This document shows positions 1-48,253 of a stretch of 48,253 nucleotides of DNA, piece by piece. The stretch covers positions 1 through 48,253 of the forward strand of contig DATDWM010000021.1 in the NCBI GenBank assembly GCA_036517375.1, written 5' to 3'. The stretch is from Minisyncoccota bacterium (GTDB lineage: Bacteria; Patescibacteriota; Minisyncoccia; Phycocordibacterales; UBA9973). The notes under the pieces were generated by a model. That model did no database searches, was not told the DNA's origin, and was given only the letters and a program-made list of their open reading frames with translations. Within the stretch, counting starts at the first letter, position 1, and each line of letters begins with the position of its first letter. The translations under genes were made by a program, and so were the position numbers.

Positions 1-1
1 A

Positions 2-2089
2 GGCAAGACGGCGGTAGTGGAAGGGCTTGCTTCCAGAATTTCGAAAGGCAATGTGCCAGAATCCCTAAAAGACAAAGAGCTTGTTTCCCTCGATTTAGGT
101 ATGCTGATTGCTGGTACAAAGTATCGGGGAGAATTCGAGGAGAGGCTAAAAGGTATCATGAAAGAAATAGAACGCTCTGATGGGAAAATAATTTTATTTA
201 TCGACGAAATACATACCATCGTAGGAGCAGGAGGCGCTGAAGGAACTATGGATGCGTCAAATATGTTGAAGCCGGCGCTCTCTCGTGGGGAGTTGCGGGC
301 TATTGGCGCCACGACTTTGCGGGAATATCAGAAGCATATTGAGAAAGATCCTGCTTTAGCGAGGAGGTTCCAACCAGTGTACATTGATGAGCCATCTGTT
401 GACGATGCAGTGGCAATATTGCGGGGGCTTAAAGAACGATACGAATTATTCCACGGAGTAAGAATCACAGACGATGCCATCGTGTCCGCGGTAAACTTCT
501 CAGCTAGATACATCACCAACAGGTTCTTGCCAGATAAAGCGGTGGACTTAATAGATGAAGCTTCAAGTTCGCTTAAAATAATGCTTGAGAATAAACCGCC
601 AGTGCTTGAAGAAGCGCATGGTAAGATCATGCGATTTGAGATAGAGAAGGAAGCACTTAAGAAAGAAGTGGTGGCTCTGTCTGGTGATAAACAGAAGGCA
701 AAAGAAAAAAACAGCGACATCAAGAACAGAATTAGAGAAATAGACAAAGAAATAGGGAACCTGTATGAGAAGACCAAGGAGCTTGAGCTCAAATGGCAAA
801 ATGAAAAGAGTACGGTGCTAGAAATTCGCCAGATTAAAAAGGATCTGGAAGTCTTGCGTCTAGAAGCAGAAAATGCGGAAATGAAGTCAGACCTCTCTCG
901 AGCGGCGGAAATCCGTTATGGTAAAATTCCTGCGCTCAAGAAGGAGCTGGAGGTAAAACTTACTCGATTAAAAAAATTACAAAAGTCCCGCCGCATACTT
1001 AAAGAAGAAATTACTGCAGAAGACATAGCGGAAGTGGTAGCGCGCTGGACCGGTATACCGCTCTCGAAGATGCTAGAAGAAGAACGCGCCAAGCTCGAGC
1101 GTATGGAACAGGAACTCAAGAAGCGTGTCATCGGCCAAGATGATGCTATTAGGCGTGTGGCGGATGTCATACGCCGTTCTCGGGCTGGAATATCAGACCC
1201 AAACAGGCCAATAGGATCATTTATTTTCTTGGGTCCGACGGGAGTGGGCAAGACGGAGCTTACTAAGGCTCTAGGGCAATTCATGTTCAATGATGACCGC
1301 GCAATAATCCGGGTAGATATGTCTGAATACATGGAGCGTCATTCAATATCTAAACTCATCGGTTCACCTCCAGGCTATGTGGGTTACGATGAATCCGGAC
1401 AGCTCACCGAGGCGGTACGTCATAGGCCTTATGCCGTGATACTTTTCGACGAAATAGAAAAGGCGCATCCGGAAGTTTTCAACATGCTTCTACAAGTCAT
1501 TGATGAAGGACGTCTTACGGATGGCAAGGGGCGAATTGTGAATTTTAAAAATACAATAATTATTCTAACTTCAAACATCGGTTCTCAATTCATAGAGAAG
1601 ATGGAGTCTATTGGATTTTCTAATAATTCTGAAAAGCAGGATTACAATCAAACGAAAGAAAAGATTATGGAGGCTCTTAAGGATAATTTCCGTCCAGAAT
1701 TCTTAAATCGCATTGATGAAACTATTGTCTTCGATATTCTATCCGAGTCTGCAATTCGGGAAATAGTTAACTTGCGAGTGCAAGTTGTAAAAGACCGCCT
1801 CACCGCCAAGGGTATAGAATTCAAGATTTCTGACGAAGCTCTAGCATATCTATCGCGCGGGGGATACGATCCGCATTATGGAGCAAGACCTCTTAATAGA
1901 TTGATTCAAAATAAAATTCTAAATCCAGTAGCCTCGTACATTATTTCAAATGGAGTGAAGAAAGGAGATACAGTGGCTGTGTCTGTAAAGGCTGGTGAGC
2001 TATTAATCGAAACTCAAAAAGGCCACGCCGGAGGACGGGCAAGCAAAATCAAAAGCAATATTCGTACCCGACCTCGTTCATCGGTGTAA
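2..2089 (+). CDS. clpB: ClpB-type AAA+ disaggregase (Hsp100), 5' end outside window
   Basis: Frame runs from the window edge ([10 protein letters not shown]...). Long coiled-coil M-domain between two NBDs. NBD2 has Walker A GPTGVGKT and Walker [11 protein letters not shown]. Stop at 2087-2089. Confidence 0.93.
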
Positions 2090-2110
2090 GTCATACTTTA
2101 AGTAATGTGT

Positions 2111-2140
2111 TACGTAATTAAATACGTACTAGTTTTTTTT
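2111..2140 (+). terminator. Weak intrinsic terminator candidate after clpB
   Basis: TACGTA(2111-2116)/TACGTA(2123-2128) form a 6-bp stem with a 6-nt loop. A T8 run follows at 2133-2140, 4 nt after the stem. Confidence 0.3.
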
Positions 2141-2225
2141 GGTGCGTCGAGTAGGATTCGAACCTACGAAGCCCGAAGGCAACACGTTTACAGCGTGTCG
2201 TATTTGACCACTCTACCATCGACGC
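2140..2225 (-). tRNA. tRNA-Tyr (anticodon GTA), class II, CCA encoded
   Basis: The reverse complement folds as a cloverleaf. Acceptor GCGTCGA/TCGACGC; 3-bp D stem; anticodon stem ACACG/CGTGT with loop CTGTAAA; 14-nt variable arm; T arm GTAGG-TTCGAAT-CCTAC; discriminator A plus CCA. Total 86 nt. Confidence 0.9.
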
Positions 2226-2281
2226 GTGCGTATAAAATACCACAAAAATTACTTTTGTGCATCTTTTAAGACCAACTTATA

Positions 2282-2827
2282 CTATGTAATCTTACAGTGA
2301 ACTACTTTTAAATTAGGGCACTTTGTTAAATCAACGTCCTCAATAAATCTAATTTTATCTTCAAAGTAAAAAACTTCCTCGTCTTTATTGTCGTTACAAA
2401 TCGTATAGATAAATTCTTTCTTACTGCCCGGCACTATATGGATTTCTTTAAACAGGGGAGTAATACCGCTGCGCGCCATTTTATCTTCCTGGAATTTTCT
2501 CTCTCCGTTAGTGATTATATAGCAATTATCCTTTCCAAATGTTTTTACTTTTTCGATTAATTCTATATTGATAAAATCTTTACACTTAGACATTATCTTT
2601 CCGTAAATTTCTTCTGTAGTAGTACCCCCTTTTTGTTCTGAGACACTTTGGCTTAGCAGGTTAGATATAAAATCTATTAAAGAAAATTCTTTCGTGCGGA
2701 CGGTCTCGTAGTATGCTTCTGCGTCGCTACGAGCCACACCAGCCTCTTCTAGGCAAGCGTACATGTATATCCTAAACTCTTTAGTGTTATTAAATAAGAC
2801 ATCATCAAAATCAAAAATATATTTCAT
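2282..2827 (-). CDS. HAD-superfamily hydrolase-like protein
   Basis: N-terminal motif I FDFDDVLF (DxDxV). Size 181 aa. No further specificity visible. Confidence 0.6.
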   Translation of the reverse strand: MKYIFDFDDVLFNNTKEFRIYMYACLEEAGVARSDAEAYYETVRTKEFSLIDFISNLLSQSVSEQKGGTTTEEIYGKIMSKCKDFINIELIEKVKTFGKDNCYIITNGERKFQEDKMARSGITPLFKEIHIVPGSKKEFIYTICNDNKDEEVFYFEDKIRFIEDVDLTKCPNLKVVHCKIT

Positions 2828-2858
2828 CTTAGTATTTTAATACAATTATTCATTTTTA

Positions 2859-3608
2859 TTAAAGAGTCTTCCAGAGGGAGTTAAAAATCAAGAGTTCTGT
2901 CTCGTAGATAGCTTTGTCCTCAATAATAAGACCGTGGGGAATGTTTTGTACTCCAACTGATATCTTTGCTACCTTGCCCGTGTATAGAAGTGTATAGGTG
3001 GGTGAACCATCTTTTTTTGATAACCATTTCCTCTCATCTTCACCTTGTACTTTTCCACCAGCGCCTATCGCGATAGTTCTGACGTGTATTTTTTTAGCGA
3101 TTCTTTTTTCAGTAAAGTCAGGGAAGGCGTCTTTATGATAAAGGTAGGGGCGAATTGATGAAGAAGAGTAGACGGAGTATTCCTTTTTAGGTGTCTTTAC
3201 TAAAGAGCTCAAGACATCTTCTAGAATAGTTCTTATCCCAGAATAATTTTCATAAAATTTAATTACTGGTTGATTGTTAGATACTTTTGAAAGGGAAGAG
3301 AGCTCAGAAATAATTTTTTGTAAATCATTTTCAGCTTCGCCGATTTCTTTCTTTTTCCTGGTAAGGATGTTCGACAGCACACTAGGGTTTTCTGCAACGA
3401 AATGCTGACGTTTGCCTTTGTGAAAGTAAGATACTAAACCATGGGATTGGAGCCTTTTTAGTAGCTCATAAGTTGTGCCTCTATTTATGCTAACCTTTTC
3501 TGCTATTTTTCTTATCGCAGTTGGGCCCATTGAAAGTAAAGCCAAGTAAATTTTGGTTTCTTTTTCCGATAGACCCATTTGCCCCAAGGTTTTGGCTAGA
3601 TTATCCAT
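2859..3608 (-). CDS. TrmB-family transcriptional regulator
   Basis: N-terminal winged HTH of TrmB type (LGLSEKETKIYLALLSMGPTAIRKIAEKVSINRGTTYELLKRLQSHGLVSY). On the minus strand TGtTATACT lies 6 nt before the ATG, which looks leaderless. Confidence 0.8.
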   Translation of the reverse strand: MDNLAKTLGQMGLSEKETKIYLALLSMGPTAIRKIAEKVSINRGTTYELLKRLQSHGLVSYFHKGKRQHFVAENPSVLSNILTRKKKEIGEAENDLQKIISELSSLSKVSNNQPVIKFYENYSGIRTILEDVLSSLVKTPKKEYSVYSSSSIRPYLYHKDAFPDFTEKRIAKKIHVRTIAIGAGGKVQGEDERKWLSKKDGSPTYTLLYTGKVAKISVGVQNIPHGLIIEDKAIYETELLIFNSLWKTL

Positions 3609-3623
3609 ACATAAAGTATAACA

Positions 3624-3644
3624 TTGTCACAATATAATTGACAA
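3624..3644. promoter_or_regulatory. Operator candidate 1: TTGTCA-N9-TGACAA
   Basis: Inverted hexamers at 3624-3629 and 3639-3644. The site lies between the -35-like and -10 elements of the minus-strand TrmB promoter. Confidence 0.55.
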
Positions 3645-3674
3645 GTAGTAAAATCTCTTCAGTAATGATGAATA

Positions 3675-3695
3675 TTGTCAATTTTAAATTGACAA
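3675..3695. promoter_or_regulatory. Operator candidate 2: perfect 21-bp palindrome TTGTCAATTT-T-AAATTGACAA
   Basis: 10-bp perfect arms, with the same TTGTCA-N9-TGACAA architecture as site 1. The centres are 51 bp apart. The right arm contains the TTGACA -35 of the plus-strand promoter. Confidence 0.6.
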
Positions 3696-3716
3696 ATAAA
3701 TGATATTTAATACAAT
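3689..3716 (+). promoter_or_regulatory. Sigma70-like promoter TTGACA-N16-TACAAT driving the 3798 ORF
   Basis: TTGACA at 3689-3694 and TACAAT at 3711-3716. Predicts a ~75-nt 5' UTR ending in AAGGAG. Confidence 0.55.
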
Positions 3717-3797
3717 CTAAGAGAGTTCACGAGTTCCTTCTAGGGTGTTAAGGGTAATACCCCCTGATGGTTCTCGCTTTGCAATAAGGAGCACACC

Positions 3798-4127
3798 ATG
3801 TGGCAAGAGTTACCTGAGACGAAGCAGATTCTGGAATACGTGCTCCGGGTTCGCAAGGAGCACGCAAAAGGCTTGGAGTGTGAGGATTTCGGCGAGATGG
3901 GGCAGTTCGTGAATTTCGACCTCGTCCGCTCTCCGGAGTTCACGGGTCCATGGGCGAAGCTCGCGGATCAGGAGTTCCGAGAGAGGGCCAGCTCTTACGT
4001 GCGGGACGAAGTTGCCCACCACGAAAGAGTTCAGCAACGGGCTCAGACTGCCCAGCTCTACCGATTGAAGGGTCGTCCAGCATTTCGCGACGACATTCTT
4101 CAGACGAGACGGCGGGATACAAAATAA
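3798..4127 (+). CDS. Hypothetical 109-aa protein on GC-rich island 1
   Basis: AAGGAG lies 6 nt upstream of the ATG. Codons are G/C-ending biased. A strong terminator follows. No family recognised. Confidence 0.6.
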   Translation: MWQELPETKQILEYVLRVRKEHAKGLECEDFGEMGQFVNFDLVRSPEFTGPWAKLADQEFRERASSYVRDEVAHHERVQQRAQTAQLYRLKGRPAFRDDILQTRRRDTK

Positions 4128-4142
4128 ACCCGCACATCTATG

Positions 4143-4183
4143 CACGCGCTTGGGACCCCGGTCCTTGGCGCGTGTTTCTCTTT
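4143..4183 (+). terminator. GC-rich intrinsic terminator of island 1
   Basis: CACGCGC...GCGCGTG outer stem plus GGACC/GGTCC inner stem (4143-4174), then TTTCTCTTT. Confidence 0.7.
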
Positions 4184-4204
4184 CATTTAAATTTTTTATT
4201 TGTA

Positions 4205-4213
4205 TGCTACAAT
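4205..4213 (+). promoter_or_regulatory. Extended -10 (TGcTACAAT), 7 nt before ATG 4221
   Basis: TGcTACAAT followed by AATTCCC, then ATG. Leaderless geometry. Confidence 0.5.
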
Positions 4214-4220
4214 AATTCCC

Positions 4221-4439
4221 ATGTTTCAAAATTTTTTTATTAGAAAGATGCTTCGGACTCAGGGTGTGCCACCGGCGCAGATAGAGATGTTCGTAAATAT
4301 GATTGAAAAGAATCCCGAACTTTTCAAAACTATTGCCTCGGAGATAGAGGTTAAGGTAAAGGCGGGCCTTAGTCAGACGGACGCCAGCATGCTAGTTATG
4401 AAGAAATACGAGCAGGAACTGAAGAAATTGGGGGCTTAA
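4221..4439 (+). CDS. Hypothetical small helical protein (72 aa)
   Basis: Start chosen at MFQNFF because of the upstream -10 box; the ORF track starts it at 4200. No family recognised. Confidence 0.5.
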   Translation: MFQNFFIRKMLRTQGVPPAQIEMFVNMIEKNPELFKTIASEIEVKVKAGLSQTDASMLVMKKYEQELKKLGA

Positions 4440-4484
4440 TTGGTGTTTTTATAAAAGGTGTGTTATTATAATTAGGTTAACTTC

Positions 4485-4507
4485 AAAGCCCTCGGGCTTT
4501 TTTATTT
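4485..4507 (+). terminator. Intrinsic terminator
   Basis: AAAGCC-CTCG-GGCTTT stem followed by a T run. It directly abuts the typA ATG. Confidence 0.65.
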
Positions 4508-6313
4508 ATGGAAATCAGAAATATCGCAATCATAGCTCACGTGGACCACGGCAAGACTACCCTGACCGATGCTTTAATGAAGCAAAATGGTGGACTTCAA
4601 GACGAGGGAATATCCATGGACTCCAACGCTCTAGAAAAAGAGCGCGGTATTACTATTTATTCTAAAAACACATCAATCTATTATAAAGATACCAAGATCA
4701 ACATTGTGGACACCCCAGGCCACGCGGATTTCGGCGGGGAAGTGGAGCGAGTCTTGCGCGCTATCGACTGTGTGCTCCTCCTAGTGGACGCAGTGGAAGG
4801 ACCTATGCCTCAGACAAGGTTTGTTTTGAAAAAATCCTTAGAACTAGGACTCAAGCCTATTGTGGTAATAAATAAAATAGACAAGCCAGCTTCAGACCCG
4901 AACCGGGTGCATGATGAAATCTTAGAATTATTTTTTGAATTAGGCGCCAATGATGACCAGGCTAACTTCGAAACAATCTTTGCAATAGGTCGCGAAGGTA
5001 AAGCGTTTAAGAAAATAGGGGATAATTCTACTGACCTCTCACCACTCCTTGACCTAATCATGGAAAAAGTTGCCCCTGCATCAGTAGATTCAGATGAAAA
5101 AATGTCTGCGCAGGTTTTCAACTTAGGTTATGACAATTTCCTAGGCCGTATGGCGGTAGCCCGAATATATTCTGGGTTTATCTCTTCTCCTGGTCCGGTA
5201 TATGTGAAAGGGGTGAATGGTAGCAGGCAGGCCAAGATTACAAAATTATTTACCTTTGAAGGAATAAGTAGAAAGGAAGTTACCCGTGCCGAGTCCGGAG
5301 ACATCGTACTTCTAGCCGGTATTCCGGATATATACATCGGGGAGACTTTGTGTCTCGACGAGAGTGTGGAGCCACTTCCAGCCATTGCTATTGACGAGCC
5401 GACACTGTCTTTAAACTTTTTAGTTAACGATTCTCCATTTGCGGGTCAAGAAGGAAAGTTCGTTACCTCACGACAGATCAAAGAGCGACTAGAAAAGGAG
5501 CTCGAGATCAATGTGGGATTGCGGGTAGACTTTTCTCCCAACCAAGGTGAAAAGCAGTCCGGTCCATCTTTCTTTAAAGTGTACGGACGAGGTGAATTAC
5601 ATGTGGCGATACTGCTCGAGAACATGCGTCGGGAAGGATTTGAAATGCAGGTCTCTCAGCCGGAAGTTATTATCAAGGATATTGACGGAGTAAAGTCTGA
5701 GCCATACGAAGAGTTAGTGATGGACGTGCCGATGGAGTTTTCGGGCGCAGTAATTGAAAAAATAAATAAGCGCCGAGGCCTTATGAAAGACATGGTGGAG
5801 AAGCAGGGCATTGCTCGCGTGATTTTCGATATTCCTACTCGTGGACTTTTGGGTTATAGAGGGGAGTTTGTAATAGATACGAAAGGGGAAGGGATAATGT
5901 CTTCCCGAGTTTTAGGCTTTCGGGAGTATGCCGGGGAAATTAAGAAACGAGAGTACGGATCTATGGTTTCTATGACGAGTGGTAAGGCTGTAGCCTTCGC
6001 CCTTGCAAATTTACAGGAACGTGGTATACTATATGTAGAGCATGGAAGTCAACTTTATGAAGGTATGGTGGTGGGTAATGTGTTGAAAGGTGAAGACATG
6101 TCAGTTAATCCGACAAAAGGTAAACAGCTTACCAACATGCGGGCATCTGGTACTGATGAAGCAATTTACTTAAATCCTCCTTTTACCCTCAGCATTGAGC
6201 GAGGCCTCGAGGTTATGAATGCGGATGAATATCTAGAAATCACTCCCAAGTCAGTCCGACTTCGCAAGAAATATCTAACGGAGTTAGATCGAACTCGCGC
6301 GCTTCGGAAGTAA
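4508..6313 (+). CDS. typA: Translational GTPase TypA/BipA
   Basis: G1 [10 protein letters not shown]3 DTPGH, G4 NKID. Size 601 aa with an EF-G-like domain order typical of BipA. Confidence 0.92.
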
Positions 6314-6348
6314 GAATAATAAATAAGTGCCTAAGAGGATGTGAAAGT

Positions 6349-6376
6349 TTGACAGCAATTTAAATGTATGTATAAT
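6349..6376 (+). promoter_or_regulatory. Consensus sigma70 promoter TTGACA-N16-TATAAT
   Basis: TTGACA at 6349-6354 and TATAAT at 6371-6376, upstream of the 6419 ORF. Confidence 0.6.
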
Positions 6377-6418
6377 TAAAAGTAGGAAAAGTTTCAAAGA
6401 GACATAGTAAAAAATTTT

Positions 6419-7447
6419 ATGGCGACAATATCTTTCAAACCAAAACAAGTTACTAAAAGAATTACTTCACATTTACATGACCGCGCTAGCGACGTCATAA
6501 TGAATCGTTTTGGTTTGACCGCTGACGGAGAAAAAAAGACTCTTGAAGAAATTGGTAAAAAATATGGCATCACTCGAGAGCGCGTTCGTCAGGTTGAAGA
6601 GGCAGCCCTCACTCTCATTAAGAAATCCGCAGCTTACAAGGCGGAACAAGCTGTTTTTGAAGAATTAAGGCAGGTAATGCACTCCTTGGGATCAATAGTG
6701 GCGGAACACGAGCTCCTACCTCATATTTCTAAAGACAAAACAATTCAAAACCATATTCACTTCTATCTAACTCTGGGTGACTTTTTCAAAAAGCATCGTG
6801 AAGATGATCATTTTCATTCCCGCTGGAGTGTGGATGACGCGTTGGCTTCCAAGGTTCATGACTCTTTGAAGAAACTTTACTCAACGCTCAAGGATGAAGA
6901 TCTTATTCCAGAAACTGAGATGATTAAAAGATTTTTCGATCAGATGAAAGACGTAGCGGATCACTATCAAACTGAAGAAATAGCCAAGAGATGGCTCGCT
7001 ATGTCTAAAAATATTAAGAAGAATCCTCTGGGTGAATGGGGTAAGGCAAGCTCACCCAACATTCGCACTCACGGCATAAAAGATTATGCTTATTTAGTGA
7101 TGAGGAAGCACGGAACCCCACTACACTTCCGAGAAGTAGCCGATGCTATTTCTAAGACTTTTAGCAAAAAGACTCATTATGCGACTTGCCACAATGAACT
7201 TATTAAAGACTCTAGGTTTGTACTCGTGGGCCGAGGTATGTATGCTTTAGCTGAATGGGGCTATACCAAGGGCACTGCGCGTGAAGTTATAACTGATATT
7301 CTAAAGAAAGAAGGACCGATGTCTAAAGAAGACGTTATAACCAAGGTTATGAAAGAAAGATATTTCAAAAAGAATACTATTCTAGTAAACCTTGTAAATC
7401 CCAAGCACTTCAGGAAAAATAAAAACGGTCTCTACGATCTAGCCTAA
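6419..7447 (+). CDS. Sigma-70 region-4-like HTH protein with C-terminal HARE-HTH-like domains
   Basis: LEEIGKKYGITRERVRQVEEAAL is a region 4.2-type HTH. The later segment KDYAYLVMRKHGTPLHFREVADAI...RFVLVGRGMYALAEWG resembles the delta-subunit/HARE-HTH fold. Confidence 0.6.
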   Translation: MATISFKPKQVTKRITSHLHDRASDVIMNRFGLTADGEKKTLEEIGKKYGITRERVRQVEEAALTLIKKSAAYKAEQAVFEELRQVMHSLGSIVAEHELLPHISKDKTIQNHIHFYLTLGDFFKKHREDDHFHSRWSVDDALASKVHDSLKKLYSTLKDEDLIPETEMIKRFFDQMKDVADHYQTEEIAKRWLAMSKNIKKNPLGEWGKASSPNIRTHGIKDYAYLVMRKHGTPLHFREVADAISKTFSKKTHYATCHNELIKDSRFVLVGRGMYALAEWGYTKGTAREVITDILKKEGPMSKEDVITKVMKERYFKKNTILVNLVNPKHFRKNKNGLYDLA

Positions 7448-7449
7448 TA

Positions 7450-7479
7450 TCTAAACTCGCGTTTAGACTTGTTTTATAT
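7450..7479 (+). terminator. Intrinsic terminator candidate
   Basis: TCTAAAC-TCGC-GTTTAGA 7-bp stem followed by CTTGTTTTA. Confidence 0.5.
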
Positions 7480-7491
7480 TAAAATATAGCC

Positions 7492-8916
7492 ATGGCTGAT
7501 CATGACGAAGGCGGTAGTCCTAGCGTTCTAGGAATATTCGAAATAGTAATCCTCTTGTTAGTGGCTTTTTTTGTCGTTACTTTATTTGTGCCTGACTTTG
7601 GGATAAATAGTATCGGTACCCCGGACTCCATTATTTTATTTTTTTATAAAATATTCTTAGCGGTGCTACCTTTCGTGGTTACAGCTTTTTTAGGCTACAT
7701 TGCTTTCAAGATTTGGCTGCATTATATTCAGCAGGATTTTATTTCCGGAATTGATTTTGTCTTGCTTGAGATTATTCCTCCGCGAGAGGTTGCGCGGTCT
7801 CCTAAAGCCATGGAGCTTTTTATTTCGAATGCGCTTTATCATTTTAGTAACAAAGGTGGACGTGAAGAATACTGGCAGGGTGCCGTCTGGCTGTGGTTTT
7901 CACTTGAAATAGTGTCTATCGAGGGGCAAGTGCATTTCTATATTCGTACACCTTCGCGTATTCGGGGACTCATTGAGACGCAAATGTATGCGCAATATCC
8001 ACAGGCTCAGGTGCGCGAGGTAGAGGACTACACGTTAGCAGTGGACGAAATTTCTCAAAGGAGTACTTGGAAAGCCTGGGGCTGTGAGTTCGGCTTACTT
8101 AGGCCAGAAGCATATCCACTTAAGACCTATGTGGATTTCGGGCTCGATAAAGACCCTGACGAAGAATTTAAAGTTGACCCGATATCTCCCATCATAGAAC
8201 TTTTCGGTTCGATCCAAAAAGGAGAACAAGCCTGGCTACAGTTTGTCATCACACCTTCCAAGAAAATGTATCATACTCATGGAACGTGGTTTGAAAAGCA
8301 CGACTGGGTAGATGAAGCTAGGAATACTTTGTTTAAGTTGGTTAAAGATTTTACAAGCGTAAAAGGTAAAGGTAGTACACTTGGCACGGATGCGCGAATC
8401 GAAATTCGTATTCCAGCATTTCTGGATCGAGCGACAAAGGCCATGAGTGCTAAGACTTCTAAGCTTGGCTTTGAAACAGGGATTAGGCTAATGTACGTAG
8501 CAAAGAAGGAAGCATTTAATATGAACACCAGAAGAGATGTGCGTCTTATTTTCCGACAATACACAGCGCCGGATGTGAATGGTTTAAATCGTATAAACTC
8601 TACACAAGGAGATGCCTACAGCGGAATATTTTCTGCTTCCGAAAAAACAGTCACTATGTTAGCACAGAGAATGCTTACAGAATACAGAGAGCGTTCCTTT
8701 TTCCATGAACCTCTACGCCAGCGTCTTTTTTCCAAAGCTATCATTCCTTGGCCTTTATCTGGTATTGTTGGAGCATATTTTCATACTCATACTTTCGTCT
8801 TAAACACAGAAGAGCTGGCTACTCTTTGGCACTTTCCGGGCCAGATACTTAAAGTTCCTACCCTGGAGCGTATTGAATCTAAAGAAGCCTCCCCGCCTAC
8901 TAACTTACCGATATAA
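7492..8916 (+). CDS. Membrane protein (2 N-terminal TM helices plus a large soluble domain), unknown function
   Basis: TAAAAT lies 6 nt before the ATG. Two hydrophobic helices are followed by LLEIIPPREVARSPKAMELF...FSLEIVSIEGQVHFYIRTP...YAQYPQAQV. Confidence 0.6.
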   Translation: MADHDEGGSPSVLGIFEIVILLLVAFFVVTLFVPDFGINSIGTPDSIILFFYKIFLAVLPFVVTAFLGYIAFKIWLHYIQQDFISGIDFVLLEIIPPREVARSPKAMELFISNALYHFSNKGGREEYWQGAVWLWFSLEIVSIEGQVHFYIRTPSRIRGLIETQMYAQYPQAQVREVEDYTLAVDEISQRSTWKAWGCEFGLLRPEAYPLKTYVDFGLDKDPDEEFKVDPISPIIELFGSIQKGEQAWLQFVITPSKKMYHTHGTWFEKHDWVDEARNTLFKLVKDFTSVKGKGSTLGTDARIEIRIPAFLDRATKAMSAKTSKLGFETGIRLMYVAKKEAFNMNTRRDVRLIFRQYTAPDVNGLNRINSTQGDAYSGIFSASEKTVTMLAQRMLTEYRERSFFHEPLRQRLFSKAIIPWPLSGIVGAYFHTHTFVLNTEELATLWHFPGQILKVPTLERIESKEASPPTNLPI

Positions 8917-8918
8917 TT

Positions 8919-9872
8919 ATGCAGGAATTTCCTACAGAAAATAATCTTCCACCTAGTCTTGGATATATAGAACTCAATGCTCCAGCTCCCGAGAAGTCAA
9001 AGAAAAATATTTTCTATGTATTAGGGGCGGCTTTAGTGCTTGTAATTTTTTATTTTTTTGTGTTGTCAGCTCCTGGTTCTTTCCCGGTTGGTGTTATTTT
9101 AAACATATCAGAGGGTTCAAATTTAAGAAATGTTTCTTTAAAATTACAAAATGAAAATATTATAAGGTCGCGGCTTGTTTTTGAAGCCTTTATAATATTG
9201 TACGGTGGAGAAAAACACATCATACCGGCGGACTATTTATTTGAAAATAAGACTCCGGTTTGGGAAGTAGCGAGACGTATTTCGAAAGGGGATCGGCATC
9301 TAGCGCCAGTGGCGGTGACTGTACCGGAAGGATTTAATGTAGAAGATATCGCAAACACTTTTGTATCCAAGTTGTCTACCTTCAATAAGGAAAAATTCCT
9401 ACTGACCGCTAGAGCCAAGGAAGGATACCTTTTTCCAGACACTTACTTTTTCTTCACGACTGACAACGAAGACGATGCCCTCAGGCTTATGAATGTAAAT
9501 TTTGAAAAAAAGGTGGGACCTCTTCGCCCTTCTATGGTAAGTGTGAATAAAACAGAGAAGGAAATCATTAATATGGCGTCTATCGTTGAGCGTGAAGCCA
9601 AGGGGGACAAAGATCGCGGGCTTATTTCCGGAATTTTGTGGCGCAGGCTCGCTATCGGCATGCCGCTTCAGGTAGATGCCGCTCCGGAGACTTACCAGGC
9701 AAAGGGTTTACCTAAAAATCCAATTTGTAACCCGGGACTTGATTCCATCAAGGCCGCTATTACCCCCGTGAAGTCTGATTATTTGTACTATTTGCATGAC
9801 AAACAGGGGGAAATTCATTATGCTAAAAGTTATGCTGAGCACCAGACAAATATAAATAAATATTTACGTTAA
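8919..9872 (+). CDS. mltG: Endolytic murein transglycosylase MltG (YceG-like)
   Basis: Single N-terminal TM helix. Contains ASIVEREA, LQVDAA and GLPKNPICNPG...YLYYL motifs of the YceG family. Confidence 0.8.
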   Translation: MQEFPTENNLPPSLGYIELNAPAPEKSKKNIFYVLGAALVLVIFYFFVLSAPGSFPVGVILNISEGSNLRNVSLKLQNENIIRSRLVFEAFIILYGGEKHIIPADYLFENKTPVWEVARRISKGDRHLAPVAVTVPEGFNVEDIANTFVSKLSTFNKEKFLLTARAKEGYLFPDTYFFFTTDNEDDALRLMNVNFEKKVGPLRPSMVSVNKTEKEIINMASIVEREAKGDKDRGLISGILWRRLAIGMPLQVDAAPETYQAKGLPKNPICNPGLDSIKAAITPVKSDYLYYLHDKQGEIHYAKSYAEHQTNINKYLR

Positions 9873-9874
9873 AA

Positions 9875-10429
9875 GTGCCAAGCATGATTTTGATAAATCA
9901 CATGAGGAAACACAACTTAGCATTTATCGACATAGAAACAACAGGGCTTAATGTGCTAGTGCATGAGATTATTGAAATTGGCTGCGTAATAACAACGCCT
10001 GAATTTAAAGTCATAGAAGAATTTGAATTAAAAATAAAGCCGGAGCGTATAGAGGATGCGGATAAAGTGGCACTCAAGGTAAATGGCTATGATCCAGCTA
10101 ACTGGGAATCAGCTTATACTTTAAAGCAGGCGATGGAAATTTTCTCCACTAAAGTTAAGGATTGTATCATGGTGGGGCAAAATGTGGCTTTTGACTCAGG
10201 ATTTTTGGAACATGCATTTGCGGAGACGAAAATTGCCAACAGTATGCACTATCACAAGCTCGACACCATCTCTATTGCTTGGGCCAAGTTTCATCGGAGC
10301 CCAGACCTAGAACATTTTTCACTACGGGAAATGTGTGTGCGTTTCGGGATAAAAAATGAACGGGCGCATACCGCGCTTTCAGATGCGCGAGCAACCTTCG
10401 AGCTTTACAAGAAGCTCCTGGAATTGTAA
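9875..10429 (+). CDS. DEDDh 3'-5' exonuclease (DnaQ/epsilon-like)
   Basis: ExoI FIDIETTGL, ExoII GQNVAFDSGFL, ExoIII HTALSDARAT. The true start may be ATG 9887 or 9902. Confidence 0.8.
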   Translation: MPSMILINHMRKHNLAFIDIETTGLNVLVHEIIEIGCVITTPEFKVIEEFELKIKPERIEDADKVALKVNGYDPANWESAYTLKQAMEIFSTKVKDCIMVGQNVAFDSGFLEHAFAETKIANSMHYHKLDTISIAWAKFHRSPDLEHFSLREMCVRFGIKNERAHTALSDARATFELYKKLLEL

Positions 10430-10439
10430 TGTTTGTCTT

Positions 10440-11615
10440 ATGAGGAACGCCAAAAGTTCTGAGCAAAGTCGAAGGGTAGTATTTGTTGGACTCTCAGGAG
10501 GAGTAGACTCTGCTGTTTCTGCCGCTCTGCTTTTAAAGCAGGGATTTGAAGTCGTGGGAGTTTTTATTAAAACTTGGCATCCAGACTTCTTAGAATGCAA
10601 CGAAGAGGAGGAGCGTCGGGATGCCATGCGCGTAGCAGCGTATTTGGACATTCCATTTCTAACTTTTGATTTGGAAGATGTTTATAAAAAGGAAGTTGCA
10701 GACTATATGATTCTCCAATATAAAGCCGGCCGGACGCCGAACCCAGATGTAATGTGCAACAAATATGTAAAGTTTGGCGCTTTTTTGAAGCGAGCTTTAG
10801 CTATGGGTGCAGACTTTGTGGCTACGGGGCATTATGCGGGAATTCCTCCCCTCCTTGATAAGGAGGGGTTCCGGGGTGGTAATTCAAAAAAGAACCACCT
10901 CGCCCAAATAAATTTGGGCACTCCTCCTCCGAAAGGAGGAGAGGGTTTTAAGTTGTATAAAAGTATTGACTCCAGTAAAGATCAAAGTTATTTCCTCTGG
11001 ACACTCAAGCAGGAACAACTTTCAAAAATACTTTTCCCCGTGGGAGGTTTACTAAAGTCAGATGTCCGCAAACTCGGAAAGAAATTTAATTTACCTGTAG
11101 CAGAAAAGAAAGATAGCCAAGGCATATGTTTCTTGGGTGCGGTGGACCTAAAGGAGTTTTTGAAACACTATATTAAAGAAAAGAAAGGAAAAGTACTGAA
11201 TATAAAAGGTGAAGTTATAGGACATCACAATGGTGTGGTATTTTCCACTTTAGGTGAGAGGCATGGATTTACGATAACAAAAAAAGGTCCCAACGATGGA
11301 CCGTATTACATAGTTGGAAAGGATGTAAAGAAAAATATTTTAACAGTTTCGCAGAAGGTAAATTTTCCTAGGCAAGACCTAGGGAAGAATGAATACAAGT
11401 TAGAAAACACAAATTGGATTTCGGAAATTCCTAATGAAACCAAAGATTACACTGCGCAAATTCGTTATCATGGAGAACTTTTGGACTGCAAAATTAAAAT
11501 CATTGGCAAGACAAAAGTAGAAATAATTTTTGAAAAACCGGTACTTGTGGCTTCCGGCCAGTCGGTAGTACTCTACGATGGGGATGTTTGCCTAGGTGGG
11601 GGAGTTATTATATAA
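10440..11615 (+). CDS. mnmA: tRNA 2-thiouridine(34) synthase MnmA, carrying an extra ~28-aa insert
   Basis: PP-loop GLSGGVDSAV, plus ATGHY and KDQSYFLW motifs. Start moved to ATG 10440, because the ORF-track start at 10356 overlaps the exonuclease gene. Confidence 0.88.
   Translation: MRNAKSSEQSRRVVFVGLSGGVDSAVSAALLLKQGFEVVGVFIKTWHPDFLECNEEEERRDAMRVAAYLDIPFLTFDLEDVYKKEVADYMILQYKAGRTPNPDVMCNKYVKFGAFLKRALAMGADFVATGHYAGIPPLLDKEGFRGGNSKKNHLAQINLGTPPPKGGEGFKLYKSIDSSKDQSYFLWTLKQEQLSKILFPVGGLLKSDVRKLGKKFNLPVAEKKDSQGICFLGAVDLKEFLKHYIKEKKGKVLNIKGEVIGHHNGVVFSTLGERHGFTITKKGPNDGPYYIVGKDVKKNILTVSQKVNFPRQDLGKNEYKLENTNWISEIPNETKDYTAQIRYHGELLDCKIKIIGKTKVEIIFEKPVLVASGQSVVLYDGDVCLGGGVII
10848..10941. repeat. 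Block of four consecutive hairpins, in frame inside mnmA
   Basis: Four hairpins: CCCCTCCTT-GAT-AAGGAGGGG (10848-10868); GGTGGT...ACCACC (10875-10899); GCCCAAA-TAAA-TTTGGGC (10902-10919); CTCCTCC-GAAA-GGAGGAG (10924-10941). Confidence 0.75.
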
Positions 11616-11622
11616 TGTTCCA

Positions 11623-12093
11623 ATGCCTCAATTTTTTATAGAAAACAGCGATGTTATTTTAAAATTATTAGTAGCGGTAGGACTCGGTATGCTCATTGGT
11701 GCAGAGCGTCTGCTTGTTCACAAAGAGGCAGGAATGAAAACACATGCGCTAGTATCTCTAGGTGCTGCTGTCTTTATGGTTATTTCTGAAGCTATGACTT
11801 TAAAATATATGAATCTTCCTGGTCTTAACCCTACGATGATGGTGTCTCAGATAATAGTAGGTATTGGATTCTTGGGCGCTGGATCAATAATTTTCCATAG
11901 TAACAAACTTCTAGGCCTCACAACTGCAGGTGGACTCTGGGTAACGGCCGGCATCGGTATGGCGGCAGGGTTTGGACTTTTTGGCTTAGCGACTATTATT
12001 ACCATACTCGTACTATTTATATTAGTTGTATTTAATTTGTTTGAAAAGCCGATTAGGAAAATTTCTGCTGACATAGATTCGACCCCACATTAG
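11623..12093 (+). CDS. MgtC/SapB-family membrane protein
   Basis: LGMLIGAERLLVHKEAGMKTHALVSLGAAVF is typical of MgtC. TATAAT (11611-11616) lies 6 nt before ATG 11623. Confidence 0.7.
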   Translation: MPQFFIENSDVILKLLVAVGLGMLIGAERLLVHKEAGMKTHALVSLGAAVFMVISEAMTLKYMNLPGLNPTMMVSQIIVGIGFLGAGSIIFHSNKLLGLTTAGGLWVTAGIGMAAGFGLFGLATIITILVLFILVVFNLFEKPIRKISADIDSTPH

Positions 12094-12107
12094 TTTAAAT
12101 TAAGAAA

Positions 12108-13847
12108 ATGCAATCAAGTGAAATTAGGGAAAGGTTTTTAAAATTTTTTGAGGCAAGAGGACATAAAATAATTCCTTCAAGTTCACTCGTGCCAGAGAAT
12201 GACCCATCGGTTTTATTTAATACAGCAGGGATGCAGCCCTTAATGCCGTATCTTTTAGGAAAAGAACATCCGAAAGGCACTCGTTTGGTAAATTATCAAA
12301 AATGTTTACGGACGGTTGATTTTGATGAAATAGGAGATAACACCCATAATACATTTTTTGAAATGCTAGGTAATTGGTCCCTGGGGGACTATTTTAAAGA
12401 AGATGCCATAAAGTGGAGTTATGAATTTCTAACTTCTAAAGAGGAAGGCTTAGGTCTAGATAAAAATCGTCTCTATATTACTGTTTTTGGAGGAAGTGAT
12501 GCAGTTCCTAAGGATGAAGAATCGGTAGAAATCTGGAAGTCTTTAGGTGTACCTGAACATAGAATTTATTTTAAAAGTTCTAAGTCTAACTGGTGGAGTG
12601 CAGGACCCACGTCACCCGCAGGACCTTCTACAGAAATGTTTTATGATCTTGCTGGGAAACTTGGAGATGTGAATCAAGAAGGATTTGAAAAAGCAGAAGA
12701 TGCGCAGGAAGTCGTTGAGATTTGGAACGATGTTTTCATGGTGTATCGTCAGGAAAATGGACAGATAGCTGGAGAACTTCCAAAAAGAAGTGTTGATACA
12801 GGTGCAGGATTAGAACGGGTGACGATGGTGGTTCAAGGTAAAGAAAGTATCTATGAAACAGATATCTTTATGCCGGCTATGGAGATGATACAAGAAAGTT
12901 GTGAGAAATATGATGAAAGATCGGCCAGGATTATTGCTGACCATTTGAGAAGTGCAGCTTTTTTAATATCAGATGGAGTTGTTCCTGGAAACAAGGATCA
13001 GGGTTACGTTCTACGAAGGCTTATTCGAAAGGCAGTTTTTAAAATGCAAATTATTGAAAGTTACACAGTCTTACCCGTTAATATTCTGAAGCATTTTATT
13101 GATAAGTATTCCAAAATTTACCCTAAGCTAGGACAAATTAATATAAAATCTATTTTTCAAATAGAAGAAGAAAAATTTAAAAATACTTTAAAGGGCGGAT
13201 TAAAAGAATTCGAAAAAGGTATTGATCCCTTTGTTCTTTTTACTACATATGGATTTCCGATAGAACTTACTATGGAGTTGGCAAAAGAAAAAGGCATGTC
13301 CGTAGACATAGAGAATTTTAATAAAAAAATGATGGAACACCAGAAACTATCCCAGACTTCGTCTGCTGGCATGTTCAAAGGTGGCCTGGCGAATCATAAC
13401 GAAAAAACAATAAAGTTGCATACTGCGCACCACTTGCTCCTAGCGGCCCTACAGGCCGTTGTGAGCCCCGAAATTAAACAGCGTGGCAGTAATATAACTG
13501 AAGAGCGCCTGCGTATCGATTTTTCTTTTGAACGTAAACTCACCGATGAAGAAAAGAAGAAAGTGGAGGATTGGGTAAATGAAAAAATCCAAATGAGGCT
13601 CAATGTTGTTCGCCGAGAAATGCCGCTTTTAGAAGCAGAGAAGATTGGCGCGGAGATGGAATTCGGGGCCAAGTATCCAGAAGTTGTTTCCGTTTATTTT
13701 ATTGAAGACAAAGATGGTAATCCAATTTCTAAGGAATTCTGTGGTGGGCCACATGTAACCAACGTAAGTGAACTGGGAACTTTCAAGATTCAAAAAGAAG
13801 AAGCTGTTTCTGCAGGTGTCAGGCGCATAAAAGGCATACTACTATAA
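12108..13847 (+). CDS. alaS: Alanine--tRNA ligase, short form (579 aa)
   Basis: N-terminal FLKFFEARGH...PSSSLVP...DPSVLFNTAGM. Also has the editing-type HxxxH (HTAHHLL) and CGGPHV motifs. No C-Ala domain. Confidence 0.88.
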   Translation: MQSSEIRERFLKFFEARGHKIIPSSSLVPENDPSVLFNTAGMQPLMPYLLGKEHPKGTRLVNYQKCLRTVDFDEIGDNTHNTFFEMLGNWSLGDYFKEDAIKWSYEFLTSKEEGLGLDKNRLYITVFGGSDAVPKDEESVEIWKSLGVPEHRIYFKSSKSNWWSAGPTSPAGPSTEMFYDLAGKLGDVNQEGFEKAEDAQEVVEIWNDVFMVYRQENGQIAGELPKRSVDTGAGLERVTMVVQGKESIYETDIFMPAMEMIQESCEKYDERSARIIADHLRSAAFLISDGVVPGNKDQGYVLRRLIRKAVFKMQIIESYTVLPVNILKHFIDKYSKIYPKLGQINIKSIFQIEEEKFKNTLKGGLKEFEKGIDPFVLFTTYGFPIELTMELAKEKGMSVDIENFNKKMMEHQKLSQTSSAGMFKGGLANHNEKTIKLHTAHHLLLAALQAVVSPEIKQRGSNITEERLRIDFSFERKLTDEEKKKVEDWVNEKIQMRLNVVRREMPLLEAEKIGAEMEFGAKYPEVVSVYFIEDKDGNPISKEFCGGPHVTNVSELGTFKIQKEEAVSAGVRRIKGILL

Positions 13848-13848
13848 A

Positions 13849-15363
13849 ATGGAACACTTTAAAATAAATAAAGATAAAGGAAAAGAAGATATTGAAAAAC
13901 AAGCTGATGCTTTAGAGGTAGAACTTAGAAATGTGTTAGTACAATGGAAAGGCGAATATATTCCTGAGGCAAGCTTTAAAGAAAAAGCAGTGGAAGTAGT
14001 CAAAAAAAGCGTTTTATTTTTAGCCGATAGAGCAGTTACACTTTCTGATATATTATTTGAAGCTGGGCTCGTAAATAAAGCACTACCAATACTATCTTTA
14101 ATAGAAGATCTCTTTACATCTATTGGAGAAGTTGAAGAAGAACAAAAGACGGAAGCTTATCTGAGATTAAAACAAAATTTTACTTCTGTTGTTATTAGAA
14201 ATATAAGTCAATTAGATCCAAGCACACTTTCGCCCGCTAATAAATTTAATAGCTTGGTTTTATATGAAATATTGTATGATAACTCATATAGTACTGGAAA
14301 ATCTTTGGTAGGGAAAAAAGTGCTAAGCATTATTCCTGAAGTTATACGTTTAGTAAAAGCCAACCCTGGAGTTGCTAAAGATTTTTTTATAAATCTTCAC
14401 AGATTAAGGAAAATGGCAGGATACCGAGGAGGGATAGAATATGAACTAGAAGATGGACTGATAGAAATTTTAAAATTACTCTCTGAAAGAGATAAAGATG
14501 TAGATGGGGAAACAATAGCTATACTTTTGACTGACGGCAATCTCATTATAAGGGATTCGGGAATGAAAATCTTAAACAAGAAATTAGCCGCTACCGGACT
14601 CGATATTCAGGATTTAAGAACTTGGTGGGCACGTGGGCACCAAGGTGACCCTATTGAATTTATTAAAAATAATATTGAAGCAATTGAAAAACTTGAAGTT
14701 TCTAAACCCGGGATTACTAAATTTTTAAATACCCAGTATGGGGTGCGTGATTTTAGCCGATATCCCCAGGAAGTACTCATAAGAATATACGAGCAGAGAG
14801 AAGAAAAAACAGTCCCTTATGGATTAATAATATTCCCAAAAGATGATTGGAATGGAGCTTTTAATCATAAACAGAAAATTTTTAAAGACTTAGCACAACA
14901 ATTACAACAATTTGGCTATTCTTTAAGGATAATAGAGTGTGAGAGTAAAAGAGATTTAGCTAGAAGGATAATTAAAGTTAATAAGTTATATGGTCAGGCA
15001 AGTTTTGCTATAGTTGGAGGACATGGCACGGAAAATAGCATTGCCTTTGGTAATTTTTATAGTGATAATCTGAATTCAAAACTCTCAAAAGAAGATTTGT
15101 TAGGTAGGGGAGTGGGACGTGGTAGTAAATTCTTTATTCCTAATCCTAGTATTATATTATCGTCCTGTAGTACGGGAAAAAATGAAGGTATAGGTCAGCG
15201 TTTATCTGAAGTATATAATGCTAGAGTTATAGCTCCAGATATCCCCACTAGTATTCATAAGATATCAGTAGTAAAAGATGCGGCAACTGACTCCTTGGTA
15301 TTTGAAGTAGGATATTATAAAAAAGAAAGTGGCCGATCATTTACGGCTGGTAGACCAGAGTAA
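13849..15363 (+). CDS. Hypothetical 504-aa protein with C-terminal His/Cys (clan CD-like) domain
   Basis: FAIVGGHG (hydrophobic block plus H-G), then IILSSCSTG 48 residues later. The pattern resembles caspase/C80-type dyads. The N-terminal half is helical and unrecognised. Confidence 0.4.
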   Translation: MEHFKINKDKGKEDIEKQADALEVELRNVLVQWKGEYIPEASFKEKAVEVVKKSVLFLADRAVTLSDILFEAGLVNKALPILSLIEDLFTSIGEVEEEQKTEAYLRLKQNFTSVVIRNISQLDPSTLSPANKFNSLVLYEILYDNSYSTGKSLVGKKVLSIIPEVIRLVKANPGVAKDFFINLHRLRKMAGYRGGIEYELEDGLIEILKLLSERDKDVDGETIAILLTDGNLIIRDSGMKILNKKLAATGLDIQDLRTWWARGHQGDPIEFIKNNIEAIEKLEVSKPGITKFLNTQYGVRDFSRYPQEVLIRIYEQREEKTVPYGLIIFPKDDWNGAFNHKQKIFKDLAQQLQQFGYSLRIIECESKRDLARRIIKVNKLYGQASFAIVGGHGTENSIAFGNFYSDNLNSKLSKEDLLGRGVGRGSKFFIPNPSIILSSCSTGKNEGIGQRLSEVYNARVIAPDIPTSIHKISVVKDAATDSLVFEVGYYKKESGRSFTAGRPE

Positions 15364-15365
15364 TG

Positions 15366-15374
15366 TGATATAAT
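15366..15374 (+). promoter_or_regulatory. Extended -10 TGaTATAAT, 6 nt before ATG 15381
   Basis: Perfect TGnTATAAT followed by TAAAGT, then ATG. Confidence 0.6.
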
Positions 15375-15380
15375 TAAAGT

Positions 15381-16580
15381 ATGAATATCTTTTCTAAGAT
15401 TTTTCACAAAGTATTTTCTTCTAAAAAAAAGAAAAGCGAATTAGTAATGGTGTTGGATGTTGGTTCTTCCTCCGTAGGAGGCGCTCTTTTTGAAACCAAT
15501 GCCGGCGGAGCCCCAAATATTATTTTATCTATCCGTGAGCCAATAGTACTTGAAGATAAATCTGACTTCGATCGATTTTTATCCCTAACAGTTAAAGCGC
15601 TTGATAGCGTGGTTGATAAAATAAGTAAGGCTGGATTTGGAGCTCCGCACAGGGTCTTCTGTGTTCTTTCTTCACCTTGGTATGCTTCTCAGACGAGGGT
15701 TATTACTTCAGAGAAGGCTGAACCATTTCTATTTACTAAAAAATTAGCAGACGTAGTAATTGCGGATGAGGTAAATATTTTCGATAAAGAATATCTAGCC
15801 AAGTACGCGCACCCCGCGGATAAAGTTCGAACTCTCGAACTCAAAACCATCAAGACTACTCTGAACGGCTATGAAACTTCCAATCCTTATAACCAAAAAA
15901 CAAAGCAGTTTCAAATTAATATTTTTGTCTCTGTGAGTCCGGAACAAGTCTTAGTAAAAATAGAGGAGGCTATAAATAAATCTTTCCACCTGTTAGAGAT
16001 TAAGTTCTCTTCTTTTGTGATGGCGTCTTACGTTGTGGCGCGGGATGTTTTCGCGCATCAGGAGAACTTTCTGCTCATTGATATCGGTGGGGAAGTCACT
16101 GACACTTCAATGGTCAAGGGCAATGTCCTCCGGGAATCCATTTCATTTCCTGCCGGTTCCAACTTTATGATTCGCGGTGTAGCCGCCGGTATGAAGTGCA
16201 CCCTTGAAGAAGCAAGGTCACTCCTTTTTTTATATAAAGACGGGCATGCAGTCGGAGAGGTACAGAAGAATTTGAAGCCTATTGTGGCCGGGCTCAAGCA
16301 AGGATGGCTCCAAATGTTTCAGGAGTCTCTAGCGAATCTCTCAAATGATATATCGATACCTTCCCGCATTTTTTTAGCGATAGATAAAGAATTCTACGAT
16401 TTCTTTACAGATGTCATTAAAACTGAACAGTTTAATCAATACACTTTAACGGATTCGAAGTTTGAAGTTTCGCATTTGGGCACTGAAGCGCTTAACGGAA
16501 TTACAACTTTTCGGGCAGAAATACCACGTGATCCATTCATGATATTGGAAACCATTTACATTAATCGCTTTTTTCATTAA
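15381..16580 (+). CDS. Actin-fold ATPase (FtsA/PilM-like)
   Basis: Phosphate-1 motif MVLDVGSSSVGGA and phosphate-2 motif LLIDIGGEVTD. Size 399 aa. Confidence 0.65.
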   Translation: MNIFSKIFHKVFSSKKKKSELVMVLDVGSSSVGGALFETNAGGAPNIILSIREPIVLEDKSDFDRFLSLTVKALDSVVDKISKAGFGAPHRVFCVLSSPWYASQTRVITSEKAEPFLFTKKLADVVIADEVNIFDKEYLAKYAHPADKVRTLELKTIKTTLNGYETSNPYNQKTKQFQINIFVSVSPEQVLVKIEEAINKSFHLLEIKFSSFVMASYVVARDVFAHQENFLLIDIGGEVTDTSMVKGNVLRESISFPAGSNFMIRGVAAGMKCTLEEARSLLFLYKDGHAVGEVQKNLKPIVAGLKQGWLQMFQESLANLSNDISIPSRIFLAIDKEFYDFFTDVIKTEQFNQYTLTDSKFEVSHLGTEALNGITTFRAEIPRDPFMILETIYINRFFH

Positions 16581-16589
16581 AATTACAAT

Positions 16590-17951
16590 ATGGCCAAAGA
16601 TTTTTTCCAAGACATGATAAAAATGAAGTCGGAACTCCGTAAAGAAATGGAGCAAAAAGAGGCTTCCAAAATGAACGCCCGCGAAGTAAGGGAATTTAAA
16701 GATGCTGGTCGGGAGGTCAGAGAGAATCGAAGTACAAGGCAGGAGGTATTAGAAGAACAGGTTCTACAGCCGGCTACTGCGCATACTAAAGTTTCTAGGA
16801 AAAAAGAAAGTAAAAGAAGGAAACCACGATACTCGCTTTGGCTGGTGGCGGCTGTTTCGGTGGTGTTTCTATTTTTTGCTGTTTCATATTTACTAGCTCG
16901 AGCTTCCATCACCATAAATCCTAAAACAAAAGACGTAGCCTTTAATCAAAATTTAGTCGCCGTGAAGGGAGCTAGCGCGGAGGGCAGCCTATCCTTCGAC
17001 GTGATAGAACTCTCTGGCGAAGAAAATAAAGTTGTTCAAGGTGGGGCGGTTGCGGATACCTTGATTGCCGCCCGAGGTACAGTATTGATTTACAATAGTT
17101 ACAGTACTGCTACTCAAAGGTTAGATATTAATACTAGGCTCGAAGGCTCTAATGGTAAAATGTATAAGACCGAGAAGGCGGTAGTGGTTCCAGGCATGAA
17201 GGGTACTACGCCAGGATCTGTTGAAGTAGGAATCTATGCTGCGGAAGCTGGAGAAGCCTCGAACAGCGAGCCTCTGGATTTTCAAGTCTTTGGTTTCAAA
17301 GGAACTTCCAAGTATTCCAAATTCTACGCTCGTTCCAAGGGAGTTATAACCGGTGGTATCAAGGGTAAGGTAAGTATTATCCCAGAAGCCAAGATGGCTA
17401 TCATAGTTAATGACATGAGGGCCATTCTGGAAGAGAAGCTCCTTGCCAAAGCGACTGGGCTCATTCCTCCTGGCTCGGTGCTCTTTAAGGATTCAATTTT
17501 TCTAAACATTGAAAGTCAGAATTTCGACTTCGCAAGTGGTAGTGAACAAGTTCCAGTAACTGTGAAAGGCACTTTCTATGGCTTCATCCTTGATGAAAAG
17601 GAACTTACAAAAAAAATTACGGAAAGTTCCATGCCCGACTACGATGGTAGCGAGGTATATATTTCAAATCTCGAGAGTCTAAGCTTTACCTTTTTAGAAA
17701 AAACAGGACCATCGATCAATGATGTCCAAAATATTAGTTTTAATTTATCTGGCAATCCGAAGGTAGTATGGCGGTTCGATGTGGATAAACTAATAGGGGA
17801 ATTGGCCGGGGGGAGTAAGAGTAATTTCAATCAAATATTATCTAAATATCCAAACGTAGTCTCTGCAGACGTAGTGCTCACGCCTCTCTGGAGGAGGTCA
17901 TTTCCCGGGGATGAAAAGAACATTCAAGTATTGGTAAATTATCCGGAGTAA
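16590..17951 (+). CDS. Single-pass membrane protein, unknown function
   Basis: Charged N-terminus, one TM helix (YSLWLVAAVSVVFLFFAVSYLLA), and a ~340-aa beta-rich ectodomain. Tightly follows the actin-like gene. Confidence 0.55.
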   Translation: MAKDFFQDMIKMKSELRKEMEQKEASKMNAREVREFKDAGREVRENRSTRQEVLEEQVLQPATAHTKVSRKKESKRRKPRYSLWLVAAVSVVFLFFAVSYLLARASITINPKTKDVAFNQNLVAVKGASAEGSLSFDVIELSGEENKVVQGGAVADTLIAARGTVLIYNSYSTATQRLDINTRLEGSNGKMYKTEKAVVVPGMKGTTPGSVEVGIYAAEAGEASNSEPLDFQVFGFKGTSKYSKFYARSKGVITGGIKGKVSIIPEAKMAIIVNDMRAILEEKLLAKATGLIPPGSVLFKDSIFLNIESQNFDFASGSEQVPVTVKGTFYGFILDEKELTKKITESSMPDYDGSEVYISNLESLSFTFLEKTGPSINDVQNISFNLSGNPKVVWRFDVDKLIGELAGGSKSNFNQILSKYPNVVSADVVLTPLWRRSFPGDEKNIQVLVNYPE

Positions 17952-17966
17952 GTACTAAGTTCCTAC

Positions 17967-17995
17967 TTGACGTTCTCGGCTGTGTTTGTTATATT
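17967..17995 (+). promoter_or_regulatory. Promoter TTGACG-N17-TATATT (with TGt) upstream of infA
   Basis: TTGACG at 17967-17972 and TGtTATATT at 17987-17995, 11 nt before ATG 18007. Confidence 0.55.
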
Positions 17996-18006
17996 TAAAC
18001 CATCAA

Positions 18007-18240
18007 ATGAGTGATTCAAAAAGCGAAAAAGTTTTGACAGCTCGAGGCATTGTCACTGAAGCACTGCCTTCCACTTTATTTAGAGTAAAAATGGACAACA
18101 GTAGCGAAGATGCTAAAGAAATTCTGGCTTATTTAGGAGGCAAGATGCGAATGCATCGTATCAAAGTTTTAATCGGAGATGCAGTGGAAATAGTCCTAGA
18201 CCCCTATGGCGGCAAAGGAAGAATAATAAAGAGGTTGTAA
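18007..18240 (+). CDS. infA: Translation initiation factor IF-1
   Basis: S1-like IF-1 sequence (GIVTEALPSTLFRVKMDN...KMRMHRIKVLIGDAVEIVLDPYG). Start taken at MSDSK. Confidence 0.9.
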   Translation: MSDSKSEKVLTARGIVTEALPSTLFRVKMDNSSEDAKEILAYLGGKMRMHRIKVLIGDAVEIVLDPYGGKGRIIKRL

Positions 18241-18374
18241 TTACTTGTAATTTTTTAATGAATGGTGTATTATATTAACTGCAGTCGAGTCACGGTTTCA
18301 ACAAACAAATAAACATTGAAAAATAAGGGTTCTTCTCTTGTTTTTCGTTTGTCTTTGCATACTTGGGTTTAAAA

Positions 18375-18485
18375 ATGAAAATTAAAACATCAATCAGGAA
18401 AATATGTGATAATTGCAAAATAGTCAAAAGGGCTAGGCATTTACGTGTAATTTGTATAAATCCTAAACATAAACAGAAGCAATAA
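18375..18485 (+). CDS. rpmJ: 50S ribosomal protein L36
   Basis: [36 protein letters not shown] (36 aa). Not in the ORF track because it is shorter than 60 aa. Sits in the canonical infA-rpmJ-rpsM position. Confidence 0.9.
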
Positions 18486-18487
18486 TT

Positions 18488-18868
18488 ATGAGAATTCTTG
18501 GAATCACAGTACCAAACGAAAAACGATTGGAGATAGGCCTTACTTGCCTCTATGGTATTGGTTTTTCCACCGCACAAAATATCTTGGATCAGGTTGGTAT
18601 CGACCGTGGAAAGAAAGCTAAGGATCTCACTGACGACGAAGAAAACAAAATTCGTGTGATAATCGAGAAAATCAAAATAGAAGGAAATCTAAAACGAGAA
18701 ATTTCTGCCAACATCAAAAGATTGAAAGATATAAAGAGTTACCGAGGAGTCCGACACATGAAGAGGTTACCAGTGAGAGGCCAGAGGACTAAGACTAATT
18801 CCAGAACCGTTAGAGGGAACGTTCGCAAGACAATGGCATCCGGTAGAAGAAAGGAAACAAAGACATAG
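18488..18868 (+). CDS. rpsM: 30S ribosomal protein S13
   Basis: MRILGITVPNEKRLEIGLTCLYGIG... is typical S13. Confidence 0.93.
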   Translation: MRILGITVPNEKRLEIGLTCLYGIGFSTAQNILDQVGIDRGKKAKDLTDDEENKIRVIIEKIKIEGNLKREISANIKRLKDIKSYRGVRHMKRLPVRGQRTKTNSRTVRGNVRKTMASGRRKETKT

Positions 18869-18893
18869 AAGTTATAAAGTTCATAAATAAAAA

Positions 18894-19328
18894 ATGGGAA
18901 AGACAAAAATAATTGAAGAAAAGAAGGAGGGCGCAAGTGAAGTGGAAGTAAAGGCTCCAGCGCCAAAGACACCAAAGAAGAAAATAACTTCTGGTATTGT
19001 TTTTGTGGATGCAACTTTCAACAACACTAAAGTACTTTTTGGAGACAAGTCTGGTAACACTCTTTTCTGGTCTTCAGCTGGCTCGCTTGGATTCCGTGGC
19101 GCTAAGAAAGGTACTCCCTTTGCTGCGTCTAAAGTGGGGGACATAATCGGCGGTAAAGCTCTAGCTATAGGAGTTAAAGATGCGGACGCGGTAGTCAGAG
19201 GCGTAGGTTCCGGACGGGAGCCCGCAATTCGCGCTTTTATGGCGCACGGTATCGAGATTACTTCAATCAAAGACGCTACTCCGGTGCCACACAATGGCCC
19301 GAAGGCCAAGAAGCCAAGACGAGTTTAG
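18894..19328 (+). CDS. rpsK: 30S ribosomal protein S11 (with Lys-rich N-terminal extension)
   Basis: GIVFVDATFNNTKVLFGDKSGNTLFWSSAGSLGFRGAKKGTPFAA is typical S11. Confidence 0.93.
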   Translation: MGKTKIIEEKKEGASEVEVKAPAPKTPKKKITSGIVFVDATFNNTKVLFGDKSGNTLFWSSAGSLGFRGAKKGTPFAASKVGDIIGGKALAIGVKDADAVVRGVGSGREPAIRAFMAHGIEITSIKDATPVPHNGPKAKKPRRV

Positions 19329-19344
19329 TAATAGTAAAAAATTT

Positions 19345-19950
19345 ATGATATCAAAACCAAAATTTAAAATTTGCAGAAGACTTGGACCAGGAGTGTATGA
19401 CAAATGTCAGACAGCCAAGTTTTCTTCCACTTCCGGTAAATTTGCGGGTCCAGGCGCGCGCCGACCAAAGCAGAGCACAGAGTACGGAGCTCAGCTTATT
19501 GAAAAGCAAAAAATACGATTTTCATACGGTATTACGGAACGTCAACTTTCAAATTACGTTAAAAAAGCTGTCCACATCAAGGGTGCTGGTACTGCGGAAA
19601 AGTTCTATGAAGATTTAGAGTCTCGCTTGGATAACGTTATCTACCGCATTGGATTGGCCACTACTCGCCGGGCAGGAAGGCAGATGGTTTCCCACGGACA
19701 CTTTATGGTCAATGACAAGAAAGTTACTATTCCATCTTATACCCTCAAACAAGGAGATACTATAAAAATTCGCGAAGGTTCTAAAGCTTCAAAATTATTT
19801 CTAGGAGTTACCGAGAGGAATAAGGATTACATAGTACCAGAATGGCTAAATTTTGATTTAAATAAAATGGAAGGGAAAATAGTCACCAAGCCCAAGAAAA
19901 CTGAAACCTTTATTGACTTAAATGCGGTGCTCGAGTTCTACAGTCGCTAA
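19345..19950 (+). CDS. rpsD: 30S ribosomal protein S4
   Basis: KFKICRRLG..., an S4 domain (RLDNVIYRIGLATTRRAGRQMVSHGHFMVNDKKV). Start moved to ATG 19345, after the rpsK stop. Confidence 0.9.
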   Translation: MISKPKFKICRRLGPGVYDKCQTAKFSSTSGKFAGPGARRPKQSTEYGAQLIEKQKIRFSYGITERQLSNYVKKAVHIKGAGTAEKFYEDLESRLDNVIYRIGLATTRRAGRQMVSHGHFMVNDKKVTIPSYTLKQGDTIKIREGSKASKLFLGVTERNKDYIVPEWLNFDLNKMEGKIVTKPKKTETFIDLNAVLEFYSR

Positions 19951-20016
19951 ATTATTATTATTGTTTCCCCCGCTCCCGGCGGACAAGTATTATTAACTTA
20001 AACATTTTTTAAAATT

Positions 20017-20988
20017 ATGCCTGAATATAAAATAATTATACCGTCCTCACCTCGTGCCGTTGAGGAAGTTGGCAATAAGGGAATTTTTGAGATAGATGGT
20101 CTTTCTCCTGGATATGGACATACTCTCGGAAACAGTTTAAGAAGAATTATTCTTTCTTCTCTTCCTGGCGCCAGTATCACCTCAATAAAAGTTGATGGTG
20201 TTTCTCATGAGTTCTCTACGGTTGATGGGATTAAGGAAGACATGATTGTGGTTATTCTAAATTTAAAGAAAACTCGCTTCAAAATGGTATCCGATGAGCC
20301 ACAGACCGTCACTCTGTCTGTTAAAGGTCCTAAGGAAGTGCTCGCTTCTGATATTAAAACAGGTGGACAGGTAGAAATCCTAAATGGTGACTTACACATC
20401 GCTGAAGTCACTGGCAAGGTGAATTTGAATATTGAAATGAGGATTGAAAAAGGCCTAGGCTTTATCCCAAAGGAAATGCATCAGCGAGAGAAGGTAGACG
20501 TGGGTACTATTGCAGTGGACGCAATATTTACTCCTATTCGCCGAGTTTCCTACGAAGTTGAAAATATGCGCGTCGGAGACCGAACCAACCACAACCGTTT
20601 GCGCATCGCTATCGAGACAGACGGCACCCTCACTCCACGTGAAGCGCTTACAGAGTCTATTACCATCATGATCAACCAGCTCAAGGCTATCATTAACTTT
20701 AAAGAGCCTGAAGAAGAGGTAGTAGCTCCAAAGAAAGTAAAAAGCTCAGATACATCTGAGGAAGAAAAGAAGTCCGATGACTTTACTGATGTACTTAAGA
20801 CTAGAATAGACAACCTAGAACTCTCTACTCGCACCTTAAATGCTTTAACTACTGCTAACATTCGAACTCTAGGGGGGCTTGCTCGCAAGAAGCGTGAAGA
20901 CTTGCTTGAGGTAGAAGGCATCGGGGAGAAGGGAATAACAGAGATTAAAAAAGTCTTAGGTAAGTTCGGCCTCAACTTAAAAGAATAA
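20017..20988 (+). CDS. rpoA: DNA-directed RNA polymerase subunit alpha
   Basis: N-terminal domain GYGHTLGNSLRRILLSS-type motif. C-terminal domain LELSTRTLNALTTANIRTLGGL. Confidence 0.93.
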   Translation: MPEYKIIIPSSPRAVEEVGNKGIFEIDGLSPGYGHTLGNSLRRIILSSLPGASITSIKVDGVSHEFSTVDGIKEDMIVVILNLKKTRFKMVSDEPQTVTLSVKGPKEVLASDIKTGGQVEILNGDLHIAEVTGKVNLNIEMRIEKGLGFIPKEMHQREKVDVGTIAVDAIFTPIRRVSYEVENMRVGDRTNHNRLRIAIETDGTLTPREALTESITIMINQLKAIINFKEPEEEVVAPKKVKSSDTSEEEKKSDDFTDVLKTRIDNLELSTRTLNALTTANIRTLGGLARKKREDLLEVEGIGEKGITEIKKVLGKFGLNLKE

Positions 20989-20994
20989 AAATAT

Positions 20995-21357
20995 ATGCGA
21001 CACGGAAATAACAAAAGAAAATTCGGCAGAGTTAGAAAGGTACGTAACGCATTGGTAAATTCTTTAGCGCTCAATTTGATCGTACGCGAGAAAATAAAGA
21101 CCACGGAACCAAAGGCCAAGGAATTGCGTCCCTTTATCGAGAAGCTTGTGACTCAGGCCAAGGAGAATAAGGGTAAGAACGCAGCTACTCGCCGCTTAGT
21201 TATTTCCAAGCTTTCCAACAGAGATCGAGAAGTTAAAAAGCTTTTTGAAGTTATTGCCCCAAAGTATGTAGACAGAGCCGGTGGATATACCCGTATCATA
21301 AAATTAGGCGCCCGAAAGTCGGATGGCGCGAAGATGGCGATAATAGAATTTGTATAA
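20995..21357 (+). CDS. rplQ: 50S ribosomal protein L17
   Basis: MRHGNNKRKFGR... GGYTRIIKLGARKSDGAKMAIIEFV. Confidence 0.93.
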   Translation: MRHGNNKRKFGRVRKVRNALVNSLALNLIVREKIKTTEPKAKELRPFIEKLVTQAKENKGKNAATRRLVISKLSNRDREVKKLFEVIAPKYVDRAGGYTRIIKLGARKSDGAKMAIIEFV

Positions 21358-21376
21358 TTCTTTTAAATGATTTAGT

Positions 21377-21760
21377 ATGGAAAAAGCCATGAAAAACACA
21401 AGTAAAGAAACAAAAGGCCTCAAAACTATAGATGCATCAGGAAGAACTCTGGGTAGAGTGGCTTCAGAAGTGGCAGTTTCACTGTTGGGTAAAAATTCCC
21501 CTACCTTTGAACGCAATGTCTACTCTGGCTTTCCTGTTCAGGTTGTCAACGCTTCAAAGATAAAAATTACTGAAGCCAAGCTTGAGGAAATTTACCATAC
21601 CCGATACTCTGGTATCCCAGGTGGACTACGTATACTTAAGGGTACTGAAACCAAGGAAAAGAAGGGCATGAAAGAGCTTGTCCGCCTTGCAACAATGCAG
21701 ATGCTTCCAGACAACAAGCTTCGTCGCACCATGATGAAACATTTAACAATAGAAGAATAA
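21377..21760 (+). CDS. rplM: 50S ribosomal protein L13
   Basis: IDASGRTLGRVASEVAVSLLGKNSPTF...VVNASKIKIT...YSGIPGGL. Confidence 0.9.
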   Translation: MEKAMKNTSKETKGLKTIDASGRTLGRVASEVAVSLLGKNSPTFERNVYSGFPVQVVNASKIKITEAKLEEIYHTRYSGIPGGLRILKGTETKEKKGMKELVRLATMQMLPDNKLRRTMMKHLTIEE

Positions 21761-21761
21761 T

Positions 21762-22205
21762 ATGATAAAAGATAAAACAACAGGAAAACCTGCCCGTCCG
21801 GCAGGCGGGTACATAGAGGCAATAGGCAGAAGGAAAACTTCAACTGCACGCGTACGTATAACAAGAGCTGCCAAGGCTAGCTTCGTGGTAAACGATGCAG
21901 ATGCGAAGGAGTATTTTAAAACTGAAGAAGGACGCCGCTTAATCCAAGATCCGATAATAAAGGGCGTGGTGACGGGTAAGGAGGCTATCAAGTGGAGTAT
22001 AGAAGTGCATGTGATGGGTGGAGGAACCCACTCGCAAGCTGAAGCAATCCGTCATGGACTTGCTCGAGCTCTGGTAGAATCCGATGGAGAACTACGAACT
22101 AAACTTAAAACTCTAGGCTACCTAAAAAGAGATCCAAGAGCCAAAGAGCGCCGAAAATTCGGTCTCAAGAAAGCTCGTAAAGCTCCACAATGGAGTAAAC
22201 GATAA
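21762..22205 (+). CDS. rpsI: 30S ribosomal protein S9 (with N-terminal extension)
   Basis: GRRKTSTARVRI...GGGTHSQAEAIRHGLARAL...RDPRAKERRKFGLKKARKAPQWSKR. Confidence 0.93.
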   Translation: MIKDKTTGKPARPAGGYIEAIGRRKTSTARVRITRAAKASFVVNDADAKEYFKTEEGRRLIQDPIIKGVVTGKEAIKWSIEVHVMGGGTHSQAEAIRHGLARALVESDGELRTKLKTLGYLKRDPRAKERRKFGLKKARKAPQWSKR

Positions 22206-22223
22206 TTGATTATCGTTTACTCC
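22192..22223. repeat. 32-nt palindrome (15-bp perfect arms) spanning the rpsI stop codon
   Basis: GGAGTAAACGATAAT-TG-ATTATCGTTTACTCC. The left arm encodes the last S9 codons plus TAA. Confidence 0.85.
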
Positions 22224-22348
22224 GGTTTCGTGCAAGAGAAAATTTCCGGTGCGAGCTTGCGAGCCGGAAATAGGAGGGGATACGTGCACTGACCACGACC
22301 CACAAAATACCCCTAGAAATGGGGATTTTTTTGTGCTAAAGTATGAAT

Positions 22349-22972
22349 ATGAAAGATGAAGATGAACAAAAGCAGCCTGAAACTACAGAGTCGGAAGCGG
22401 AGTTGAGCCCAGTAGGTGATTCTACTGAATCAGACGAAGTCGTGGAATTTGAATTCAACGATGACGGTGAGGAAGACTTAAAGAAAACCCTAAAGAAGCT
22501 CCGCGCGGATTTAAAGCAGGTGAAGAAGGAAAAAGAAGAATATCTCCTCGGCTGGCAGAAGGAGCGAGCGGAGTTTGCTAATTATAAAAAAGAAGAGGAT
22601 GCTCGAAAGGCGATGTTTAGTGAAGCCATGCGCGAGAGGATTCTTACTCGATTCTTAACGGTGATGGATAGTTTCAACATGGCTTTTACCAACAAGGAAG
22701 CCTGGGAGAAGGTAGATCCAAACTGGCGCAAAGGAGTGGAATATATTTATTCCCAAATGGGAGGAATCTTCGAAGAGTACGGGGTGAAAGCCATCGGCGA
22801 AGTGGGAGACACCTTTGATCCCAATATTCATGAATCCATAGACCTAATTCCAACTGATAAAAAAGAAGACGATCATAAAATAGCTACAGTGATCCAGAAA
22901 GGCTACAAGCTAGGCGAGCGTGTCATCCGTCCAGCGAGGGTGAATGTATATGAATACAAAGGAGCAGAATAA
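22349..22972 (+). CDS. grpE: Nucleotide exchange factor GrpE
   Basis: Acidic N-terminus and the GrpE core (RAEFANYKKEEDARK...VIQKGYKLGERVIRPARVNV). TGcTAAAGT (22334-22342) lies 6 nt before ATG 22349. An in-frame ATG at 22343 is the alternative start. Confidence 0.88.
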   Translation: MKDEDEQKQPETTESEAELSPVGDSTESDEVVEFEFNDDGEEDLKKTLKKLRADLKQVKKEKEEYLLGWQKERAEFANYKKEEDARKAMFSEAMRERILTRFLTVMDSFNMAFTNKEAWEKVDPNWRKGVEYIYSQMGGIFEEYGVKAIGEVGDTFDPNIHESIDLIPTDKKEDDHKIATVIQKGYKLGERVIRPARVNVYEYKGAE

Positions 22973-24674
22973 AAATTGCCAGAACTGTAAACAAAACTTC
23001 ACGGTAGAACCGGAAGATTTTAATTTCTACGAAAAAATAAAAGTTCCAGCTCCGACTTGGTGCCCGGAGTGTAGATTCCAGCGAAGGATGAGTTGGCGTA
23101 ATGACTGGCATTTGTTTCGTAAAAAAGATGCTCGTACTGGCGAAGAGATTTTTTCATTTTTACCTGAGGAAAGCCCAGTGAAGATTTACGATAGAGATTA
23201 TTGGATCTCCGATGCGTGGGACCCCACTCGATTTGGCCGGGATTTTGATTTTACCAGGCCTTTTTTTGAACAGTTCAAGGAGTTACTTTATGAAGTACCC
23301 CTGCCTTCTCATTCAATGATAAATATAAGTAATTGTAAATATTGCACTAATGCTACAGGCATTAAAAATTGTTATTTAGTTCGGGGCGCAGGTTATACCG
23401 AAGACTCCGCGTATCTGATATGGGATCAGTATTCTAAGCTATGTTTTGATAGTCATATGACTAGTCGATGTGAATTATCTTATGGAAACGTTAATACGTC
23501 TAATTGCTATAAAACATTTTTTTCAGTTGATTGTGAAAGTTGCCAAGAAATGATTTTATCTAAAGATTGTGTTGCTTGTAATAGTTGTATTGCTTCCATA
23601 GGTCTTCGCAATAAGTCTTATTGCATTTTTAATAAACAATACACCAAAGAAGAGTATCAGAAGAAAATCATTGAATTAAATTTAGGGTCTAACGAAAGTT
23701 TTCAATCACTGAAAGCGGAAGCATATAAACACTGGCTTAAATATCCACAAAAATTTATGTATGGACGTCAAAACGTCGCAGTCTCCGGGGATTATATTTT
23801 TGAGTCAAAGAACGCAAAACACTGTTATAGAATAAGGGGGGTGGAAGATAGTAAATTTGTTCAAAATATTTTAATTGGACCAGTTCGAGATACTTACGAT
23901 GTCTCTAATTATGGAGAAAATATAGAACTTAGTTATGAATGTCTGGTTGCGGGCATCGGTGTGTCTAACGTTAAATTTAGTTTCCAAACCTATCCCAATG
24001 TAAGAAACTTAACCTATTGCATATTTTCTAGTAATGCTTTGGATTTATTTGGTTGTATTGGATTAAAGAAAAAACAGTATTGTATTTTAAATAAACAATA
24101 CTCTAAAGAAGAGTATAAAAGACTTGTGTCTAAAATAATTGAACATATGAAAAAAAACGGGGAGTATGGGGAATTTTTCCCATCCTCACTTTCGCCTTTC
24201 CCATATGAGGTAACGGCTGCAAATGAATTTTTCCCACTCACTGAAGAAGAGGCAAAGGCTAGAGGTTTCTTGTGGTACAACATCGAAAGACAAAATTATA
24301 AAATTACTTTAAATCCGGAAGATATTCCAGATGATATAAAAAATATCGATAAAGAGATTCTTGGTGAAGTTATTGGATGCGCAGATCGGGAATCTTGTGA
24401 GCATGAATGTACAGGAGCTTTTCGGGTGATAGAGGCTGAGCTTGATTTTTGTAAAAGAATGAACATCCCCCTACCTCGTCTTTGCACTAATTGCCGTCAC
24501 TACGAACGTTTATCATTAAGAAATTCACCAAGTTTTTACCATCGTGCTTGTATGTGTGATAAGAATCATACACATCATGAAGGCAAGTGTGAAGCTGAAT
24601 TCGAGACCTCATATGCTCCCGATAGGCCAGAAATAGTCTATTGCGAAAAGTGTTATCAGCAGGAAATATACTAA
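22944..24674 (+). CDS. Cys-rich multi-zinc-ribbon protein, paralog B0 (576 aa)
   Basis: The start overlaps the grpE 3' end by 29 nt. N-terminal ribbon CQNC-x24-CPEC; two internal repeats ending GL(R/K)xKxYCIxNKQY(T/S)KEEY; a second ribbon; terminal C-x17-CEKC. Paralog of 30506-32251. Confidence 0.8.
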   Translation: MYMNTKEQNKNCQNCKQNFTVEPEDFNFYEKIKVPAPTWCPECRFQRRMSWRNDWHLFRKKDARTGEEIFSFLPEESPVKIYDRDYWISDAWDPTRFGRDFDFTRPFFEQFKELLYEVPLPSHSMINISNCKYCTNATGIKNCYLVRGAGYTEDSAYLIWDQYSKLCFDSHMTSRCELSYGNVNTSNCYKTFFSVDCESCQEMILSKDCVACNSCIASIGLRNKSYCIFNKQYTKEEYQKKIIELNLGSNESFQSLKAEAYKHWLKYPQKFMYGRQNVAVSGDYIFESKNAKHCYRIRGVEDSKFVQNILIGPVRDTYDVSNYGENIELSYECLVAGIGVSNVKFSFQTYPNVRNLTYCIFSSNALDLFGCIGLKKKQYCILNKQYSKEEYKRLVSKIIEHMKKNGEYGEFFPSSLSPFPYEVTAANEFFPLTEEEAKARGFLWYNIERQNYKITLNPEDIPDDIKNIDKEILGEVIGCADRESCEHECTGAFRVIEAELDFCKRMNIPLPRLCTNCRHYERLSLRNSPSFYHRACMCDKNHTHHEGKCEAEFETSYAPDRPEIVYCEKCYQQEIY

Positions 24675-24720
24675 ACCTGTCTTAGTTTCAGTGTACTAGT
24701 ACGTGAGTATGGGAGGAGAT

Positions 24721-25239
24721 TTATTTGCCGAAAGTTTGCAATAAAACTTTAGCGGTTTCTTCATCTACGAACTCGGTGACTATTACTATCATCTCAGTCG
24801 TGAATCCTAAATCCTTTTTGATATTTATAAACAGGTGCTCGTATGGATGAGGGGAGATCCAGACGGAATTTTTCAGGCAGACGAAGTTTGCTTTCTTTAA
24901 GAGGTAGCGCAGGCTCTCGCGTTCACTCTTTCTTTGCTCTGGCAGGTCGAGCAAAATTATTCTCCAGAATCCGTCCCACTTAGTATTCACGAGTGTAGTT
25001 TCACTATCTAGCATTAGACTGTTTATTTTCTTCTTGCCTTCCCGGGTCAAGCGGGCATAGTCATTCTGCCCAGAGTATATGCTTTCTATTAACCCAGCCT
25101 CTTGTAGGCCCTTTAAGGACCTTGTAACGGCATATTTGTCTTGACCCAGATCGTTTTGTAGGTCAGGGAGGGAAATGGCTGATTTTTCGGCGAGCTTTTT
25201 TAGAATTTTCTTTCCGTATGTATTGTTTTGGCTTGACAT
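24721..25239 (-). CDS. Winged-HTH regulator with PaaX/Cas2-like C-terminal domain
   Basis: N-terminal wHTH (LPDLQNDLGQDKYAVTRSLKGLQEAGLIES). C-terminal WDGFWRIILLDLPEQRKSERESLRYLLKKANFVCLKNSVWISPHP resembles a PaaX-type effector domain. Confidence 0.5.
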   Translation of the reverse strand: MSSQNNTYGKKILKKLAEKSAISLPDLQNDLGQDKYAVTRSLKGLQEAGLIESIYSGQNDYARLTREGKKKINSLMLDSETTLVNTKWDGFWRIILLDLPEQRKSERESLRYLLKKANFVCLKNSVWISPHPYEHLFINIKKDLGFTTEMIVIVTEFVDEETAKVLLQTFGK

Positions 25240-25277
25240 GGATATAGGGTATCATATATACTAACTTTATACAAGTT

Positions 25278-25293
25278 TTTCGCGTTCGCGAAA
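25278..25293. promoter_or_regulatory. Operator candidate TTTCGCG-TT-CGCGAAA in the regulator/dnaK divergent region
   Basis: 7-bp inverted arms. It is the only CG-rich element in an otherwise AT-rich 108-bp intergenic region. Confidence 0.45.
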
Positions 25294-25347
25294 TATATGT
25301 AAATTACAAAATAATCATTTAATTATAAGCATAATTTAAAAAAATAT

Positions 25348-27282
25348 ATGTCAAAAATCATAGGAATAGACTTAGGTACAACAAATTCAGCGGTAGCAGT
25401 TATTGAGGGTGGCGCACCGAAGATTATTGAGAATACAGAAGGTAACCGCACCACGCCTTCAATAGTCTCTATTGCAAAAAATGGGGACAGGTTGGTAGGG
25501 CTTCTGGCCAAGAGGCAGGCGGTGACGAATCCTGAAAATACTGTTTATGGTATCAAGCGCTTCATGGGGCACAATTTTGACGATCCAGAAGTACAAAAGG
25601 ATTTGAAAAATGCATCTTTTAAAATTCAAAAGGGCGCAACAGGTGGAGTGGAAGTAAAAATAGGCGATAAGTGGATGCGTCCAGAAGAAGTTTCCGCCAT
25701 GATCCTTTCTAAAATTAAAACGGATGTAGAAGCAAAGCTTGGCGAGAAGATTACTGAAGCAGTCATCACTGTACCAGCATACTTCAACGATGCGCAAAGA
25801 AAGGCAACCAAAGACGCGGGTATGATCGCGGGCCTCGATGTAAAGCGTATTATCAACGAGCCAACTGCGGCTGCACTTGCGTACGGATTTAATAAAAAGA
25901 AAAATGAAAAAATAGTTGTCTACGACTTCGGAGGCGGAACTTTCGACGTGTCAGTTCTTGAGATTGGGGACGATGTTATCGAAGTTAAGTCTACTGATGG
26001 GGACAGTCACTTGGGTGGCCGCGACATTGACCACAAGATCATTGGCTGGATTGCAGAAGAATTTAAAAAGACGTCCGGCGTGGATGTACGAGCGGACAAG
26101 CTCGCTCTTCAGCGCTTAGACGAAGCGGCAGAGAAGGCTAAGATCGAGCTCTCCACCGCAGTTGAAACTGAAATAAATATTCCATTCATTACTTCTACGG
26201 CGGAAGGTCCACAGCACTTACTGCTCAAGATGACTCGTGCCCAGCTGGAATCCATTGCAGACGAATATATTTCTCGCTCTATTGAGATCACCAAGCGTGC
26301 GATGGCGGCTTCCGGATTCAAGATGGAAGACATGAATGAAATAATCATGGTAGGTGGCCAGACCAGAATGCCGAAGATTGTGGAAGAAGTTAAGAAAGTT
26401 TTCGGCAAGACTCCGAACCTCTCCATTAACCCTGACGAAGTGGTGGCCTTGGGTGCTGCTGTTCAGGCGGGAGTATTGCAGGGGGATGTGCGTGATGTTC
26501 TACTACTCGACGTTATACCGCTATCACTTGGAATAGAAACTCTCGGAGGCGTTGCGACAAAATTAGTAGAAAGAAATACAACTATTCCGTCCAGCAAGTC
26601 GCAGACATTTTCTACTGCGGCGGACAATCAGACTTCCGTAGAAATACACATAGTCCAAGGTGAGCGTCCTATGGCCTCCGACAACAAATCCCTCGGGCGG
26701 TTTGTGCTTGACGGCGTGCCTCCAGCGCCTCGTGGTATGCCTCAGATCGAGGTGGCCTTTGATGTGGATGCCAACGGAATATTGAATGTGACTGCTAAGG
26801 ATAAAGCTTCAGGTAAAACTCAATCCATAAAGATCGAAGCTTCTTCAGGACTTAAGGAAGATGAAATTAAAAAGATGCAGGCGGATGCTGAACTTCATGC
26901 GGAAGAAGATAAAAAGAAAAAGGAAGGTGTGGACATTCGAAATACCGCTGAAATGATTATTTACACTGCAGAAAAAGCATTAAAAGATAATGAAGCCAAG
27001 ATTCCTGCGGAATTGAAAGAGAGCGTGAATCTAAAAATCGCCGCCCTCCGAGGCGCGAAAGATTTACCTGCCGGAGCGGGCGGTAATGACATAGAAACAA
27101 TAAAGAAAGCGACCGAAGAACTCTCAAATGAAATGTCTAAAATAGGGGAAGCGGTAAGTAAGAGTTCAGCTGCCTCTGGCGCGCCTGGAGATGCTGAAAC
27201 TCCACCCACAGGCGACGCTGCCAAAGCCACCGATGCGGAATTCAAAGAAACTCCGCCGGAAGGGGAAGAACCGAAAGCGTAA
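25348..27282 (+). CDS. dnaK: Chaperone DnaK (Hsp70)
   Basis: [20 protein letters not shown] and the full Hsp70 architecture. Size 644 aa. Confidence 0.97.
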
Positions 27283-27287
27283 ATTAG

Positions 27288-27316
27288 AAAAAGCCTCTTA
27301 AGAGGCTTTTTCTTTT
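27288..27316 (+). terminator. Intrinsic terminator after dnaK
   Basis: AAGCCTC-TTAA-GAGGCTT stem with flanking A and T runs. Confidence 0.75.
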
Positions 27317-27345
27317 ACTCTAAAATATTTTATAATAGGTAATTC

Positions 27346-27681
27346 ATGTCCACGCAAAAGGAAACAGTTGAATTCATAATGGCTAAACTAGGGCGGGCCC
27401 CGAGGTTTTCGGTGCGGGCTATGTTTGGTGAATATGCTTTGTATGCTGACGGCAAAGTTGTGGGACTCATATGCAATGATCAGCTTTATGTAAAAATATT
27501 ACCAAAGTCAAGGGAGCTCGAAGATATTTGTGAAAAGGATGAAGCGTATCCGGGCTCTAGGAAGTTTTATGTGGTGGAAGAAGGGGAATTATCAAAATTA
27601 AAAAATCTGCCAGACATACTTTTAAATATTGCAAAGTCCTTGCCTGCTCCGAAAAAGAAAAAACCTAAAATAAAGAAATAG
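27346..27681 (+). CDS. TfoX N-terminal-domain protein with Lys-rich tail
   Basis: MFGEYALYADGKVVGLICNDQLYVK is typical of TfoX_N. TATAAT (27331-27336) lies 9 nt before the ATG. Confidence 0.6.
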   Translation: MSTQKETVEFIMAKLGRAPRFSVRAMFGEYALYADGKVVGLICNDQLYVKILPKSRELEDICEKDEAYPGSRKFYVVEEGELSKLKNLPDILLNIAKSLPAPKKKKPKIKK

Positions 27682-27685
27682 AAAT

Positions 27686-27716
27686 AAAGGCCCCGAGTGG
27701 GGGCTTTTAATTTTTT
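27686..27716 (+). terminator. Intrinsic terminator (copy 1 of a near-identical pair)
   Basis: AAAGGCCCC-GAGTG-GGGGCTTTTAATTTT. Confidence 0.75.
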
Positions 27717-27796
27717 ATATATTAGGTATAATACTAAATGTAAGTGATCTTCAAAATGCTCGCGTATCCAACCGCGAGAGAAAGGGGGTAAAATCC

Positions 27797-28036
27797 ATGA
27801 ACAGACAGAAGAAAAGCGGCCGCTTTTCGTTCCCCGTCAAGAACGAGGACTTCAGAGTCTCGAGCTACAGCGATCCAGGTGGCATCATCAAGACCTGCGT
27901 CGAAGTGGCGGTGAAGCCTGAAGGTGTTGCCATCCGGGACAGCAAGAACCCGAACAGTCCCGTACTCTACTTCACGCACGAAGAGATGGCGGCCTTCAAG
28001 CAAGGCCTCGTGAGCGGCGAGTTCGACAGGGCCTGA
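27797..28036 (+). CDS. DUF397-domain protein (79 aa) on GC-rich island 2
   Basis: Hallmarks CVEVA...VAIRDSKNP..PVLYFT..E..AF..G...GEFD. RBS AAAGGGGGT lies 7 nt upstream. 63 of 79 codons end in G/C (hand count). Confidence 0.8.
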   Translation: MNRQKKSGRFSFPVKNEDFRVSSYSDPGGIIKTCVEVAVKPEGVAIRDSKNPNSPVLYFTHEEMAAFKQGLVSGEFDRA

Positions 28037-28088
28037 AGAGTGTATGCTTATCTCGTAAGTCGAGTACGACAATCTCGGCACCCACGTA

Positions 28089-28137
28089 ACGGACCGTACA
28101 GCTGCAAGCTGTCCGGTCCGTGAGTACTTCTACTCAC
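28089..28137 (+). terminator. Two overlapping GC-rich hairpins downstream of the DUF397 gene (no clear U tract)
   Basis: ACGGACCGTACAGC-TGCAA-GCTGTCCGGTCCGT (13 bp, 1 mismatch), then GTGAGTA-CTTC-TACTCAC. Confidence 0.4.
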
Positions 28138-28215
28138 ATTGCAGACTTTACGTTAAGTATTTGGTACAATTATATAAAGGCCGAGATTATTAATTTAATT
28201 GTTTATATATTTAAT

Positions 28216-28371
28216 ATGCAAAATTATCAAAAAGGAAATACCAATACTGTCTTGATTGTAGTCGTACTTTTGCTTCTTGTTGGTTTCGGAGTATGGTGGT
28301 TCACCATGCGCAACGAAGCAGTAGATAATGATGGAGGAGTAAACATACAGCTAGGTGGGGATAGTCAATAG
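28216..28371 (+). CDS. Small single-pass membrane protein (51 aa)
   Basis: MQNYQKGNTNTVLIVVVLLLLVGFGVWWF... Start chosen at the first Met before the TM helix; the ORF track begins at 28120 inside the upstream hairpin. Confidence 0.45.
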   Translation: MQNYQKGNTNTVLIVVVLLLLVGFGVWWFTMRNEAVDNDGGVNIQLGGDSQ

Positions 28372-28398
28372 TAGGAGTTAAGTTTATGTTCTAAAAAT

Positions 28399-28428
28399 TA
28401 AAGGCCCCTTAGTGGGGCTTTTAATTTT
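28399..28428 (+). terminator. Intrinsic terminator (copy 2 of the near-identical pair)
   Basis: AAAGGCCCC-TTAGT-GGGGCTTTTAATTTT. Confidence 0.75.
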
Positions 28429-28437
28429 GTACTTTTC

Positions 28438-28446
28438 TGGTACAAT
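28438..28446 (+). promoter_or_regulatory. Extended -10 TGgTACAAT, 8 nt before ATG 28455
   Basis: The same TGGTACAAT motif also occurs at 28155-28163. Confidence 0.5.
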
Positions 28447-28454
28447 TTATATAT

Positions 28455-30506
28455 ATGGATCTGCCGCAAATACCTATCAATAGAGAGATAACTTATCTGG
28501 GCATTACTACCTATCGGGACAAGAACCAACTCTTCGGCATCAAGCGCAAGGACAGGCGTCAGCATGTTTATATTTTAGGAAAGTCTGGTACTGGTAAGTC
28601 CGTGCTCATGTTCAACATGATCATTCAAAATATTATAAACGGTGAAGGCGTTTGCGTAGTGGACCCGCACGGGGAGCTAGTCGAGGGTGTACTCTCTGCT
28701 ATTCCGCCGCACCGCATGAAGGACGTAATTTATTTTAATCCCGCGGATACGGACTTCCACATTGGATTTAACGTGCTAGAGCTAGTGGATCCGCAGTACA
28801 AGCACTTAGTGGCTTCTGGACTCATGGGAATCTTTACGAAGATCTGGGCCAATGCCTGGTCCGCCCGAATGGAATATATTTTAAATAACTGTATTTTAGC
28901 CTTGCTCGATACTCCTGGCACCACACTCCTAGGTATTCCTCGAATGCTGGTGGATAAGGATTACCGCCAGAAAATAATTTCTAATTTGAAAGATCCGGTG
29001 ATAAAGGCCTTCTGGGTGCATGAGTATGAAGCCTGGCAGGATAAATTTCGAAATGAAGCCATCGCGCCGATTCAAAACAAAGTAGGTCAATTCCTCTCTA
29101 CTTCAATCATTCGAAACGTGGTGGGCCAGTCCAAGAGCACCATCAACATTTTCGACATTATGAACGAGAGCAAGATTTTCCTAGTTAACGTCTCTAAGGG
29201 GCGCATCGGGGAGGACAACTCTGGGCTACTAGGCGGAATGATAATTACTAAAGTCCAGCTCGCAGCTATGGAGCGTGTGCGTATACCAGAAGAAATTCGA
29301 AAGGACTTCTATTTATATGTGGACGAATTCCAGAACTTCGTGACGGACGCCTTTGCGGGGATTTTATCTGAGGCTCGTAAGTATCGCTTGAACCTGACGG
29401 TGGCGCACCAGTACACGGCTCAGCTTATCTCCGACAAGAGCTCAGCTGTGCGTGATGCTGTCTTCGGCAACGTGGGTACGATGATAATTTTCCGAGTGGG
29501 TGCAGACGATGCGGACTTTTTAGAAAAAGAGTTCGAGCCGGAATTTACTCCGCAAGACATTGTGAACTTGCCGAACTATAAAATATACCTGAAGCTCATG
29601 ATAGAAGGCGTTACGTCTAGGCCTTTTTCCGCTAAGACTCTACCGGCGATGGTAAAGTCTGGCAATAAAGAAGTGGAGGACGAAGTTATCCGTTCTTCGC
29701 GTGAGTTGTACTGTCTGCCGAAAGACGTTATTGAGCGAGAAATAAACAACTGGAGCGGGATGTCTTTAGGCAACGAGAGTGACGTCACGAGTAGTAGTGT
29801 GGAGAGATTTAAAGCAGTGTGTTCGAATTGTGATAAGGAAACCACCGTACCCTTTGCGCCTACGCCTGGCCGGCCGGTGTACTGCAAGGAATGCATGGAG
29901 AAAATAAAATCCGGAGAACTTAAGGTGAAAGGATCTGTCAAAGAAATCAAAATGGATGAAGGCAGATTTTACAAACCTTTGGCAGACTTAGGAATAGAAT
30001 TTGCGCAGAAGGATGCCGACGGAGAGAAGATAGTGCGAATGCCAATGCCAGATAAACCGAAAGTGGTAAGTAGCGTAATGAATAAATTTAAGCCGCCAGT
30101 CAAGAAAGAAAATTTTGCGCTCCGGGATATTTTAAATAAAATTACGAGCGCGGGTGGGACCCCGCCGCCTTCAGTAGCGAAAGTAGTTACTCCGGTGCTT
30201 GCTCCAGCACCTGCGGCTATTTCCCTGGGAGATTTGAAAAATAAAGTTAAAACAGAAATCCCAAAGGATCGCGCGGCAAGCCATGCAGATATGAATAAGC
30301 TTAAAGATTTAATTCAAGAAAAAACCTTATCTACTTCTCCCGTGGCCCCGCCCGCTGTGCAAGCCCAAGCTCAAGTAGAAACTCCACCGCCACCAAACAT
30401 TCCAACTCCTCAAGCTCCTCCTAAAACTCCGCCCTCCGCGAGCAACGGGACGAGTAAAGTGAAAGAAGTCCCAGAAGATGTATTGAAGAAGATACTCGAA
30501 GAGTAA
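28455..30506 (+). CDS. TraD/VirD4-like (FtsK-HerA superfamily) P-loop NTPase A1 with CxxC-x17-CxxC ribbon and Pro-rich tail
   Basis: Walker A GKSGTGKS, Walker B FYLYVDEFQNF, and SEARKYRLNLTVAHQY. C-terminal CSNC-DKETTVPFAPTPGRPVY-CKEC, then a low-complexity P/A/Q tail. Confidence 0.75.
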   Translation: MDLPQIPINREITYLGITTYRDKNQLFGIKRKDRRQHVYILGKSGTGKSVLMFNMIIQNIINGEGVCVVDPHGELVEGVLSAIPPHRMKDVIYFNPADTDFHIGFNVLELVDPQYKHLVASGLMGIFTKIWANAWSARMEYILNNCILALLDTPGTTLLGIPRMLVDKDYRQKIISNLKDPVIKAFWVHEYEAWQDKFRNEAIAPIQNKVGQFLSTSIIRNVVGQSKSTINIFDIMNESKIFLVNVSKGRIGEDNSGLLGGMIITKVQLAAMERVRIPEEIRKDFYLYVDEFQNFVTDAFAGILSEARKYRLNLTVAHQYTAQLISDKSSAVRDAVFGNVGTMIIFRVGADDADFLEKEFEPEFTPQDIVNLPNYKIYLKLMIEGVTSRPFSAKTLPAMVKSGNKEVEDEVIRSSRELYCLPKDVIEREINNWSGMSLGNESDVTSSSVERFKAVCSNCDKETTVPFAPTPGRPVYCKECMEKIKSGELKVKGSVKEIKMDEGRFYKPLADLGIEFAQKDADGEKIVRMPMPDKPKVVSSVMNKFKPPVKKENFALRDILNKITSAGGTPPPSVAKVVTPVLAPAPAAISLGDLKNKVKTEIPKDRAASHADMNKLKDLIQEKTLSTSPVAPPAVQAQAQVETPPPPNIPTPQAPPKTPPSASNGTSKVKEVPEDVLKKILEE

Positions 30507-32251
30507 TGAAACAGGAAATAAAAAACTGTCAGAATTGCAAACTAGACTTCACGATAGAACCGGAGGATTTTAATTTCTACGAAAAAATAAAGGTTCCGCC
30601 TCCGACATTTTGTCCACAGTGTCGGGTTATGCGCAGATTAACTTGGCGCAACGAGCGTTCCTTGTATCACAATGTTTGCGCCCTTTCGGGCAAGAAAATA
30701 ATTTCCATGTTTTCACCAGAAACTAAACTAGTGGTTTACGATCGAGATATTTGGTGGAGCGACAAATGGGATCCATTTGATTATGGGCAAGACTACAACT
30801 TCTCTAAGCCATTTTTCCAGCAATTTAAGGAGCTCCTAGAAAGGGTGCCACTTGCCAACTTAGGTAATACCAATATGGTAAATAGTGATTATGCCAATCA
30901 TAGTTTGGATTGCCGTAATTGTTATTTGATATATGCTTCCACATGGAATGAAAATGTATCTTACTCTACAGGAGTAATGCGTACGAAAGACTCCATGGAT
31001 CTTTATAAAGTTCAGAATTCAGAACGATGCTATGAAGATGTTTTAAATGCTAGCCTTTTCAACACTCATTTTAGTTACGATAGTGATGAATGTATTGATT
31101 CCATGTTCCTAACTTCATGCCTTGGGCTAAATAACTGTTTGGGTTGCGTGAACTTACGTCATAAAAAATACTGTATTTTTAATCAGCAGTATTCAAAAGA
31201 AGATTACGAAAGAGTCCGAGAAACCTATGACTTAGGTAGCTACATAGGTCTGGAGAAATTTAAGCCGGAGTATGCAGAATTTCTAAGTAAACAATTTAGG
31301 AGATATGCTTTTATCTACAAATCTATAAATGTTACAGGAGACAATGTTATGAACTCTAGAAACTGTAAAATGGTATTTGATATTTTTGAAGAAGCTGAGA
31401 ACTCTAAATACCTTTATCATGGCGGATACGGAATTAAAGAAAGCTATGATGGATATGGAACCGGCCTCAGAACAGAATTTTTATATGAAAGCGTGGATAC
31501 AGGTCTAGATGGTTCAAGGCAACTCTTCTCCATTCTTAATCATAGCTGTTTAGAAACTCACTATACTTATATGTGTTATGGTGCCAAATTCTTATTTGGT
31601 TGCGTGGGAGTTCGAGACCATGATTACTCTATTTTAAATAAAAAATATACTAGAGAAGAGTACAAGGAACTTCTACCTAAGGTCGTACAGCACATGAATG
31701 ACATGCCATATGTTGATGAGCAGGGTAGAGTCTATAAATACGGAGAGTTCTTCCCGATGGAACTTTCACCATTTGCTTATAATGAAACCATTTTGCAAGA
31801 ATATTACCCATTAGATAAAAAAAGAGTAAAAGAATATGGTTTAAAATTAAAAGAAAAAGAGCACAGAGATTATAAAATTGAAGTAAAAACAGATGACTTA
31901 CCGGACCATATCAAGGACACTCCAGAGAGTATTGTGGGTAAAGTAATAGAATGCATACACAAAGGTGAGTGTGAAGAGCAGTGCACAGAAGCATTTAAAA
32001 TCAGGCCGGAAGAATTGCAATTTCTTAAAAAAATAAATGTAGCTCTGCCCCGCCTTTGTCCCAATTGTAGACATTTTGCAAGATTAAAACAAAGAAACCC
32101 TATGAAACTTTGGCACCGTCAGTGCATGTGCGACAAGACTAGTCATCAGCACGGAGAAGCAAGGTGCCAAGTGGAATTTGAAACAAGCTATGCTCCGGAG
32201 AGGCCGGAGATAATTTATTGTGAAAAGTGTTATCAGAAAGAGGTGTATTAA
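30506..32251 (+). CDS. Cys-rich multi-zinc-ribbon protein, paralog B1 (581 aa)
   Basis: The ATG shares one base with the A1 stop (TAATG). Same architecture as 22944-24674; ends ...C-x17-CEKCYQKEVY. Confidence 0.8.
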   Translation: MKQEIKNCQNCKLDFTIEPEDFNFYEKIKVPPPTFCPQCRVMRRLTWRNERSLYHNVCALSGKKIISMFSPETKLVVYDRDIWWSDKWDPFDYGQDYNFSKPFFQQFKELLERVPLANLGNTNMVNSDYANHSLDCRNCYLIYASTWNENVSYSTGVMRTKDSMDLYKVQNSERCYEDVLNASLFNTHFSYDSDECIDSMFLTSCLGLNNCLGCVNLRHKKYCIFNQQYSKEDYERVRETYDLGSYIGLEKFKPEYAEFLSKQFRRYAFIYKSINVTGDNVMNSRNCKMVFDIFEEAENSKYLYHGGYGIKESYDGYGTGLRTEFLYESVDTGLDGSRQLFSILNHSCLETHYTYMCYGAKFLFGCVGVRDHDYSILNKKYTREEYKELLPKVVQHMNDMPYVDEQGRVYKYGEFFPMELSPFAYNETILQEYYPLDKKRVKEYGLKLKEKEHRDYKIEVKTDDLPDHIKDTPESIVGKVIECIHKGECEEQCTEAFKIRPEELQFLKKINVALPRLCPNCRHFARLKQRNPMKLWHRQCMCDKTSHQHGEARCQVEFETSYAPERPEIIYCEKCYQKEVY

Positions 32252-32254
32252 ATA

Positions 32255-32263
32255 TGTTATAAT
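32255..32263 (+). promoter_or_regulatory. Extended -10 TGtTATAAT, 11 nt before ATG 32275
   Basis: Perfect TGnTATAAT in the 23-bp B1/A2 spacer. No SD. Confidence 0.5.
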
Positions 32264-32274
32264 ATAACGACGTT

Positions 32275-33741
32275 ATGCCTAAGCCAAATCGAGTCCAGAT
32301 AATAAAATACGCTCCGCCACCACCAGAACTTCCAGTTTTTGGGAAAGTAAAACCCGAGGACGTTTCTTTTATTGGCCGGACGAATTACGTGGCATCGCTC
32401 GAAGAAAAGAAATTTATTTTCGGCATAAAGCGCGTGGACCGTCGCAGACACCTTTATATCATCGGTAAGTCCGGAGTCGGGAAGACCAAGCTTCTAGAGC
32501 TTTTCATCCGCCAAGACGTGAGCTACGGACATGGATTGTGCCTAATTGACCCGCACGGAGACGTGATAGATGCCATGCTTGACTACATACCGAGGGAGCG
32601 CATAGAAGACGTGTGTATCATTGATCCCTCCGACATTGATTTCCCAGCTTCTTTCAATCCTCTCGCGAACGTAGACCCCATGTTTAAATTCCAGCTCACT
32701 CAGGGGCTCATAGAAGTCTTCCAGAAACAGTTCGGCGCCAACTGGACTCCGCGCCTGGAGCACGTTTTCCGCTTTACGTGTCTGGCGCTCCTCGACTATC
32801 CGCATGCTACTATGCGCGGCATGATTTCAATGCTGACTGATCGAAACTATCGCCAGAAGGTAGTAGAGTACATTACAGACGACATGGTAAAAAGATTCTT
32901 CGCTATCGAATTCGCCGACTGGTCCGAGAAGTTCGACACTGATGCTATCATTCCATTGGTGAACAAGCTCGGACAATTCCTCTCGGATCCGCTTCTCCGT
33001 AACATCTTCGGACAGAAAGAAAACAAAATAGACGTAAGTAAACTCATGAACGAAAAGAAAATAATTTTCATCAATCTCTCGAAGGGTCGCCTAGGGGAGG
33101 AGAATTCGTCTTTCTTGGGTTCTATGTTTCTGACTAAAATAAAACAAGCTGGTATGGAGCGCGCGGCCATTCCAGAGAAAGATCGAGTAGATTTTTATCT
33201 TTATGTGGACGAGTTTCAGAACGTGGTAACGCAGACATTTGAAAATATTTTATCCGAAGCTCGCAAATACGGACTCAACTTAACCATCGCGCATCAGTAC
33301 GTGGGACAAATTCTTCAGAAGGTGCATCAGGCGGTATTAGGAAACGTGGGCTCTGTTATAACCTTCCGGGTGGGTGGGGAAGACGCAGTAAAATTGAAGC
33401 CAGAATTCTCCCCAGTCTTCGACGTGAAAGATATGATCAACCTAGCGGTAACGGAATTCTATATTAAAATGACTATTGATGGAGAGTCTTATGATCCATT
33501 TTCCGCAGAGACACTTCGAGTTCTGCCACCACCTCATGCTTCGTACCGGGAGGAAGTAATTGCTTCCTCACGCCAAAAATATTCTATCCCGAAGGATGCG
33601 GCCGCGAAGCTTATTGCTGAAGAAGAATCAACTATTATCCGCAGCGCGGAGGAGAAGTCTATCATTGAAGGTAAAGGCAAGAAAGGGCAAGATTCAGAGG
33701 ACAAAAAAGAGGATAGCCTTGAAGCGGAACCTATGATATAA
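32275..33741 (+). CDS. TraD/VirD4-like P-loop NTPase A2 (paralog of A1, no zinc ribbon)
   Basis: Walker A GKSGVGKT, Walker B FYLYVDEFQNV, and SEARKYGLNLTIAHQY. Acidic/Lys-rich C-terminus. Confidence 0.75.
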   Translation: MPKPNRVQIIKYAPPPPELPVFGKVKPEDVSFIGRTNYVASLEEKKFIFGIKRVDRRRHLYIIGKSGVGKTKLLELFIRQDVSYGHGLCLIDPHGDVIDAMLDYIPRERIEDVCIIDPSDIDFPASFNPLANVDPMFKFQLTQGLIEVFQKQFGANWTPRLEHVFRFTCLALLDYPHATMRGMISMLTDRNYRQKVVEYITDDMVKRFFAIEFADWSEKFDTDAIIPLVNKLGQFLSDPLLRNIFGQKENKIDVSKLMNEKKIIFINLSKGRLGEENSSFLGSMFLTKIKQAGMERAAIPEKDRVDFYLYVDEFQNVVTQTFENILSEARKYGLNLTIAHQYVGQILQKVHQAVLGNVGSVITFRVGGEDAVKLKPEFSPVFDVKDMINLAVTEFYIKMTIDGESYDPFSAETLRVLPPPHASYREEVIASSRQKYSIPKDAAAKLIAEEESTIIRSAEEKSIIEGKGKKGQDSEDKKEDSLEAEPMI

Positions 33742-33742
33742 T
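33734..33742 (+). promoter_or_regulatory. Extended -10 TGaTATAAT, 6 nt before the dnaJ ATG
   Basis: Lies in the last codons of A2. AGGTAG follows, then ATG 33749. Confidence 0.55.
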
Positions 33743-33748
33743 AGGTAG

Positions 33749-34822
33749 ATGAGTAAAGACTATTATGGAGTTCTGGGCGTTAATAAAGAGGCTTCCAAGG
33801 ACGAAATAAAGAAGGCCTTTTATAAGCTGGCGCATAAATATCATCCTGACAAAAAGGATGGCGACGAGGCTAAATTCAAGGAAGTAAACGAGGCCTATCA
33901 AGTGCTCTCGGATGAAGACAAGCGCTCTAAGTATGACCAATTCGGTAGCGCCGACGCACAAGGCTTTGGTGGCTCGCAGTCTGGATTTGAGGGCTTCGAC
34001 TTCTCTGGATTTCAGAATGGTGGGGCGGACTTTGACTTTGGAAATTTAAATGACATTTTTAGTGATTTCTTTGGTGGGGGCGGAGGTAGAACTCAAGCGC
34101 GCCGTGGACGAGACATTTCTACTGAAATTCAGATTTCTTTTTCGGATGCAATTTTCGGTACAAATCGCAAAATTTTAATTACCAAAACTTCTAATTGTGT
34201 TACCTGTAACGGCTCCGGGGCCAAGCAAGGCTCTAAGATGGAGACGTGTAAGTCATGTAACGGCCAGGGGCAGATCCGGGAGATGAAGCGTACCATCCTA
34301 GGTAGTATCTCGAGCACCAAGGTGTGTGAGAGCTGTCATGGGAAAGGAGAAGTGCCAAAGGAGATTTGTGAAAAGTGTAAAGGCAAAGGCGTGCTCCGCC
34401 AGGAGGAAGAAATTTCCATCGTGGTACCAGCTGGAATTCGGGATGGTGAGATGATCCGGATGACCGGACACGGGGAGGCAGTGTCACACGGAACCTCGGG
34501 CGACCTTTATATCAAAATAAATGTAGCTCCACATGCAATGTTTAAGCGTGATGGGCATGACTTGGTGATGAATTTAAACTTAAAACTCTCAGACGCTCTT
34601 CTAGGAACAAAGCATAAAGTTGAAACTCTAGATGGGGAGATAGAAGTAACAATTCCCGAGGGCGTATCAATCAATGAAATTCTCCGCGTCCGCGGCAAGG
34701 GTGTGCCAGTGTCAAAAAATAAAAGAGGCGACCTCTTAATAAAACTCAATATCAAACTCCCTAGCAAGCTGTCCAAGAAATCTCGCGAGCTCATCGAAGA
34801 GATGAAAAAAGAAGGAATATAA
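33749..34822 (+). CDS. dnaJ: Co-chaperone DnaJ (Hsp40, type I)
   Basis: J-domain with HPD (KYHPDK), a G/F region, and four CxxCxGxG zinc motifs. Confidence 0.95.
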
Positions 34823-34823
34823 A

Positions 34824-35417
34824 ATGATTCCGGATAAAATAATTTTCTTTGCACTATCACTCAACCTGCTTGGGCATATCTTATATATTCGCAGTGTAAT
34901 TCGAGGACAGGCGAAACCAAATCTTGCATCTTGGATTCCGTGGATGCTGGCACCACTTGTTGGTGTTTTTTTTCAGCTGAAGGCTGGAGCTGGGCTTTCT
35001 GTCTTACCTGTCTTTATGGCAGGCTTTGGGCCGATGATTATCATAATCGCTGCTCTTTTGTCTAAAAACTCTCTTTGGAAATTGAAAACTATAGATTTAT
35101 TTTGCTTTGGTTTTTCTATCTTTGCTTTAGTACTTTATGTTTTAACTCACAACTTAGCTTTATCAATTATTTTTGCAATACTTAGCGACGCCCTCGCTTT
35201 TATTCCAACGTATATCAAAGCCTGGAAATTTCCAGAATCAGAATCTGTGCATGCTTATTCCTGGGCTATTCTCTCAAATATTATTGGGTTACTAATTATA
35301 AGAGAATGGATTTTTACCATTTATTCTTTCGGAATTTATTTAGTAGTGGCAAACGGAATCTTTGTTTTGATTTTATACAGAAGAAAGCTTTTCTCTAAAT
35401 TTCTCCGCAATTATTGA
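34824..35417 (+). CDS. Polytopic membrane protein, unknown function
   Basis: About six hydrophobic helices. No family recognised. Confidence 0.5.
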   Translation: MIPDKIIFFALSLNLLGHILYIRSVIRGQAKPNLASWIPWMLAPLVGVFFQLKAGAGLSVLPVFMAGFGPMIIIIAALLSKNSLWKLKTIDLFCFGFSIFALVLYVLTHNLALSIIFAILSDALAFIPTYIKAWKFPESESVHAYSWAILSNIIGLLIIREWIFTIYSFGIYLVVANGIFVLILYRRKLFSKFLRNY

Positions 35418-36269
35418 GTACACGAGTTGCGCGACGCTGTATTCAGTGAGCACGGAGCCTTGCATCGGGGAGACTTCTACAATGTCTGCGCCAATTAATT
35501 CTTTTTTATTTATTGCTTCCGTAATTAACTCCACACCATATTCCCAAGTAAGTCCTCCTGGTACCGGAGTGCCAGTGCCGGGCATAACGCTCGGGTCAAA
35601 TCCATCCGTGTCTATGGAAATGTAGAGGTATTTTGTTTTAATGCTTTTTATAATTTCTTTAATAGTTGGAATTTTCTTGTTATTACCCCACTCAAAGACA
35701 GTAATATTGTTTGCCTTGTTGTTGAAGTATTTGTATTCATCTTCGTGATACGTCCTTATGCCTACCTGTATAATTTTATAACCAAGCTCGCTCGCTCGGC
35801 GCATCACCGTCGAGTGAGCTAATGGGGAAGGAGTTTCACTGTAGTCGCTGTCATCATTCCGGAGGTCGCAGTGCGCGTCAATTAGTAAAATAGTTACATC
35901 TTCTGGCGGGTACTTTTTAGCTAAAGCTTGTAAGTGCCCCGTTGAAACGGAATGCTCGCCCCCTAATAGCAAAATGAATTTATTATCTCTGATTAATTCT
36001 TCACAAGTACCTTTAATTTTATTAAGTGTTTCTTCTGGGGACAGGCTCTCCAGATTCCCTAGGTCTTGGTGCGCAGTTAAAACGCGATCATTTACATTAA
36101 CTTTGAATTTTCTATCGAAGAATTCTATTTGGGTATCTAGGCAGGCAACGACTTTAGCGGGACCATTAACAGTTCCTTTGTGGCTTGAGGCGGTCTTCTC
36201 GTAGGCTGCGGATACCAAGATCACATCTGACCCTTTTATATTTTTTGTATTTATGATACTCTTTATCAT
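35373..36269 (-). CDS. Ureohydrolase-family enzyme (agmatinase/arginase-like)
   Basis: Mn-binding motifs GGEHSVS, DAHCDL and SIDTDGFDP. Convergent 45-nt overlap with the preceding gene. Confidence 0.8.
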   Translation of the reverse strand: MIKSIINTKNIKGSDVILVSAAYEKTASSHKGTVNGPAKVVACLDTQIEFFDRKFKVNVNDRVLTAHQDLGNLESLSPEETLNKIKGTCEELIRDNKFILLLGGEHSVSTGHLQALAKKYPPEDVTILLIDAHCDLRNDDSDYSETPSPLAHSTVMRRASELGYKIIQVGIRTYHEDEYKYFNNKANNITVFEWGNNKKIPTIKEIIKSIKTKYLYISIDTDGFDPSVMPGTGTPVPGGLTWEYGVELITEAINKKELIGADIVEVSPMQGSVLTEYSVAQLVYSIIAEKFREKLSSV

Positions 36270-36332
36270 ATTATTTATAATAGTATCATTTTCCCTTTTT
36301 AATGCAAAGGAGAGGTGAGTAAATTATTTTTT

Positions 36333-37397
36333 ATGTTTTATAAACACAACGATAACTATACGGTTGAGTCAGTAACTTCTGGACATCCAGATAAAGTCTG
36401 TGATCAAATTTCAGATGCGATACTAGATGCATGCTTAGCTCAAGATCCGAAGAGTCGGGTGGCGGTAGAGAACTTCGGTGGGCATGGCAAGCTCGTTATT
36501 GGTGGAGAGGTGACTACCTTAGCTAAGGTAGATTATGAAAAGATAGCACGAGAGGTGTATAAAAGTATTGGTTATGACGCTGATTTAGAAATATTAGTAA
36601 ATATTGTGACTCAATCCGGAGACATTGCTCAGGGCGTGGATACCGGTGGAGCAGGAGATCAGGGAATAATGTATGGTTTTGCCACCGATGAAACTAAAGA
36701 GTTAATGCCTCGGGGTATAGTGTTAGTGCACAAGCTTGCCAAGAGACTCCAAGAAGCCAGAGAGAATGGGGAAATAAAGTGGCTCAGGCCTGATGGTAAG
36801 ACCCAGGTCACTTATCGAGATGGCAAACTAGCAACTGTGCTAGTAAGCACACAGCATAACCCGGAAGTATCCCAGGAGGAAATAAAAAAAGAAATTACAG
36901 ATAAAATAATTTTACCATTACTGCAAGACTCAGAGAAAAACATAACAATTTTAGTAAATCCAACAGGAAAGTTTGTGCAAGGCGGATTTGAAGCGGATAC
37001 AGGACTTACTGGCAGGAAAATAATGGTGGATACATACGGCGGGCTCATTCCACATGGTGGTGGATGCTTTTCAGGTAAAGATGCTACAAAAGTGGATCGT
37101 TCCGCAGCTTATATGTGCCGATTCGTGGCCAAAAATTTAGTTGCGGCCGATTATGGGAAGGAGTGCCTGGTTTCCGTAGCGTATGCTATTGGTATGGCGG
37201 ATCCGCTCATGATAGAAGCGATAAATGAAAAAGGGGAAGACCTTTCCGATATAGTAAAAAAGAACTTTGATTTTAGGCCGAGAGAAATAATAAAACGCCT
37301 GGGTTTAAATAAACCAATCTACCAGCAAACAGCTACCTACGGACACTTTGGCAAGGACGGCTTGCCTTGGGAAAACATAGAAAAACTAGAAAAATAA
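36333..37397 (+). CDS. metK: S-adenosylmethionine synthetase
   Basis: ESVTSGHPDKVCDQISDAILD, GAGDQGIMYGFA and the GGGCFSGKD loop. Start set at ATG 36333; the ORF track uses GTG 36315. Confidence 0.9.
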   Translation: MFYKHNDNYTVESVTSGHPDKVCDQISDAILDACLAQDPKSRVAVENFGGHGKLVIGGEVTTLAKVDYEKIAREVYKSIGYDADLEILVNIVTQSGDIAQGVDTGGAGDQGIMYGFATDETKELMPRGIVLVHKLAKRLQEARENGEIKWLRPDGKTQVTYRDGKLATVLVSTQHNPEVSQEEIKKEITDKIILPLLQDSEKNITILVNPTGKFVQGGFEADTGLTGRKIMVDTYGGLIPHGGGCFSGKDATKVDRSAAYMCRFVAKNLVAADYGKECLVSVAYAIGMADPLMIEAINEKGEDLSDIVKKNFDFRPREIIKRLGLNKPIYQQTATYGHFGKDGLPWENIEKLEK

Positions 37398-37401
37398 AAT
37401 C

Positions 37402-37431
37402 TTGACGGAAGTACTTTTTTAGTGTAAAAAT
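37402..37431 (+). promoter_or_regulatory. Promoter candidate TTGACG-N17-TAAAAA upstream of island 3 ORF
   Basis: TTGACG at 37402-37407. A TG-adjacent A/T-rich -10 lies at 37423-37431. Confidence 0.45.
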
Positions 37432-37481
37432 AAAGAGTAATTGTTCTACACTTTTTCATACCTCTAGAAAGGAGGCCTTCC

Positions 37482-37712
37482 GTGTTCGAGCGAATTTTTA
37501 AGCCAGAAGAGGATAGAGTGCCTCCTAATAAGGTGCCTTCGGTGGCCGTGAAGTTGCATGTCAGAACCGCGTGCTGCGGGTGCGTGATATGGAGCTACAC
37601 AGAGCCGGCCAAAGATCACTACAATGCTCAGCCCACTACCTTCACGGACTGTCACGTGAAGGGTTTCAACTGTGCGGACCCAACCCACAAGCCAAACAGC
37701 CCGATCGAATAA
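37482..37712 (+). CDS. Hypothetical Cys-rich 76-aa protein on GC-rich island 3
   Basis: GTG start with AAAGGAGG 6 nt upstream. Six Cys, including the ACCGC motif. A very strong terminator follows. Confidence 0.55.
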   Translation: MFERIFKPEEDRVPPNKVPSVAVKLHVRTACCGCVIWSYTEPAKDHYNAQPTTFTDCHVKGFNCADPTHKPNSPIE

Positions 37713-37718
37713 CCTTCG

Positions 37719-37766
37719 TGGCCGCGCGCGCTCCCATGGAGCCGCGCGGCCAGCTCGTTTTTATTT
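37719..37766 (+). terminator. Very strong GC hairpin terminator between island 3 ORF and the cysS 3' end
   Basis: TGGCCGCGCG(C)GCTCC-CAT-GGAGCCGCGCGGCCA forms a 15-bp stem with one bulge. GCTCG plus TTTTT follow. Confidence 0.75.
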
Positions 37767-37769
37767 GGA

Positions 37770-39197
37770 TTATATTTTAGAAATTTTTGGACCAGTTGCA
37801 GAACCTGCCTCGCCGGCAGGCAGGTCTTTTACTTCGTAGCCGAGAGTATTTATTTTATCTCGAATCTCATCTGAATTTTTAAAATCTTTTTTAAGTCGTG
37901 CTTCCTCACGTTCGTGCACTAATTTCTTTACTTCTTCCGGAATATTTATATTTGTTTCATTTTCCTTTTTCTCCGCATTTGCAAAGTCGAGTCCCAGCAC
38001 CTTGTCAAAGTCTAAAATCGTCGCTTTTTTATCTGCATCTGACACACTGTCGTCCTTTATTAGGTCCCATAGCAAGGAAAGCCCCCTAGGAGTATCTAGG
38101 TCGTCGGCTATACGTTCTTGGAACTTGGATTGGTACTCCTGGCTTACTTTACCAATCTCTTTACCAAGGCCAACATAGAGCCCGTAGAGGCGTTTTAGGG
38201 CTGTTTCTGCTCCTTCTAGGGCATCCCAATTGAAGTTCATCTTAGTTCGATAACTAGCCATTAGAACCCAAAAACGATATGTTAAAGGGTTAATTCCTTT
38301 TTCTGTAAGGCTTGCTAGTCTAAGGAAATTTCCTCCAGATTTTGCCATCTTTGCTCCTACTACATCTATGTGCTCGCTATGTATCCAAAATTTAACAAAA
38401 GGTTTTTTACCAGTCGCGCTTTCTGATTGCGCAATCTCGTTGGTATGGTGGGTGGGAATGAGATCAACACCTCCAGTATGAATATCAAATTGTTCTCCTA
38501 GAAATTTCATACCGATTGCAGAACATTCTATGTGCCAGCCTGGAAATCCAGTACCCCACGGGGACTCAAATCCAATTTTTGGATTAAATTTCCAAAGAGC
38601 AAAGTCTTCTGGGCTTTTTTTCTGCGGATTTTCCGCAATTCTTGTGTGAGCCTCATCTCTAGTGGTTTTTCCGCCTTGCAATATTCCGTAGTCAGGCATT
38701 TTAGACGTATCGAAATAAATTCCGTCGCTTGTTTTATAAGCGAAGCCTTTTTCTTCAAGTTGTTGTACAAGCTGAACGTCTTCTTTTATATAATCACTCG
38801 CGAAATAAATTCCACTTGGTACTTTTATATTTAGTTCAACCAGGTCATCTTTAAATTTGTCGGTATAAAATTCTGCCAACTCTCGCATGTTCTTTAGTGT
38901 TAGTTCCTTTCCTTCGCGCACAAGCGCCATTGTCATCTTGTCTTCGCCGCTATCTGCATCACTAGATAAAATTCCGATATCTGTGATATTCATAACCCGT
39001 TTAACTTCGTAGCCAGAATATTCAAAAGTTTTTTGTAAAATATCAGCAAAGATATATGCACGCAGGTTGCCTATGTGGGCATAGTTATTAACTGTTGGTC
39101 CACAAGTATACATGCTAACCTCGCCCGCTTTAAGTGGTATAAATTCTTCTTTGGTTCGGGAGAGGGTGTTATACAGCTGCATTTTCTTTAAATTCAT
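37770..39197 (-). CDS. cysS: Cysteine--tRNA ligase
   Basis: HIGH-type motif (YAHIGNLR) and KMSKS-type motif (KMAKSGGN). Start trimmed to MNLKKMQLYNT...; the ORF-track N-terminus overlaps the upstream transporter gene. Confidence 0.88.
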   Translation of the reverse strand: MNLKKMQLYNTLSRTKEEFIPLKAGEVSMYTCGPTVNNYAHIGNLRAYIFADILQKTFEYSGYEVKRVMNITDIGILSSDADSGEDKMTMALVREGKELTLKNMRELAEFYTDKFKDDLVELNIKVPSGIYFASDYIKEDVQLVQQLEEKGFAYKTSDGIYFDTSKMPDYGILQGGKTTRDEAHTRIAENPQKKSPEDFALWKFNPKIGFESPWGTGFPGWHIECSAIGMKFLGEQFDIHTGGVDLIPTHHTNEIAQSESATGKKPFVKFWIHSEHIDVVGAKMAKSGGNFLRLASLTEKGINPLTYRFWVLMASYRTKMNFNWDALEGAETALKRLYGLYVGLGKEIGKVSQEYQSKFQERIADDLDTPRGLSLLWDLIKDDSVSDADKKATILDFDKVLGLDFANAEKKENETNINIPEEVKKLVHEREEARLKKDFKNSDEIRDKINTLGYEVKDLPAGEAGSATGPKISKI

Positions 39198-40191
39198 TTC
39201 TGTAAATTGAGATGAGAGTATAGAGTAAGCTGATGGTGAGTGGTCCCACCAAGATGCCGACAGGACCCAACAGTGAGATGCCACCAAGTACTGCAAAAAG
39301 AATTAAGAGAGGAGGAATGTTTGTTTTCCTAGATACCAAGATCGGGCTTAAGAAATTGTCTATCATACCCACAACAATTATCGCCCAGAGCAAAAGTCCT
39401 ACCGCGGACGCAGTGTTGCCCGTAGCAAAGAGGAAAAGTATCGCCGGTAGGGAGACTAGAGAAGTTCCGAAGGTTGGTAATAAGGAAGTCACGGCCGCTA
39501 CTACACCCCAGAGCGCGCCATTTGGTACATTGAATAGCCAGAGTCCAAAGCCCATCAGTATTCCCTGGATGAGCGCTATTAACAAGTTGCCCATAATGAC
39601 GCCGTTCACCGCTAGTCCCAAGCGGTCGATTATTTTCTGGTCACTTTCGTCTGCTAAGGGGCTCAAAACCACAATTGCTTTCTTCCAGCGGTCGCCGTCC
39701 TTGAGAAAATAGAAAATAATTAAGAGCATTAATAAAAATGAAAAGAAAGCGGAGAGAGTGGTGCTGAATATGTTTGCCACATTGCCGGAGAGGTAGGAAA
39801 TAAATTCTGAACTTTTTTCTTTAGAATTTAGATTTATACCGTCTGGAAGAATTTGATTCACTTTAGTGTCTAGCTTGTCGAAAAATGGTTGAGGCCCGCC
39901 ATTATGCACCACGAAATTGTATACATCCTGACTTTGGTTAAAAATTATTACTCCAATTCCTAAAAGCGGGCCACAGAGGAGAATAATAAAGAAAAATACA
40001 GTGAGGAGAGATGCGAGCGTGCCATGGAAGCGCTTTGAGGTAAGCCAAAGATAGATAGGATAGAGAACAATAGAGAAAGAAACTCCAAGTACTAACACTA
40101 TCCAAAAAGGACGGAAAATCATGAAGGTAAAGAACAGGGTGGCAAAAAATAGTCCAAAGAAGAAATACCTTTCAATTATTTTTGTTTGCAT
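39169..40191 (-). CDS. AI-2E (PerM/YhhT) family transporter
   Basis: About eight TM helices with the family-typical layout. TGcTACAAT lies 9 nt before the ATG on the minus strand. Confidence 0.7.
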   Translation of the reverse strand: MQTKIIERYFFFGLFFATLFFTFMIFRPFWIVLVLGVSFSIVLYPIYLWLTSKRFHGTLASLLTVFFFIILLCGPLLGIGVIIFNQSQDVYNFVVHNGGPQPFFDKLDTKVNQILPDGINLNSKEKSSEFISYLSGNVANIFSTTLSAFFSFLLMLLIIFYFLKDGDRWKKAIVVLSPLADESDQKIIDRLGLAVNGVIMGNLLIALIQGILMGFGLWLFNVPNGALWGVVAAVTSLLPTFGTSLVSLPAILFLFATGNTASAVGLLLWAIIVVGMIDNFLSPILVSRKTNIPPLLILFAVLGGISLLGPVGILVGPLTISLLYTLISIYRNEFKENAAV

Positions 40192-40250
40192 AACACTGTT
40201 ATTGTAGCAAATACTTGCTTTTTAGCCAAATTTCGTATAGTATGGAACCC

Positions 40251-40568
40251 ATGGAATTCGCAGTCATACAAACAGGGGGCAAGCAATACAAGGCATCCGT
40301 CGGAGGCCTACTTTCTATTGAGAAAATAAAAGGGGAGTATAAAAAGGGGGATAAAATTTCCTTCGATAAAGTTCTCCTAGTAGATGACGGCAAAGACACA
40401 ACTATCGGCACACCTTACATTGACGGAGCATCTGTCGGCGCGGAAATTGTAGAAATAGGCCGCTCTCGCAAAGTGATGGTTATAAAATATAAACAAAAGT
40501 CTCGTTACCTAAGGCGCAACGGCCACCGCCAGCCTTTCTTTAAGGTAAAAATTACTTCGATAAAATAA
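40251..40568 (+). CDS. rplU: 50S ribosomal protein L21
   Basis: MEFAVIQTGGKQYKASVG... Preceded by TTGCTT-N17-TAGTAT-N7-ATG. Confidence 0.9.
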   Translation: MEFAVIQTGGKQYKASVGGLLSIEKIKGEYKKGDKISFDKVLLVDDGKDTTIGTPYIDGASVGAEIVEIGRSRKVMVIKYKQKSRYLRRNGHRQPFFKVKITSIK

Positions 40569-40574
40569 ATTCTT

Positions 40575-40988
40575 ATGAGTGAAAAGGCTCCAGGTAAATA
40601 TCCTCTTACTCCTGATGAGCTAGCTATCTTGCATAAACAAGATCAAGCAAAAATAGAAGAAGCTAGTAAAAAATTAAATGAGTTAGCTCAGTCTATGGGT
40701 TATACTCCTGTCTCAACATTTGATGACCTAGGTTTGACTAGCGAAGAGATTGCTCAAATTCATTATAGATCTTTAACAGAAAGAAGACCTACAGCTCGAT
40801 ATTATGTAGCAGATCGAAAAGATGGAGGTAAAGCTAAATTAGTTGCTCTGCCAAGAACTGATGGGTGCTATTTTGCAAGTTTTTTCTCTCCAAGTGGTCA
40901 CGGAACTAATCATGATTTTTCTTTATGGGAAATGAAGGGGAACATGGAGAACTATTTAAATAGAGGAAAGGACGGTAACTTAATTTAA
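40575..40988 (+). CDS. Hypothetical 137-aa protein
   Basis: Occupies the position where rpmA usually follows rplU. No family recognised. Confidence 0.5.
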   Translation: MSEKAPGKYPLTPDELAILHKQDQAKIEEASKKLNELAQSMGYTPVSTFDDLGLTSEEIAQIHYRSLTERRPTARYYVADRKDGGKAKLVALPRTDGCYFASFFSPSGHGTNHDFSLWEMKGNMENYLNRGKDGNLI

Positions 40989-41003
40989 CTATTTTAACTG
41001 AGA

Positions 41004-41024
41004 TACAGAGGAGTTTCCTCCGTA
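41004..41024. repeat. Left terminal hairpin TACAGAGGAGTTTCCTCCGTA
   Basis: Self-complementary. It is the reverse complement of 41686-41706 except at one position. Confidence 0.8.
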
Positions 41025-41033
41025 TGGTTACCT

Positions 41034-41666
41034 TTACTCGTTAAAGTTTAACCATTCAAAAAGCTCGTTCTGGTGATCAGTGGGATTCTTGAAATATAGA
41101 GGAAATTCTATGGGATTCGTGACTTCAAACTTGTTGTCTAAGTATTCTTTCAAACTCGAGTATTGATATTGAAATATATACTCTAGAAGCTTAGTAACAT
41201 TTCTATCTGCTTTATCTCTCCAATTTTTATCTATTATTTTGGCTGGGTTCAGGTGTATGTAGGAATAAAGATATTTTAAATAATTGTCTTTTTCTAGGTG
41301 AGTTGATTTAAATACGCCCTCATATAATTTACCAGTTCTTTTATATTTTTTATTAAAGTACATTGAGTATCCAGTCAACAACTTACGCATGTATGTAGAT
41401 ATACCACTTTCAACTTTTTCACGGACAAGAATGTGAAAATGGTTTGACATCAAACAGTATGCCCCAATATCAATTATTGTTTCTCCACGATCAAAATTTT
41501 CATCAATATGTCTTAGTTCAATACTCTTCTTGCTGTTGCAGATGTACATTAAAAACAAAAAATGTCGATAGTCTTTTTTATCTAAAAATATAATTCTTTT
41601 TTCTGTGCCACGGTTATACAAATGATAGTATTCGCCGGTTGCAAAAGATTGTTTTCGTAAAGCCAT
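41034..41666 (-). CDS. HUH Y1 tyrosine transposase (REP-associated RayT / IS200-like)
   Basis: YHLYNRG N-terminus, HUH motif NHFHILV, and the catalytic Tyr region YSYIHLNPAK. Confidence 0.8.
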   Translation of the reverse strand: MALRKQSFATGEYYHLYNRGTEKRIIFLDKKDYRHFLFLMYICNSKKSIELRHIDENFDRGETIIDIGAYCLMSNHFHILVREKVESGISTYMRKLLTGYSMYFNKKYKRTGKLYEGVFKSTHLEKDNYLKYLYSYIHLNPAKIIDKNWRDKADRNVTKLLEYIFQYQYSSLKEYLDNKFEVTNPIEFPLYFKNPTDHQNELFEWLNFNE

Positions 41667-41685
41667 ATAGCTAGTATATCATAGT

Positions 41686-41706
41686 TACGGAGGAAACTCC
41701 TCCGTA
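41686..41706. repeat. Right terminal hairpin TACGGAGGAAACTCCTCCGTA
   Basis: Perfect 9-bp stem (TACGGAGGA/TCCTCCGTA) with an AAC loop. Confidence 0.8.
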
Positions 41707-41711
41707 AAACT

Positions 41712-42341
41712 TTATTGCCTATTCTTTAACGCATTCTTGAGAGTCTCGTTGTCTGAATACTCGAGCTCGGTGCCGGTGGAGAGTCCTCGGCCCAAGGAGG
41801 AGACTTTGATATTTTTCTTTAGAGCGAGATCTTTTATCTGCTCTCTGATGTATGAATCTGTGTGGTCACCCTGCGGAGAGAGAGAAAAGGCCAGGATTAT
41901 TTCTTGCAAACCATTAATCTTTTTAATTTTTTCTTTTAACTCTTCCACTCGCACGCGGCTTTTAGTACTCTTCTCCACTACTGGTACTAGTCCGCCCAAG
42001 AGGAAATATTTTCCCTGGTATGCGTGGCTCTTTCGGACGCTCTCTAAATCAGAATCTTTTTCTACTACCATTAGAATGGAGGAGTCCGTATTCGGATCGG
42101 CACAAATTTCACAGACTTGCCCGCCCTTTGGCGTGGTATTACCGTTATTTTTAACTAAGAAAAATCTAAAGCATTCACGACATTGGGTCACTTCCTTTTT
42201 TAAGTCTAAAATCATCCGGGATAAATTTTCCGCATAGTTTCCATTTCGAGACATGAGGAAATACACAAAACGCTTGGCTTGTCGCTCGCCAATGCCAGGG
42301 AATTCTTTAAATATCTCAGCCAATTTTTCTATCGAATCCAT
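41712..42341 (-). CDS. recR: Recombination protein RecR
   Basis: HhH motif FPGIGERQAKR, a Cys4 zinc finger (CRECF...CEICAD), and a Toprim domain. Confidence 0.9.
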   Translation of the reverse strand: MDSIEKLAEIFKEFPGIGERQAKRFVYFLMSRNGNYAENLSRMILDLKKEVTQCRECFRFFLVKNNGNTTPKGGQVCEICADPNTDSSILMVVEKDSDLESVRKSHAYQGKYFLLGGLVPVVEKSTKSRVRVEELKEKIKKINGLQEIILAFSLSPQGDHTDSYIREQIKDLALKKNIKVSSLGRGLSTGTELEYSDNETLKNALKNRQ

Positions 42342-42473
42342 GTCTAATTTATAAGGAACGAAGAGACTATATAAATCGACACCCTGTTAAATAACTTTTT
42401 CTCAGAAAAAGTTGCCTTAAGGACATTTAACAGGGTAAAAAAAATTATATTCGCTTTTCTCATTAATTTTAAT

Positions 42474-43880
42474 TTAAAATTCATCCAACTCTCCACTGAC
42501 TTTGGCCGGAGAGAAGTCAGAAAGACTGCTTTTCTCAAGACTTAGGAATGTAGTAGTTTTTTCATCAAAGAACAGATCAACCTTGCCGACAGGGCCATTT
42601 CGATGTTTTTCAATTAAAATTTCTGCGATGTTTGTCTTTTCGGATTCATCCTTACCTTTATCATCTCGGTGAATAAACATAACAACGTCCGCATCCTGTT
42701 CGATGGATCCAGAGTCGCGGAGGTCGGAGAGGCGAGGCTTGCCGCCGCGAGATTCCACGGCACGGTTCAACTGAGAGAGCGCCAAGACTGGTACGTCTAA
42801 TTCCTTCGCCAGACTTTTTAGCGACCTAGAAATTTCCGTAACTTGGTTGACCATGGAATCGTAATTTTTAGAAGTGGTCATGAGCTGTAAGTAGTCTACG
42901 ATAATAAAATCTAATCCCTTTTCTGCTTTAATACGGCGGGAAAGAGCTTTCATCCGGACGATAGAATTGCCGGGCTGGTCGTCAATAAATATTTTTGCTT
43001 TAGCGAGTTTATCTAAAGAATCACGTATTTGGGAGAATTCACGATCAGAAGAAATGCGGCCAGTGCGCAAGTTCCAAGCGTTCACGCGAGATTCAGCCGA
43101 GAGCATACGGTCTACCAGCTGTTGAGAGGACATTTCCAATGAAAAGATAAGGATGGACTTTTCATGGGTGACTGCAGCCATGCGCGCCATGTCGAGCGCA
43201 AGAGTTGTCTTACCCATAGATGGACGAGCTGCCAGTATTATCAAATCAGAATTTTGGAGACCGGAGAGCATAGTATCTAGATCTTTGAATCCGGTCGGAA
43301 GTCCGCGAAGCATTCCTTTGTTCTCGTGCAACTTCTCTAGTCTCTCATACGCTTCCGGTAACGCTTCTTTAAGGCTCGTATATTTTTGATTCTTTGGAGA
43401 AGACACTACGGCAAAAACTTTCTTCTCCGCCATATCTAGAATGTCATCCATATGGTCATCGCCTTCTTCGAAAGCGAGCTCGGAGACGAAGTCCGCCGCT
43501 TCTATTAAACTTCTAAGAACATATTTCTTTTGGACTATTTCTGCATAGTGCTTGATGTTGGTGCTCGATGGGACAGTATTCACAATTTCTGCCAAGTACT
43601 GGTTGCCGCCGATTCGTTCAATTTGTTTCTTTTCGGCGAGCTTGGTGGAGAGGGATAGCATATCTATCGGTTCATTCTTACTTGATAGTTCGAGCATGGT
43701 CTGGAAAATTATTTTATTTTTTTCAACATAAAAAGAGTCGGGTGAGATCATGTCTTCTACTTCGTGCATCGCATTCTTGCGGAGCATAATGGAGCCCAGA
43801 ACGGCTTGCTCGGACGGTATGCTCTGTGGTGGGATGCGTAAATTTGTTTTATTTTTATTCTGGCCTTGCATTAAAGTCAT
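42474..43880 (-). CDS. dnaB: Replicative DNA helicase DnaB
   Basis: PPQSIPSEQAVLGSIML N-terminus, Walker A ARPSMGKTT, and IVDYLQLM. TAGCAT lies 6 nt before the ATG on the minus strand. Confidence 0.93.
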   Translation of the reverse strand: MTLMQGQNKNKTNLRIPPQSIPSEQAVLGSIMLRKNAMHEVEDMISPDSFYVEKNKIIFQTMLELSSKNEPIDMLSLSTKLAEKKQIERIGGNQYLAEIVNTVPSSTNIKHYAEIVQKKYVLRSLIEAADFVSELAFEEGDDHMDDILDMAEKKVFAVVSSPKNQKYTSLKEALPEAYERLEKLHENKGMLRGLPTGFKDLDTMLSGLQNSDLIILAARPSMGKTTLALDMARMAAVTHEKSILIFSLEMSSQQLVDRMLSAESRVNAWNLRTGRISSDREFSQIRDSLDKLAKAKIFIDDQPGNSIVRMKALSRRIKAEKGLDFIIVDYLQLMTTSKNYDSMVNQVTEISRSLKSLAKELDVPVLALSQLNRAVESRGGKPRLSDLRDSGSIEQDADVVMFIHRDDKGKDESEKTNIAEILIEKHRNGPVGKVDLFFDEKTTTFLSLEKSSLSDFSPAKVSGELDEF

Positions 43881-43948
43881 TCTATCATGCTAGCGGAATA
43901 GGGGAAGCATTCAAGGGGATATATGTGTTATTAAAATGTGGACAAATA

Positions 43949-43957
43949 TGATAATAT
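43949..43957 (+). promoter_or_regulatory. Extended -10 TGaTAATAT, 6 nt before the trpS ATG
   Basis: ATTTGT follows, then ATG 43964. Confidence 0.5.
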
Positions 43958-43963
43958 ATTTGT

Positions 43964-44977
43964 ATGGAAAATAAAGAAAAGATAGTGCTCACGGGCGACC
44001 GGCCGACAGGAAGACTTCATCTGGGGCATTATGTAGGCTCAATAAAAAATAGAGTAAAATTGCAGGATGAAGCCAGTAAGTCTTTTTACATGATTGCAGA
44101 TGTCCAAGCTCTTACTGATAATGCCGATAATCCAGAAAAAGTTCGAAGTAATGTCATAGAAGTAATACTTGATAATTTAGCTTGCGGAGTTGATCCAAAG
44201 AAAACAATTTTCTTTATTCAATCACAAGTACCAGAGATCGCGGAGCTCACAGTATTTTTTATGAATCTTGTGACTTTCCAACAACTCTCTCACAATCCAA
44301 CTATTAAGACAGAAATAAAAGAAAAAGGATTTGAAAAAAGCACTCCATTTGGATTTTTAGCTTATCCTGTATCTCAAGCAGCGGACATCCTGTTTTGTAA
44401 AGCCAACACTGTGCCAGTCGGAATAGATCAGATGCCGGTCCTAGAACAAGCAAATGAAATTGTTAAAAAATTTAATGCAACATACAACGTAGATTTATTT
44501 TCTAAAATTAACGGAGTTATTAGTAAGAACTCACGACTTGTCGGCACTGATGGAAACGCTAAAATGTCAAAGTCGTTGGGTAATTGTATTTACCTGTCGG
44601 ATTCAGATGAAGAAATTGAAAAGAAAATCATGCAAGCATATACAGACCCAGGCCATATTCACGTAGAAGATAAGGGTAAGGTTGAGGGGAATGTTGTATT
44701 TACATATCTTGATGTGTTCGATGAAGATAAAGAGGGCGTAGCGGAACTAAAAACTCAATATCAAAAAGGTGGGCTCGGCGATGTGGTATTAAAGAAGAGA
44801 TTAATTAAAGTTTTAATAGATATAATTACACCAATACGCACAAGAAGGGAAGATCTTGCTAAAAACCCTAGTCAAGTTATGAAAATTTTAGAACAGGGAA
44901 CCAAAGAAGCACGCAAGGAAGCAGAAAAAACAATGATAGAAGTACGAACGGCGCTCAAGATTGATTACTTTAATTAA
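43964..44977 (+). CDS. trpS: Tryptophan--tRNA ligase
   Basis: TGDRPTGRLHLGHYVG (HIGH-type) and KMSKS motifs. Size 337 aa. Confidence 0.92.
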   Translation: MENKEKIVLTGDRPTGRLHLGHYVGSIKNRVKLQDEASKSFYMIADVQALTDNADNPEKVRSNVIEVILDNLACGVDPKKTIFFIQSQVPEIAELTVFFMNLVTFQQLSHNPTIKTEIKEKGFEKSTPFGFLAYPVSQAADILFCKANTVPVGIDQMPVLEQANEIVKKFNATYNVDLFSKINGVISKNSRLVGTDGNAKMSKSLGNCIYLSDSDEEIEKKIMQAYTDPGHIHVEDKGKVEGNVVFTYLDVFDEDKEGVAELKTQYQKGGLGDVVLKKRLIKVLIDIITPIRTRREDLAKNPSQVMKILEQGTKEARKEAEKTMIEVRTALKIDYFN

Positions 44978-44994
44978 AATGACATACTGACAGC

Positions 44995-45015
44995 GTACTA
45001 GTATGGTGATATAAA
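44995..45015 (+). promoter_or_regulatory. GTACTAGTAT half-palindrome abutting extended -10 TGaTATAAA of the trpR-like gene
   Basis: TACTAGTA palindrome at 44996-45003. TGATATAAA at 45007-45015 lies 4 nt before ATG 45020. Confidence 0.45.
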
Positions 45016-45019
45016 AATC

Positions 45020-45304
45020 ATGAAGAATAATTCGGAACAATATAAAAGAGAATTGATTGACATCTTGTCAAAAGTTGCAAATGACAAGGACCTCTTGGCG
45101 GATTTTGTTAAAGAAATATTAACACCGCGCGAATTTGAAAATATTGGTGTACGCTGGCAGATAGTGAAGCGGCTGGCAAAAGGGGAGCATCATGCCTCGA
45201 TAGCAGAGGCTCTACATTTAGGAGTGGCCACAGTAACTCGCGGTAGTCGAGAAATGAGGAAAGAGAAAGGAGGATTCCGTCGGGCATTAAAGCTAGTAAG
45301 ATAA
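45020..45304 (+). CDS. TrpR-family (YerC/YecD-like) DNA-binding protein
   Basis: TPREFENIGVRWQIVKRLAKGEHHASIAEALHLGVATVTRGSRE matches the Trp-repressor fold family. Confidence 0.75.
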   Translation: MKNNSEQYKRELIDILSKVANDKDLLADFVKEILTPREFENIGVRWQIVKRLAKGEHHASIAEALHLGVATVTRGSREMRKEKGGFRRALKLVR

Positions 45305-45376
45305 GGCTCAATCAACTGACTAGAAATAAGTTATCCACACCTCGGCAATCTCCCCTCTTGCTTTTATTTTTTATAT

Positions 45377-45402
45377 ATACTAGCATACTAGTATGATAGT
45401 AT
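45377..45402. promoter_or_regulatory. Phased CTAG operator array (ATACTAG-CATACTAGTATG-ATAGTAT)
   Basis: CTAG, CTAG and ATAG centres begin at 45380, 45388 and 45396, an 8-bp phase. The core CATACTAGTATG is a perfect 12-bp palindrome (45384-45395). Confidence 0.55.
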
Positions 45403-45488
45403 TAAAAAATTTACAAACAAAGTCACTTGGGTACCGAGCAGGGTATTGGTGGGGCGCAAGCATTCGAGCTTTTGCGCCGTTTTGTTGA
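45393..45488 (+). CDS. Candidate trp leader peptide (31 aa, tandem Trp codons)
   Basis: Encodes MIVLKNLQTKSLGYRAGYWWGASIRAFAPFC*. Preceded by TTGCTT(45358)-N17-TAGCAT(45381)-N6-ATG. TGG TGG at 45447-45452 abuts the terminator stem. Confidence 0.45.
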   Translation: MIVLKNLQTKSLGYRAGYWWGASIRAFAPFC

Positions 45489-45490
45489 TT
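45453..45490 (+). terminator. Attenuator-type intrinsic terminator in the trpR/trpB intergenic region
   Basis: GGCGCAA(GC)-ATTCGA-(GC)TTTTGCGCC stem (45453-45478), then GTTTTGTTGATTT. Confidence 0.6.
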
Positions 45491-45500
45491 TCTTTTATCC

Positions 45501-45519
45501 ACTAGTCACTAGCGACTAG
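45501..45519. repeat. Three ACTAG pentamers at 7-nt period (ACTAGTC ACTAGCG ACTAG)
   Basis: ACTAG at 45501, 45508 and 45515, between the two terminators of the trp intergenic region. Confidence 0.6.
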
Positions 45520-45546
45520 AACCTAACTCATAAGGAATCCACTGAC

Positions 45547-45575
45547 CAGCGCATGAGCGCTGTGTTTTGTTCTTT
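45547..45575 (+). terminator. Second terminator-like hairpin in the trp intergenic region
   Basis: CAGCGC-ATGA-GCGCTG stem, then TGTTTTGTTCTTT. The tail resembles that of the first terminator. Confidence 0.5.
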
Positions 45576-45594
45576 GGAAAGGGGGGTTGTAAAG

Positions 45595-45789
45595 ATGATT
45601 AATAATGAACACTTCGTTGTAACAAGCCAGGAAGCCAGAAAGGTGGTGGAAGCGATTATGGAACATGCGGAAGCCACAGAGAGGTCAGTGGGCAAGGTTT
45701 TAGAAGAAGTAGTGAGTGGCCTCTTGGTTGTGGTTCACTGGAAAGAGGGTCAGCTTACGCTCCTTTACAGCAGTCCAAACGGGCTGTAA
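45595..45789 (+). CDS. Hypothetical 64-aa protein (SD-led) between attenuator and trpB
   Basis: AAAGGGGGGT lies 7 nt before ATG 45595; the ORF-track start at 45553 lies in the hairpin loop. No family recognised. Confidence 0.45.
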
Positions 45790-45866
45790 TTACTAGAAGA
45801 GCGGTGAGTAATAGAAAGGAATACAATCCAATCTATTACTCACAGCTTTATTTAAAAATAACTTTT

Positions 45867-47033
45867 ATGAAATCATATTTTGGAAAATTTGGTGGACAGT
45901 TTGTTCCTGAGACTCTCATGCCTTCACTTTTGGAATTAGAAGAGTCGTATAAAAAGTTTAAAAAAGATAAAAATATACAAGCGGAATTAAAAAACTTGCA
46001 ACAGAGTTTTATTGGTCGTCCGACTCCTCTGTACTTTGCTAAGAATTTATCTAAAATTACTAGTCAAAAAATTTACCTTAAACGGGAAGACCTCGCACAT
46101 ACCGGTGCTCATAAAATAAACAATGCCCTTGGGCAAGCCCTGCTCGCAAAATTTATGGGTAAAAATCGCATTATCGCCGAAACTGGCGCAGGTCAACACG
46201 GCGTTGCTACGGCGGCAGTATGTGCCAAGCTTGGCTTGGCCTGTACTATATATATGGGTGAAGTGGATGTAAAAAGACAACAACCAAATGTATTACGAAT
46301 GCGATTGTTGGGAGCAAAAGTTGTTTCAGTTTCTACTGGTAGTAAGACACTAAAAGATGCAATAAATGAGGCAATACGAGAATGGATTAGTAGTGCTGAA
46401 ACCACCCATTATATGCTGGGTTCGGTTTTGGGCCCACATCCATATCCGACGATAGTTAGAGATTTTCAGAAAGTAATTGGTAAGGAATCTAGAAATCAAA
46501 TTTTAAAAATTGAAGGTAAATTACCAGATTATTTAATTGCATGCGTTGGCGGTGGAAGTAATTCTATTGGCTTGTTCCATAAATTCTTAAATGATTCAAA
46601 AGTTAAAATGATTGGAGTGGAAGCCGGGGGTATGGGAATTAAAAGTGGCAAGCACGCTGCAAGATTTTCTGGAGGACGGGAAGGAATTTTACACGGTACG
46701 AAATCCTTTGTTTTGCAAGATAAAGATGGCCAAATTACAGAAACCCATAGCATTTCAGCTGGACTTGATTATCCTAGCATTGGACCCGAGCACAGCTACC
46801 TATATAAGCTAGGTCGAATTCAATATGTTTCAATTACCGACCAAGAAGCTTTGGATGCATTTATCTTGTTGTCAAAAATGGAGGGCGTAATTCCTGCGTT
46901 AGAATCAGCTCATGCCGTAGCTTTTACTTTAAAGTTGGCAAAAAAATTGCCTAAAAATAAATTAATTATAGTTAACTTGTCAGGTCGTGGCGATAAAGAT
47001 TTATTAGAAATGACAAAAGGATTAAATATATGA
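45867..47033 (+). CDS. trpB: Tryptophan synthase beta chain
   Basis: [14 protein letters not shown], and the PLP lysine motif HTGAHKINN. Start trimmed to [10 protein letters not shown]. Confidence 0.93.
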
Positions 47034-47809
47034 ATAAAATTGATTTAGTTTTTGAGAAGCTAAGAGGGGAGAAACGTTGCGGACTGATGCCATTTTTAGT
47101 TGCAGGATTTCCAAATTTTAATAGTTCATTAAGCTTGCTAAAGTTGCTTGCACAGCACTCAGATTTTTTAGAAATAGGTTTTCCTTACTCTGATCCTTTG
47201 GCTGATGGTCCAATAATTCAAAAGGCTGATCAAGTGGCTTTAAGAGCTGGATCAACTTCAGATTACGTCTTTAAACTTATTAGTAAACTACGGGAAACTA
47301 CTAAAATTCCTATCACAGTTTTAGTATATGCTAATTTAATATATCAGCGAGGTGTAAATAAATTTTATTCTGATGCTAAAGCTGCCGGCATAGACGGGGT
47401 TTTAATACCAGATATTCCATTTGAGGAGATGGATATATTTGTAAAAGCGGCAAAGAAAAATAATGTAGCCAATATTTATTTACTTTCATCTAGTACTAGT
47501 GAGCAGCGCCTCGTTAATATTTTGAAAGTTGCAGAAGGGTATCTTTATTTGACTTCTATTGTTGGTATTACTGGTGTTAAAAAAGATATCCCACAAGATA
47601 CATTAGATTACATAAAAAAACTGAAAAAGAAAACTAAACTACCGGTGGCTGTGGGATTTGGCATATCAAATTCTACTCAAGTAAAAAAATTAAAAAAAGC
47701 TGGCGCAAATGGGGTAATTATGGGAAGTAGTTTAATTCAACTTATCCAAAGATCCCCTAAAGTAAATAGAAGTGCTATCGTAGGATTTTTAGAAAGATTT
47801 AAGATCTAA
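47030..47809 (+). CDS. trpA: Tryptophan synthase alpha chain
   Basis: ATGA overlap with trpB. Contains [17 protein letters not shown] and the GFGIS motif. Confidence 0.92.
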
Positions 47810-47822
47810 AATATCTGAGTAC

Positions 47823-47851
47823 TTGCGTTTTTATCCATAAATCAATTCAAT
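47823..47851 (+). promoter_or_regulatory. Promoter candidate TTGCGT-N17-TTCAAT upstream of island 4 ORF
   Basis: TTGCGT at 47823-47828 and TTCAAT at 47846-47851. Confidence 0.35.
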
Positions 47852-47905
47852 AGACTCTTTTATGACTAAGCGCTACTGTAGCGTCTAGTTCTTTCGGAGG
47901 TAGAT

Positions 47906-48229
47906 ATGCCCAAGGACACGTTCGAAGTATGGCTCTCGAAGCGGAGTTCGAGTCGCACACGCATGACAGTTCCGGCCCATGTGAAGAAACTCGCGTGCGG
48001 CTGCAGTCGCGAAGAACTCCGTTCGCCTAGGTTCAACATTGGGCTCAAGGAGGACGGATGGGTTCACGTCGGGTGGGATACGCATGACCCCCTCCACCTG
48101 CGGCCGGCCCCACCAATGGGTTCGGCGTGTGCGACGACAGTTCTCGCCCCCTCTGACGCGACAAAGGGGCCGGGACACCCCATTGATTCAAAGTCAGTGC
48201 GGGAGGATAGTGGCTGGGAGGGGTACTAG
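47906..48229 (+). CDS. Hypothetical 107-aa protein on GC-rich island 4
   Basis: GGAGG lies 5 nt before the ATG. The HVKKLACGC motif resembles HVRTACCGC of the island 3 protein. The island runs to the window edge. Confidence 0.5.
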   Translation: MPKDTFEVWLSKRSSSRTRMTVPAHVKKLACGCSREELRSPRFNIGLKEDGWVHVGWDTHDPLHLRPAPPMGSACATTVLAPSDATKGPGHPIDSKSVREDSGWEGY

Positions 48230-48253
48230 AAGTCTTCAGGCGGGCGGATCCGA

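Follow-up and report, generated by a model that had tools for sequence, protein, structure and literature searches.

A probable gene-less copy of a dispersed DNA repeat with two predicted triplex motifs, in frame within mnmA of a Minisyncoccota bacterium

In REP/RAYT systems a small enzyme gene, such as that for E. coli RayT, is bracketed by inverted copies of a hairpin repeat which is scattered throughout the genome. These REP/REPIN-RAYT systems (REPtrons) were reportedly the subject of work by Bertels and Rainey in 2011. Another kind of repeat, the Rickettsia palindromic elements (RPEs), was reportedly described by Ogata et al. in 2000 and 2002; these are said to be palindromic repeats of ~100–150 bp which lie in frame in the protein genes of Rickettsia. 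To our knowledge, the BoxC/PIT/TMECO repeats have been known for decades without an origin, a partner protein or a function, and have been reported as strictly intergenic. In TMECO, found in E. coli, a 9-nt C-rich arm is followed, after a loop of 3–6 nt, by a G-rich arm and, after another loop of 3 nt, by a further G-rich strand; in vitro the repeat adopts an intrastrand triplex of the purine-motif type (Holder et al. 2015, PMC4666352). Inverted pairs of TMECO are frequent, and its E. coli sites are reported as intergenic without exception (PMC4666352, which also cites the TMECO/PIT/BoxC literature, including Hoyne 2000).

The stretch of DNA analysed here (the window) comprises 48,253 nucleotides from a Minisyncoccota bacterium and corresponds to contig C21 of a 636-kb genome (32 contigs, 41% G+C). 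Within its mnmA gene there is a block of four hairpins. Our account of this block, to which we assign a probability of roughly 0.7 as a whole, is that it belongs to a dispersed DNA repeat composed of two triplex motifs, of which it would be a copy lacking a gene, located in frame in a loop of MnmA. The features of the locus are the following:

10440–11615, + strand: mnmA (tRNA 2-thiouridylase), the host gene; from the ORF list, Pfam and solved MnmA structures
10845–10944, + strand: whole inserted repeat unit, with the core at 10848–10941 according to the covariance model; translation IPPLLDKEGFRGGNSKKNHLAQINLGTPPPKGGEG
10848–10868, + strand: hairpin A, CCCCTCCTT/GAT/AAGGAGGGG, 9 bp
10873–10901, + strand: hairpin B, GGGGTGGT...ACCACCTC, 8 bp including G-U pairs; from folds and the consensus structure
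10902–10919, + strand: hairpin C, GCCCAAAT/AA/ATTTGGGC, 7–8 bp
10921–10941, + strand: hairpin D, CTCCTCC(TCC)/GAAA/(GGA)GGAGGAG, 7–10 bp
10848–10881, + strand: predicted triplex motif 1, from the mirror match; TMECO-like layout
10848–10856, + strand: motif 1 pyrimidine arm CCCCTCCTT, followed by the loop GAT
10860–10868, + strand: motif 1 purine arm AAGGAGGGG, followed by the linker TTCC
10873–10881, + strand: motif 1 mirror third strand GGGGTGGTA
10882–10893, + strand: A-rich spacer ATTCAAAAAAGA, the loop of hairpin B; encodes NSKKN
10894–10944, − strand: predicted triplex motif 2; third strand against purine arm 8/8, aligned by hand
complement of 10935–10944, − strand: motif 2 pyrimidine arm CCTCTCCTCC
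complement of 10921–10930, − strand: motif 2 purine arm GGAGGAGGAG
complement of 10894–10901, − strand: motif 2 third strand GAGGTGGT

The mnmA ORF is open from position 10356, and its likely start is the ATG at 10440, located 3' of the stop codon of the upstream gene. A Pfam search identified the MnmA domains PF03054, PF20259 and PF20258 in the ORF, and solved MnmA structures match its product (E = 1e-83) in an alignment that falls into two pieces, with query residues 125–159 standing opposite just 8 residues of the solved chains. The ORF and the Pfam domains agree with the original prediction that the hairpin block lies in frame within mnmA; the predicted peptide reads GIPPLLDKEGFRGGNSKKNHLAQINLGTPPPKGGEG. 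An enlarged segment between two conserved motifs had also been proposed from the window sequence, and was recovered when mnmA genes gathered from 40 related genomes were aligned. The stretch from ATGHYA to KDQSYF is 46 residues long in the window MnmA versus 14 in four relatives with insert-less orthologs (L018, L022, L025 and L026), so that the window MnmA is longer by 32 codons (96 nt). An AlphaFold model was of moderate quality (mean pLDDT 66.8), being computed from a shallow alignment of 14 rows; in it the insert (residues 124–157) is coil with pLDDT below 50, hinting that it might form a disordered surface loop.

The four hairpins lie side by side at 10848–10941, as had been described. 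RNA folding of the block yielded a minimum free energy of −58.6 kcal/mol versus −37.7 ± 3.8 kcal/mol in 200 dinucleotide shuffles (z = −5.5), none of which was as stable as the block, and with DNA parameters the z value is −5.7. The GAAA tetraloop that had been singled out earlier is present in the window copy, in hairpin D, but is not a conserved trait, the family consensus at this position being AAAAA, ACAA or AGAA. Hairpin A corresponds to the pyrimidine and purine arms of motif 1. Motif 2, when viewed from the plus strand, consists of the right arm of hairpin B, hairpin C and hairpin D, so that hairpin C serves as its long second loop, while hairpin B is what the two third strands form by pairing with each other when the strand folds alone. 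The ends of the block are imperfect inverted repeats (CCCCTCCTT ... AAGGAGGAG, 8/9 match), which is explained by the resemblance of hairpins A and D to each other. The A-rich spacer is conserved in ~30 copies of the repeat and therefore belongs to the element and not to the host sequence; the same conservation ruled out two separate insertions around host codons SKKN.

Triplex potential was assessed with a mirror rule, by which the third strand is compared with the reversed purine arm and G·G, A·A and T·A are the accepted combinations. The third strand of motif 1 complies at 9/9 positions, with loops of 3 and 4 nt, and the perfect 9/9 mirror match is retained in 28 of the 30 family copies. Sequence changes in the arm are accompanied by mirror changes in the third strand: GAGGAGGGG is paired with GGGGTGGTG in six copies, AAGGAGGAG is paired with GAGGTGGTA, the pyrimidine arm changing to match, and GAAGAGG is paired with GGTGAT. 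For motif 2, the presence of ACCACCTC versus ACCACCCC in the family co-varies with CTCC..GGAG versus CCCC..GGGG in hairpin D. Across 116 loci from many phyla, the base 5' of AGGAGGGG predicts the base 3' of GGGGTGGT (A accompanies A or T at 58:8, and G accompanies G at 52:7; Fisher p = 8e-19, calculated on sequences that are not independent of one another). A mirror relation is not producible by Watson-Crick pairing, which points to a constraint on the triplex potential of the DNA. Judging from the sequence, the unit probably consists of two inverted intrastrand-triplex motifs, each predicted to form a triplex.

The layout is like that of TMECO/PIT/BoxC, in which C-rich and G-rich arms of ~9 nt enclose a loop of 3–6 nt and a short linker leads to another G-rich strand of 9 nt, the mirror of the G-rich arm. 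The likeness extends to the inverted pairs on opposite strands, to the dispersed, highly conserved copies with no transposase nearby and to the sequence rule of class II (purine-motif) triplexes, which is obeyed here. By these sequence characteristics the block is a member of the TMECO class, albeit of a different sequence family, as its arms are AAGGAGGGG/GGGGTGGT (third strand GGGGTGGTA) and not a C-rich stem with GGGNGAGGG N3 GGGNGAGGG. Further differences are that a whole hairpin serves as the second loop of the second motif, that the hosts are Patescibacteria and that a gene for a DUF559 protein lies beside some of the copies, which is not reported for TMECO (PMC4666352). Finally, TMECO is reported as always intergenic, whereas at least 30 of the copies described here are in frame inside essential genes.

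The search for further copies suggested in the original prediction was successful both in other genes and in other genomes. From copies in related species, the canonical unit could be defined as a sequence of ~88–90 nt, CCCCTCCTTnnnAAGGAGGGGGTTGGGGGTGGTAATTCAAAAAATCACCACCTCGCCCTAAAGGGCACTCCTCCTCAAAAAGGAGGAG, translated as (T)PLLxKEGVGGGNSKNHHLALKGTPPQKGGE. A covariance model (R1) was built from 17 copies, and matches above 60 bits were considered strong. The window copy, with a score of 91.6 bits (E = 4.7e-17), is the sole full copy in its genome. With R1, ~32 strong copies were retrieved from the genus itself, where 10 of 25 species carry them, whereas 16 other families of the order yielded none. 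Long ORFs contain at least 30 copies, which share a single orientation and a single frame, and ~ten further copies are in intergenic DNA. The genes hosting in-frame copies are tsaD, topA, ligA, rnr, uvrB, metG, lepA, tgt, ftsK and mnmA, with uvrB of a single genome carrying three copies; the search for MnmA in the relatives had itself matched the insert peptide within other genes. Since each strand of the family consensus offers just a single frame without stops, selection accounts for the single frame of the copies within ORFs; the orientation bias is not covered by this explanation.

Other parts of the genome to which the window belongs contain altered versions of the unit. The copies in infB (C10:3975-4055) and recG (C26:2675-2770) are in frame and retain most of the modules in a changed order; shorter pieces of the block are found in frame in lepA, rnr and atpD, and one more copy is present on the other strand of contig C3. 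At the lepA site, ~20 species are empty and G007 and G016 carry a full copy, the piece in the present genome being a decayed remnant. On a broader scale, a pattern scan of 185,579 species genomes detected the exact four-hairpin form in metagenome-assembled genomes (MAGs) labelled Nomurabacteria, Paceibacterota, Minisyncoccia and Saccharibacteria, with about half of the copies inside long ORFs. The paired architecture together with the core is also found, mostly in intergenic DNA, in Sphingomonadales, Terriglobia, Armatimonadota, Bacteroidota, Clostridia and others. Mean identity between copies is 0.75 within a genome versus 0.73 between genomes, which gives no sign that the repeat was amplified recently. 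No consistent flanking direct repeat or exact insertion boundary was found across the copies, the ends being blurred by the divergence of the species. The repeat was presumably mobile in the past.

The mnmA site after ATGHYA is occupied in different species of the genus by at least ten unrelated long palindromes, all of them in frame. Unrelated in-frame palindromes are likewise found at a second mnmA site, before NTNWIS, where the net gain is 90 nt, and in the lepA loop after MQPVRMEY. When empty, these sites consist of A/T-rich Lys/Asn codons. Such hotspots may reflect selection for tolerant loops, a preference for A/T-rich targets or attraction to resident non-B DNA. Given the copies elsewhere and the empty orthologs, the idea that the block is an RPE-like palindromic repeat in a variable loop of MnmA holds up as an analogy. 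In both cases palindromes of ~100 nt lie in frame in the housekeeping genes of a reduced genome without breaking them, are (or, here, would be) translated as extra surface segments and have no known mobilising enzyme; RPEs are not known to have a target-site duplication. The host lineages are, however, unrelated (the present one being a Paceibacterota MAG), and the parallel is drawn as an analogy only. The unit described here also differs in that it consists of two triplex motifs, has a candidate partner gene and shares its insertion sites with several unrelated families of elements.

The candidate partner was found in relatives of the unit that carry a gene. A small gene of G022, which encodes a DUF559 protein (PF04480, E = 6.5e-31) with a Vsr-like PD-(D/E)XK nuclease fold, lies between two identical full copies, and in G016 one full copy abuts the ortholog of this gene. 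Modules of the element are located directly beside all five of the closest DUF559 homologs (at least 68% identical; G022, G016, G021, G001 and G009), in G021 and G009 as inverted half-units pointing at the gene, and more distant DUF559 paralogs are bracketed by variants of the construction of their own. The density of strict triplex motifs is 2.1 per kb in the flanks of DUF559 genes versus 0.008 per kb in the genome of the window and 0.026 per kb in those loci of the relatives that are not DUF559 flanks. In addition, the inserts in mnmA of G008 and in lepA of G005 match other families of DUF559 flanks. Most copies of the repeat are nevertheless distant from any DUF559 gene, and G006, G007 and G024 contain several copies and no close DUF559 gene. 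Among the 116 loci from other genomes, searches with tblastn and HMMs revealed a DUF559 gene at four, three of these within 175 nt of the element, which is an enrichment covering few of the copies. The genome of the window yielded no DUF559 gene; a DUF559-like match at C7:18891 was marginal and was judged to be noise.

A link between gene-carrying and gene-less forms can be followed in the spacer between metG and tatD. In the present genome two end modules are fused there (C6:14839-14892), whereas in G011 the same ends enclose a DUF559 gene of 333 nt. What distinguishes the two alleles is the segment enclosed by a pair of CCTCC repeats; gene-less derivatives therefore arise from gene-carrying units, or the reverse. 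In gene-carrying units the order of modules is the right arm of B, C, D, the gene, A and the left arm of B. This order, minus the gene, is also that of the copies in infB and recG, while the four-hairpin form that has multiplied represents the opposite junction: A, the left arm of B, the spacer, the right arm of B, C and D. This genome lacks DUF559, and its copies other than that in mnmA are either rearranged or mere fragments; the mnmA copy has therefore most likely become an immobile relic.

DUF559 genes and their flanks share the layout of REP/RAYT systems, and true RAYT/REP pairs coexist in these genomes. The gene involved is, however, that of a PD-(D/E)XK-type DUF559 nuclease and not of an HUH Y1 transposase, the hairpins are pyrimidine-first with a mirror third strand, and the copies are intragenic instead of extragenic. 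Judging by adjacency only, we tentatively regard the DUF559 nuclease as the most likely enzyme to have mobilised or maintained the repeat, at somewhat less than even odds; it would recognise the folded ends and thereby spread or maintain the repeat. DUF559 could instead be a passenger that settles beside these repeats. In the literature we searched, DUF559 is nowhere described as partnering triplex or palindromic repeats.

A different enzyme is encoded in the window itself. The ORF at 41034–41666 specifies a Y1_Tnp protein (Pfam) and is flanked by TACGGAGGAnnnTCCTCCGTA, and the GGAGGA/TCCTCC stems of the block had been linked, as a speculation, to the hairpins beside this gene. If the repeat were moved by such a RAYT-like Y1 (HUH) transposase, it would be a REP/REPIN-type element, for which one could cite the 0–12 Y1 paralogs per related genome, each gene with its own hairpin, and the GTAG that directly precedes hairpin B on its 5' side in many copies. 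Moreover, REP hairpins do occur in frame within genes: the insert of G007 at the very same mnmA site is a doublet of the hairpin flanking the Y1 gene of G007, REP doublets are present in lepA of G006, G012 and G003, and the REP of the window lies inside three ORFs elsewhere in the genome. The intuition behind the proposed link holds in general, as Y1-cognate hairpins do lie within genes, but the link is not supported for the block itself. Hairpins of type A, B, C or D were absent beside all 16 Y1 genes that were inspected, among them every Y1 gene of G021, G022, G016 and G009, which are rich in the element; each gene is accompanied by its own purine-first hairpin in the classic REP/RAYT layout. 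The hairpins at 41004 and 41686 also have the purine arm first (GGAGGA-loop-TCCTCC), whereas in hairpins A and D this arm comes second, after the pyrimidine arm, a difference that is not removed by taking the reverse complement. Nor does the number of copies track that of Y1 genes, as G003 and G008 possess 12 and eight Y1 genes, respectively, and no copy, and G016 has one Y1 gene and five copies. Mobilisation by a Y1 transposase consequently appears unlikely to us. A small but appreciable chance is left for an ordinary miniature element (MITE) that has terminal inverted repeats and relies on a DDE transposase acting in trans, or for enzyme-free spread through recombination or template switching at non-B DNA. 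The inverted ends, matching at 8/9 positions, are MITE-like, and so is the existence of a longer, gene-carrying relative with the same ends (DUF559 in G022, G016, G021, G001 and G009; metG-tatD), although the gene carried is that of a nuclease and not of a known transposase. Enzyme-free spread would agree with the several unrelated palindrome families piling up at the same sites and with the local instability to which TMECO sites in E. coli, with no mobility gene near, have been linked (PMC4666352). However, no transposase was seen beside any copy, no target-site duplication is definable from the net gains of 90 or 96 nt, and the strong and specific adjacency of DUF559 would be left unaccounted for.

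Two further explanations place the function of the block in the mnmA transcript or its product. The original prediction had offered, as an alternative to a mobile repeat, a structured RNA embedded in the mnmA mRNA, which might act, for example, as a translational pause site or a stability element. The predicted RNA fold is indeed very stable, the arms contain a Shine-Dalgarno-like AAGGAGG, and a match to RF02953 (DUF1874 RNA) scored 26.8 bits; this is below the gathering score of 42, and no Rfam family matched at its threshold. This alternative is not sustained, and we consider it very unlikely, because the unit is present in more than 10 unrelated genes as well as in intergenic DNA, mnmA of most relatives is devoid of it, and the mirror-repeat constraint fits a purine-motif triplex of DNA while lying outside RNA pairing. 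It is hardly credible that the insert is a lineage-specific functional loop of MnmA maintained by selection on the protein, with the palindromes being incidental. The frame has been kept open and the peptide motif PLLxKEGxGGG recurs, but it recurs in unrelated proteins only through the recurring DNA, and the structural model predicts no structure for the insert. The relatives, moreover, have unrelated palindromic inserts, or none, at this site.

Under the preferred account, that of a dispersed two-motif repeat without its gene, a copy would have entered the turn of a beta-hairpin loop in the catalytic domain of MnmA. It would have been retained there because the sole stop-free frame of the strand encodes a hydrophilic peptide rich in Gly, Pro and Lys. 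The gene would be read straight through, giving an MnmA with 32 extra, probably disordered residues; read-through of 10845–10944, or of another in-frame copy, would yield a peptide such as GTPPPKGGEGFK. The family appears to have multiplied in one Paceibacterota genus (MAGs labelled Candidatus Nomurabacteria) and to persist mainly in tolerant loops of housekeeping proteins, presumably owing to the little intergenic space in these tiny genomes. More speculatively, and in our opinion rather doubtful as a complete scheme, DUF559 together with paired triplex-forming repeats might constitute a second, HUH-independent system of an enzyme plus a folded-DNA repeat, comparable to REP/RAYT and distributed across bacterial phyla, which would explain BoxC/PIT/TMECO. 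In the gene-dense Patescibacteria the repeats would then survive in frame in the loops of essential proteins, and new elements would be drawn to resident non-B DNA. Such an attraction, if true, would account for the way in which unrelated families share their insertion codons in mnmA, lepA and rnr.

Both RPE-like in-frame repeats and TMECO-type triplex repeats are kinds already known, whereas for in-frame palindromic or triplex repeats in Patescibacteria we found no description in the literature. In the ultra-small bacteria studied here, ten or more essential genes harbour a construction of the BoxC/PIT/TMECO type that is apparently translated along with them, and its gene-carrying relatives point to a DUF559 nuclease as a candidate partner of such repeats. 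The phenomenon of "selfish DNA inside proteins" of Rickettsia would thereby be extended to the candidate phyla radiation. For the proteins concerned, the insertions mark loops of conserved enzymes that are naturally tolerant to insertion, and odd Gly/Pro-rich loops should be annotated with caution, as repeat DNA rather than as lineage-specific domains.

The site following the ATGHYA motif of mnmA, where the window carries its in-frame copy of the four-hairpin element, is occupied in relatives by at least ten unrelated long palindromes, found across different species at a single codon-level site (loci L002–L020). Their stems measure 12–25 bp, and every one of these palindromes is in frame and without stops. 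At this position the relative G007 (L013) has a REP doublet as its insert, the hairpin being the one flanking a Y1 gene of the same genome (L076). A second insertion hotspot of MnmA lies between the ILxVSQ and NTNWIS motifs (L003, L011–L015 and L022); the full four-hairpin element resides there in G022 and G006, a remnant of it in G018, and different inserts in other species.

The loop of lepA following MQPVRMEY was compared in 41 genomes (L079–L121) and in the genome under study (contig C14, 13257–13295). It is empty (18 residues) in approximately 20 species, and contains the full element in G007 and G016, REP doublets of the RAYT type in G006, G012 and G003, and other palindromes in species from other families of the order. 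The genome under study possesses a decayed remnant of the element, YPPHLVKEGVGGGQ, in this loop. Other pieces of the element family are located in frame elsewhere in the same genome:

C10, 3975–4055: piece in infB, in the permuted gene-less order 'left end plus right end'
C26, 2675–2770: piece in recG, in the same permuted gene-less order
C17, 63237–63275: remnant in rnr; relatives G024 and G009 have full copies at the same site
C18, 5415–5470: piece in atpD
C3, 388–425: piece in the opposite orientation

A gene-less footprint, TACCCCCACCCAACCCTCCACCTAAGGTAGGGGGAGGCCAGGAGGGGGTA, is also present in the metG–tatD spacer of the genome under study (C6, 14839–14892). In G011, both ends of this footprint occur in the metG–tatD spacer and enclose a DUF559 gene of 333 nt; what distinguishes the two alleles is the stretch lying between two CCTCC repeats. 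The DUF559 genes of G020 and G001 are likewise bracketed by end modules matching the footprint, the metG–tatD position being confirmed for G011 only.

The window also encodes a transposase:

41034–41666, minus strand: RAYT-like Y1 transposase gene (PF01797)

Hairpins TACAGAGGAGTTTCCTCCGTA and TACGGAGGAAACTCCTCCGTA are positioned on either side of this gene (41004–41706 including the hairpins), and three more copies of the hairpin were identified in the genome (C18:29809, C18:52703 and C19:2946), all three within long ORFs. Relatives G003, G014, G007 and G008 encode 8–12 RAYT-like Y1 paralogs each, with a genome size of only 0.5–0.7 Mb, and the flanking hairpin is private to each paralog.

Scanning of genome contigs recovered the inverted-pair core of the element, CCCCTCCT..AGGAGGGG..GGGGTGGT..ACCACC..CCCCTCCT..AGGAGGGG, in many phyla (116 loci, L144–L259). 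Several copies per genome are found in a Terriglobia MAG, an Armatimonadota MAG and Novosphingobium, and the copies are mostly intergenic. Within the mnmA block, positions 10857–10935, covering hairpins B and C, gave a sub-threshold Rfam match to RF02953, the DUF1874 RNA (26.8 bits; gathering score, 42). It is possible that the RF02953 motif is also a repeat, of the same GC-rich hairpin type as the mnmA block.

Follow-up and report, generated by a model that had tools for sequence, protein, structure and literature searches.

The window (the whole stretch of DNA analysed, 48,253 nucleotides) contains an hsp70 locus that holds two genes of one protein family, B0 and B1. B0 directly follows grpE, and B1 lies between two NTPase genes, NTP1 and NTP2, in the interval between dnaK and dnaJ. 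The initial annotation had placed one B copy in the grpE unit and the other in the NTPase unit, and this arrangement was found. The genes and the region joining grpE to B0 are listed here.

22343..22972, + strand: grpE, 209 aa (PF01025, E 2e-37)
22936..22972, + strand: coupling region, with GAGG at 22936-22939, ATG at 22944, ATG at 22950 (the conserved start) and the grpE stop codon TAA at 22970-22972
22944/22950..24674, + strand: B0, an intact ORF; the product is soluble, 576 (or 574) aa long, and has 32 Cys
24721..25239, − strand: PaaX-like HTH regulator (PF20803, E 1.6e-19)
25348..27282, + strand: dnaK, assigned from its translation; 77-96% identical in relatives, with a PF00012 match in the L081 ortholog
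28455..30506, + strand: NTP1, a soluble TrwB/VirD4-like P-loop NTPase (PF10412, PF02534, PF01935, PF23477, TIGR04272)
30506..32251, + strand: B1, a paralog of B0 whose start overlaps the NTP1 stop (TAATG)
32275..33741, + strand: NTP2, 45% identical to its paralog NTP1 but lacking the zinc finger
33749..34822, + strand: dnaJ (PF00226, PF00684, PF01556)

The paaX gene is convergent with B0 and divergent from dnaK. Its position is conserved in relatives, and the grpE-proximal B array extends no further downstream than this gene. Between dnaK and NTP1 there is a TfoX_N gene, and the gap between B1 and NTP2 is 23 nt. An Rfam scan returned one tRNA and nothing else.

Start of B0 and its overlap with grpE

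B0 starts within the last 8-10 codons of grpE, and the C-terminal ...RVNVYEYK of GrpE is also kept in relatives. The ORF described at 22944-24674, beginning 29 nt inside grpE, is present, and its ATG at 22944 is in a different frame from grpE. A second in-frame ATG at 22950 reduces the overlap to 23 nt. The shorter overlap is likelier, because the database gene call (P0001, 574 aa) starts at 22950 and this ATG is homologous in position to the starts of relatives (MNTK, MNTE, MNSK or MSTK).

The gene pair had been described as having neither a promoter nor a Shine-Dalgarno sequence (SD) between them. The first half of this statement stands: the sole promoter-like match inside grpE scored 9/12, no better than shuffled sequence. 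The second half does not, as a GAGG lies 4 nt 5' of ATG 22944 and 10 nt 5' of ATG 22950; this GAGG is not kept in relatives. No terminator-like site was found between grpE and B0, and a search for a CIRCE element found none. Because the genes overlap, have no terminator between them and share a conserved start position, the proposed co-transcription of grpE and B0 is plausible, as judged from sequence. The first gene of the array would be transcribed together with grpE and probably translated by termination-reinitiation.

B0 is far beyond a chance ORF, with thousands of full-length homologs. A neutral, non-functional insertion was ruled out by the intact ORFs, by orthologs that are 70-77% identical and by dozens of invariant columns. 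B0 is a functional gene, and its product is a soluble, cytoplasmic and cysteine-rich protein: it has no TM segment (KD19 maximum 1.33), and no signal peptide or TM segment was found in the B proteins or the NTPases. The protein is net acidic, with 80 D+E against 74 K+R.

Architecture of B0 and searches for relatives

B0 and B1 aligned end to end with 41% identity (E 1e-164), which confirmed them as paralogs. The domain order claimed for B0 was also borne out, and every quoted motif was found: C12QNC15...C40PEC43 in the first ribbon, C479...C514xxC517 in the second, a terminal C549-x17-C567EKC570, and the repeat ends GLRNKSYCIFNKQYTKEEY at residues 220-238 and GLKKKQYCILNKQYSKEEY at residues 372-390. 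The full order is ZnA, linker, R1, R2, linker, ZnA', ZnB, with the modules encoded as follows.

22977..23102, + strand: ZnA, residues 12-53; C12xxC15...C40xxC43, then the basic helix R44-x2-R47R48-x3-R52N53; resembles PF13451
23328..23678, + strand: R1, residues 129-245; first variable Cys-rich repeat, ending in GLRNKSYCIFNKQYTKEEY
23781..24137, + strand: R2, residues 280-398; second repeat with many short beta-strands, ending in GLKKKQYCILNKQYSKEEY
24378..24524, + strand: ZnA', residues 479-527; a duplicate of ZnA, C479...C489...C514xxC517 R518, with invariant Cys
24549..24653, + strand: ZnB, residues 536-570; C536xC538...C549-x17-C567xxC570, a terminal treble-clef-like tail of the NTP1 finger type

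Both duplications were supported by hhalign. The N-terminal zinc module (13-61) matched the C-terminal one (487-535) at 98.5% probability, and R1 (129-245) matched R2 (280-398) at 99.8%. C12, C15, C40 and C43 are invariant among 137 sequences, and the Cys and Arg residues of ZnA are invariant or above 93% among 207 paralogs. In ZnB, Cys 536, 549, 567 and 570 are at least 98% conserved. R1 has the lowest conservation in the family, about 0.49, with C215 and N230 conserved; the corresponding conserved residues of R2 are C371 and N383. By these results, B0 carries a terminal C-x17-CxxC zinc tail and a pair of related zinc modules that are treble-clef-like and have basic helices. The duplicated variable repeat in the centre is probably solenoid-like.

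The Cys spacing of B0 fits two Pfam fingers, PF13451 (zf_Tbcl) and PF23477/TIGR04272 (zf_Tbcl_2), with weak HMM matches (E 0.008 and 0.01). In ZnA, two CxxC pairs are followed by a helix at 41-49 in the AF2 model, which is the PF13451 arrangement of ligands and helix. PF13451 scored 16.6 bits (E 0.0078) on the N-terminal module against a gathering cut-off of 24 bits, and did not match full-length B0. Two homologs, P0055 and P0118, exceeded this cut-off with 24.5 and 25.3 bits, and 5 of 18 family members had a PF13451 match at E ≤ 0.01. PF23477 gave 16 bits on the B0 tail (E 0.0099), under its cut-off (27 bits for PF23477, 36 bits for TIGR04272), and TIGR04272 did not match B0. The tail departs from the CxxC-x17-CxxC spacing, its first pair being C536xC538. 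Both fingers, however, are small domains of unknown function, and together they cover about 150 of the 576 residues of B0. The repeat core (120-400) and the regions 60-120 and 400-475 had no match to anything.

Neither B0 nor B1 had a match above threshold in Pfam, NCBIfam or PADLOC, and a PDB sequence search with the 137-sequence B profile returned no match at E ≤ 10. An AF2 model built on 18 sequences (pLDDT 68) was too weak in the repeats and was replaced by one built on 137 sequences (pLDDT 83.4, pTM 0.84). Foldseek found no significant match to this model in the PDB. The sole matches there were left-handed beta-helix (LbH) proteins, namely gamma-carbonic anhydrases, LpxA and CcmM; the B0 repeats resemble these in being modelled as short strands and turns. 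We rejected this fold for B0, as E was at least 4.9, probability at most 0.03 and TM at most 0.21; no Hexapep Pfam match was found in B0 either. Against BFVD, only zinc-ribbon domains matched, over about 41 aa at an rmsd of 0.7 Å, the module not being specified. Literature searches on the family, on zf-trcl and on a VirD4-DnaK link in CPR bacteria returned nothing on B. The B family is undescribed: it is unnamed, is modelled in neither Pfam nor NCBIfam, and has no solved or significantly similar structure.

B arrays and their linkage to grpE in relatives

The B family is very large and is amplified in tandem arrays. At least 7,966 matches were found at 90% clustering; at 50% identity, at least 4,626 clusters had E ≤ 1e-3 and 2,012 had E ≤ 1e-30. 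Among 80 genome records, all titles naming a lineage named Patescibacteria, except for one Gammaproteobacteria label. Two or more full B copies were present in 46/80 loci, with up to 12 B-family matches in 21.8 kb at one locus. The median gap between adjacent B pairs on the same strand was 53 nt (n=129). Another MAG carried at least 12 full-length copies over two loci (L039 and L073). Paralogs within an array are only 30-50% identical, and copies are rapidly gained, lost and fragmented.

We divided the relatives by their grpE into close (at least 64% identical, 43 loci) and distant (below 64%, 8 loci). A B gene lay immediately 3' of grpE in 38/43 close-relative loci, its start usually inside grpE; the adjacency thus recurs in related genomes and is not unique to this one. 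The overlap was 26-41 nt in four relatives (L002, L045, L081 and L082) and 26 nt in a fifth (L166), and the grpE-embedded start occurs in at least six genomes, the window included. At the grpE site, B copy number varied from 0 to 5, with pseudogene fragments present, and 5/43 close relatives had lost all B genes there. No B gene followed grpE in any of the eight distant relatives, where grpE-(paaX)-dnaK-dnaJ is contiguous. The grpE-B adjacency is therefore confined to one clade. In this Nomurabacteria-like clade, grpE and paaX/dnaK are separated by a B array, and dnaK and dnaJ by NTP1-B-NTP2; both are missing from the hsp70 locus of more distant relatives. Ancestrally, the hsp70 locus would have been contiguous, and the array and the NTPase unit would have entered it later.

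Relatives carry an array of 2-5 copies, and its last gene is orthologous to B0. Over its whole length B0 shares 72-73% identity with the gene that closes the array in L081 and L082, against only 28-33% with the grpE-overlapping first gene of the same two loci. Its orthologs in L165 and L166 are likewise the last B gene before paaX and have another B gene ahead of them. The B0 start codon, by comparison, is homologous to the first-copy start. A chimera with a first-copy N-terminus was considered and rejected, since residues 1-60 share 73-74% identity with the last copy, against 28-29% with the first. What B0 has in common with the first copy is the start position only, about the first 8 codons. 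In the window, probably only one gene of the array is left: a deletion running from the 5' end of the first copy to that of the last would have set the last-copy body on the grpE-embedded start. B0/grpE would then illustrate cleanly how a deletion can collapse an array.

The NTPase pair and the proposed role of the B family

When all neighbours of B genes at 82 loci were clustered, the NTPase family was the sole recurrent neighbour, with 70 genes in 38 loci. dnaJ, dnaK, paaX and grpE were near B in 10, 9, 9 and 6 of these loci, respectively, and the other neighbours were scattered housekeeping genes. The NTPase pair bracketed B genes in 17 of the 19 loci that hold both NTPases. At 43/80 B loci no NTPase lay within 10 kb, and many B copies are apart from NTPases. 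The one consistent genomic partner of B over lineages is the soluble orphan NTP1/NTP2 pair, which usually brackets B.

Both NTPases resemble VirD4/TrwB/TraD coupling proteins, exceeding the Pfam thresholds for TrwB_AAD_bind, T4SS-DNA_transf and TraG-D_C. The pair scored 36.7 and 27.8 bits against PF10412 (cut-off 20.5) and 30.2 and 28.7 bits against PF02534 (cut-off 20.1), and their nearest PDB sequence is TrwB. The P-loop is thus of the TrwB/VirD4 type; a membrane anchor and linkage to a T4SS are lacking. Unlike the coupling proteins, NTP1 and NTP2 have no N-terminal membrane anchor (the 19-residue hydropathy maxima are 1.44 and 0.95, neither peak being N-terminal), and they form a conserved paralogous pair in housekeeping operons. 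No VirB4, relaxase or T4SS channel gene was found among the window ORFs scanned. NTP1 carries a CxxC-x17-CxxC finger at residues 450-484 that scored 54.5 and 55.6 bits against PF23477 and TIGR04272 (PF23477 E 9e-15), and the PF23477-type finger is common to NTP1 and, weakly and under the Pfam threshold, the B tail. ATPases of T4SS and T7SS recognise conserved C-terminal signals on many paralogous substrates. B paralogs are similar to such substrates (for T7SS, EccC/EssC with Esx) in combining a highly conserved C-terminal tail with variable bodies, but have no counterpart among known T4SS substrates. The tail, judged by its conservation, is compatible with a signal of this type.

The initial annotation had proposed a functional tie to the Hsp70 system, with B proteins as clients, adaptors or regulators of DnaK-DnaJ-GrpE that selection holds in the hsp70 locus. 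We consider this improbable. The strong retention of the adjacency within the clade (38/43) and the start codon that at least six genomes have inside grpE agree with such a tie, and at L082 grpE-B was kept though dnaK is not nearby. B also occupies two separate sites in the locus (grpE-paaX and dnaK-dnaJ), which exceeds a single random insertion and would allow for a genuine link to Hsp70; large Cys-rich repeat proteins, moreover, may plausibly be chaperone-dependent. However, the synteny is clade-limited: hsp70 linkage was not seen to recur independently in several lineages, with no adjacency among the eight distant relatives and their contiguous hsp70 genes, and outside the clade an hsp70 gene lay within 10 kb at only 2 of about 69 B loci, about the estimated chance level. 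Even within the clade, 5/43 close relatives have no B copy at the site, copy number and pseudogene remnants vary, and the B0 ortholog in L002 follows NTP1, not grpE. B0 is like the DnaJ/GrpE co-chaperones in lying inside the grpE-dnaK-dnaJ locus and in having CxxC zinc sites as in DnaJ, but it has no J-domain, CXXCXGXG repeats or GrpE fold; in Pfam/NCBIfam scans of B0 and B1, no J-domain, CXXCXGXG or nucleotide-exchange domain was found, with fragments even at E ≤ 10. The family-wide partner of B is the TrwB/VirD4-like NTPase pair. These results did not uphold the proposed tie.

B arrays could instead be a fast-diversifying family that serves in conflict or host interaction, as defence, immunity or epibiont-host effectors, with a HerA/VirD4-type NTPase driving it. 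The low identity and rapid turnover of tandem paralogs point in this direction, as do the central repeats, which are the most variable part of B while the termini are conserved, and a HEPN/NTase pair that adjoins one array (L163). The NTPases had weak PADLOC matches to mad8 and HerA (E 1e-13 and 1.5e-7), and the reading of C-terminal signals by secretion ATPases would suit effectors. Still, we regard this as unlikely: the NTPase matches are generic and PADLOC had none for B0 or B1, the B genes sit within housekeeping operons and not islands, and NTP2 is 65-90% identical over sampled loci, which is core-gene-like and not defence-like. The want of signal peptides and TM segments in B and the NTPases, and of T4SS channel genes in the window, also speaks against it. 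Very doubtful is a role of B as nucleic-acid-binding factors that work independently of the NTPases (on competence-acquired DNA, say, which they would process or regulate), its position being neutral hitch-hiking. It would fit the three zinc modules, two of them with invariant Arg-rich helices (C43-R44-x2-R47R48-x3-R52N53 and C517-R518), and the TfoX_N gene between dnaK and NTP1; small archaeal CxxC-x17-CxxC proteins bind zinc and have a suggested role in transcription (PMC12704099). Against it, the NTPase bracket around B (17/19 loci) is more regular than independence would allow, B reached threshold for no known DNA- or RNA-binding domain (Pfam, NCBIfam), and B0 is net acidic.

We prefer to see B proteins as subunits that serve the orphan NTPase pair as adaptors or substrates, a reading that we judge to have an even chance of being right and that draws its link between B and the NTPases from gene neighbourhood. 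The B proteins would be interchangeable subunits. Their conserved zinc termini, of which the C-terminal finger is common with NTP1, may dock on the motor or on nucleic acid, and the variable central repeats may make specificity differ from paralog to paralog. The tie to Hsp70 would then be common expression from a strongly expressed, stress-inducible operon and not a demonstrated client or co-chaperone relation.

More tentatively, B arrays and the NTPase pair may make up a core cytoplasmic machine, so far undescribed, of Paceibacteria-type Patescibacteria, in which a soluble TrwB-like motor is served by an evolving repertoire of zinc-finger/solenoid adaptors or cargo, and which is wired into the heat-shock operon in one clade. 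CPR genomes hold about two VirD4-type homologs each (5,713 in 2,918 genomes), of which only 148 are near virB4, and the authors did not exclude exaptation (10.1101/2025.01.22.634366). This VirD4-like ATPase, mostly far from secretion systems, was left unexplained in that 2025 survey, and the link to B is a testable hypothesis for both. The grpE overlap is the smaller point, an array probably read from the heat-shock operon in one clade. Patescibacteria genomes are tiny, yet some spend tens of kilobases on the B family. If the machine exists, it would give a role to the orphan T4CP homologs, of which a CPR genome has roughly two.

Gene order around grpE and the start of B0

The window comes from a Patescibacteria (CPR) genome and covers a housekeeping region; its genes are ordered as follows.

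clpB, bipA, alaS and other housekeeping genes, + strand, first in the order
rpsM-rpsK-rpsD-rpoA-rplQ-rplM-rpsI, + strand, between the clpB/bipA/alaS group and grpE
22343-22972, + strand, grpE
22944-24674, + strand, B0, a Cys-rich zinc-module protein gene after grpE
24721-25239, - strand, PaaX-like regulator, between B0 and dnaK
25348-27282, + strand, dnaK
27346-27681, TfoX_N protein gene, between dnaK and NTP1
28455-30506, + strand, NTP1, a soluble TrwB/VirD4-like NTPase
30506-32251, + strand, B1, the paralog of B0
32275-33741, + strand, NTP2, the paralog of NTP1
33749-34822, + strand, dnaJ, after NTP2

The paralogy of B0 and B1 proposed in the initial annotation was confirmed by a full-length alignment (41% identity), and all B0 motifs quoted there were found in the sequence. 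B0 had been placed 29 nt inside the 3' end of grpE. The overlap is real: the two genes are in different frames, and it measures 29 nt from the first ATG. A value of 23 nt is more likely, however, because the gene called in the database (P0001, 574 aa) begins at a second ATG, at 22950, and this codon lines up with the start of the B gene that overlaps grpE in relatives. Between grpE and B0, promoter-like sites were no better than random, in line with the annotation's view that no promoter intervenes, and no terminator-like site was found. Its statement that an SD sequence is absent was not strictly true: a GAGG, not conserved in relatives, precedes the first ATG by 4 nt and the second by 10 nt. 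The sequence suggests that B0 is co-transcribed with grpE and would be translated by termination-reinitiation. The overlap by itself is an ordinary operon feature.

Several other features were seen in this region. The rpsI-grpE spacer (22195-22350) has an unusual degree of structure (MFE -48.7 kcal/mol, z -3.7 vs shuffles): an 11-bp stem crosses the rpsI stop, there is a long inverted repeat at ~22243-22272, and a hairpin with a T-run (22311-22334) stops 9 nt upstream of the grpE ATG. The spacer matched no Rfam family, and its structure could be a terminator, an attenuator or a thermosensor. In almost every relative, even distant ones without B genes (e.g. L144, L147, L148 and L151), the PaaX_M/winged-helix regulator gene lies upstream of dnaK in divergent orientation; no CIRCE element was found in the window, and in these lineages this protein may regulate the heat-shock response instead of HrcA. 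The gene for TfoX_N, a competence-regulator N-domain, also lies downstream of dnaK in L096. Between this gene and NTP1 in the window, a 774-nt stretch (27682-28454) holds no convincing ORF and has no Rfam match; its only ORFs are one of 83 aa that starts with GTG and encodes a single hydrophobic segment, and one of 115 aa in antisense. An IS200-like Y1 transposase ORF (41034-41666, - strand; PF01797, E 3e-7) is located amid housekeeping genes, beside recR.

Distribution of the grpE-B adjacency

The annotation had asked whether the adjacency recurs in related genomes. A second scan was anchored on grpE instead of B, and the loci were split into two groups at 64% grpE identity to the window's gene. 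Among 43 close relatives (at least 64% identity and at least 800 nt of downstream sequence), B directly followed grpE in 38, and paaX directly followed grpE, without B, in five. None of the eight loci below 64% carried a B gene, and those with enough sequence showed the order grpE-(paaX)-dnaK-dnaJ. Thus, the adjacency is clade-wide yet clade-restricted, and a contiguous hsp70 locus was presumably the ancestral state. Between grpE and paaX/dnaK there are 0 to 5 B copies, with truncated remnants in five loci (L087, L090, L107, L110 and L117). The overlap of the first array gene with grpE is 26 nt in L166 and ranges over 26-41 nt in L002, L045, L081 and L082; L082 keeps the grpE-B array though dnaK is not nearby.

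B0 itself is 72-73% identical over its whole length to the last array gene of L081 and L082, but only 28-33% identical to the first, grpE-overlapping gene of these arrays. In L165 and L166, too, its ortholog is the final gene ahead of paaX and follows another B gene; in L002 the ortholog is located after NTP1 instead. Among all sampled loci, the B0 ortholog directly follows grpE only in the window, where ATG 22950 (MNTK...) occupies the first-copy start position within the conserved NVYEYK-coding end of grpE. The simplest account would be a deletion running from the 5' end of the first array copy to that of the last; the last copy of L081 begins M-A-Y-M-N-K, and short homology was therefore available for it.

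Extent and architecture of the B family

Clustered at 90% identity, the family comprises at least 7,966 groups; at 50% identity, 4,626 clusters reach E <= 1e-3 and 2,012 reach E <= 1e-30. Every source giving a name calls these proteins 'hypothetical protein'. Among 80 genome records with B, all lineage-naming titles were Patescibacteria (Nomura-, Paceibacterota, Lipton-, Staskawicz-, Jorgensen-, Sungii- and Magasanikbacteria, and TPA records labelled Saccharibacteria), except for one Gammaproteobacteria label. Many TPA MAG records with this Paceibacteria-type family (L003, L009, L010 and others) bear the title 'uncultured Candidatus Saccharibacteria', L080 is another of the oddly titled records, and the Saccharibacteria and Gammaproteobacteria titles are probably automatic mislabels. 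Tandem amplification is common: the 80 B-anchored loci (1.3 Mb) hold 211 full copies, at least two in 46 loci, and neighbouring copies on one strand (129 pairs) are separated by a median of 53 nt. The densest 20-kb loci contain 12 B-family matches (L036) and 9-10 (L054 and L072), and MAG JAKAKW01 carries 12 or more full-length copies (L039 and L073).

B0 is a soluble protein with 32 Cys and no hydrophobic segment. Profile-profile comparison confirmed two internal duplications, zinc module 13-61 vs zinc module 487-535 (probability 98.5%) and repeat 129-245 vs repeat 280-398 (probability 99.8%). A confident AlphaFold2 model (pLDDT 83.4, pTM 0.84; 137-sequence alignment) predicted an N-terminal zinc module (a beta-hairpin, then helices), followed after a helical linker by two repeats built from short strands and turns. 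In this model a 'KEEY' helix closes each repeat, and another linker leads on to the zinc module copy and a terminal zinc tail. In 207 full-length paralogs, the Cys ligands C12, C15, C40, C43, C479, C536, C549, C567 and C570, the Arg after the second CxxC (R44/R48/R518), and an equivalent Cys and Asn in each repeat (C215/N230 and C371/N383) were at least 93% conserved; C489, C514 and C517 were invariant in the 137-sequence alignment. Conservation was lowest in the central repeats.

Likeness to known domains is confined to the small zinc modules, themselves uncharacterised domains. They matched PF13451 and PF23477 weakly (E 0.008 and 0.01, under the cut-offs), two B homologs passed the PF13451 threshold, and viral 'zinc-ribbon domain' models superposed on part of the B0 model with 0.7 Å rmsd. 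Outside these modules, no Pfam, NCBIfam or PADLOC family matched B0. The family profile matched no PDB sequence at E <= 10, and the fold search of the PDB gave nothing significant (best E 4.9), its top matches all being left-handed beta-helix proteins with probability <= 0.03. B proteins have none of the defining features of Hsp70 co-chaperones, defence components or hexapeptide-repeat proteins. Literature searches on the family returned nothing; as far as the databases and literature searched show, neither the family nor its association with orphan VirD4-like ATPases has been described.

The NTPase partners and the possible role of B proteins

When neighbour ORFs of 82 loci were clustered, the sole recurrent neighbour of B was the TrwB/VirD4/HerA-like NTPase family, with 70 genes spread over 38 loci. 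dnaJ (10 loci), dnaK (9), paaX (9) and grpE (6) came next, and the rest were scattered housekeeping genes. By our own count from the B-anchored scan, the two NTPase paralogs bracket B genes in 17 of the 19 loci holding both; L164 is an additional example. NTP1 and NTP2, inserted between dnaK and dnaJ in the window, share 45% identity. NTP2 is 65-90% identical over all sampled Patescibacteria loci, which favours a core function. In the window, the stop codon of NTP1 overlaps the start codon of B1 in TAATG (30504-30508), by sequence a classic coupling overlap and a tighter link than that of grpE and B0. Both NTPases have the domains of type IV coupling proteins but lack the membrane anchor and T4SS linkage. 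A 2025 survey counted 5,713 VirD4-type homologs in 2,918 CPR genomes, only 148 of them near virB4, and its authors left the role open (10.1101/2025.01.22.634366). NTP1 and NTP2 probably correspond to these orphan T4CP homologs, ~2 per CPR genome (10.1101/2025.01.22.634366).

Two other neighbours were observed. A CutA1 (divalent-cation tolerance) gene lies beside NTP2 or B arrays in 10 of the 82 loci (L011 6150-6464, L164 5677-5982 and eight more), a possible metal link to the Cys-/Zn-rich B proteins. In L163, a nucleotidyltransferase/HEPN pair (6606-7374) is directly upstream of a B array that adjoins FtsK and a 750-aa TrwB-like gene.

The annotation had proposed a functional tie between the B family and the Hsp70 system (grpE, dnaK and dnaJ). 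The synteny does recur within the clade, and this single-clade synteny is the one observation that speaks for such a tie; outside the clade, however, an hsp70 gene lies within 10 kb of B in only 2 of ~69 loci (L056 and L061), by a rough estimate the chance level for a random 20-kb segment of a genome <1 Mb. We therefore consider a real tie unlikely. The array dynamics would suit a diversifying conflict or host-interaction family, but the housekeeping context of the B genes and the extreme conservation of NTP2 make that role improbable. Nucleic-acid binding independent of the NTPases seems to us a very slight prospect.

The gene, its architecture, the conservation of zinc ligands, tandem amplification, the NTPase neighbourhood and the clade-specific placement at the hsp70 locus are direct observations, and we hold this description with high confidence. 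Coupling ATPases read C-terminal signals. By analogy with them, and from the gene neighbourhood, we tentatively propose that B proteins may be interchangeable adaptor or substrate subunits of an NTP1/NTP2 motor; description and mechanism taken together we judge evenly poised. The conserved zinc termini would serve in docking, and the variable repeats would confer specificity.

Follow-up and report, generated by a model that had tools for sequence, protein, structure and literature searches.

DUF397 proteins are known as an actinobacterial family. They have been reported as 'currently found only in actinobacteria' (PMC7159879) and are also described as actinobacterial in PMC2701414, and our literature search found no paper linking DUF397 with CPR or Patescibacteria. 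BldB of Streptomyces lacks DNA-binding activity, forms hetero-oligomers with its paralogs and is also found as a fusion to WhiJ, and the motif set of the family has been given as KSSYSG, CVEVA and VAVRDSKxP (PMC10294661). In the published fold, which comprises four strands and a helix, strand 2 carries CxE and strand 3 closes with RDS (PMC7159879). DUF397 genes often have their own promoter and are expressed above their XRE partner (PMC8269248). DUF397 was predicted to be a toxin with Xre as the antitoxin (Makarova et al. 2009, PMC2701414; PMC7159879), although 14 DUF397 proteins overexpressed in S. coelicolor showed no toxicity (PMC10364602). HTH-independent DUF397 proteins have been linked to the VMAP (vWA-MoxR) ternary conflict systems, in which they are presumed to be multimerising co-effectors (Kaur et al. 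2020, PMC7159879).

In this study, a 48,253-nt stretch of DNA from a Minisyncoccota bacterium (the window) was analysed around its DUF397 gene. The window gene resembles BldB and its Streptomyces paralogs in the Pfam domain, in a length of less than 100 aa, in the motifs SSYS, CVEVA and VA(V/I)RDSKxP and in a C-terminal (E)W.AF..G...GEF helix. It differs from them in that it is found in a Patescibacterium without a whiJ (XRE) or abaA-like neighbour, encodes a CPR-specific N-terminal segment (F.F.V.D.DF) in a protein of 38-47% identity to the actinobacterial copies, and uses codons far GC-richer than those of its host, whereas the actinobacterial copies match theirs. With the XRE-DUF397 pairs such as Scr1/Scr2 and SCO4441/4442 it shares the DUF397 component, but neither the window nor the examined CPR loci have the upstream XRE gene, and in the CPR relatives DUF397 comes first and is followed by an alpha/beta hydrolase gene. 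The VMAP-linked proteins likewise have no HTH partner; they are, however, encoded in multi-copy actinobacterial arrays beside vWA/MoxR genes, while the window holds a single copy, with no vWA/MoxR gene among its scanned neighbours. The closest relatives are the patescibacterial DUF397 and hydrolase pairs (55-61% identity), which have the same 5' hairpin, Shine-Dalgarno sequence, post-stop hairpin and GC3 excess, but from which the window gene and its syntenic ortholog L005 of Paceibacterota JAGOUX01 differ by having no hydrolase. The CPR subfamily departs from the actinobacterial paradigm in host phylum, usual partner and maintained GC3 excess. The window gene is probably a resident, monocistronic, BldB-like gene of a CPR branch of DUF397 in which G/C-ending codons are maintained, and no recent import.

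Identification of the DUF397 gene and its putative transcription unit

The initial annotation had assigned the 79-aa ORF to DUF397 on the basis of four hallmark motifs, and the profile search bears this out. Pfam PF04149 matched with E=2.1e-15 and 57.1 bits (gathering cut-off 24) over profile positions 3-53 of 55, and the motif residues VSSYSD (21-26), CVEVA (34-38), VAIRDSKNP (44-52), PVLYFT (55-60) and GEFD (74-77) were all located in the protein. The actinophage-derived PHROG family phrog_10815 also matched (E=1.9e-16), and NCBIfam gave no match for the gene. In the AF2 model (pLDDT 78.8), strands at residues 20-22, 35-39, 44-48 and 57-59 are followed by a C-terminal helix (61-72), with CVE within strand 2 and RDS closing strand 3; the predicted fold agrees with the published four strands plus terminal helix. 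No relatives of solved structure were found by sequence, and a Foldseek search of the PDB with the model returned PTB/FERM-like noise (best E=0.5). The dN/dS of about 0.3 against L005 indicates that the protein is under purifying selection. The features of the unit are collected in Table 1.

Table 1. Coordinates and properties of the DUF397 unit in the window
Feature	Position	Strand	Remarks
-10-like hexamer TATAAT, inferred promoter of the DUF397 unit	27727-27732	+	sequence reading
5' UTR hairpin, CTCGCG-TATCCAAC-CGCGAG	27759-27778	+	inverted repeat, present in the MFE fold; abuts the ribosome-binding site
Shine-Dalgarno sequence, AAAGGGGGT	27781-27789	+	8 nt before ATG
DUF397 (BldB-like) CDS	27797-28036	+	79 aa; GC 57.1%, GC3 78.7%
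3' hairpin 1, ACGGACCGTACAGCT/AGCTGTCCGGTCCGT	28089-28121	+	15-nt arms, 93% complementary
3' hairpin 2, GTGAGTA-CTTC-TACTCAC	28120-28137	+	7-nt arms
Next spacer	28138-28215		GC 21.8%, directly after 3' hairpin 2
GC by segment			terminator/promoter spacer 30%; 5' UTR 48%; CDS 57%; 3' region 52.5%

The Shine-Dalgarno sequence, the 5' hairpin (CTCGCG-N8-CGCGAG) and the two GC hairpins after the gene, all noted in the initial annotation, were recovered. The TATAAT hexamer was left out by the consensus promoter scan because its -35 element is weak; L005 has TATAAC at a comparable distance upstream of its own 5' hairpin. Among the homologous loci the position of the 5' hairpin is kept while the stems differ, being CUCGGG/CCCGGG in L005, CCUGGG/CCCAGG in L036 and GCGCC/GGCGC in L008, and between the window stem (CUCGCG/CGCGAG) and that of L005 one compensatory and one wobble change are found. 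AGAA(A)GGAG follows the hairpin in each of these three loci, and the homologous loci carry AAAGGAG or GGAGGT at the equivalent Shine-Dalgarno position. The 5' windows of CPR DUF397 genes folded at -8 kcal/mol or below in 19 of 25 cases, compared with 40% of control windows (p=0.016). The first 3' hairpin is a probable transcript end or 3' stabiliser; both 3' hairpins were uncalled by the terminator scan because neither is followed by a T-run. The 3' hairpin of L005 starts with a matching AACGG(G/A)CCG and is followed by TTTT, and a strong hairpin likewise follows the stop codon in L008-L011. All CPR copies have the look of compact units, with a -10 element, a hairpin before a strong Shine-Dalgarno sequence, the ORF and a post-stop hairpin, and the island itself would be such a self-contained unit, with its 5' hairpin placed at the Shine-Dalgarno sequence and two hairpins at the 3' end. 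This design may be compatible with a stabilised mRNA.

The whole transcript of the window gene folds better than shuffled sequences (z=-3.86), and an antisense ORF (27734-28081, minus strand, 115 aa) spans the entire gene without a stop and has host-like codon-position GC of 0.65/0.41/0.54, both of which would suit a structured RNA or an antisense gene as the primary product and the DUF397 frame as a secondary one. This is extremely unlikely. The fold z-score of the CDS alone is -1.6, so the signal of the whole transcript stems from the UTR hairpins, and Rfam gave no match for 27650-28250 (gathering or E<=1) besides chance-level sraL and L20-leader fragments. The antisense frame is broken in seven more distant homologs and has no Pfam match. 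An antisense stop can arise only opposite a TTA, CTA or TCA codon, so that in GC3-rich genes the antisense frame stays open by default; the antisense ORF was accordingly rejected as a gene and regarded as a by-product of GC3-rich codons. An embedded conserved nucleotide element was also rejected, since none of the codon columns is invariant among 30 homologs and conserved residues vary synonymously.

Genomic context and the syntenic ortholog

The gene order in the window is PaaX_M (minus strand), dnaK, TfoX_N, DUF397, a small ORF and a VirD4-like gene, where the upstream TfoX_N gene has its own terminator and the downstream small ORF (51-83 aa) is of membrane type. Two VirD4-like coupling ATPases are encoded near the DUF397 gene. 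With these neighbours, the remark of the initial annotation that the gene has no XRE partner stands: no XRE/HTH gene adjoins DUF397 in the window, and no HTH_3 or HTH_31 domain was recorded among the neighbours in six annotated homologous loci. No integrase, transposase or tRNA was found near the gene, the sole tRNA of the window being at 2140. A near-identical terminator-promoter module of about 45 nt occurs at 27686 and 28400, flanking DUF397 and the small ORF, and within the window it occurs at these two sites only. An identical DUF397 protein was found on 7 contigs. The junction support that the initial annotation had proposed to check was assessed at assembly level: positions 27300-28200 are present exactly in four independent assemblies made with different pipelines (two from ENA, one from JGI and one from Logan), which span both junctions (27717 and 28137). 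A chimeric assembly is excluded at this level.

The corresponding region of L005 reads PaaX_M (minus strand), dnaK, ..., TfoX_N, a 94-aa ORF, DUF397, ..., VirD4-like. The amino-acid identities between the window and L005 are 89% for DnaK, 78% for the VirD4-like protein, 69% for TfoX_N and 65% for DUF397. The synteny is loose, with extra genes on both sides and the GC-rich 94-aa ORF between TfoX_N and DUF397; nevertheless DUF397 is present after TfoX_N at the syntenic site of JAGOUX01 with a matching 5' UTR architecture, and the block from hairpin to Shine-Dalgarno sequence can be aligned between the two loci. By its DnaK, the host of the window gene is a Paceibacterota-type CPR bacterium and not an actinobacterium as in the literature, a difference of distribution and not of structure. 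DUF397 would have been resident in this Paceibacterota lineage no later than its divergence from JAGOUX01.

The synonymous sites of the window and L005 lie at or near saturation. Four-fold site identity is 35% for DUF397, 35% for dnaK, 34% for the VirD4-like gene and 23% for TfoX_N. The same codon was used at identical residues in a fraction of 0.60, compared with 0.51 expected from codon bias alone, and the fraction between the window and other relatives is 0.49-0.67. The G+C content at four-fold sites is 0.74 and 0.83 in the two DUF397 genes, as against 0.36-0.53 in the neighbours. By standard estimators the apparent dS of DUF397 is 0.8-0.9, whereas that of the neighbour genes is at least 1.8 or undefined; the lower value would be predicted by codon-bias constraint and also by later gene replacement.

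Base composition of the gene

The counts given in the initial annotation were exact on recount: G or C ends 63 of the 79 DUF397 codons, compared with 9 among the first 31 of dnaK, and the G+C count is 36 in 27901-27960 and 18 in 27661-27720. The codon usage is indeed alien to the host, as the GC3 of DUF397 (0.787) lies beyond chance above the 0.39 +/- 0.08 of the 42 other window ORFs (z=4.9), and the window genes regarded as real have GC3 values of 0.21-0.52. The GC content by codon position is 0.51/0.41/0.79, so that positions 1 and 2 are host-like and the excess lies almost entirely at third positions. The 421-nt island as a whole has 52.3% GC, which places it among the highest 0.5% of windows of this size and is equalled within the 48-kb window only at about 3688-4281 and 47769-48252. 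The ratio C/(C+T) is 0.85 in DUF397 and 0.42-0.43 in dnaK and the ribosomal-protein genes. Expression-linked (translational) bias of the host was rejected as the cause of the GC3 value, because the C enrichment of dnaK and the ribosomal-protein genes is slight.

Homologs in CPR and Actinobacteria

The word-indexed search returned 12 proteins, of which the named ones belong to Candidatus Pacebacteria (70% identity) and the Patescibacteria group (55%). The scan of GTDB species representatives found 13 loci, all in Patescibacteria (Paceibacterota, Zambryskiibacteria, Campbellbacteria, Parcubacteria and Saccharibacteria-labelled MAGs); because its patterns were taken from a CPR alignment, this result describes the breadth within CPR and not absence elsewhere. 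All hits of both searches lie on low-GC contigs, and every named one is from Patescibacteria. The exhaustive profile search yielded 6370 representative clusters with E<=1e-3, of which 228 had E<=1e-10. In a set of 161 sequences, made up of the 12 word-index hits and the top representatives, 85 had an amino-acid make-up of AT-genome type, defined as a FYMINK/GARP ratio of at least 1, and all named sequences among these 85 are from Paceibacterota, Niyogibacteria or Zambryskibacteria. Twenty-four of 29 metagenome loci are in a low-GC context; the other five are on actino-type contigs of 63-71% GC, where the proteins are R-rich and of actinobacterial type and the genes show no GC offset.

The best homologs of the window protein are therefore found in related low-GC CPR genomes at 55-70% identity, compared with 38-47% for the actinobacterial copies from Streptomyces, Nocardia, plasmids and actinophages. 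This is the outcome that the initial annotation had named as refuting its reading. The NJ tree of 129 representatives (proteins of about 70 aa) was star-like and unrootable, and separated K-rich (CPR-type) from R-rich (actino-type) sequences only roughly. Judged by these sequences, there is a large and diversified Patescibacteria branch of DUF397, which is apparently undescribed in the literature. The family of DUF397 and BldB would thereby be extended from Actinobacteria only to a Patescibacteria branch with a different partner, a minimal alpha/beta hydrolase.

GC3 excess in the CPR subfamily and the origin of the gene

The high GC3 is not confined to the window. It exceeded that of the neighbouring genes by z>2 in 13 of 16 loci, the offset being missing only where the GC3 of the host is already at least 0.54, and the GC of the gene was above that of its flanks in 32 of 36 unique low-GC loci (mean +0.107). 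The GC3 of DUF397 was higher than that of the adjacent downstream hydrolase gene in each of the 23 loci compared (0.61 vs 0.28, Wilcoxon p=2.4e-7). In L036, where loss of the stop codon fuses DUF397 to the hydrolase in a read-through ORF, the GC content falls abruptly at the domain border. The GC3 excess is a gene-specific trait of the CPR DUF397 subfamily. A donor relic would decay in parallel with the partner gene, so we infer a gene-specific force; and because the excess persists through saturating synonymous divergence, it would be actively maintained and not left over from a donor.

The initial annotation had proposed that the gene was acquired horizontally from a high-GC actinobacterial donor, and that the donor phylum could hint at the host of an episymbiont. 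Recent transfer of this kind, with donor codons not yet ameliorated, would account for the Streptomyces-like codon usage (GC3 0.79) and for the description of DUF397 as actinobacterial in the curated literature, and the module pair at 27686 and 28400 could be read as an insertion scar. It is nevertheless highly improbable. The CPR homologs are closer than the actinobacterial ones, the genome with the syntenic ortholog has reached saturation at synonymous sites relative to the window, and the amino-acid composition resembles that of the host, as do the first two codon positions. Moreover, most CPR homologs from AT-rich genomes show the GC3 excess as well, with a host-like partner gene beside them, and integrase, tRNA and transposase genes are absent nearby. 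The proposed donor was therefore not upheld, and with the CPR homologs, the synteny with L005 and the recurring GC3 excess the hint at a host falls as well. An ancient transfer between the phyla in either direction is conceivable and would be uninformative on the present-day host. The locus would be a counter-example to the inference of recent horizontal transfer, donor or host from composition only, as a gene may look foreign in most of the genomes that carry it and yet be resident.

An ancient transfer into CPR could have been followed by frequent cassette-like exchange among CPR genomes, with GC-biased gene conversion at a recombination-prone locus, and not selection on the mRNA, keeping the GC3 high. 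We consider this unlikely, although several observations would fit it: the surroundings of the gene are of at least three unrelated kinds (dnaK/TfoX; SET/histidine kinase/NUDIX; NusA), the divergences of DUF397 and hydrolase are uncoupled (rho=0.04), the dS of DUF397 against the syntenic ortholog is below that of the neighbours, and every copy is compact with its own promoter and hairpins. However, neither mobility genes nor repeats were observed beside the copies except for the terminator pair of the window, each locus has one copy and hence no obvious conversion donor, and cassettes drawn from an AT-rich-only pool would still ameliorate unless a biased force acts. As such a force is needed here too, exchange of cassettes differs from a resident gene with maintained codons only in the nature of the force.

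For the resident gene, either a GC-biased process or selection acting on the stability, structure or translation of the mRNA may hold the G/C-ending codons in place. The CDS folding of 13 homologs gave a mean z of about -1.2 against shuffled sequences, with 10 negative values; selection on mRNA structure within the CDS was not established, the z-scores being mostly negative but weak. A further and quite improbable proposal is that the GC3 of CPR DUF397 genes is kept far above the mutational equilibrium of the genome, unlike that of the gene next to it, in one of two ways: either the product is a small, dosage-critical binding protein whose mRNA is strongly selected for unusual stability or special translation, or the gene is repeatedly re-sampled or converted from high-GC organisms contacted by the episymbionts. 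In the second case the protein would be a BldB mimic acting in the WhiJ/BldB developmental network of an actinobacterial host, putatively delivered by the two VirD4-like coupling ATPases encoded beside it. The GC3 excess in 23 of 23 pairs in AT-rich, reduced genomes makes the subfamily a tractable case for the maintenance of G/C-ending codons against mutation bias.

Possible function and partner of the CPR DUF397 protein

The protein most likely works in a BldB-like manner, in that it would oligomerise with a partner and modulate it without binding DNA. For the window protein, we see about an even chance that it is a small protein that oligomerises and binds or modulates another protein, acting in trans or alone.

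The alternative that it is the orphaned toxin of a type II toxin-antitoxin module (DUF397-Xre) would agree with the prediction of Makarova et al. (2009) and PMC7159879 and with a small gene that has its own promoter. It is very unlikely, because an antitoxin-like gene is adjacent neither in the window nor in any CPR locus examined, PADLOC gave no match, the 14 proteins expressed in S. coelicolor were non-toxic (PMC10364602), and the dN/dS points to a maintained gene and not to a decaying orphan.

For the BldB-like binder, the partner in most CPR relatives would be the small alpha/beta hydrolase encoded immediately downstream. A gene for this hydrolase (134-174 aa) starts 35-111 nt downstream of DUF397 on the same strand in 25 of 35 CPR loci, in addition to the L036 fusion. 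The hydrolase has GxSxG and DH motifs and matches Pfam Abhydrolase_5 (E=3.8e-7); its searches gave no named close relatives, only weak matches to EstD/BioV-like esterases, and no relatives in the PDB. A correlation between the pairwise divergences of DUF397 and hydrolase was weak (r=0.28, rho=0.04), which leaves co-inheritance of the pair unsupported. No hydrolase homolog was detected in the 48-kb window by tblastn (E<=1e-3), and L005 has no adjacent hydrolase either. The lineage of the window may represent a 'solo' derivative whose partner has been lost or is encoded elsewhere. The different partner in CPR supports DUF397 as a general small protein-binding module, not one specific to XRE proteins.

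Gene neighbourhood of the DUF397 gene

In the window, the heat-shock set grpE ... dnaK ... dnaJ is split by several other genes, which encode a TfoX_N protein, the DUF397 protein, two VirD4/TraD-like coupling ATPases and a Cys-rich protein (Table). The dnaK / TfoX_N / VirD4-like neighbourhood was found again in L005, the syntenic Paceibacterota locus. L005 additionally carries a 94-aa ORF that is likewise GC-enriched (GC 0.51, GC3 0.65), for which the Pfam search gave no family and the window held no counterpart.

Near-identical copies of a terminator and -10 module, AAAGGCCCC-N5-GGGGCTTTTAATTTT ... GGTA(T/C)AAT, were observed on both sides of the segment made up of the DUF397 gene and the small membrane-type ORF downstream of it. 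The copies agree at 48 of 77 aligned bases and are the only such sites in the 48 kb. The pair could be the scar of a duplication or insertion, or merely an intergenic design that was used again. Inside the DUF397 ORF, the palindrome GAAAAGCGGCCGCTTTTC scored as a terminator-like site on the minus strand, and it was not kept in L005.

Coordinates of features in the window and in related CPR loci
Feature	Locus	Position	Strand	Remark
Second GC-rich island	window	3688-4281		contains the 109-aa ORF
109-aa ORF	window	3798-4127	+	
grpE ... dnaK ... dnaJ set	window	22343-34822		
Terminator and -10 module, copy 1	window	27686-27732		
Palindrome	window	27811-27828		perfect, 18 nt; codons 5-11 of DUF397 ORF
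Terminator and -10 module, copy 2	window	28400-28446		
VirD4/TraD-like coupling ATPase	window	28455-30506		treble-clef zinc finger
Cys-rich protein	window	30506-32251		581 aa
Second VirD4/TraD-like coupling ATPase	window	32275-33741		
Intergenic GC-rich stretch	window	37464-37780		54-59% GC; upstream of cysS (minus strand)
Richest GC of the window	window	47769-48252		60-64% GC; immediately past trpA
94-aa ORF	L005	5543-5827	-	divergent, between TfoX_N and DUF397; own SD
NUDIX hydrolase gene	L009	5104-5592		adjoins DUF397-hydrolase pair
NUDIX hydrolase gene	L011	6747-7181		adjoins DUF397-hydrolase pair
DUF397 running into alpha/beta hydrolase	L036	135-911		258-aa ORF

Other GC-rich stretches

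The 109-aa ORF of the second island showed coding-like periodicity (GC by codon position 0.57/0.39/0.59). On 11 public contigs it appears among the called genes, with a TrmB-like regulator and BipA as its neighbours; it matched nothing in Pfam or Rfam. The stretch behind trpA lacked codon periodicity, gave no match in Pfam or Rfam and no tRNA or tmRNA, and its fold z was -1.4 on the plus strand and +0.3 on the minus strand. Upstream of cysS, the overlapping ORFs were short and without codon periodicity, and the sole Rfam match (E=0.86) was at chance level.

DUF397 homologs in other CPR loci

The L036 DUF397 is missing its last helix and stop codon, and the frame continues across the UUCG hairpin between the two genes and on into the alpha/beta hydrolase. 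This ORF represents a Rosetta-stone fusion or else a degenerate copy. Histidine-kinase and SET-domain genes lie close by in the CPR loci L009 and L010. The NUDIX genes beside the CPR DUF397-hydrolase pairs recall S. clavuligerus, in which XRE-DUF397 pairs are reported to be followed by mutT/NUDIX pseudogenes (PMC8269248).

Follow-up and report, generated by a model that had tools for sequence, protein, structure and literature searches.

[quoted passage not shown] In the Legionella Dot/Icm and Xanthomonas VirD4-effector systems, both of which are diderm and encoded alongside channel genes, a T4CP recruits large and varied clients by way of a conserved client module or of adaptors that bind its C-terminal tail. 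In conjugative systems the T4CP gene typically adjoins the gene of its substrate, the relaxase, and relaxases are almost absent from Patescibacteria (PMC12102498). These bacteria carry VirD4-like genes, with 5,713 homologues in 2,918 genomes, or about two per genome, in one survey; almost none (148) lie near virB4, and exaptation was suggested (Quinonero-Coronel et al. 2025; PMC12102498). The one genetically tested patescibacterium can dispense with its T4CP homologue while its T4SS is essential (PMC12102498), and no cargo is known for the essential T4SS (PMC12857230).

The window, by which we mean the whole 48,253-nucleotide stretch analysed here from the genome of an ultra-small bacterium (Minisyncoccota), carries two genes for T4CP-type ATPases, A1 and A2, which flank a gene for a multi-zinc-finger protein, B1, within a chaperone gene run. 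Its relevant features are as follows.

7492-8916, + strand: D, proposed membrane half of a split T4CP, 474 aa, two N-terminal TM segments
22343-22972, + strand: grpE (Pfam GrpE, E=2e-37), its last 29 nt overlapping the start of B0
22944-24674, + strand: B0, B-family paralogue, 576 aa, GC 0.358
24721-25239, - strand: PaaX-like winged-helix regulator, divergent from dnaK (Pfam PaaX_M, E=1.6e-19)
25348-27282, + strand: dnaK, 77-90% identical to relatives' genes with a Pfam HSP70 match
27346-28371, + strand: window-specific spacer of TfoX_N, DUF397 and 51-aa membrane ORF
27346-27681, + strand: TfoX_N gene (Pfam, E=4e-10)
27797-28036, + strand: DUF397 gene, GC-rich (Pfam, E=2e-15)
28216-28371, + strand: 51-aa membrane ORF, one hydrophobic segment
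28455-30506, + strand: A1, soluble T4CP-type ATPase, 683 aa
28578-28601, + strand: A1 Walker A, GKSGTGKS, aa 42-49 (from the translation)
29307-29336, + strand: A1 Walker B, FYLYVDEFQN, aa 285-294
29802-29906, + strand: A1 treble-clef zinc finger, C456, C459, C477 and C480 (TIGR04272, zf_Tbcl_2)
30506-32251, + strand: B1, cytoplasmic multi-zinc-finger protein, 581 aa
32275-33741, + strand: A2, second soluble T4CP-type ATPase, 488 aa
33749-34822, + strand: dnaJ, 50-82% identical to relatives' genes with DnaJ, DnaJ_C and DnaJ_CXXCXGXG matches
34824-35417, + strand: 197-aa multi-pass membrane protein (hydrophobic segments), ending the co-oriented gene run

Duplicated ATPase halves of a split coupling protein

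A1 consists of an NBD and an all-alpha domain (aa 1-440), a CxxC-x17-CxxC finger (aa 450-484) and a Pro/Lys-rich tail with conserved short motifs; A2, with Walker A (GKSGVGKT) at aa 64-71 and Walker B (FYLYVDEFQN) at aa 307-316, lacks a zinc finger and ends in an acidic tail. The two are paralogues that share a SEARKY.LNLT.AHQY block and align along 430 residues at 45% identity (E=5e-136), far above chance. An earlier, sequence-only reading of this DNA had already proposed the paralogy and delimited A1, B1 and A2, and every motif it quoted is present in the translations. Its assignment of the ATPases as T4CP-like is likewise upheld by Pfam, NCBIfam and fold: both proteins match T4SS-DNA_transf, TrwB_AAD_bind, DUF87 and TraG-D_C (for A1, above the gathering score), and the best PDB matches of the AF2 model of A1 are TrwB, at the top, DotL and Cagbeta, all ranked above VirB4 and HerA. 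The CSNC-x17-CKEC ribbon (aa 456-480), which that reading had placed before a Pro-rich tail, matches TIGR04272 (E=3e-15) and Pfam zf_Tbcl_2 (E=9e-15).

The Walker A motif of A1 is unvaried across 44 aligned sequences. Orthologues are 84-92% identical in the core of A1 and 80-90% in A2, the latter nearly always adjoining dnaJ on its upstream side in the clade where the genes are nested among those of the Hsp70 system. In the related locus L001 the identities are 91% for A1, 90% for DnaK, 86% for A2, 82% for DnaJ and 70% for the B1-like gene upstream of A2. Judged by these identities, the A1 and A2 cores are conserved as strongly as DnaK, and A1, A2 and dnaK have a common GC of 0.46.

A hydrophobicity scan found no TM segment in A1, and we attribute the lack of a membrane segment in A1/A2 to their being the cytoplasmic half of a split T4CP. 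The proposed membrane half, D, lies 20 kb upstream, has hydrophobic windows at aa 6-42 and 41-76, and is 31% identical (E=5e-53) to D genes found directly upstream of A2 or A1 in five other loci. All D homologues are annotated 'hypothetical' and carry PF26449. The phage protein family phrog_5156 matches D at positions 29-194 and A1 at positions 386-807, and in locus L013 D and A are fused in a single 790-aa protein. This fused form aligns with residues 82-761 of a 913-aa protein of the B. subtilis plasmid NRS6116_2, in which residues 320-766 align with A, and which has a relaxase-family gene directly downstream and TcpD, TcpE and VirB4-like genes near. These alignments mark D and A as the two parts of a T4CP of monoderm type that has been split, with its soluble ATPase part present in duplicate as A1 and A2.

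In agreement with the sequence-only reading, VirB4, relaxase and pilin genes were not found in the scanned ORFs of the window or in 79 related loci centred on B genes, and the window and these loci also contain no VirB6 or other channel genes. The conclusion drawn there, that this is not a secretion locus, was premature, given that A1/A2 are the soluble half of a split T4CP and that the two-TM D lies upstream.

The B family and its linkage to A

B1 has four fingers, at aa 8-39, 58-82 (degenerate, three of four cysteines lost), 483-521 and 540-575, around a middle part made up of repeat R1 (119-262), repeat R2 (263-400) and a conserved 'GEFFP' module (401-477). The two internal repeats, two ribbons and terminal C-x17-CxxC described earlier are all borne out: HHalign relates aa 130-241 to aa 278-393 (99.3% probability, E=2e-20) and the N-terminal to the second ribbon (98.4%, E=9e-15), and the terminal cysteines are C554, C572 and C575. 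The AF2 model has a pLDDT of 80 and a pTM of 0.81. No TM segment was found in B1, which has no match in Pfam, NCBIfam, PADLOC or PHROGs, nor in the PDB by sequence or by fold.

B1, described earlier as 'giant', is no one-off partner: it belongs to a very large, multi-copy family that comprises over 4,500 clusters at the 50% identity level, has no Pfam, NCBIfam or PDB match and appears to be restricted to Patescibacteria. B0, directly after grpE, aligns with B1 from end to end at 41% identity (E=1e-164) and has no match in Pfam or NCBIfam. Neither B0 and D nor the size and array form of the B family figured in the sequence-only reading. B genes occur in co-oriented tandem arrays, with up to 12 copies within one 22-kb locus, and 223 of 223 are oriented like their neighbouring B genes. 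Among 187 paralogues the termini are conserved, variation being found in the first part of each of the repeats R1 and R2. The B genes have a GC of 0.36 versus 0.46 for A, which fits a different evolutionary regime.

In many paralogues fingers 2 and 4 share the CxxC-x17-CxxC cysteine spacing of TIGR04272, although B fingers score under the TIGR04272/zf_Tbcl_2 family cut-off (13-19 bits versus 27). HMMs of these two fingers match, among about 1,000 non-B ORFs, only the A1 finger; the likeness is weak, with E values from 1e-4 to 1e-2 against a small database and an HHalign probability of 36%.

In the 79 B-centred loci, A-B linkage was scored up to a distance of 10 kb from B. An A gene is present in 29 and a gene of the Hsp70 system in 21, and 15 of the 58 loci that lack an Hsp70 gene still have an A gene, against a rough chance expectation of 5% (two A genes in a genome of ~0.8 Mb); the ATPase and zinc-ribbon genes recur together with the enrichment that the sequence-only reading had called for. 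The linkage outlasts rearrangement, being found in at least five gene orders: A1-Bn-A2, A2-Bn-A1, D-A2-Bn, Bn ahead of a fused D-A, and Bn-A2-B-A1 with an inverted A1. B arrays adjoin D, A1 and A2 independently of one another, and in four of the five loci centred on A genes the gap between A1 and A2 holds one to three copies of B. Across all loci this gap contains between 0 and 7 copies, and genes for an ABC exporter, a methyltransferase and a DUF5674 protein are also found in it. Locus L093 has A1 and A2 adjacent with no B in 22 kb, so a neighbouring B is not required by A. Conversely, at least half of the B-centred loci have no A gene in the up to 10 kb searched on each side, among them three arrays of 7-12 copies.

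Nesting among the Hsp70 genes is limited to one Nomurabacteria-like clade; in MAGs labelled Liptonbacteria, Staskawiczbacteria and others, A1, A2, D and B occur together without a chaperone gene, and in L091 dnaK is absent beside A1. In the window the genes are tightly packed: base 30506 belongs both to the A1 stop and to the B1 ATG, as stated before (a 1-nt overlap), B1 and A2 are 23 nt apart, and A2 and dnaJ 7 nt. A TATAAT string, proposed as the dnaJ -10 box, does lie at 33737-33742 across the A2 stop, 6 nt before the dnaJ ATG, but the promoter scan made no call there, and given the 7-nt gap co-transcription is a simpler reading than a dnaJ promoter. No strong terminator was found within the run dnaK-A1...A2-dnaJ. 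The siting of A1-B-A2 between dnaK and dnaJ, and of B0 after grpE, makes it probable that the module is expressed together with the Hsp70 system. In five related loci the gene directly after grpE is a B gene, and positional orthologues of B1, 65-70% identical, lie directly upstream of A2 in L001-L003. The PaaX-like gene keeps its position in at least 10 related loci, and the 197-aa membrane gene follows dnaJ, or dnaJ and B, in nine B-centred loci, L091 and L093.

The TfoX_N, DUF397 and 51-aa membrane ORFs do separate dnaK (end 27282) from dnaJ (start 33749), as noted earlier, within a 6.47-kb gap. They lie outside the conserved module and are specific to the window: none occurs in the 79 related loci, and the dnaK-A1 spacer of other genomes holds unrelated small genes. 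A terminator scan placed a strong terminator-like hairpin on the 3' side of dnaK (27286-27313), and tfoX and the 51-aa ORF are each followed by a near-identical terminator. The DUF397 islet has a GC of 0.545 versus 0.41 for the window, and its relatives in the plasmid collection are actinomycetes throughout.

Possible roles of the locus

We tentatively suggest that D and A1/A2 form a coupling ATPase with the B proteins as its clients, whether cargo or adaptors, a reading we consider plausible but short of probable. D, with its two TM helices and ~400-aa domain, would anchor an A1/A2 ring at the membrane, and the ring would recognise the unvarying terminal finger modules of B, A1 itself bearing a finger of that type on its flexible tail. 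In the B proteins conserved zinc-finger ends enclose two variable repeat domains, and ATP hydrolysis would engage B, which might itself be the cargo or might serve as an adaptor carrying something on its variable surface. The likeliest destination would be a Patescibacterial T4SS encoded elsewhere in the genome, and the Hsp70 system may hold the cysteine-rich B proteins competent, as a secondary link. We infer here the contacts of A with D and with B, the translocation and the connection to a T4SS. Because A1 and A2 flank B1 in a chaperone operon, the B family is the best current candidate for the target of the orphan motors, and by analogy B would hold the position taken by the relaxase gene beside conjugative T4CP genes. 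Counting against a client role are the dispensability of the T4CP homologue mentioned above, the lack of nearby channel genes, the B loci without A, L093, the weak likeness of the A1 and B fingers and the GC difference between B and A; folded proteins with stably bound zinc are, moreover, awkward T4SS cargo, which speaks against B as cargo.

The tight, co-oriented run from dnaK to dnaJ with no strong terminator inside it, the B genes after grpE in several genomes, the Hsp70 genes in 21 of 79 loci, and the DnaK-like conservation and GC of A1/A2 would also suit an ATP-driven intracellular unfoldase or handling ring, formed with DnaK, DnaJ and GrpE and involving no secretion system, which would act on B and other zinc proteins rich in cysteine, during metal loading or quality control for example. 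We regard this as unlikely, since the Hsp70 linkage belongs to one clade, with dnaK not beside A1 in L091, the dedicated two-TM D and the fused D-A forms argue for a membrane-bound machine, and we know of no T4CP that is a cytosolic chaperone. Were D and A1/A2 a membrane DNA pump for export, import or segregation, the B proteins would be zinc-finger nucleic-acid binders in place of a relaxosome, another DNA-binding partner being needed because Patescibacteria are nearly without relaxases. The DNA translocation known for T4CPs and FtsK/HerA relatives, the fold matches of A to these, the relaxase adjoining the homologous plasmid T4CP and the basic finger modules of B (pI 8.4-8.7, with Arg-rich helices after the CxxC motifs) all favour this, but whole B proteins are acidic to neutral (median pI 6.3), B showed no fold of a nuclease, relaxase or recombinase, the need for 10-20 diverging paralogues is left unexplained, and the sole DNA-uptake hint in the window, the TfoX neighbour invoked by the sequence-only reading, is not conserved; a DNA pump thus seems quite improbable to us.

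Linkage might also arise with no functional coupling, if B proliferates through tandem duplication wherever well-expressed operons offer permissive, co-oriented gaps (behind grpE, inside the A1-A2 pair, behind dnaJ), its place beside A being a by-product. The variable copy number and unrelated genes in the A1-A2 gap, L093, the many B loci without A, the GC of B below that of its neighbours and the uniform orientation of the 223 B genes, expected from tandem duplication, are in keeping with this, and we nonetheless give it little weight, as the linkage persists in at least five gene orders and in lineages without Hsp70 context, D, A1 and A2 are each independently beside B arrays, A1 and B have a finger type in common, and B1 has stable positional orthologues upstream of A2. 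A role in conflict or defence, in which a HerA/FtsK-like ATPase would act with B as a diversifying sensor set as in HerA-based anti-phage systems, could explain the weak PADLOC matches of A1/A2 to mad8 (E=1e-13) and HerA models and the multi-copy B proteins with their variable central surfaces. It is very unlikely: A1/A2 occupy a fixed core-genome position with ~90% identity across genomes, unlike defence islands; an effector partner such as a nuclease or Sir2 is lacking; PADLOC has no match to B; and B is absent from IMG/VR, the A-like genes of mobile contigs being without B.

Comparison with known systems

To conjugative T4CPs (TrwB of R388, VirD4, and the monoderm plasmid type exemplified by the 913-aa 'DUF87' protein of NRS6116_2) the A proteins are alike in their FtsK/HerA-type NBD with Walker A and B, their inserted all-alpha domain and their TrwB_AAD_bind, T4SS-DNA_transf and TraG-D_C matches. 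In NRS6116_2 and here alike, the gene next downstream encodes the presumed client, a relaxase on the plasmid and B in the window. In contrast to these systems, the membrane half and the ATPase half are here separate proteins, the latter duplicated; the D/A system occupies a fixed core position on the chromosome and is ~90% conserved; relaxase, VirB4 and other channel genes are not nearby; and A1 has acquired a CxxC-x17-CxxC finger together with a long tail of low complexity.

Among fold matches of A1 is DotL of Legionella Dot/Icm (6sz9). Unlike D/A here, the Legionella and Xanthomonas systems have their channel genes alongside, and B is related to no known effector or adaptor by sequence or fold. 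The A1 finger clearly belongs (E=3e-15) to the CxxC-x17-CxxC family (TIGR04272/zf_Tbcl_2) of the small zinc-binding proteins of Methanosarcina mazei, from which the B fingers differ in scoring under the family cut-off; the purified M. mazei proteins bind zinc (PMC12704099). A1 and A2 are almost certainly the same genes as the orphan VirD4-like homologues of Patescibacteria, to which the present comparison adds the split membrane partner, the A1/A2 pairing, the nesting in an Hsp70 operon and the B family, none of them mentioned in the searched passages of that survey (Quinonero-Coronel et al. 2025; PMC12102498).

Layout of the locus and its Hsp70 context

The genes for the two paralogous ATPases, A1 and A2, enclose B1, which encodes a multi-zinc-finger protein, and lie in the window together with a second B-family gene (B0) and the gene for a proposed membrane half of a split coupling protein (D).

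Features of the window (A1, B1 and A2 from the ORF listing)
7492-8916: D, 474 aa, two N-terminal transmembrane segments
22944-24674: B0, 576 aa, starting 29 nt before the grpE stop
28455-30506, + strand: A1, 683 aa
30506-32251, + strand: B1, 581 aa
32275-33741, + strand: A2, 488 aa
33749-34822: dnaJ, 7 nt after A2

As the sequence-only reading had noted, the stop of A1 and the start of B1 have a base in common, which is position 30506; TfoX_N and DUF397 genes do lie between dnaK and dnaJ, and a Pfam scan of 38 window ORFs turned up no T4SS gene. The gap between B1 and A2 is 23 nt. B0 and B1 are 41% identical from end to end. The order of the genes is grpE-B0-(PaaX-like, minus strand)-dnaK-spacer-A1-B1-A2-dnaJ-membrane protein, so that grpE, dnaK and dnaJ are not contiguous as in a canonical Hsp70 operon and are interrupted twice, once by B0 with the PaaX-like gene and once by the spacer with A1-B1-A2. 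The other genes of the window are housekeeping genes (clpB, typA, ribosomal proteins, rpoA, aminoacyl-tRNA synthetases, dnaB, recR). Two large ORFs without a Pfam match (13849-15363, 504 aa, and 16590-17951, 453 aa) are situated amid alaS, an FtsA-like gene and ribosomal protein genes. The sole mobile-element gene seen is an IS200-like Y1 transposase ORF (41034-41666, minus strand), whose neighbors are recR and an unannotated 137-aa ORF (40575-40988) just after the L21 gene.

A terminator scan of the window placed strong hairpins after dnaK, tfoX and the small ORF, and none from A1 to the membrane protein gene after dnaJ. This uninterrupted run suggests that A1, B1, A2, dnaJ and the membrane protein gene are probably read as one transcript. 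What had been taken for a dnaJ -10 box proved to be a mere TATAAT consensus string that overlaps the stop codon of A2, with the dnaJ ATG 6 nt further on, and the promoter scan called no promoter there. The region's best promoter-like site (TTGACA-18-TATACT, 25233-25262) is just upstream of dnaK, with an imperfect inverted repeat, TACAAGTTTTTCGCG/CGCGAAATATATGTA, after it at 25270-25301. A PaaX_M/wHTH regulator (24721-25345 region) is divergent from dnaK and occupies the same spot in at least 10 related loci; regulator and repeat may stand in for HrcA/CIRCE in controlling the heat-shock genes.

Of the 79 related loci that were centered on B genes, 21 contain Hsp70-system genes. The order dnaK-A1...A2-dnaJ is confined to genomes that share 80% identity or more with the window in both A1 and A2, and in more distant genomes (L007, L044) dnaK-dnaJ or grpE-dnaK stay adjacent, with the A and B genes elsewhere. 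The dnaK-A1 spacer is variable: it holds TfoX, DUF397 and the small ORF in the window, and in L001, L092 and L093 it is filled by small genes unrelated to these. The DUF397 gene sits in a GC-rich islet (27734-28120, GC 0.545 against 0.41 for the window), and its relatives in the plasmid collection are all from actinomycetes (such as Streptomyces, Kitasatospora and Nocardia; 37-46% identity), which together suggest horizontal acquisition, possibly from a host lineage. Nearly identical terminator hairpins, AAAGGCCCC...GGGGCTTTTAATTTT, after tfoX and the 51-aa ORF (27685-27709 and 28394-28428) flank the islet, which looks like the insertion of a cassette into a terminator or its duplication together with one.

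Coupling-protein ATPases and a separate membrane protein

A1 and A2 share 45% identity over 430 residues (E=5e-136). All the motif strings quoted for them beforehand were found in their translations, including the SEARKY...AHQY block; the Walker A motifs (GKSGTGKS, GKSGVGKT) and the Walker B motif common to both (FYLYVDEFQN) are invariant in the alignment. Both proteins exceed the Pfam gathering cut-offs for TrwB_AAD_bind, T4SS-DNA_transf, DUF87 and TraG-D_C, with T4SS-DNA_transf scores (30.2 and 28.7 bits, cut-off 20.1) that mark an NBD of the FtsK/HerA class. An all-alpha domain inserted in the NBD is indicated by the TrwB_AAD_bind match over aa 32-349 (36.7 bits, cut-off 20.5), and the AF2 model of A1 has a confident helical block at aa 113-237. 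This model, of residues 1-500, is of moderate confidence because the alignment is shallow (pLDDT 68; region 292-372 poor) and served for fold-family assignment only; its best PDB match was TrwB, followed by DotL and Cagbeta (probability 1.0, TM-scores ~0.33-0.51), with VirB4 and HerA weaker. By its NBD and all-alpha domain, A is thus a member of the T4CP superfamily. Public annotation of the A orthologues reads 'type IV secretion system DNA-binding domain-containing protein' or 'CxxC-x17-CxxC domain-containing protein'.

Neither A1 nor A2 has a hydrophobic segment that could serve as an N-terminal transmembrane anchor on the same polypeptide, and searches of the 79 loci (BLAST with plasmid queries, or the A-core HMM) found no VirB4, relaxase or TcpE gene, and hence no genomic association with a T4SS channel or relaxase. 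Lacking its own anchor and such linkage, A is described here as a non-conventional T4CP. Most Patescibacteria likewise have no channel or relaxase gene beside their T4CP homologue, according to a recent study (PMC12102498), which gives roughly two orphan T4CP genes per genome with no assigned role, a number with which the A1/A2 pair agrees, describes the Southlakia homologue as non-essential and raises possible exaptation. A apparently represents a split, duplicated and exapted T4CP. Judged by identity to the window proteins, which is 91% for A1, 90% for DnaK, 86% for A2 and 82% for DnaJ in L001, and 89% for A1 and 79% for DnaK in L031, the A1/A2 cores are conserved as strongly as DnaK.

A1 also carries a clear CxxC-x17-CxxC finger of the TIGR04272/zf_Tbcl_2 family, as proposed from its CSNC-x17-CKEC string (E=3e-15 and 9e-15); residues 450-484 score 55.6 bits with NCBIfam TIGR04272 (cut-off 36) and 54.5 bits with Pfam PF23477 (cut-off 27). 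M. mazei proteins built of this domain bind zinc (PMC12704099). The tail after the finger is flexible, with conserved short motifs, and in two A1-type proteins of ~1,000 aa (L009 8588-11587, L032 17701-20736) it is much longer than in the window A1.

Clustering of ORFs from the related loci revealed the D family, of ~450 aa, directly upstream of A2 or A1 in five loci (L011, L014, L045, L061, L076) and near B arrays in five others (L018, L034, L037, L038, L067); the window ORF at 7492-8916 is a member (E=5e-53). In L013, a single 790-aa protein consists of D followed by A. Similarly, PHROG family 5156 (824 profile positions) is matched by D at 29-194 or 79-291, by A1 at 386-807 and by the L013 fusion at 88-807, and fused D-A relatives exist in Bacillus phage G (gp156) and in Bacillus plasmids. 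One of these, B. subtilis plasmid NRS6116_2, encodes a 913-aa fused homologue whose residues 320-766 align to A1 orthologues; its gene is followed immediately by a replication-relaxation (relaxase-family) gene and then by TcpD, TcpE and a large ATP-binding (VirB4-like) gene; the 913-aa protein thus sits where the conjugative coupling protein would. The L013 fusion, the PHROG alignment and the phage and plasmid fusions show D and A to be the two halves of a single protein, and such gene fusions make it very probable that D and A work together. A two-transmembrane anchor is present in every classical T4CP. By inference, D would supply in trans the anchor that A1 and A2 lack.

The B family and its linkage to A

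B is a very large family, with more than 5,800 matches in a 90%-clustered database and 4,546 clusters at 50% identity (2,000 below E=1e-30). The source names shown are all 'hypothetical', from Nomurabacteria, Paceibacterota or 'Patescibacteria group' records, and the 150 matches listed are 428-625 aa long, mostly ~550-600. The 79 loci, from GTDB genomes, hold 223 B genes, all of them oriented like the B genes beside them, and the largest array has 12 copies in one 22-kb locus (L039). B matches no described protein family: Pfam had no meaningful match even with the limit relaxed to E<=10 (rows at E=4 and E=0.05 only, far below cut-off), and NCBIfam, PADLOC, PHROGs and the PDB by sequence gave no match. 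The B1 AF2 model (pLDDT 80, pTM 0.81) is confident at its termini, and its central repeats, R1 and R2, have pLDDT ~50-70, so that no fold is claimed for them; Foldseek found no PDB match to the model at E<=0.001, and only local matches of zinc-ribbon size among the viral models of BFVD. B1 has no segment resembling a signal peptide or a transmembrane helix, and no differently built relative hinting at a function was among the 150 matches listed from a profile search of 1.84 billion representatives.

The internal repeats seen earlier in B1 are borne out by profile-profile comparison of R1 (aa 130-241) with R2 (278-393; 99.3% probability), and the first ribbon (aa 9-58) likewise matches the second (491-540; 98.4%). 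The architecture is [finger + CxxC-x17-CxxC-like finger]-R1-R2-GEFFP module-[finger + C-x17-CxxC finger]. Among 187 full-length paralogues (median pairwise identity 43%, median cysteines 34, median pI 6.3), conservation falls on the four finger positions, the YGEFFP..SPF.YNET module and the end of each repeat (C.GC.NLR.K.YCIFN..Y.KEEY), and the earlier stretches of R1 and R2 vary most. Finger 2 is an intact CxxC-x17-CxxC in ~44% of the paralogues, B1 retaining only the first of its four cysteines, and finger 4 has exact spacing in nearly all. Pfam matches of fingers 1/3 and 2/4 to zf_Tbcl and zf_Tbcl_2 are sub-threshold: against the CxxC-x17-CxxC profile, with its 27-bit cut-off, the C-terminal finger of B1 scores 13.3 bits (E=0.07) and cysteine-rich paralogues 14-19 bits (E ~1e-3). 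HMMs of fingers 2 and 4 matched, among non-B ORFs of the loci, solely the A1-type zinc finger, and HHalign gave a probability of only 36% for A1 finger against B finger. At a GC of 0.358 (B0) and 0.368 (B1), against 0.46 each for A1, A2 and dnaK, the B genes differ in their compositional regime from the conserved neighbors around them.

The adjacency of A and B genes noticed in the window recurs: an A gene lies within the flanks of up to 10 kb, on one side or the other, in 29 of the 79 B-centered loci, a phylogenetically non-independent sample biased to B1 relatives, with a rough chance expectation of ~5% (two A genes per ~0.8 Mb genome). Immediate-neighbor statistics, noisy from spurious small ORFs, were used qualitatively only. 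Further loci were fetched starting from A1 homologues chosen without regard to B.

Gene orders at A and B loci (Bn, n B copies)
dnaK-A1-Bn-A2-dnaJ: Nomurabacteria-like clade
A2-Bn-A1: L009, L032, L076
D-A2-Bn: L014, L045, L061
D-A1-B5-A2-B4: L011
Bn, then fused D-A: L013
Bn-A2-B-A1, with A1 inverted: L018, L038
dnaK-A1-B-methyltransferase-B-B-A2-dnaJ: L088, A-centered
A1-ABC exporter-B-A2-dnaJ: L091, A-centered
grpE-B-B-paaX-dnaK-A1-B-B-DUF5674-x-A2-dnaJ: L092, A-centered
grpE-paaX-dnaK-x-x-A1-A2-dnaJ: L093, A-centered, no B in 22 kb

Since the association recurs in differing gene orders, the A-B linkage is strong and has outlasted rearrangement, but it is not obligatory, an A gene not being seen in half or more of the B-centered loci. 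A fused ABC exporter of ~590-600 aa (ABC_membrane + ABC_tran) is repeatedly found in the A1...A2 gap or beside the PaaX-like gene (L001 8128-9924, L003 4489-6291, L051 1363-3132, L091 12231-14033; also L031, L042 and L050), and the gap also holds a SAM methyltransferase gene in L088 and a DUF5674 gene in L092; none of these three is in the window. B genes were looked for on viral and mobile contigs and none was found. Six putative viral or mobile contigs from IMG/VR (L080-L085; GC 0.57-0.58 in three of the six) encode A-like ATPases of ~430 aa, 40-53% identical and without a zinc finger, and carry no B gene; the neighbors in L080 are an M23 peptidase, a PLD-like nuclease and a PD-(D/E)XK nuclease.

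Possible functions and relation to known systems

We suggest, tentatively, that A1 and A2 form a D-anchored coupling ATPase with the B proteins as clients, which is the best-supported reading. D would anchor the A1/A2 ring at the membrane, and the ring would engage B through its invariant finger ends, A1 itself bearing a finger of apparently the same type on a flexible tail; B would be cargo, or else an adaptor that binds a further partner by its variable repeat surfaces. Zinc-stabilized folds are awkward cargo, which counts against this reading, as do the lack of a channel gene nearby, the many B arrays without a nearby A gene, the A-centered locus without B and the reported dispensability of the Southlakia T4CP homologue (PMC12102498). 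A larger claim, that B is the client repertoire (cargo or adaptors) of the Patescibacterial T4SS, recruited by a split, duplicated coupling ATPase (D + A1/A2) that would have become a core component of the cell, conserved to the degree of DnaK, we regard as unlikely. If it were true, B, whose genes can number a dozen or more in one tiny genome, would encode specificity toward host cells in its variable repeat surfaces.

The nesting between dnaK and dnaJ could instead point to a chaperone-linked intracellular remodelling machine, and this too seems improbable to us; 15 of the 29 A-containing B-centered loci have no Hsp70 gene. DNA or nucleoprotein handling, which the FtsK/HerA-class NBD would suit, is less probable again; the TfoX neighbor, at first read as a hint of it, is absent from all the related loci and was rejected as a functional clue. 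To the same slight degree we credit the view that A and B are not functionally coupled and that B merely proliferates in permissive gaps, which the B arrays without an A gene nearby would fit, and the recurrence of A-B linkage in rearranged loci would not. A defence system is very improbable: the ATPases have only weak PADLOC matches (mad8 E=1e-13, HerA E=1e-7), short of a HerA/MADS-type assignment, partner genes are lacking, and B has no PADLOC match.

A large part of bacterial diversity belongs to the Patescibacteria, which usually live attached to other cells. No T4SS before theirs had been shown to be essential to its own bearer, and its cargo is unknown (PMC12857230); their orphan T4CPs are already published (PMC12102498). 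Literature searches found no description of the D split, the A1/A2 pairing, the DnaK-level conservation, the chaperone-operon nesting, the B family or its tie to A. The locus makes the questions of T4SS cargo and orphan T4CPs concrete and testable, with D as a membrane partner that would account for the soluble look of the ATPases, A1/A2 as a stable pair evolving at an Hsp70-like slow rate, and B as a very large 'dark' zinc-finger family genomically tied to them. Even if unrelated to secretion, B is a large uncharacterized family without a detectable structural relative that fills an appreciable part of certain very small genomes, and either outcome would be informative.

Among known systems, plasmid NRS6116_2, in which a T4CP gene is paired with a relaxase gene, offers an analogue of the proposed A-B pairing, and T4CPs that recruit many effectors via a shared module offer a second. 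Whereas classical T4CPs carry the anchor on their own polypeptide, that of A1 and A2 is apparently supplied by a separate protein, D.

Follow-up and report, generated by a model that had tools for sequence, protein, structure and literature searches.

In the reduced genome of Chlamydia trachomatis, trpR and an intergenic region (IGR) as well as trpBA are kept without trpE, trpG, trpD, trpC or trpF, and the trpRBA operon makes tryptophan from external indole (PMC7755916). The chlamydial TrpR acts at a promoter upstream of trpR, and the 348-bp IGR contains a promoter controlled by YtgR (PMC7755916). A 59-aa TrpL has been annotated there, and a preliminary description of the DNA analysed here regarded the presence of a leader peptide and an attenuator in the C. 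trachomatis IGR as established. This annotation is unvalidated; the ORF contains no consecutive Trp codons and is considered non-functional, and Chlamydia uses YtgR instead of TrpL-type attenuation (PMC7755916). The trp system of Escherichia coli combines a TrpR-family repressor, a palindromic operator over the promoter, an operator before the autoregulated trpR as well, and a short leader ORF (trpL, 14 codons) whose two consecutive Trp codons adjoin segment 1 of a transcript that forms exclusive 1:2, 2:3 and 3:4 helices ending in a U-tract terminator. In Bacillus subtilis, TRAP and T-box systems couple the status of Trp or tRNA-Trp to leader termination. Finally, as outlined in a preprint on mycobacterial polycysteine uORFs, a leaderless mRNA can begin directly at a short ORF's AUG; codons of the sensed amino acid abound in this ORF, and it controls the genes that follow in the operon (bioRxiv 10.1101/834739).

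Here, we describe a tryptophan locus of a Nomurabacteria-like CPR bacterium from groundwater with a tiny genome. The window analysed covers positions 1 to 48,253 of contig DATDWM010000021.1 (assembly GCA_036517375.1), and all features of the locus given below lie on its forward strand.

Results

The gene order is trpS, a TrpR-family gene, a 562-bp gap (45305-45866) and trpB and trpA overlapping by ATGA, and the family scores bear out the layout first proposed. The tryptophanyl-tRNA synthetase gene trpS (43964-44977; TIGR00233, 263 bits, cut-off 177) is present in a single genomic copy, the only tblastn match, and shares just 33% identity with the trpS that most relatives have in this place. 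Its start is leaderless, with a -10 box (TAATAT) 6 nt before the ATG (43952-43963). The trpR gene (45020-45304) encodes a 94-aa protein of the Trp-repressor family (PF01371, 51.8 bits, GA 27), which scores 45.9 bits against TIGR01321, under the NCBI equivalog cut-off of 67.25. Its identity to E. coli TrpR is 33%, and it keeps T44, R54, A80, T81, T83, R84, G85 and S86, among them ligand contacts and DNA contacts, with Glu in place of Ser at position 88.

The beta subunit of tryptophan synthase (trpB, 45867-47033, 388 aa; TIGR00263, 631 bits, cut-off 392) starts at a conserved ATG at 45867 without a Shine-Dalgarno (SD) motif and is followed by the alpha subunit (trpA, 47030-47809, 259 aa; TIGR00262, 269 bits, cut-off 102). 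By alignment with the E. coli enzymes, the catalytic and alpha-beta communication residues are intact: TrpB keeps K87, H86, E109, GGGSN, D305, E350, S377 and K167, and TrpA keeps E49, D60, D56, Y175, T183, G211, G213, G234 and S235. Between this locus and the related locus L006, TrpB is 81% identical (dN 0.13) and trpA has a dN of 0.26, with dS saturated in both genes. TrpA retains a complete site for the cleavage of IGP, contrary to what would be expected after long indole-only use.

The arrangement dnaB (reverse strand)-trpS-trpR was found again on about 45 related metagenome contigs, and the complete order dnaB-trpS-trpR-gap-trpBA-aspS also occurs in Ca. Nomurabacteria GW2011_GWB1_43_19. 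An assembly accident as the source of the layout is ruled out by this recurrence.

As first noted, trpB and trpA are the only genes of tryptophan biosynthesis in the window, which contains no trp genes besides these two, trpS and trpR. The same holds for the assembly searched (636,332 bp in 32 contigs, 90.4% complete, about 10% of the genome being unassembled): PF00218 (trpC), PF00425 (trpE), PF00697 (trpF), PF00591 (trpD) and PF01264 (aroC) gave zero matches, each of these families being detected in 14/14 control genomes, and the two matches to the GATase family PF00117 are CarA and PyrG. Neither trpC nor trpE was found in the sister genome G105, which is 100% complete and has orthologous trpBA. 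The organism thus probably lacks de novo tryptophan synthesis, judging from its gene content, with the pathway reduced to its last enzyme, tryptophan synthase. Tryptophanase and SHMT were searched for in the genome and not found; in view of the latter result, serine import would also be required.

Genes of this genome normally have leaderless starts. The position of TANNNT peaks genome-wide at exactly 6 nt 5' of start codons (95/518 ORFs, with the background at about 20), and only 37/518 ORFs have an SD-like motif before them. A promoter-like site before trpR (ATGACA-17-TATGGT, 44979-45007) is overlapped by a putative operator half-palindrome, CGTACTAGTATG (44994-45005), which probably serves the autoregulation of trpR. 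The palindrome is kept before trpR in L006 and in other loci having a trpS-trpR spacer. Just 3' of trpR, a conserved match to the DnaA-box consensus (TTATCCACA, 45331-45339) is present in most related loci.

Further into the gap lies a leader promoter (45358-45395; -35 TTGCTT at 45358-45363, -10 TAGCAT at 45381-45386), a near-invariant stretch overlapped by a predicted TrpR operator, ACTAGCATACTAGT / CATACTAGTATG (45379-45395). The latter matches the pattern of the E. coli trp operator, ACTAG-N3-ACTAGT, with the same CTAG-N4-CTAG geometry. The window contains this pattern once, where chance alone would give 0.49 occurrences; the promoter-operator stretch is almost unchanged in about 40 loci and nearly 100% identical across loci with saturated synonymous sites, and operator-like 12-mers are present at three genome sites only, two of which flank trpR. 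It had been proposed that repression, attenuation and trpS form one regulon. A repressor site and an attenuator are indeed both predicted in the gap, but the inclusion of trpS is unsupported because no operator-like 12-mer lies upstream of trpS in 18 loci (the window and 17 related loci); the operator precedes trpR.

A leaderless 31-codon ORF (45393-45488) begins with an ATG inside the operator, contains TGG TGG at 45447-45452 and stops at TGA (45486-45488). The TAGCAT-6 nt-ATG arrangement agrees with the leaderless rule of the genome, and in the related locus L089 this ATG is the sole available start of a racemase gene. Across related loci, the leader has 25-40 codons. TGGTGG is present in the leader of 29 distinct loci. 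In these, its distance from the ATG varies from 36 to 81 nt, always as a multiple of 3 and with no intervening stop; the spacer takes eight different lengths, all of which keep the two codons in frame. The position of the stop UGA is kept in about 23/30 leaders.

Covariation in 24 related loci points to three helices. Hairpin 1 (segments 1:2, 45452-45479) pairs GGCGCAA (45453-45459) with TTGCGCC (45472-45478), and a U-rich tail comes after it; pairing holds in 86% of cells, with both-side changes in 5/11 pairs. We infer that it serves as a pause site or first terminator. The antiterminator (segments 2:3, about 23 bp, 45468-45558) joins a 5' strand made of segment 2 and GTTGATTTCTT (to 45494) to a 3' strand made of AAGGAATCCA (45532-45541) and the 5' arm of hairpin 2. 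Here, 92.6% of cells are paired, against 40-53% with the partner slid, and both-side changes affect 8 pairs (19 cells). Column 44 covaries both with its segment 1 partner and with its segment 3 partner. When 19 nt were masked, mimicking a ribosome stalled at Trp-Trp, the antiterminator became the minimum-free-energy fold in 15/24 loci. Its apical loop carries ACTAG three times with a 7-nt period (45501-45519), and CTAG/CTAA repeats occur there in only five loci (the window, L006, L092, L108 and L119). Hairpin 2 (segments 3:4, 45547-45577), found by a terminator scan, consists of CAGCGC-ATGA-GCGCTG and the tail TGTTTTGTTCTTTGG; its pairs 5-7 covary (AT 10 / GC 12; CG 11 / TA 10) and the U-rich tail is kept in the 24 loci. 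It is predicted to be a Trp-responsive intrinsic terminator. The 1:2, 2:3 and 3:4 helices, all supported by covariation, are predicted to be mutually exclusive. No match to Rfam, including the Trp leader family and T-box, was obtained in the gap.

A 64-aa ORF and a strong hairpin intervene between the attenuator and trpB. The ORF (45595-45789) has a strong SD (AGGGGGG), a start atypical for this genome; its sole homologue found is ORF-B of L006 (49% identity), and it matches no Pfam or NCBIfam family. The hairpin (45794-45854), directly 5' of the trpB start, is long and has a U/A-rich tail (-26.8 kcal/mol, z -6.3); in L006 the architecture is the same but the sequence differs (-31.9 kcal/mol, z -6.0).

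When the element was searched for with a covariance model, one match came from its own genome, and 41/121 genomes of the genus had matches, almost always 100-450 nt 3' of trpR. Roughly one genome in three of the genus keeps the switch beside trpR, in most cases with no trp genes, and trpB is present in 9/121 genomes. In other cases, the slot is filled by TrpB2 (TIGR01415), stand-alone trpB, trpDC-F-B or an amino-acid racemase, or by small orphan genes. In the genus, trpR and the switch are ancestral, and trpB(A) entered the slot at least twice (AU test p 0.0014). In comparisons made without chlamydial sequences, the closest TrpB relatives belong to a Micrarchaeia MAG and environmental bacteria. 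Because most switch-bearing genomes have no trp genes behind it, the primary role of the switch may be other than the control of trpBA. We found no published description of such a switch in the literature.

Discussion

Gene content, residue conservation, reading-frame conservation, three-helix covariation and the leaderless promoter rule, all computed here, make it likely that trpBA serves indole salvage behind a two-layer switch, a TrpR operator and a Trp-Trp leader attenuator, in an organism without de novo tryptophan synthesis. We infer, in contrast, that TrpR binds, that the ribosome stalls, how efficient termination is and that indole is the substrate. TrpBA would most likely condense imported indole and imported serine to tryptophan. 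The first layer would sense free Trp, through Trp-bound TrpR on the palindromic operator that spans the -10 box, the start of transcription and the ATG of the leader, a second operator preceding trpR. The second layer would sense charged tRNA-Trp on a transcript that begins at the A of the leader ORF. When Trp is scarce, a ribosome stalled at the two Trp codons would cover segment 1, and segment 2 with its conserved tail GUUGAUUUCUU could pair with AAGGAAUCCA and segment 3; the resulting antiterminator would block hairpin 2 and allow read-through into the 64-aa ORF, trpB and trpA. With abundant Trp, the ribosome would reach the conserved UGA just past segment 2 and mask the 5' strand of the antiterminator, so that hairpin 2 forms and transcription terminates. 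On an untranslated transcript, hairpin 1 would fold and cause an early stop.

It is conceivable, though quite unlikely, that TrpR repression alone is real, the hairpins being ordinary tandem terminators or insulators 3' of trpR and the Trp-Trp ORF fortuitous. Both hairpins do resemble plain intrinsic terminators, Rfam gave no match, and the leader ORF lacks an SD and is of unusual length. However, genes here start leaderless as a rule, the frame and TGGTGG are maintained over the eight spacer lengths, the stop position is kept, and only the alternative 23-bp helix accounts for the high conservation between the hairpins, with its 8 covarying pairs and the three-way covariation at column 44. A complete pathway, with the remaining trp genes in the unassembled tenth of the genome, appears very improbable. 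The assembly is incomplete and fragmented, and a related metagenome contig, L115, has trpD-trpC, trpF and trpB behind the same switch. Yet five independent families were all missed that every control genome yielded, complete G105 gave neither trpC nor trpE, trpBA is directly flanked by the switch in both genomes and by aspS in L006, and L115 itself shows no trpE or trpG on its visible stretch.

One can also imagine, at somewhat better but still low odds, that trpBA is a recently transferred passenger of little role or serves other chemistry, such as serine deamination, beta-substitution or the cleavage of host IGP. The rarity of trpB in the genus, its several origins and the complete catalytic site of TrpA fit this idea, and chlamydial TrpBA deaminates serine without indole, according to work cited in PMC7755916. 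IGP may be a TrpA substrate, although the genome appears to encode no source of it. On the other hand, both genes and their active sites have stayed intact since the split from L006, long enough for synonymous sites to saturate, they sit behind a Trp-specific switch, and the slot of relatives holds TrpB2, stand-alone TrpB or trpDC-F-B, all Trp-forming enzymes. Homology by descent with the Chlamydia locus, through a shared or transferred cassette, is the least probable reading of all. The order trpR-gap-trpBA is identical, and prs lies near trpR in some relatives, which is reminiscent of the trp gene clusters of other Chlamydia species. Nevertheless, trpR and the switch are ancestral in the genus and usually lack trpBA, TrpB entered more than once, its nearest relatives belong to a Micrarchaeia MAG and environmental bacteria (indirect evidence, no chlamydial sequence being compared), and the regulatory logic differs.

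The likeness to Chlamydia, which the preliminary description had emphasized, holds for a reduced genome with a trpBA-only layout of the indole-salvage type; the resemblance itself appears convergent rather than due to shared descent, because the trpR-switch unit mostly lacks trpBA and TrpB has multiple origins (in comparisons without chlamydial sequences). Besides these apparently independent origins and the intact TrpA catalytic residues, the CPR gap differs from the chlamydial IGR by its predicted TrpR operator and covariation-supported Trp-Trp attenuator. Control is predicted to be E. coli-like, with a TrpR operator and trpL logic, rather than Chlamydia-like, and the locus shares the E. coli features listed above, apart from the length of the leader. 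Nonetheless, the CPR leader is leaderless, longer than trpL and has its AUG within the operator, the antiterminator is an extended 23-bp helix, the element has no sequence match to the Rfam Trp leader, trpR adjoins both the regulated unit and trpS, and the cargo is trpBA only, often replaced by non-trp genes in relatives. The leader ORF is also read through hairpin 1, which has its own U-rich tail, to a stop just past segment 2, unlike in E. coli trpL, and the kinetics are accordingly uncertain.

Compared with the mycobacterial uORFs as outlined in that preprint, which concern cysteine and Actinobacteria, the CPR element concerns Trp, has its start covered by the operator of a repressor as well, and uses an explicit terminator and antiterminator. 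In contrast to B. subtilis, the CPR genome has no TRAP (PF02081), and the ACTAG repeats, which resemble (U/G)AG, are confined to the antiterminator loop of a few loci. The stand-alone TrpB or TrpB2 carried in the slot by relatives of the same genus agrees with indole salvage being the function under selection, whereas in the window TrpB1 and TrpA form a canonical pair whose alpha-beta contact residues are conserved.

Tryptophan synthase genes and the missing pathway

The ORFs of the window bear out the layout proposed in the preliminary description, in which trpS (43964-44977, a solid family assignment) is followed by a TrpR-family gene (45020-45304, 94 aa, assigned by Pfam), by a long gap, here 562 bp, and by trpB (conserved start 45867, end 47033) and trpA (47030-47809), which overlap by ATGA; all four lie on the forward strand. 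TrpB scores 631 bits against the TIGR00263 equivalog (cut-off 392) and TrpA 269 bits against TIGR00262 (cut-off 102). When aligned with their E. coli counterparts and with proteins of solved structure, both subunits show intact catalytic residues and no inactivating substitution. TrpB keeps K87 (the PLP lysine), H86, E109, the GGGSN phosphate loop (G232-N236), D305, E350 and S377, TrpA keeps the catalytic E49 and D60 as well as Y175, T183, G211, G213, G234 and S235, and the alpha-beta contact pair D56/K167 is conserved. Between the window and L006, a related locus with orthologous trpBA, dN amounts to 0.13 in trpB and to 0.26 in trpA; synonymous sites are saturated, so that dN alone is informative. 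Together, these values indicate long-term purifying selection on trpBA.

The assembly holding the window comprises 636,332 bp in 32 contigs (90.4% complete, 1.2% contaminated), and Ca. Nomurabacteria GW2011_GWB1_43_19 is the nearest of its named relatives. The lack of trpE, G, D, C and F, first noted in the vicinity of trpBA, extends to the whole assembly. A six-frame search of this 90.4%-complete genome gave no match to the IGPS, chorismate-binding (TrpE), PRAI, TrpD and chorismate synthase families, each of which was found in 14 of 14 control genomes, and the two GATase matches of the genome are CarA and PyrG. IGPS and TrpE were likewise not found in the 100% complete genome that holds L006 (G105), nor in two more trpB-bearing genomes of the genus. 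Tryptophanase and SHMT families were also searched for and are absent from the genome. With these two enzymes and the pathway missing, indole and serine would therefore both be external.

A predicted TrpR operator and attenuator before trpBA

The TrpR-like protein scores 51.8 bits against Pfam PF01371 (GA 27), 45.9 bits against the NCBIfam equivalog TIGR01321, below its cut-off of 67.25, and 17.7 bits against the YerC/YecD model. In an alignment of this protein with E. coli TrpR and five CPR homologues, T44, R54, R84 and G85 of the corepressor pocket of the E. coli protein are invariant, as are A80, T81 and T83 of its DNA-reading helix; compared with E. coli, the CPR proteins have Glu at S88 and do not conserve R69.

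The predicted leader operator, ACTAGCATACTAGT (45379-45392), has its CTAG steps 8 bp apart and lies over the -10 element TAGCAT and the start; read as ACTAGCATACTAGT / CATACTAGTATG (45379-45395), it overlaps a promoter with TTGCTT at -35 and TAGCAT at -10. About 40 related loci share this promoter-operator stretch almost letter for letter despite saturated synonymous sites. The E. coli trp operator (L134:9114-9127) fits the same ACTAG-N3-ACTAGT pattern, whose single occurrence in the window is at the leader promoter. Genome-wide, the operator 12-mer with at most one mismatch has three occurrences: at the leader promoter, at 44994-45005, where it covers a promoter-like site 15 nt before the trpR start, and at one place on contig C18. 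The straightforward expectation is that TrpR would repress both the leader promoter and trpR itself in a Trp-dependent manner. The C18 site (17003-17014, ATCAGCATACTAGTAGGCGAGTAT) is a half-palindrome only and may be due to chance; it precedes an ORF of 241 aa (17025-17750) that has the appearance of a candidate M24-type peptidase.

From an ATG at 45393, a leader ORF of 31 codons, predicted to be translated, contains tandem Trp codons (TGG TGG, 45447-45452). No SD precedes this ORF, and its start codon coincides with the predicted 5' end of the transcript. We examined 48 metagenome loci retrieved with the TrpR protein, plus L006. In all of the 29 distinct loci whose leader contains TGGTGG, the ORF opened by the ATG within the operator runs in frame to this motif, over spacers of 36, 45, 54, 57, 60, 66, 72 or 81 nt, every one a multiple of three, and most of the leader ORFs end at a conserved UGA in GUUGAUUUC.

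An alignment of 24 complete leaders points to three helices. Hairpin 1 (segments 1:2, GGCGCAA / TTGCGCC), directly after the Trp codons, is paired in 86% of cells and shows two-sided changes in 5 of its 11 pairs. Hairpin 2 (segments 3:4, CAGCGC / GCGCTG followed by UUUUGUUCUUUG), the predicted terminator, shows covariation in three of its positions (such as AT 10 / GC 12 and CG 11 / TA 10). Between the two hairpins, the strong conservation of GTTGATTTCTT and AAGGAATCCAYYAA is accounted for by an alternative third helix. In this antiterminator (2:3), one strand consists of segment 2 with its tail and the other of AAGGAAUCCA with the 5' arm of hairpin 2, forming 23 pairs; 92.6% of cells are paired, against 40-53% when the partner is slid, and two-sided changes affect eight pairs and 19 cells. 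Alignment column 44, in segment 2, covaries with both of its partners (GC/GU/AU with segment 1, CG/UA/UG with segment 3), a pattern that is, at the level of sequence, the signature of a switch. The terminator and antiterminator helices are thus predicted to be mutually exclusive, the regulatory codons stand beside segment 1, and 1:2, 2:3 and 3:4 are all supported by covariation.

When 19 nt were masked to mimic a ribosome stalled at the Trp codons, the antiterminator became the minimum-energy fold in 15 of the 24 loci. A ribosome stalled there would free segment 2 for the antiterminator, and one that reached the conserved UGA would cover the antiterminator 5' strand. All these mechanistic steps are inferred from sequence. 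As to further elements in the gap, a role of AAGGAATCCA as the SD of another small ORF was considered and discarded, since the start codon of that ORF lacks conservation and the bases that follow AAGGAATCCA show covariation with the hairpin 2 3' arm instead. Three copies of ACTAG with a 7-nt period (45501-45519) lie in the apical loop of the antiterminator and are dispensable for the switch; CTAG/CTAA repeats resembling them occur only in L006, L092, L108 and L119 among the related loci. They are possibly extra TrpR sites or a relic.

Downstream of the switch, an ORF of 64 aa (45595-45789) is preceded by a strong SD, which is atypical for this genome. The sole homologue found is ORF-B of L006 (49% identity), and searches of Pfam, NCBIfam and the ESM Atlas gave no usable match. 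A 78-aa version starting at ATG 45553 is less likely, this ATG being inside the loop of hairpin 2. A very stable hairpin with a U/A-rich tail (45794-45854, -26.8 kcal/mol, z -6.3) then leads straight up to trpB, which starts without an SD. L006 contains the homologous small ORF and one more small ORF, and its hairpin shares the shape but differs in sequence. The 64-aa ORF and the pre-trpB hairpin may have arrived together with trpBA.

Conservation of the switch and diversity of the genes behind it

Our sample of the genus comprised 121 genomes, the tallies of TrpR, trpB and attenuator including the unpublished genome G076, which was omitted from the tree. TrpR orthologues occur in about 45 of these genomes and matches to the attenuator covariance model (R1, whose E-values are rough) in 41, nearly always 100-450 nt 3' of trpR; a canonical trpB is present in nine only. 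The switch is kept in about a third of this large Nomurabacteria genus, and the window's own genome has one match to the model (45444-45580).

The position 3' of trpR and the switch, hereafter the slot, is filled in relatives by differing genes, and aspS follows this cargo in each of these related loci. The cargo can be trpBA of another type (L106, L112, G106), a lone trpB (L130, G104), or a TrpD-TrpC fusion with TrpF and TrpB (L115:4495-8164), amounting to an anthranilate-to-Trp route. In L004 (G012:C3), it is TrpB2 (TIGR01415, 684 bits) followed by a PRPP synthetase gene, prs (289-2769). In L098, a PRPP synthetase is inserted between trpS and trpR (1394-2392). Other slots hold small orphan ORFs. 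The commonest cargo, found in at least 10 loci, is a PLP-independent amino-acid racemase (PF01177; TIGR00035, 157 bits), of which the window's genome has no copy. In L088, L089, L102 and L126 the racemase has the leader's own leaderless ATG and no attenuator, L089 offering no other start; further racemase loci are L091, L101, L105, L111, L119 and L127. Racemases placed under Trp control hint at the salvage of D-amino acids, perhaps of D-Trp.

FastTree placement of the TrpB proteins was rechecked with mixture-model IQ-TREE. The TrpB1 genes of the slot form three clusters in the mixture-model tree, including A (the window and L006) and B (L106, L112, L143 and L115). Since A and B might share an origin under the mixture model (support 57), we claim at least two origins for slot TrpB1, as the supported branches force, rather than three. 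Holding all TrpBs of the genus together was 91 log-likelihood units worse (p-AU 0.0014), for a group that consists of all TrpBs from the genus or the locus and was named after the first tree had been viewed. Moderate support groups the TrpBs of the window and L006 with those of two MAGs, one from Micrarchaeia (DPANN) and one from Sericytochromatia.

With the switch conserved, the cargo varied and TrpB of at least two origins, the switch is therefore the old part of the locus and trpBA one of several acquired cargoes. One may go further and see the conserved unit not as a 'trp operon' at all, but as a portable Trp-starvation expression slot (trpR, operator, leaderless WW attenuator and any cargo) that has repeatedly captured cargo: TrpB(A) of three lineages, TrpB2 with prs, trpDC-F-B and, in most instances, the racemase and rapidly evolving small orphan proteins. 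We regard this extension as tentative and rather improbable. If it were true, some cargoes would encode unrecognized means by which episymbionts acquire or save Trp, for example by racemizing D-Trp released by the host, and the 64-aa protein and pre-trpB hairpin would form an extra, undescribed control layer that came with trpBA.

A few trpB genes outside the slot were also noticed. The Ca. Micrarchaeia MAG JAWCPB010000002.1 (L024) carries trpB and trpA together (5725-7952), its TrpB being a near relative of that of the window, and the inspected 6 kb showed no other trp gene; a different ultra-small lineage may here have a salvage layout in parallel. Stand-alone trpB genes of 399-401 aa, close to the switch-controlled trpB of L130 and G104, are present in L138, L139, L140 and L142 (genomes G068, G072, G091 and G055 of the genus), where the 4-kb stretches viewed contain neither trpA nor TrpR nor the attenuator. 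In L005 (G021:C4:1536-1613), from a genome of the genus without trpB, a 49-aa open frame contains a 26-residue match to the TrpB C-terminus, possibly what is left of a former trpB.

Comparison with known systems

The locus shares with E. coli trpL the logic of WW codons beside segment 1 and of mutually exclusive terminator and antiterminator helices. In contrast to trpL, its ORF is leaderless and longer, the stop falls after segment 2, hairpin 1 has a U-rich tail and the antiterminator is far longer. It thus works like trpL in our reading without being a sequence member of the Rfam Trp leader family, from which it also differs by the lack of an SD. Rfam searches of the whole window at the gathering threshold, and of 44900-45950 at E<=10, gave nothing but chance matches in the gap, with neither a T-box nor a Trp leader. 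Control by a T-box is not suggested by this result, nor control by TRAP, PF02081 being absent from the genome.

The resemblance to the trpRBA operon of Chlamydia put forward in the preliminary description is only partly sustained. In Chlamydia, trpR is followed by a 348-bp IGR and trpBA, TrpR acts 5' of trpR, and YtgR controls the promoter in the IGR (PMC7755916). The leader peptide and attenuator of this IGR, which had been taken as established, do not survive comparison with the literature, as the TrpL annotated there is without tandem Trp codons and has been judged non-functional (PMC7755916). What stands is the likeness in gene content and lifestyle, trpBA being retained in both cases without trpE/G/D/C/F (here in a 90% complete genome and, for IGPS and TrpE, its 100% complete sister). 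Regulation differs: the gap here has a predicted TrpR operator and a WW attenuator, an E. coli-like arrangement, where the Chlamydia IGR has its YtgR-controlled promoter. Moreover, TrpB is of more than one origin, and its nearest relatives in our searches were not chlamydial, within a comparison set free of chlamydial sequences. By this indirect comparison, the likeness is convergent.

CPR/Patescibacteria are thought to be host-dependent for nearly all building blocks, and few of their regulatory circuits are known. Our literature searches on TrpR or attenuation in these bacteria returned nothing relevant, and the searchable literature yielded no description of this regulation or of multiple TrpB origins. 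The 0.64-Mb genome appears to devote sequence to a full switch with two sensors, for free Trp and for charged tRNA-Trp, which would make Trp supply a real and fluctuating limitation, with indole as a likely currency between CPR cells and their hosts or community. The genes themselves have been reported before, trpA and trpB being present in 15% and 18%, respectively, of larger-celled groundwater Patescibacteria MAGs (Chaudhari et al., PMC8672522). Leaderless uORF attenuators are described for mycobacteria in a preprint (bioRxiv 10.1101/834739). The present locus would extend classic attenuation logic well beyond Proteobacteria and Actinobacteria, as a leaderless variant with its start codon inside the repressor operator. 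It bears on the evolution of attenuators and on translation-transcription coupling where Shine-Dalgarno sites are hardly used. A conserved switch with changing cargo also offers a handle for assigning functions to orphan CPR genes.

Leaderless starts and other features of the locus

Genome-wide, the motif TANNNT has a sharp peak at a distance of exactly 6 nt on the 5' side of start codons (95 of 518 ORFs, background about 20), and SD-like motifs precede just 37 of 518 long ORFs. Leaderless mRNAs thus appear to be the normal operon start in this genome. Examples of this type are trpS (43952-43966), dnaB (43878-43895, minus strand) and the trp leader ORF (45381-45395), in which TAGCAT placed 6 nt before the ATG fits the start-site pattern of the organism.

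It had been proposed that repression, attenuation and the cognate synthetase form one regulon. The operator and attenuator predicted in the gap agree with the first two parts of this proposal; trpS is not shown to be TrpR-regulated, since no TrpR operator was found 5' of trpS in 18 loci. Members of the clade differ in the trpS found at the dnaB-trpS-trpR position, which belongs to one of two types with a mutual identity of only 33%. The type of the window also occurs in L112, L098 and L130, the other in L006 (3963-4943) and most of L086-L130. The pattern suggests that an essential synthetase was replaced by a xenologue.

A perfect DnaA-box consensus (TTATCCACA, 45331-45339) lies just 3' of trpR and is conserved in related loci; a DnaA-box-like TGTGGACAA (43937-43945), contained in TGTTATTAAAATGTGGA between dnaB and trpS, is kept in most of them, the same places having been compared in L006 and L086-L130. 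These boxes could reflect regulation by DnaA or an origin-related site.

Unlike L006, in which aspS comes next after trpA, the window continues 3' of trpA with a GC-rich stretch (47823-48253) that reaches the contig end. This stretch contains an SD-led ORF of 107 aa (47906-48229), which matches no family and has a weak similarity, 39% over 57 aa, to part of the variable region of L097 and L103.
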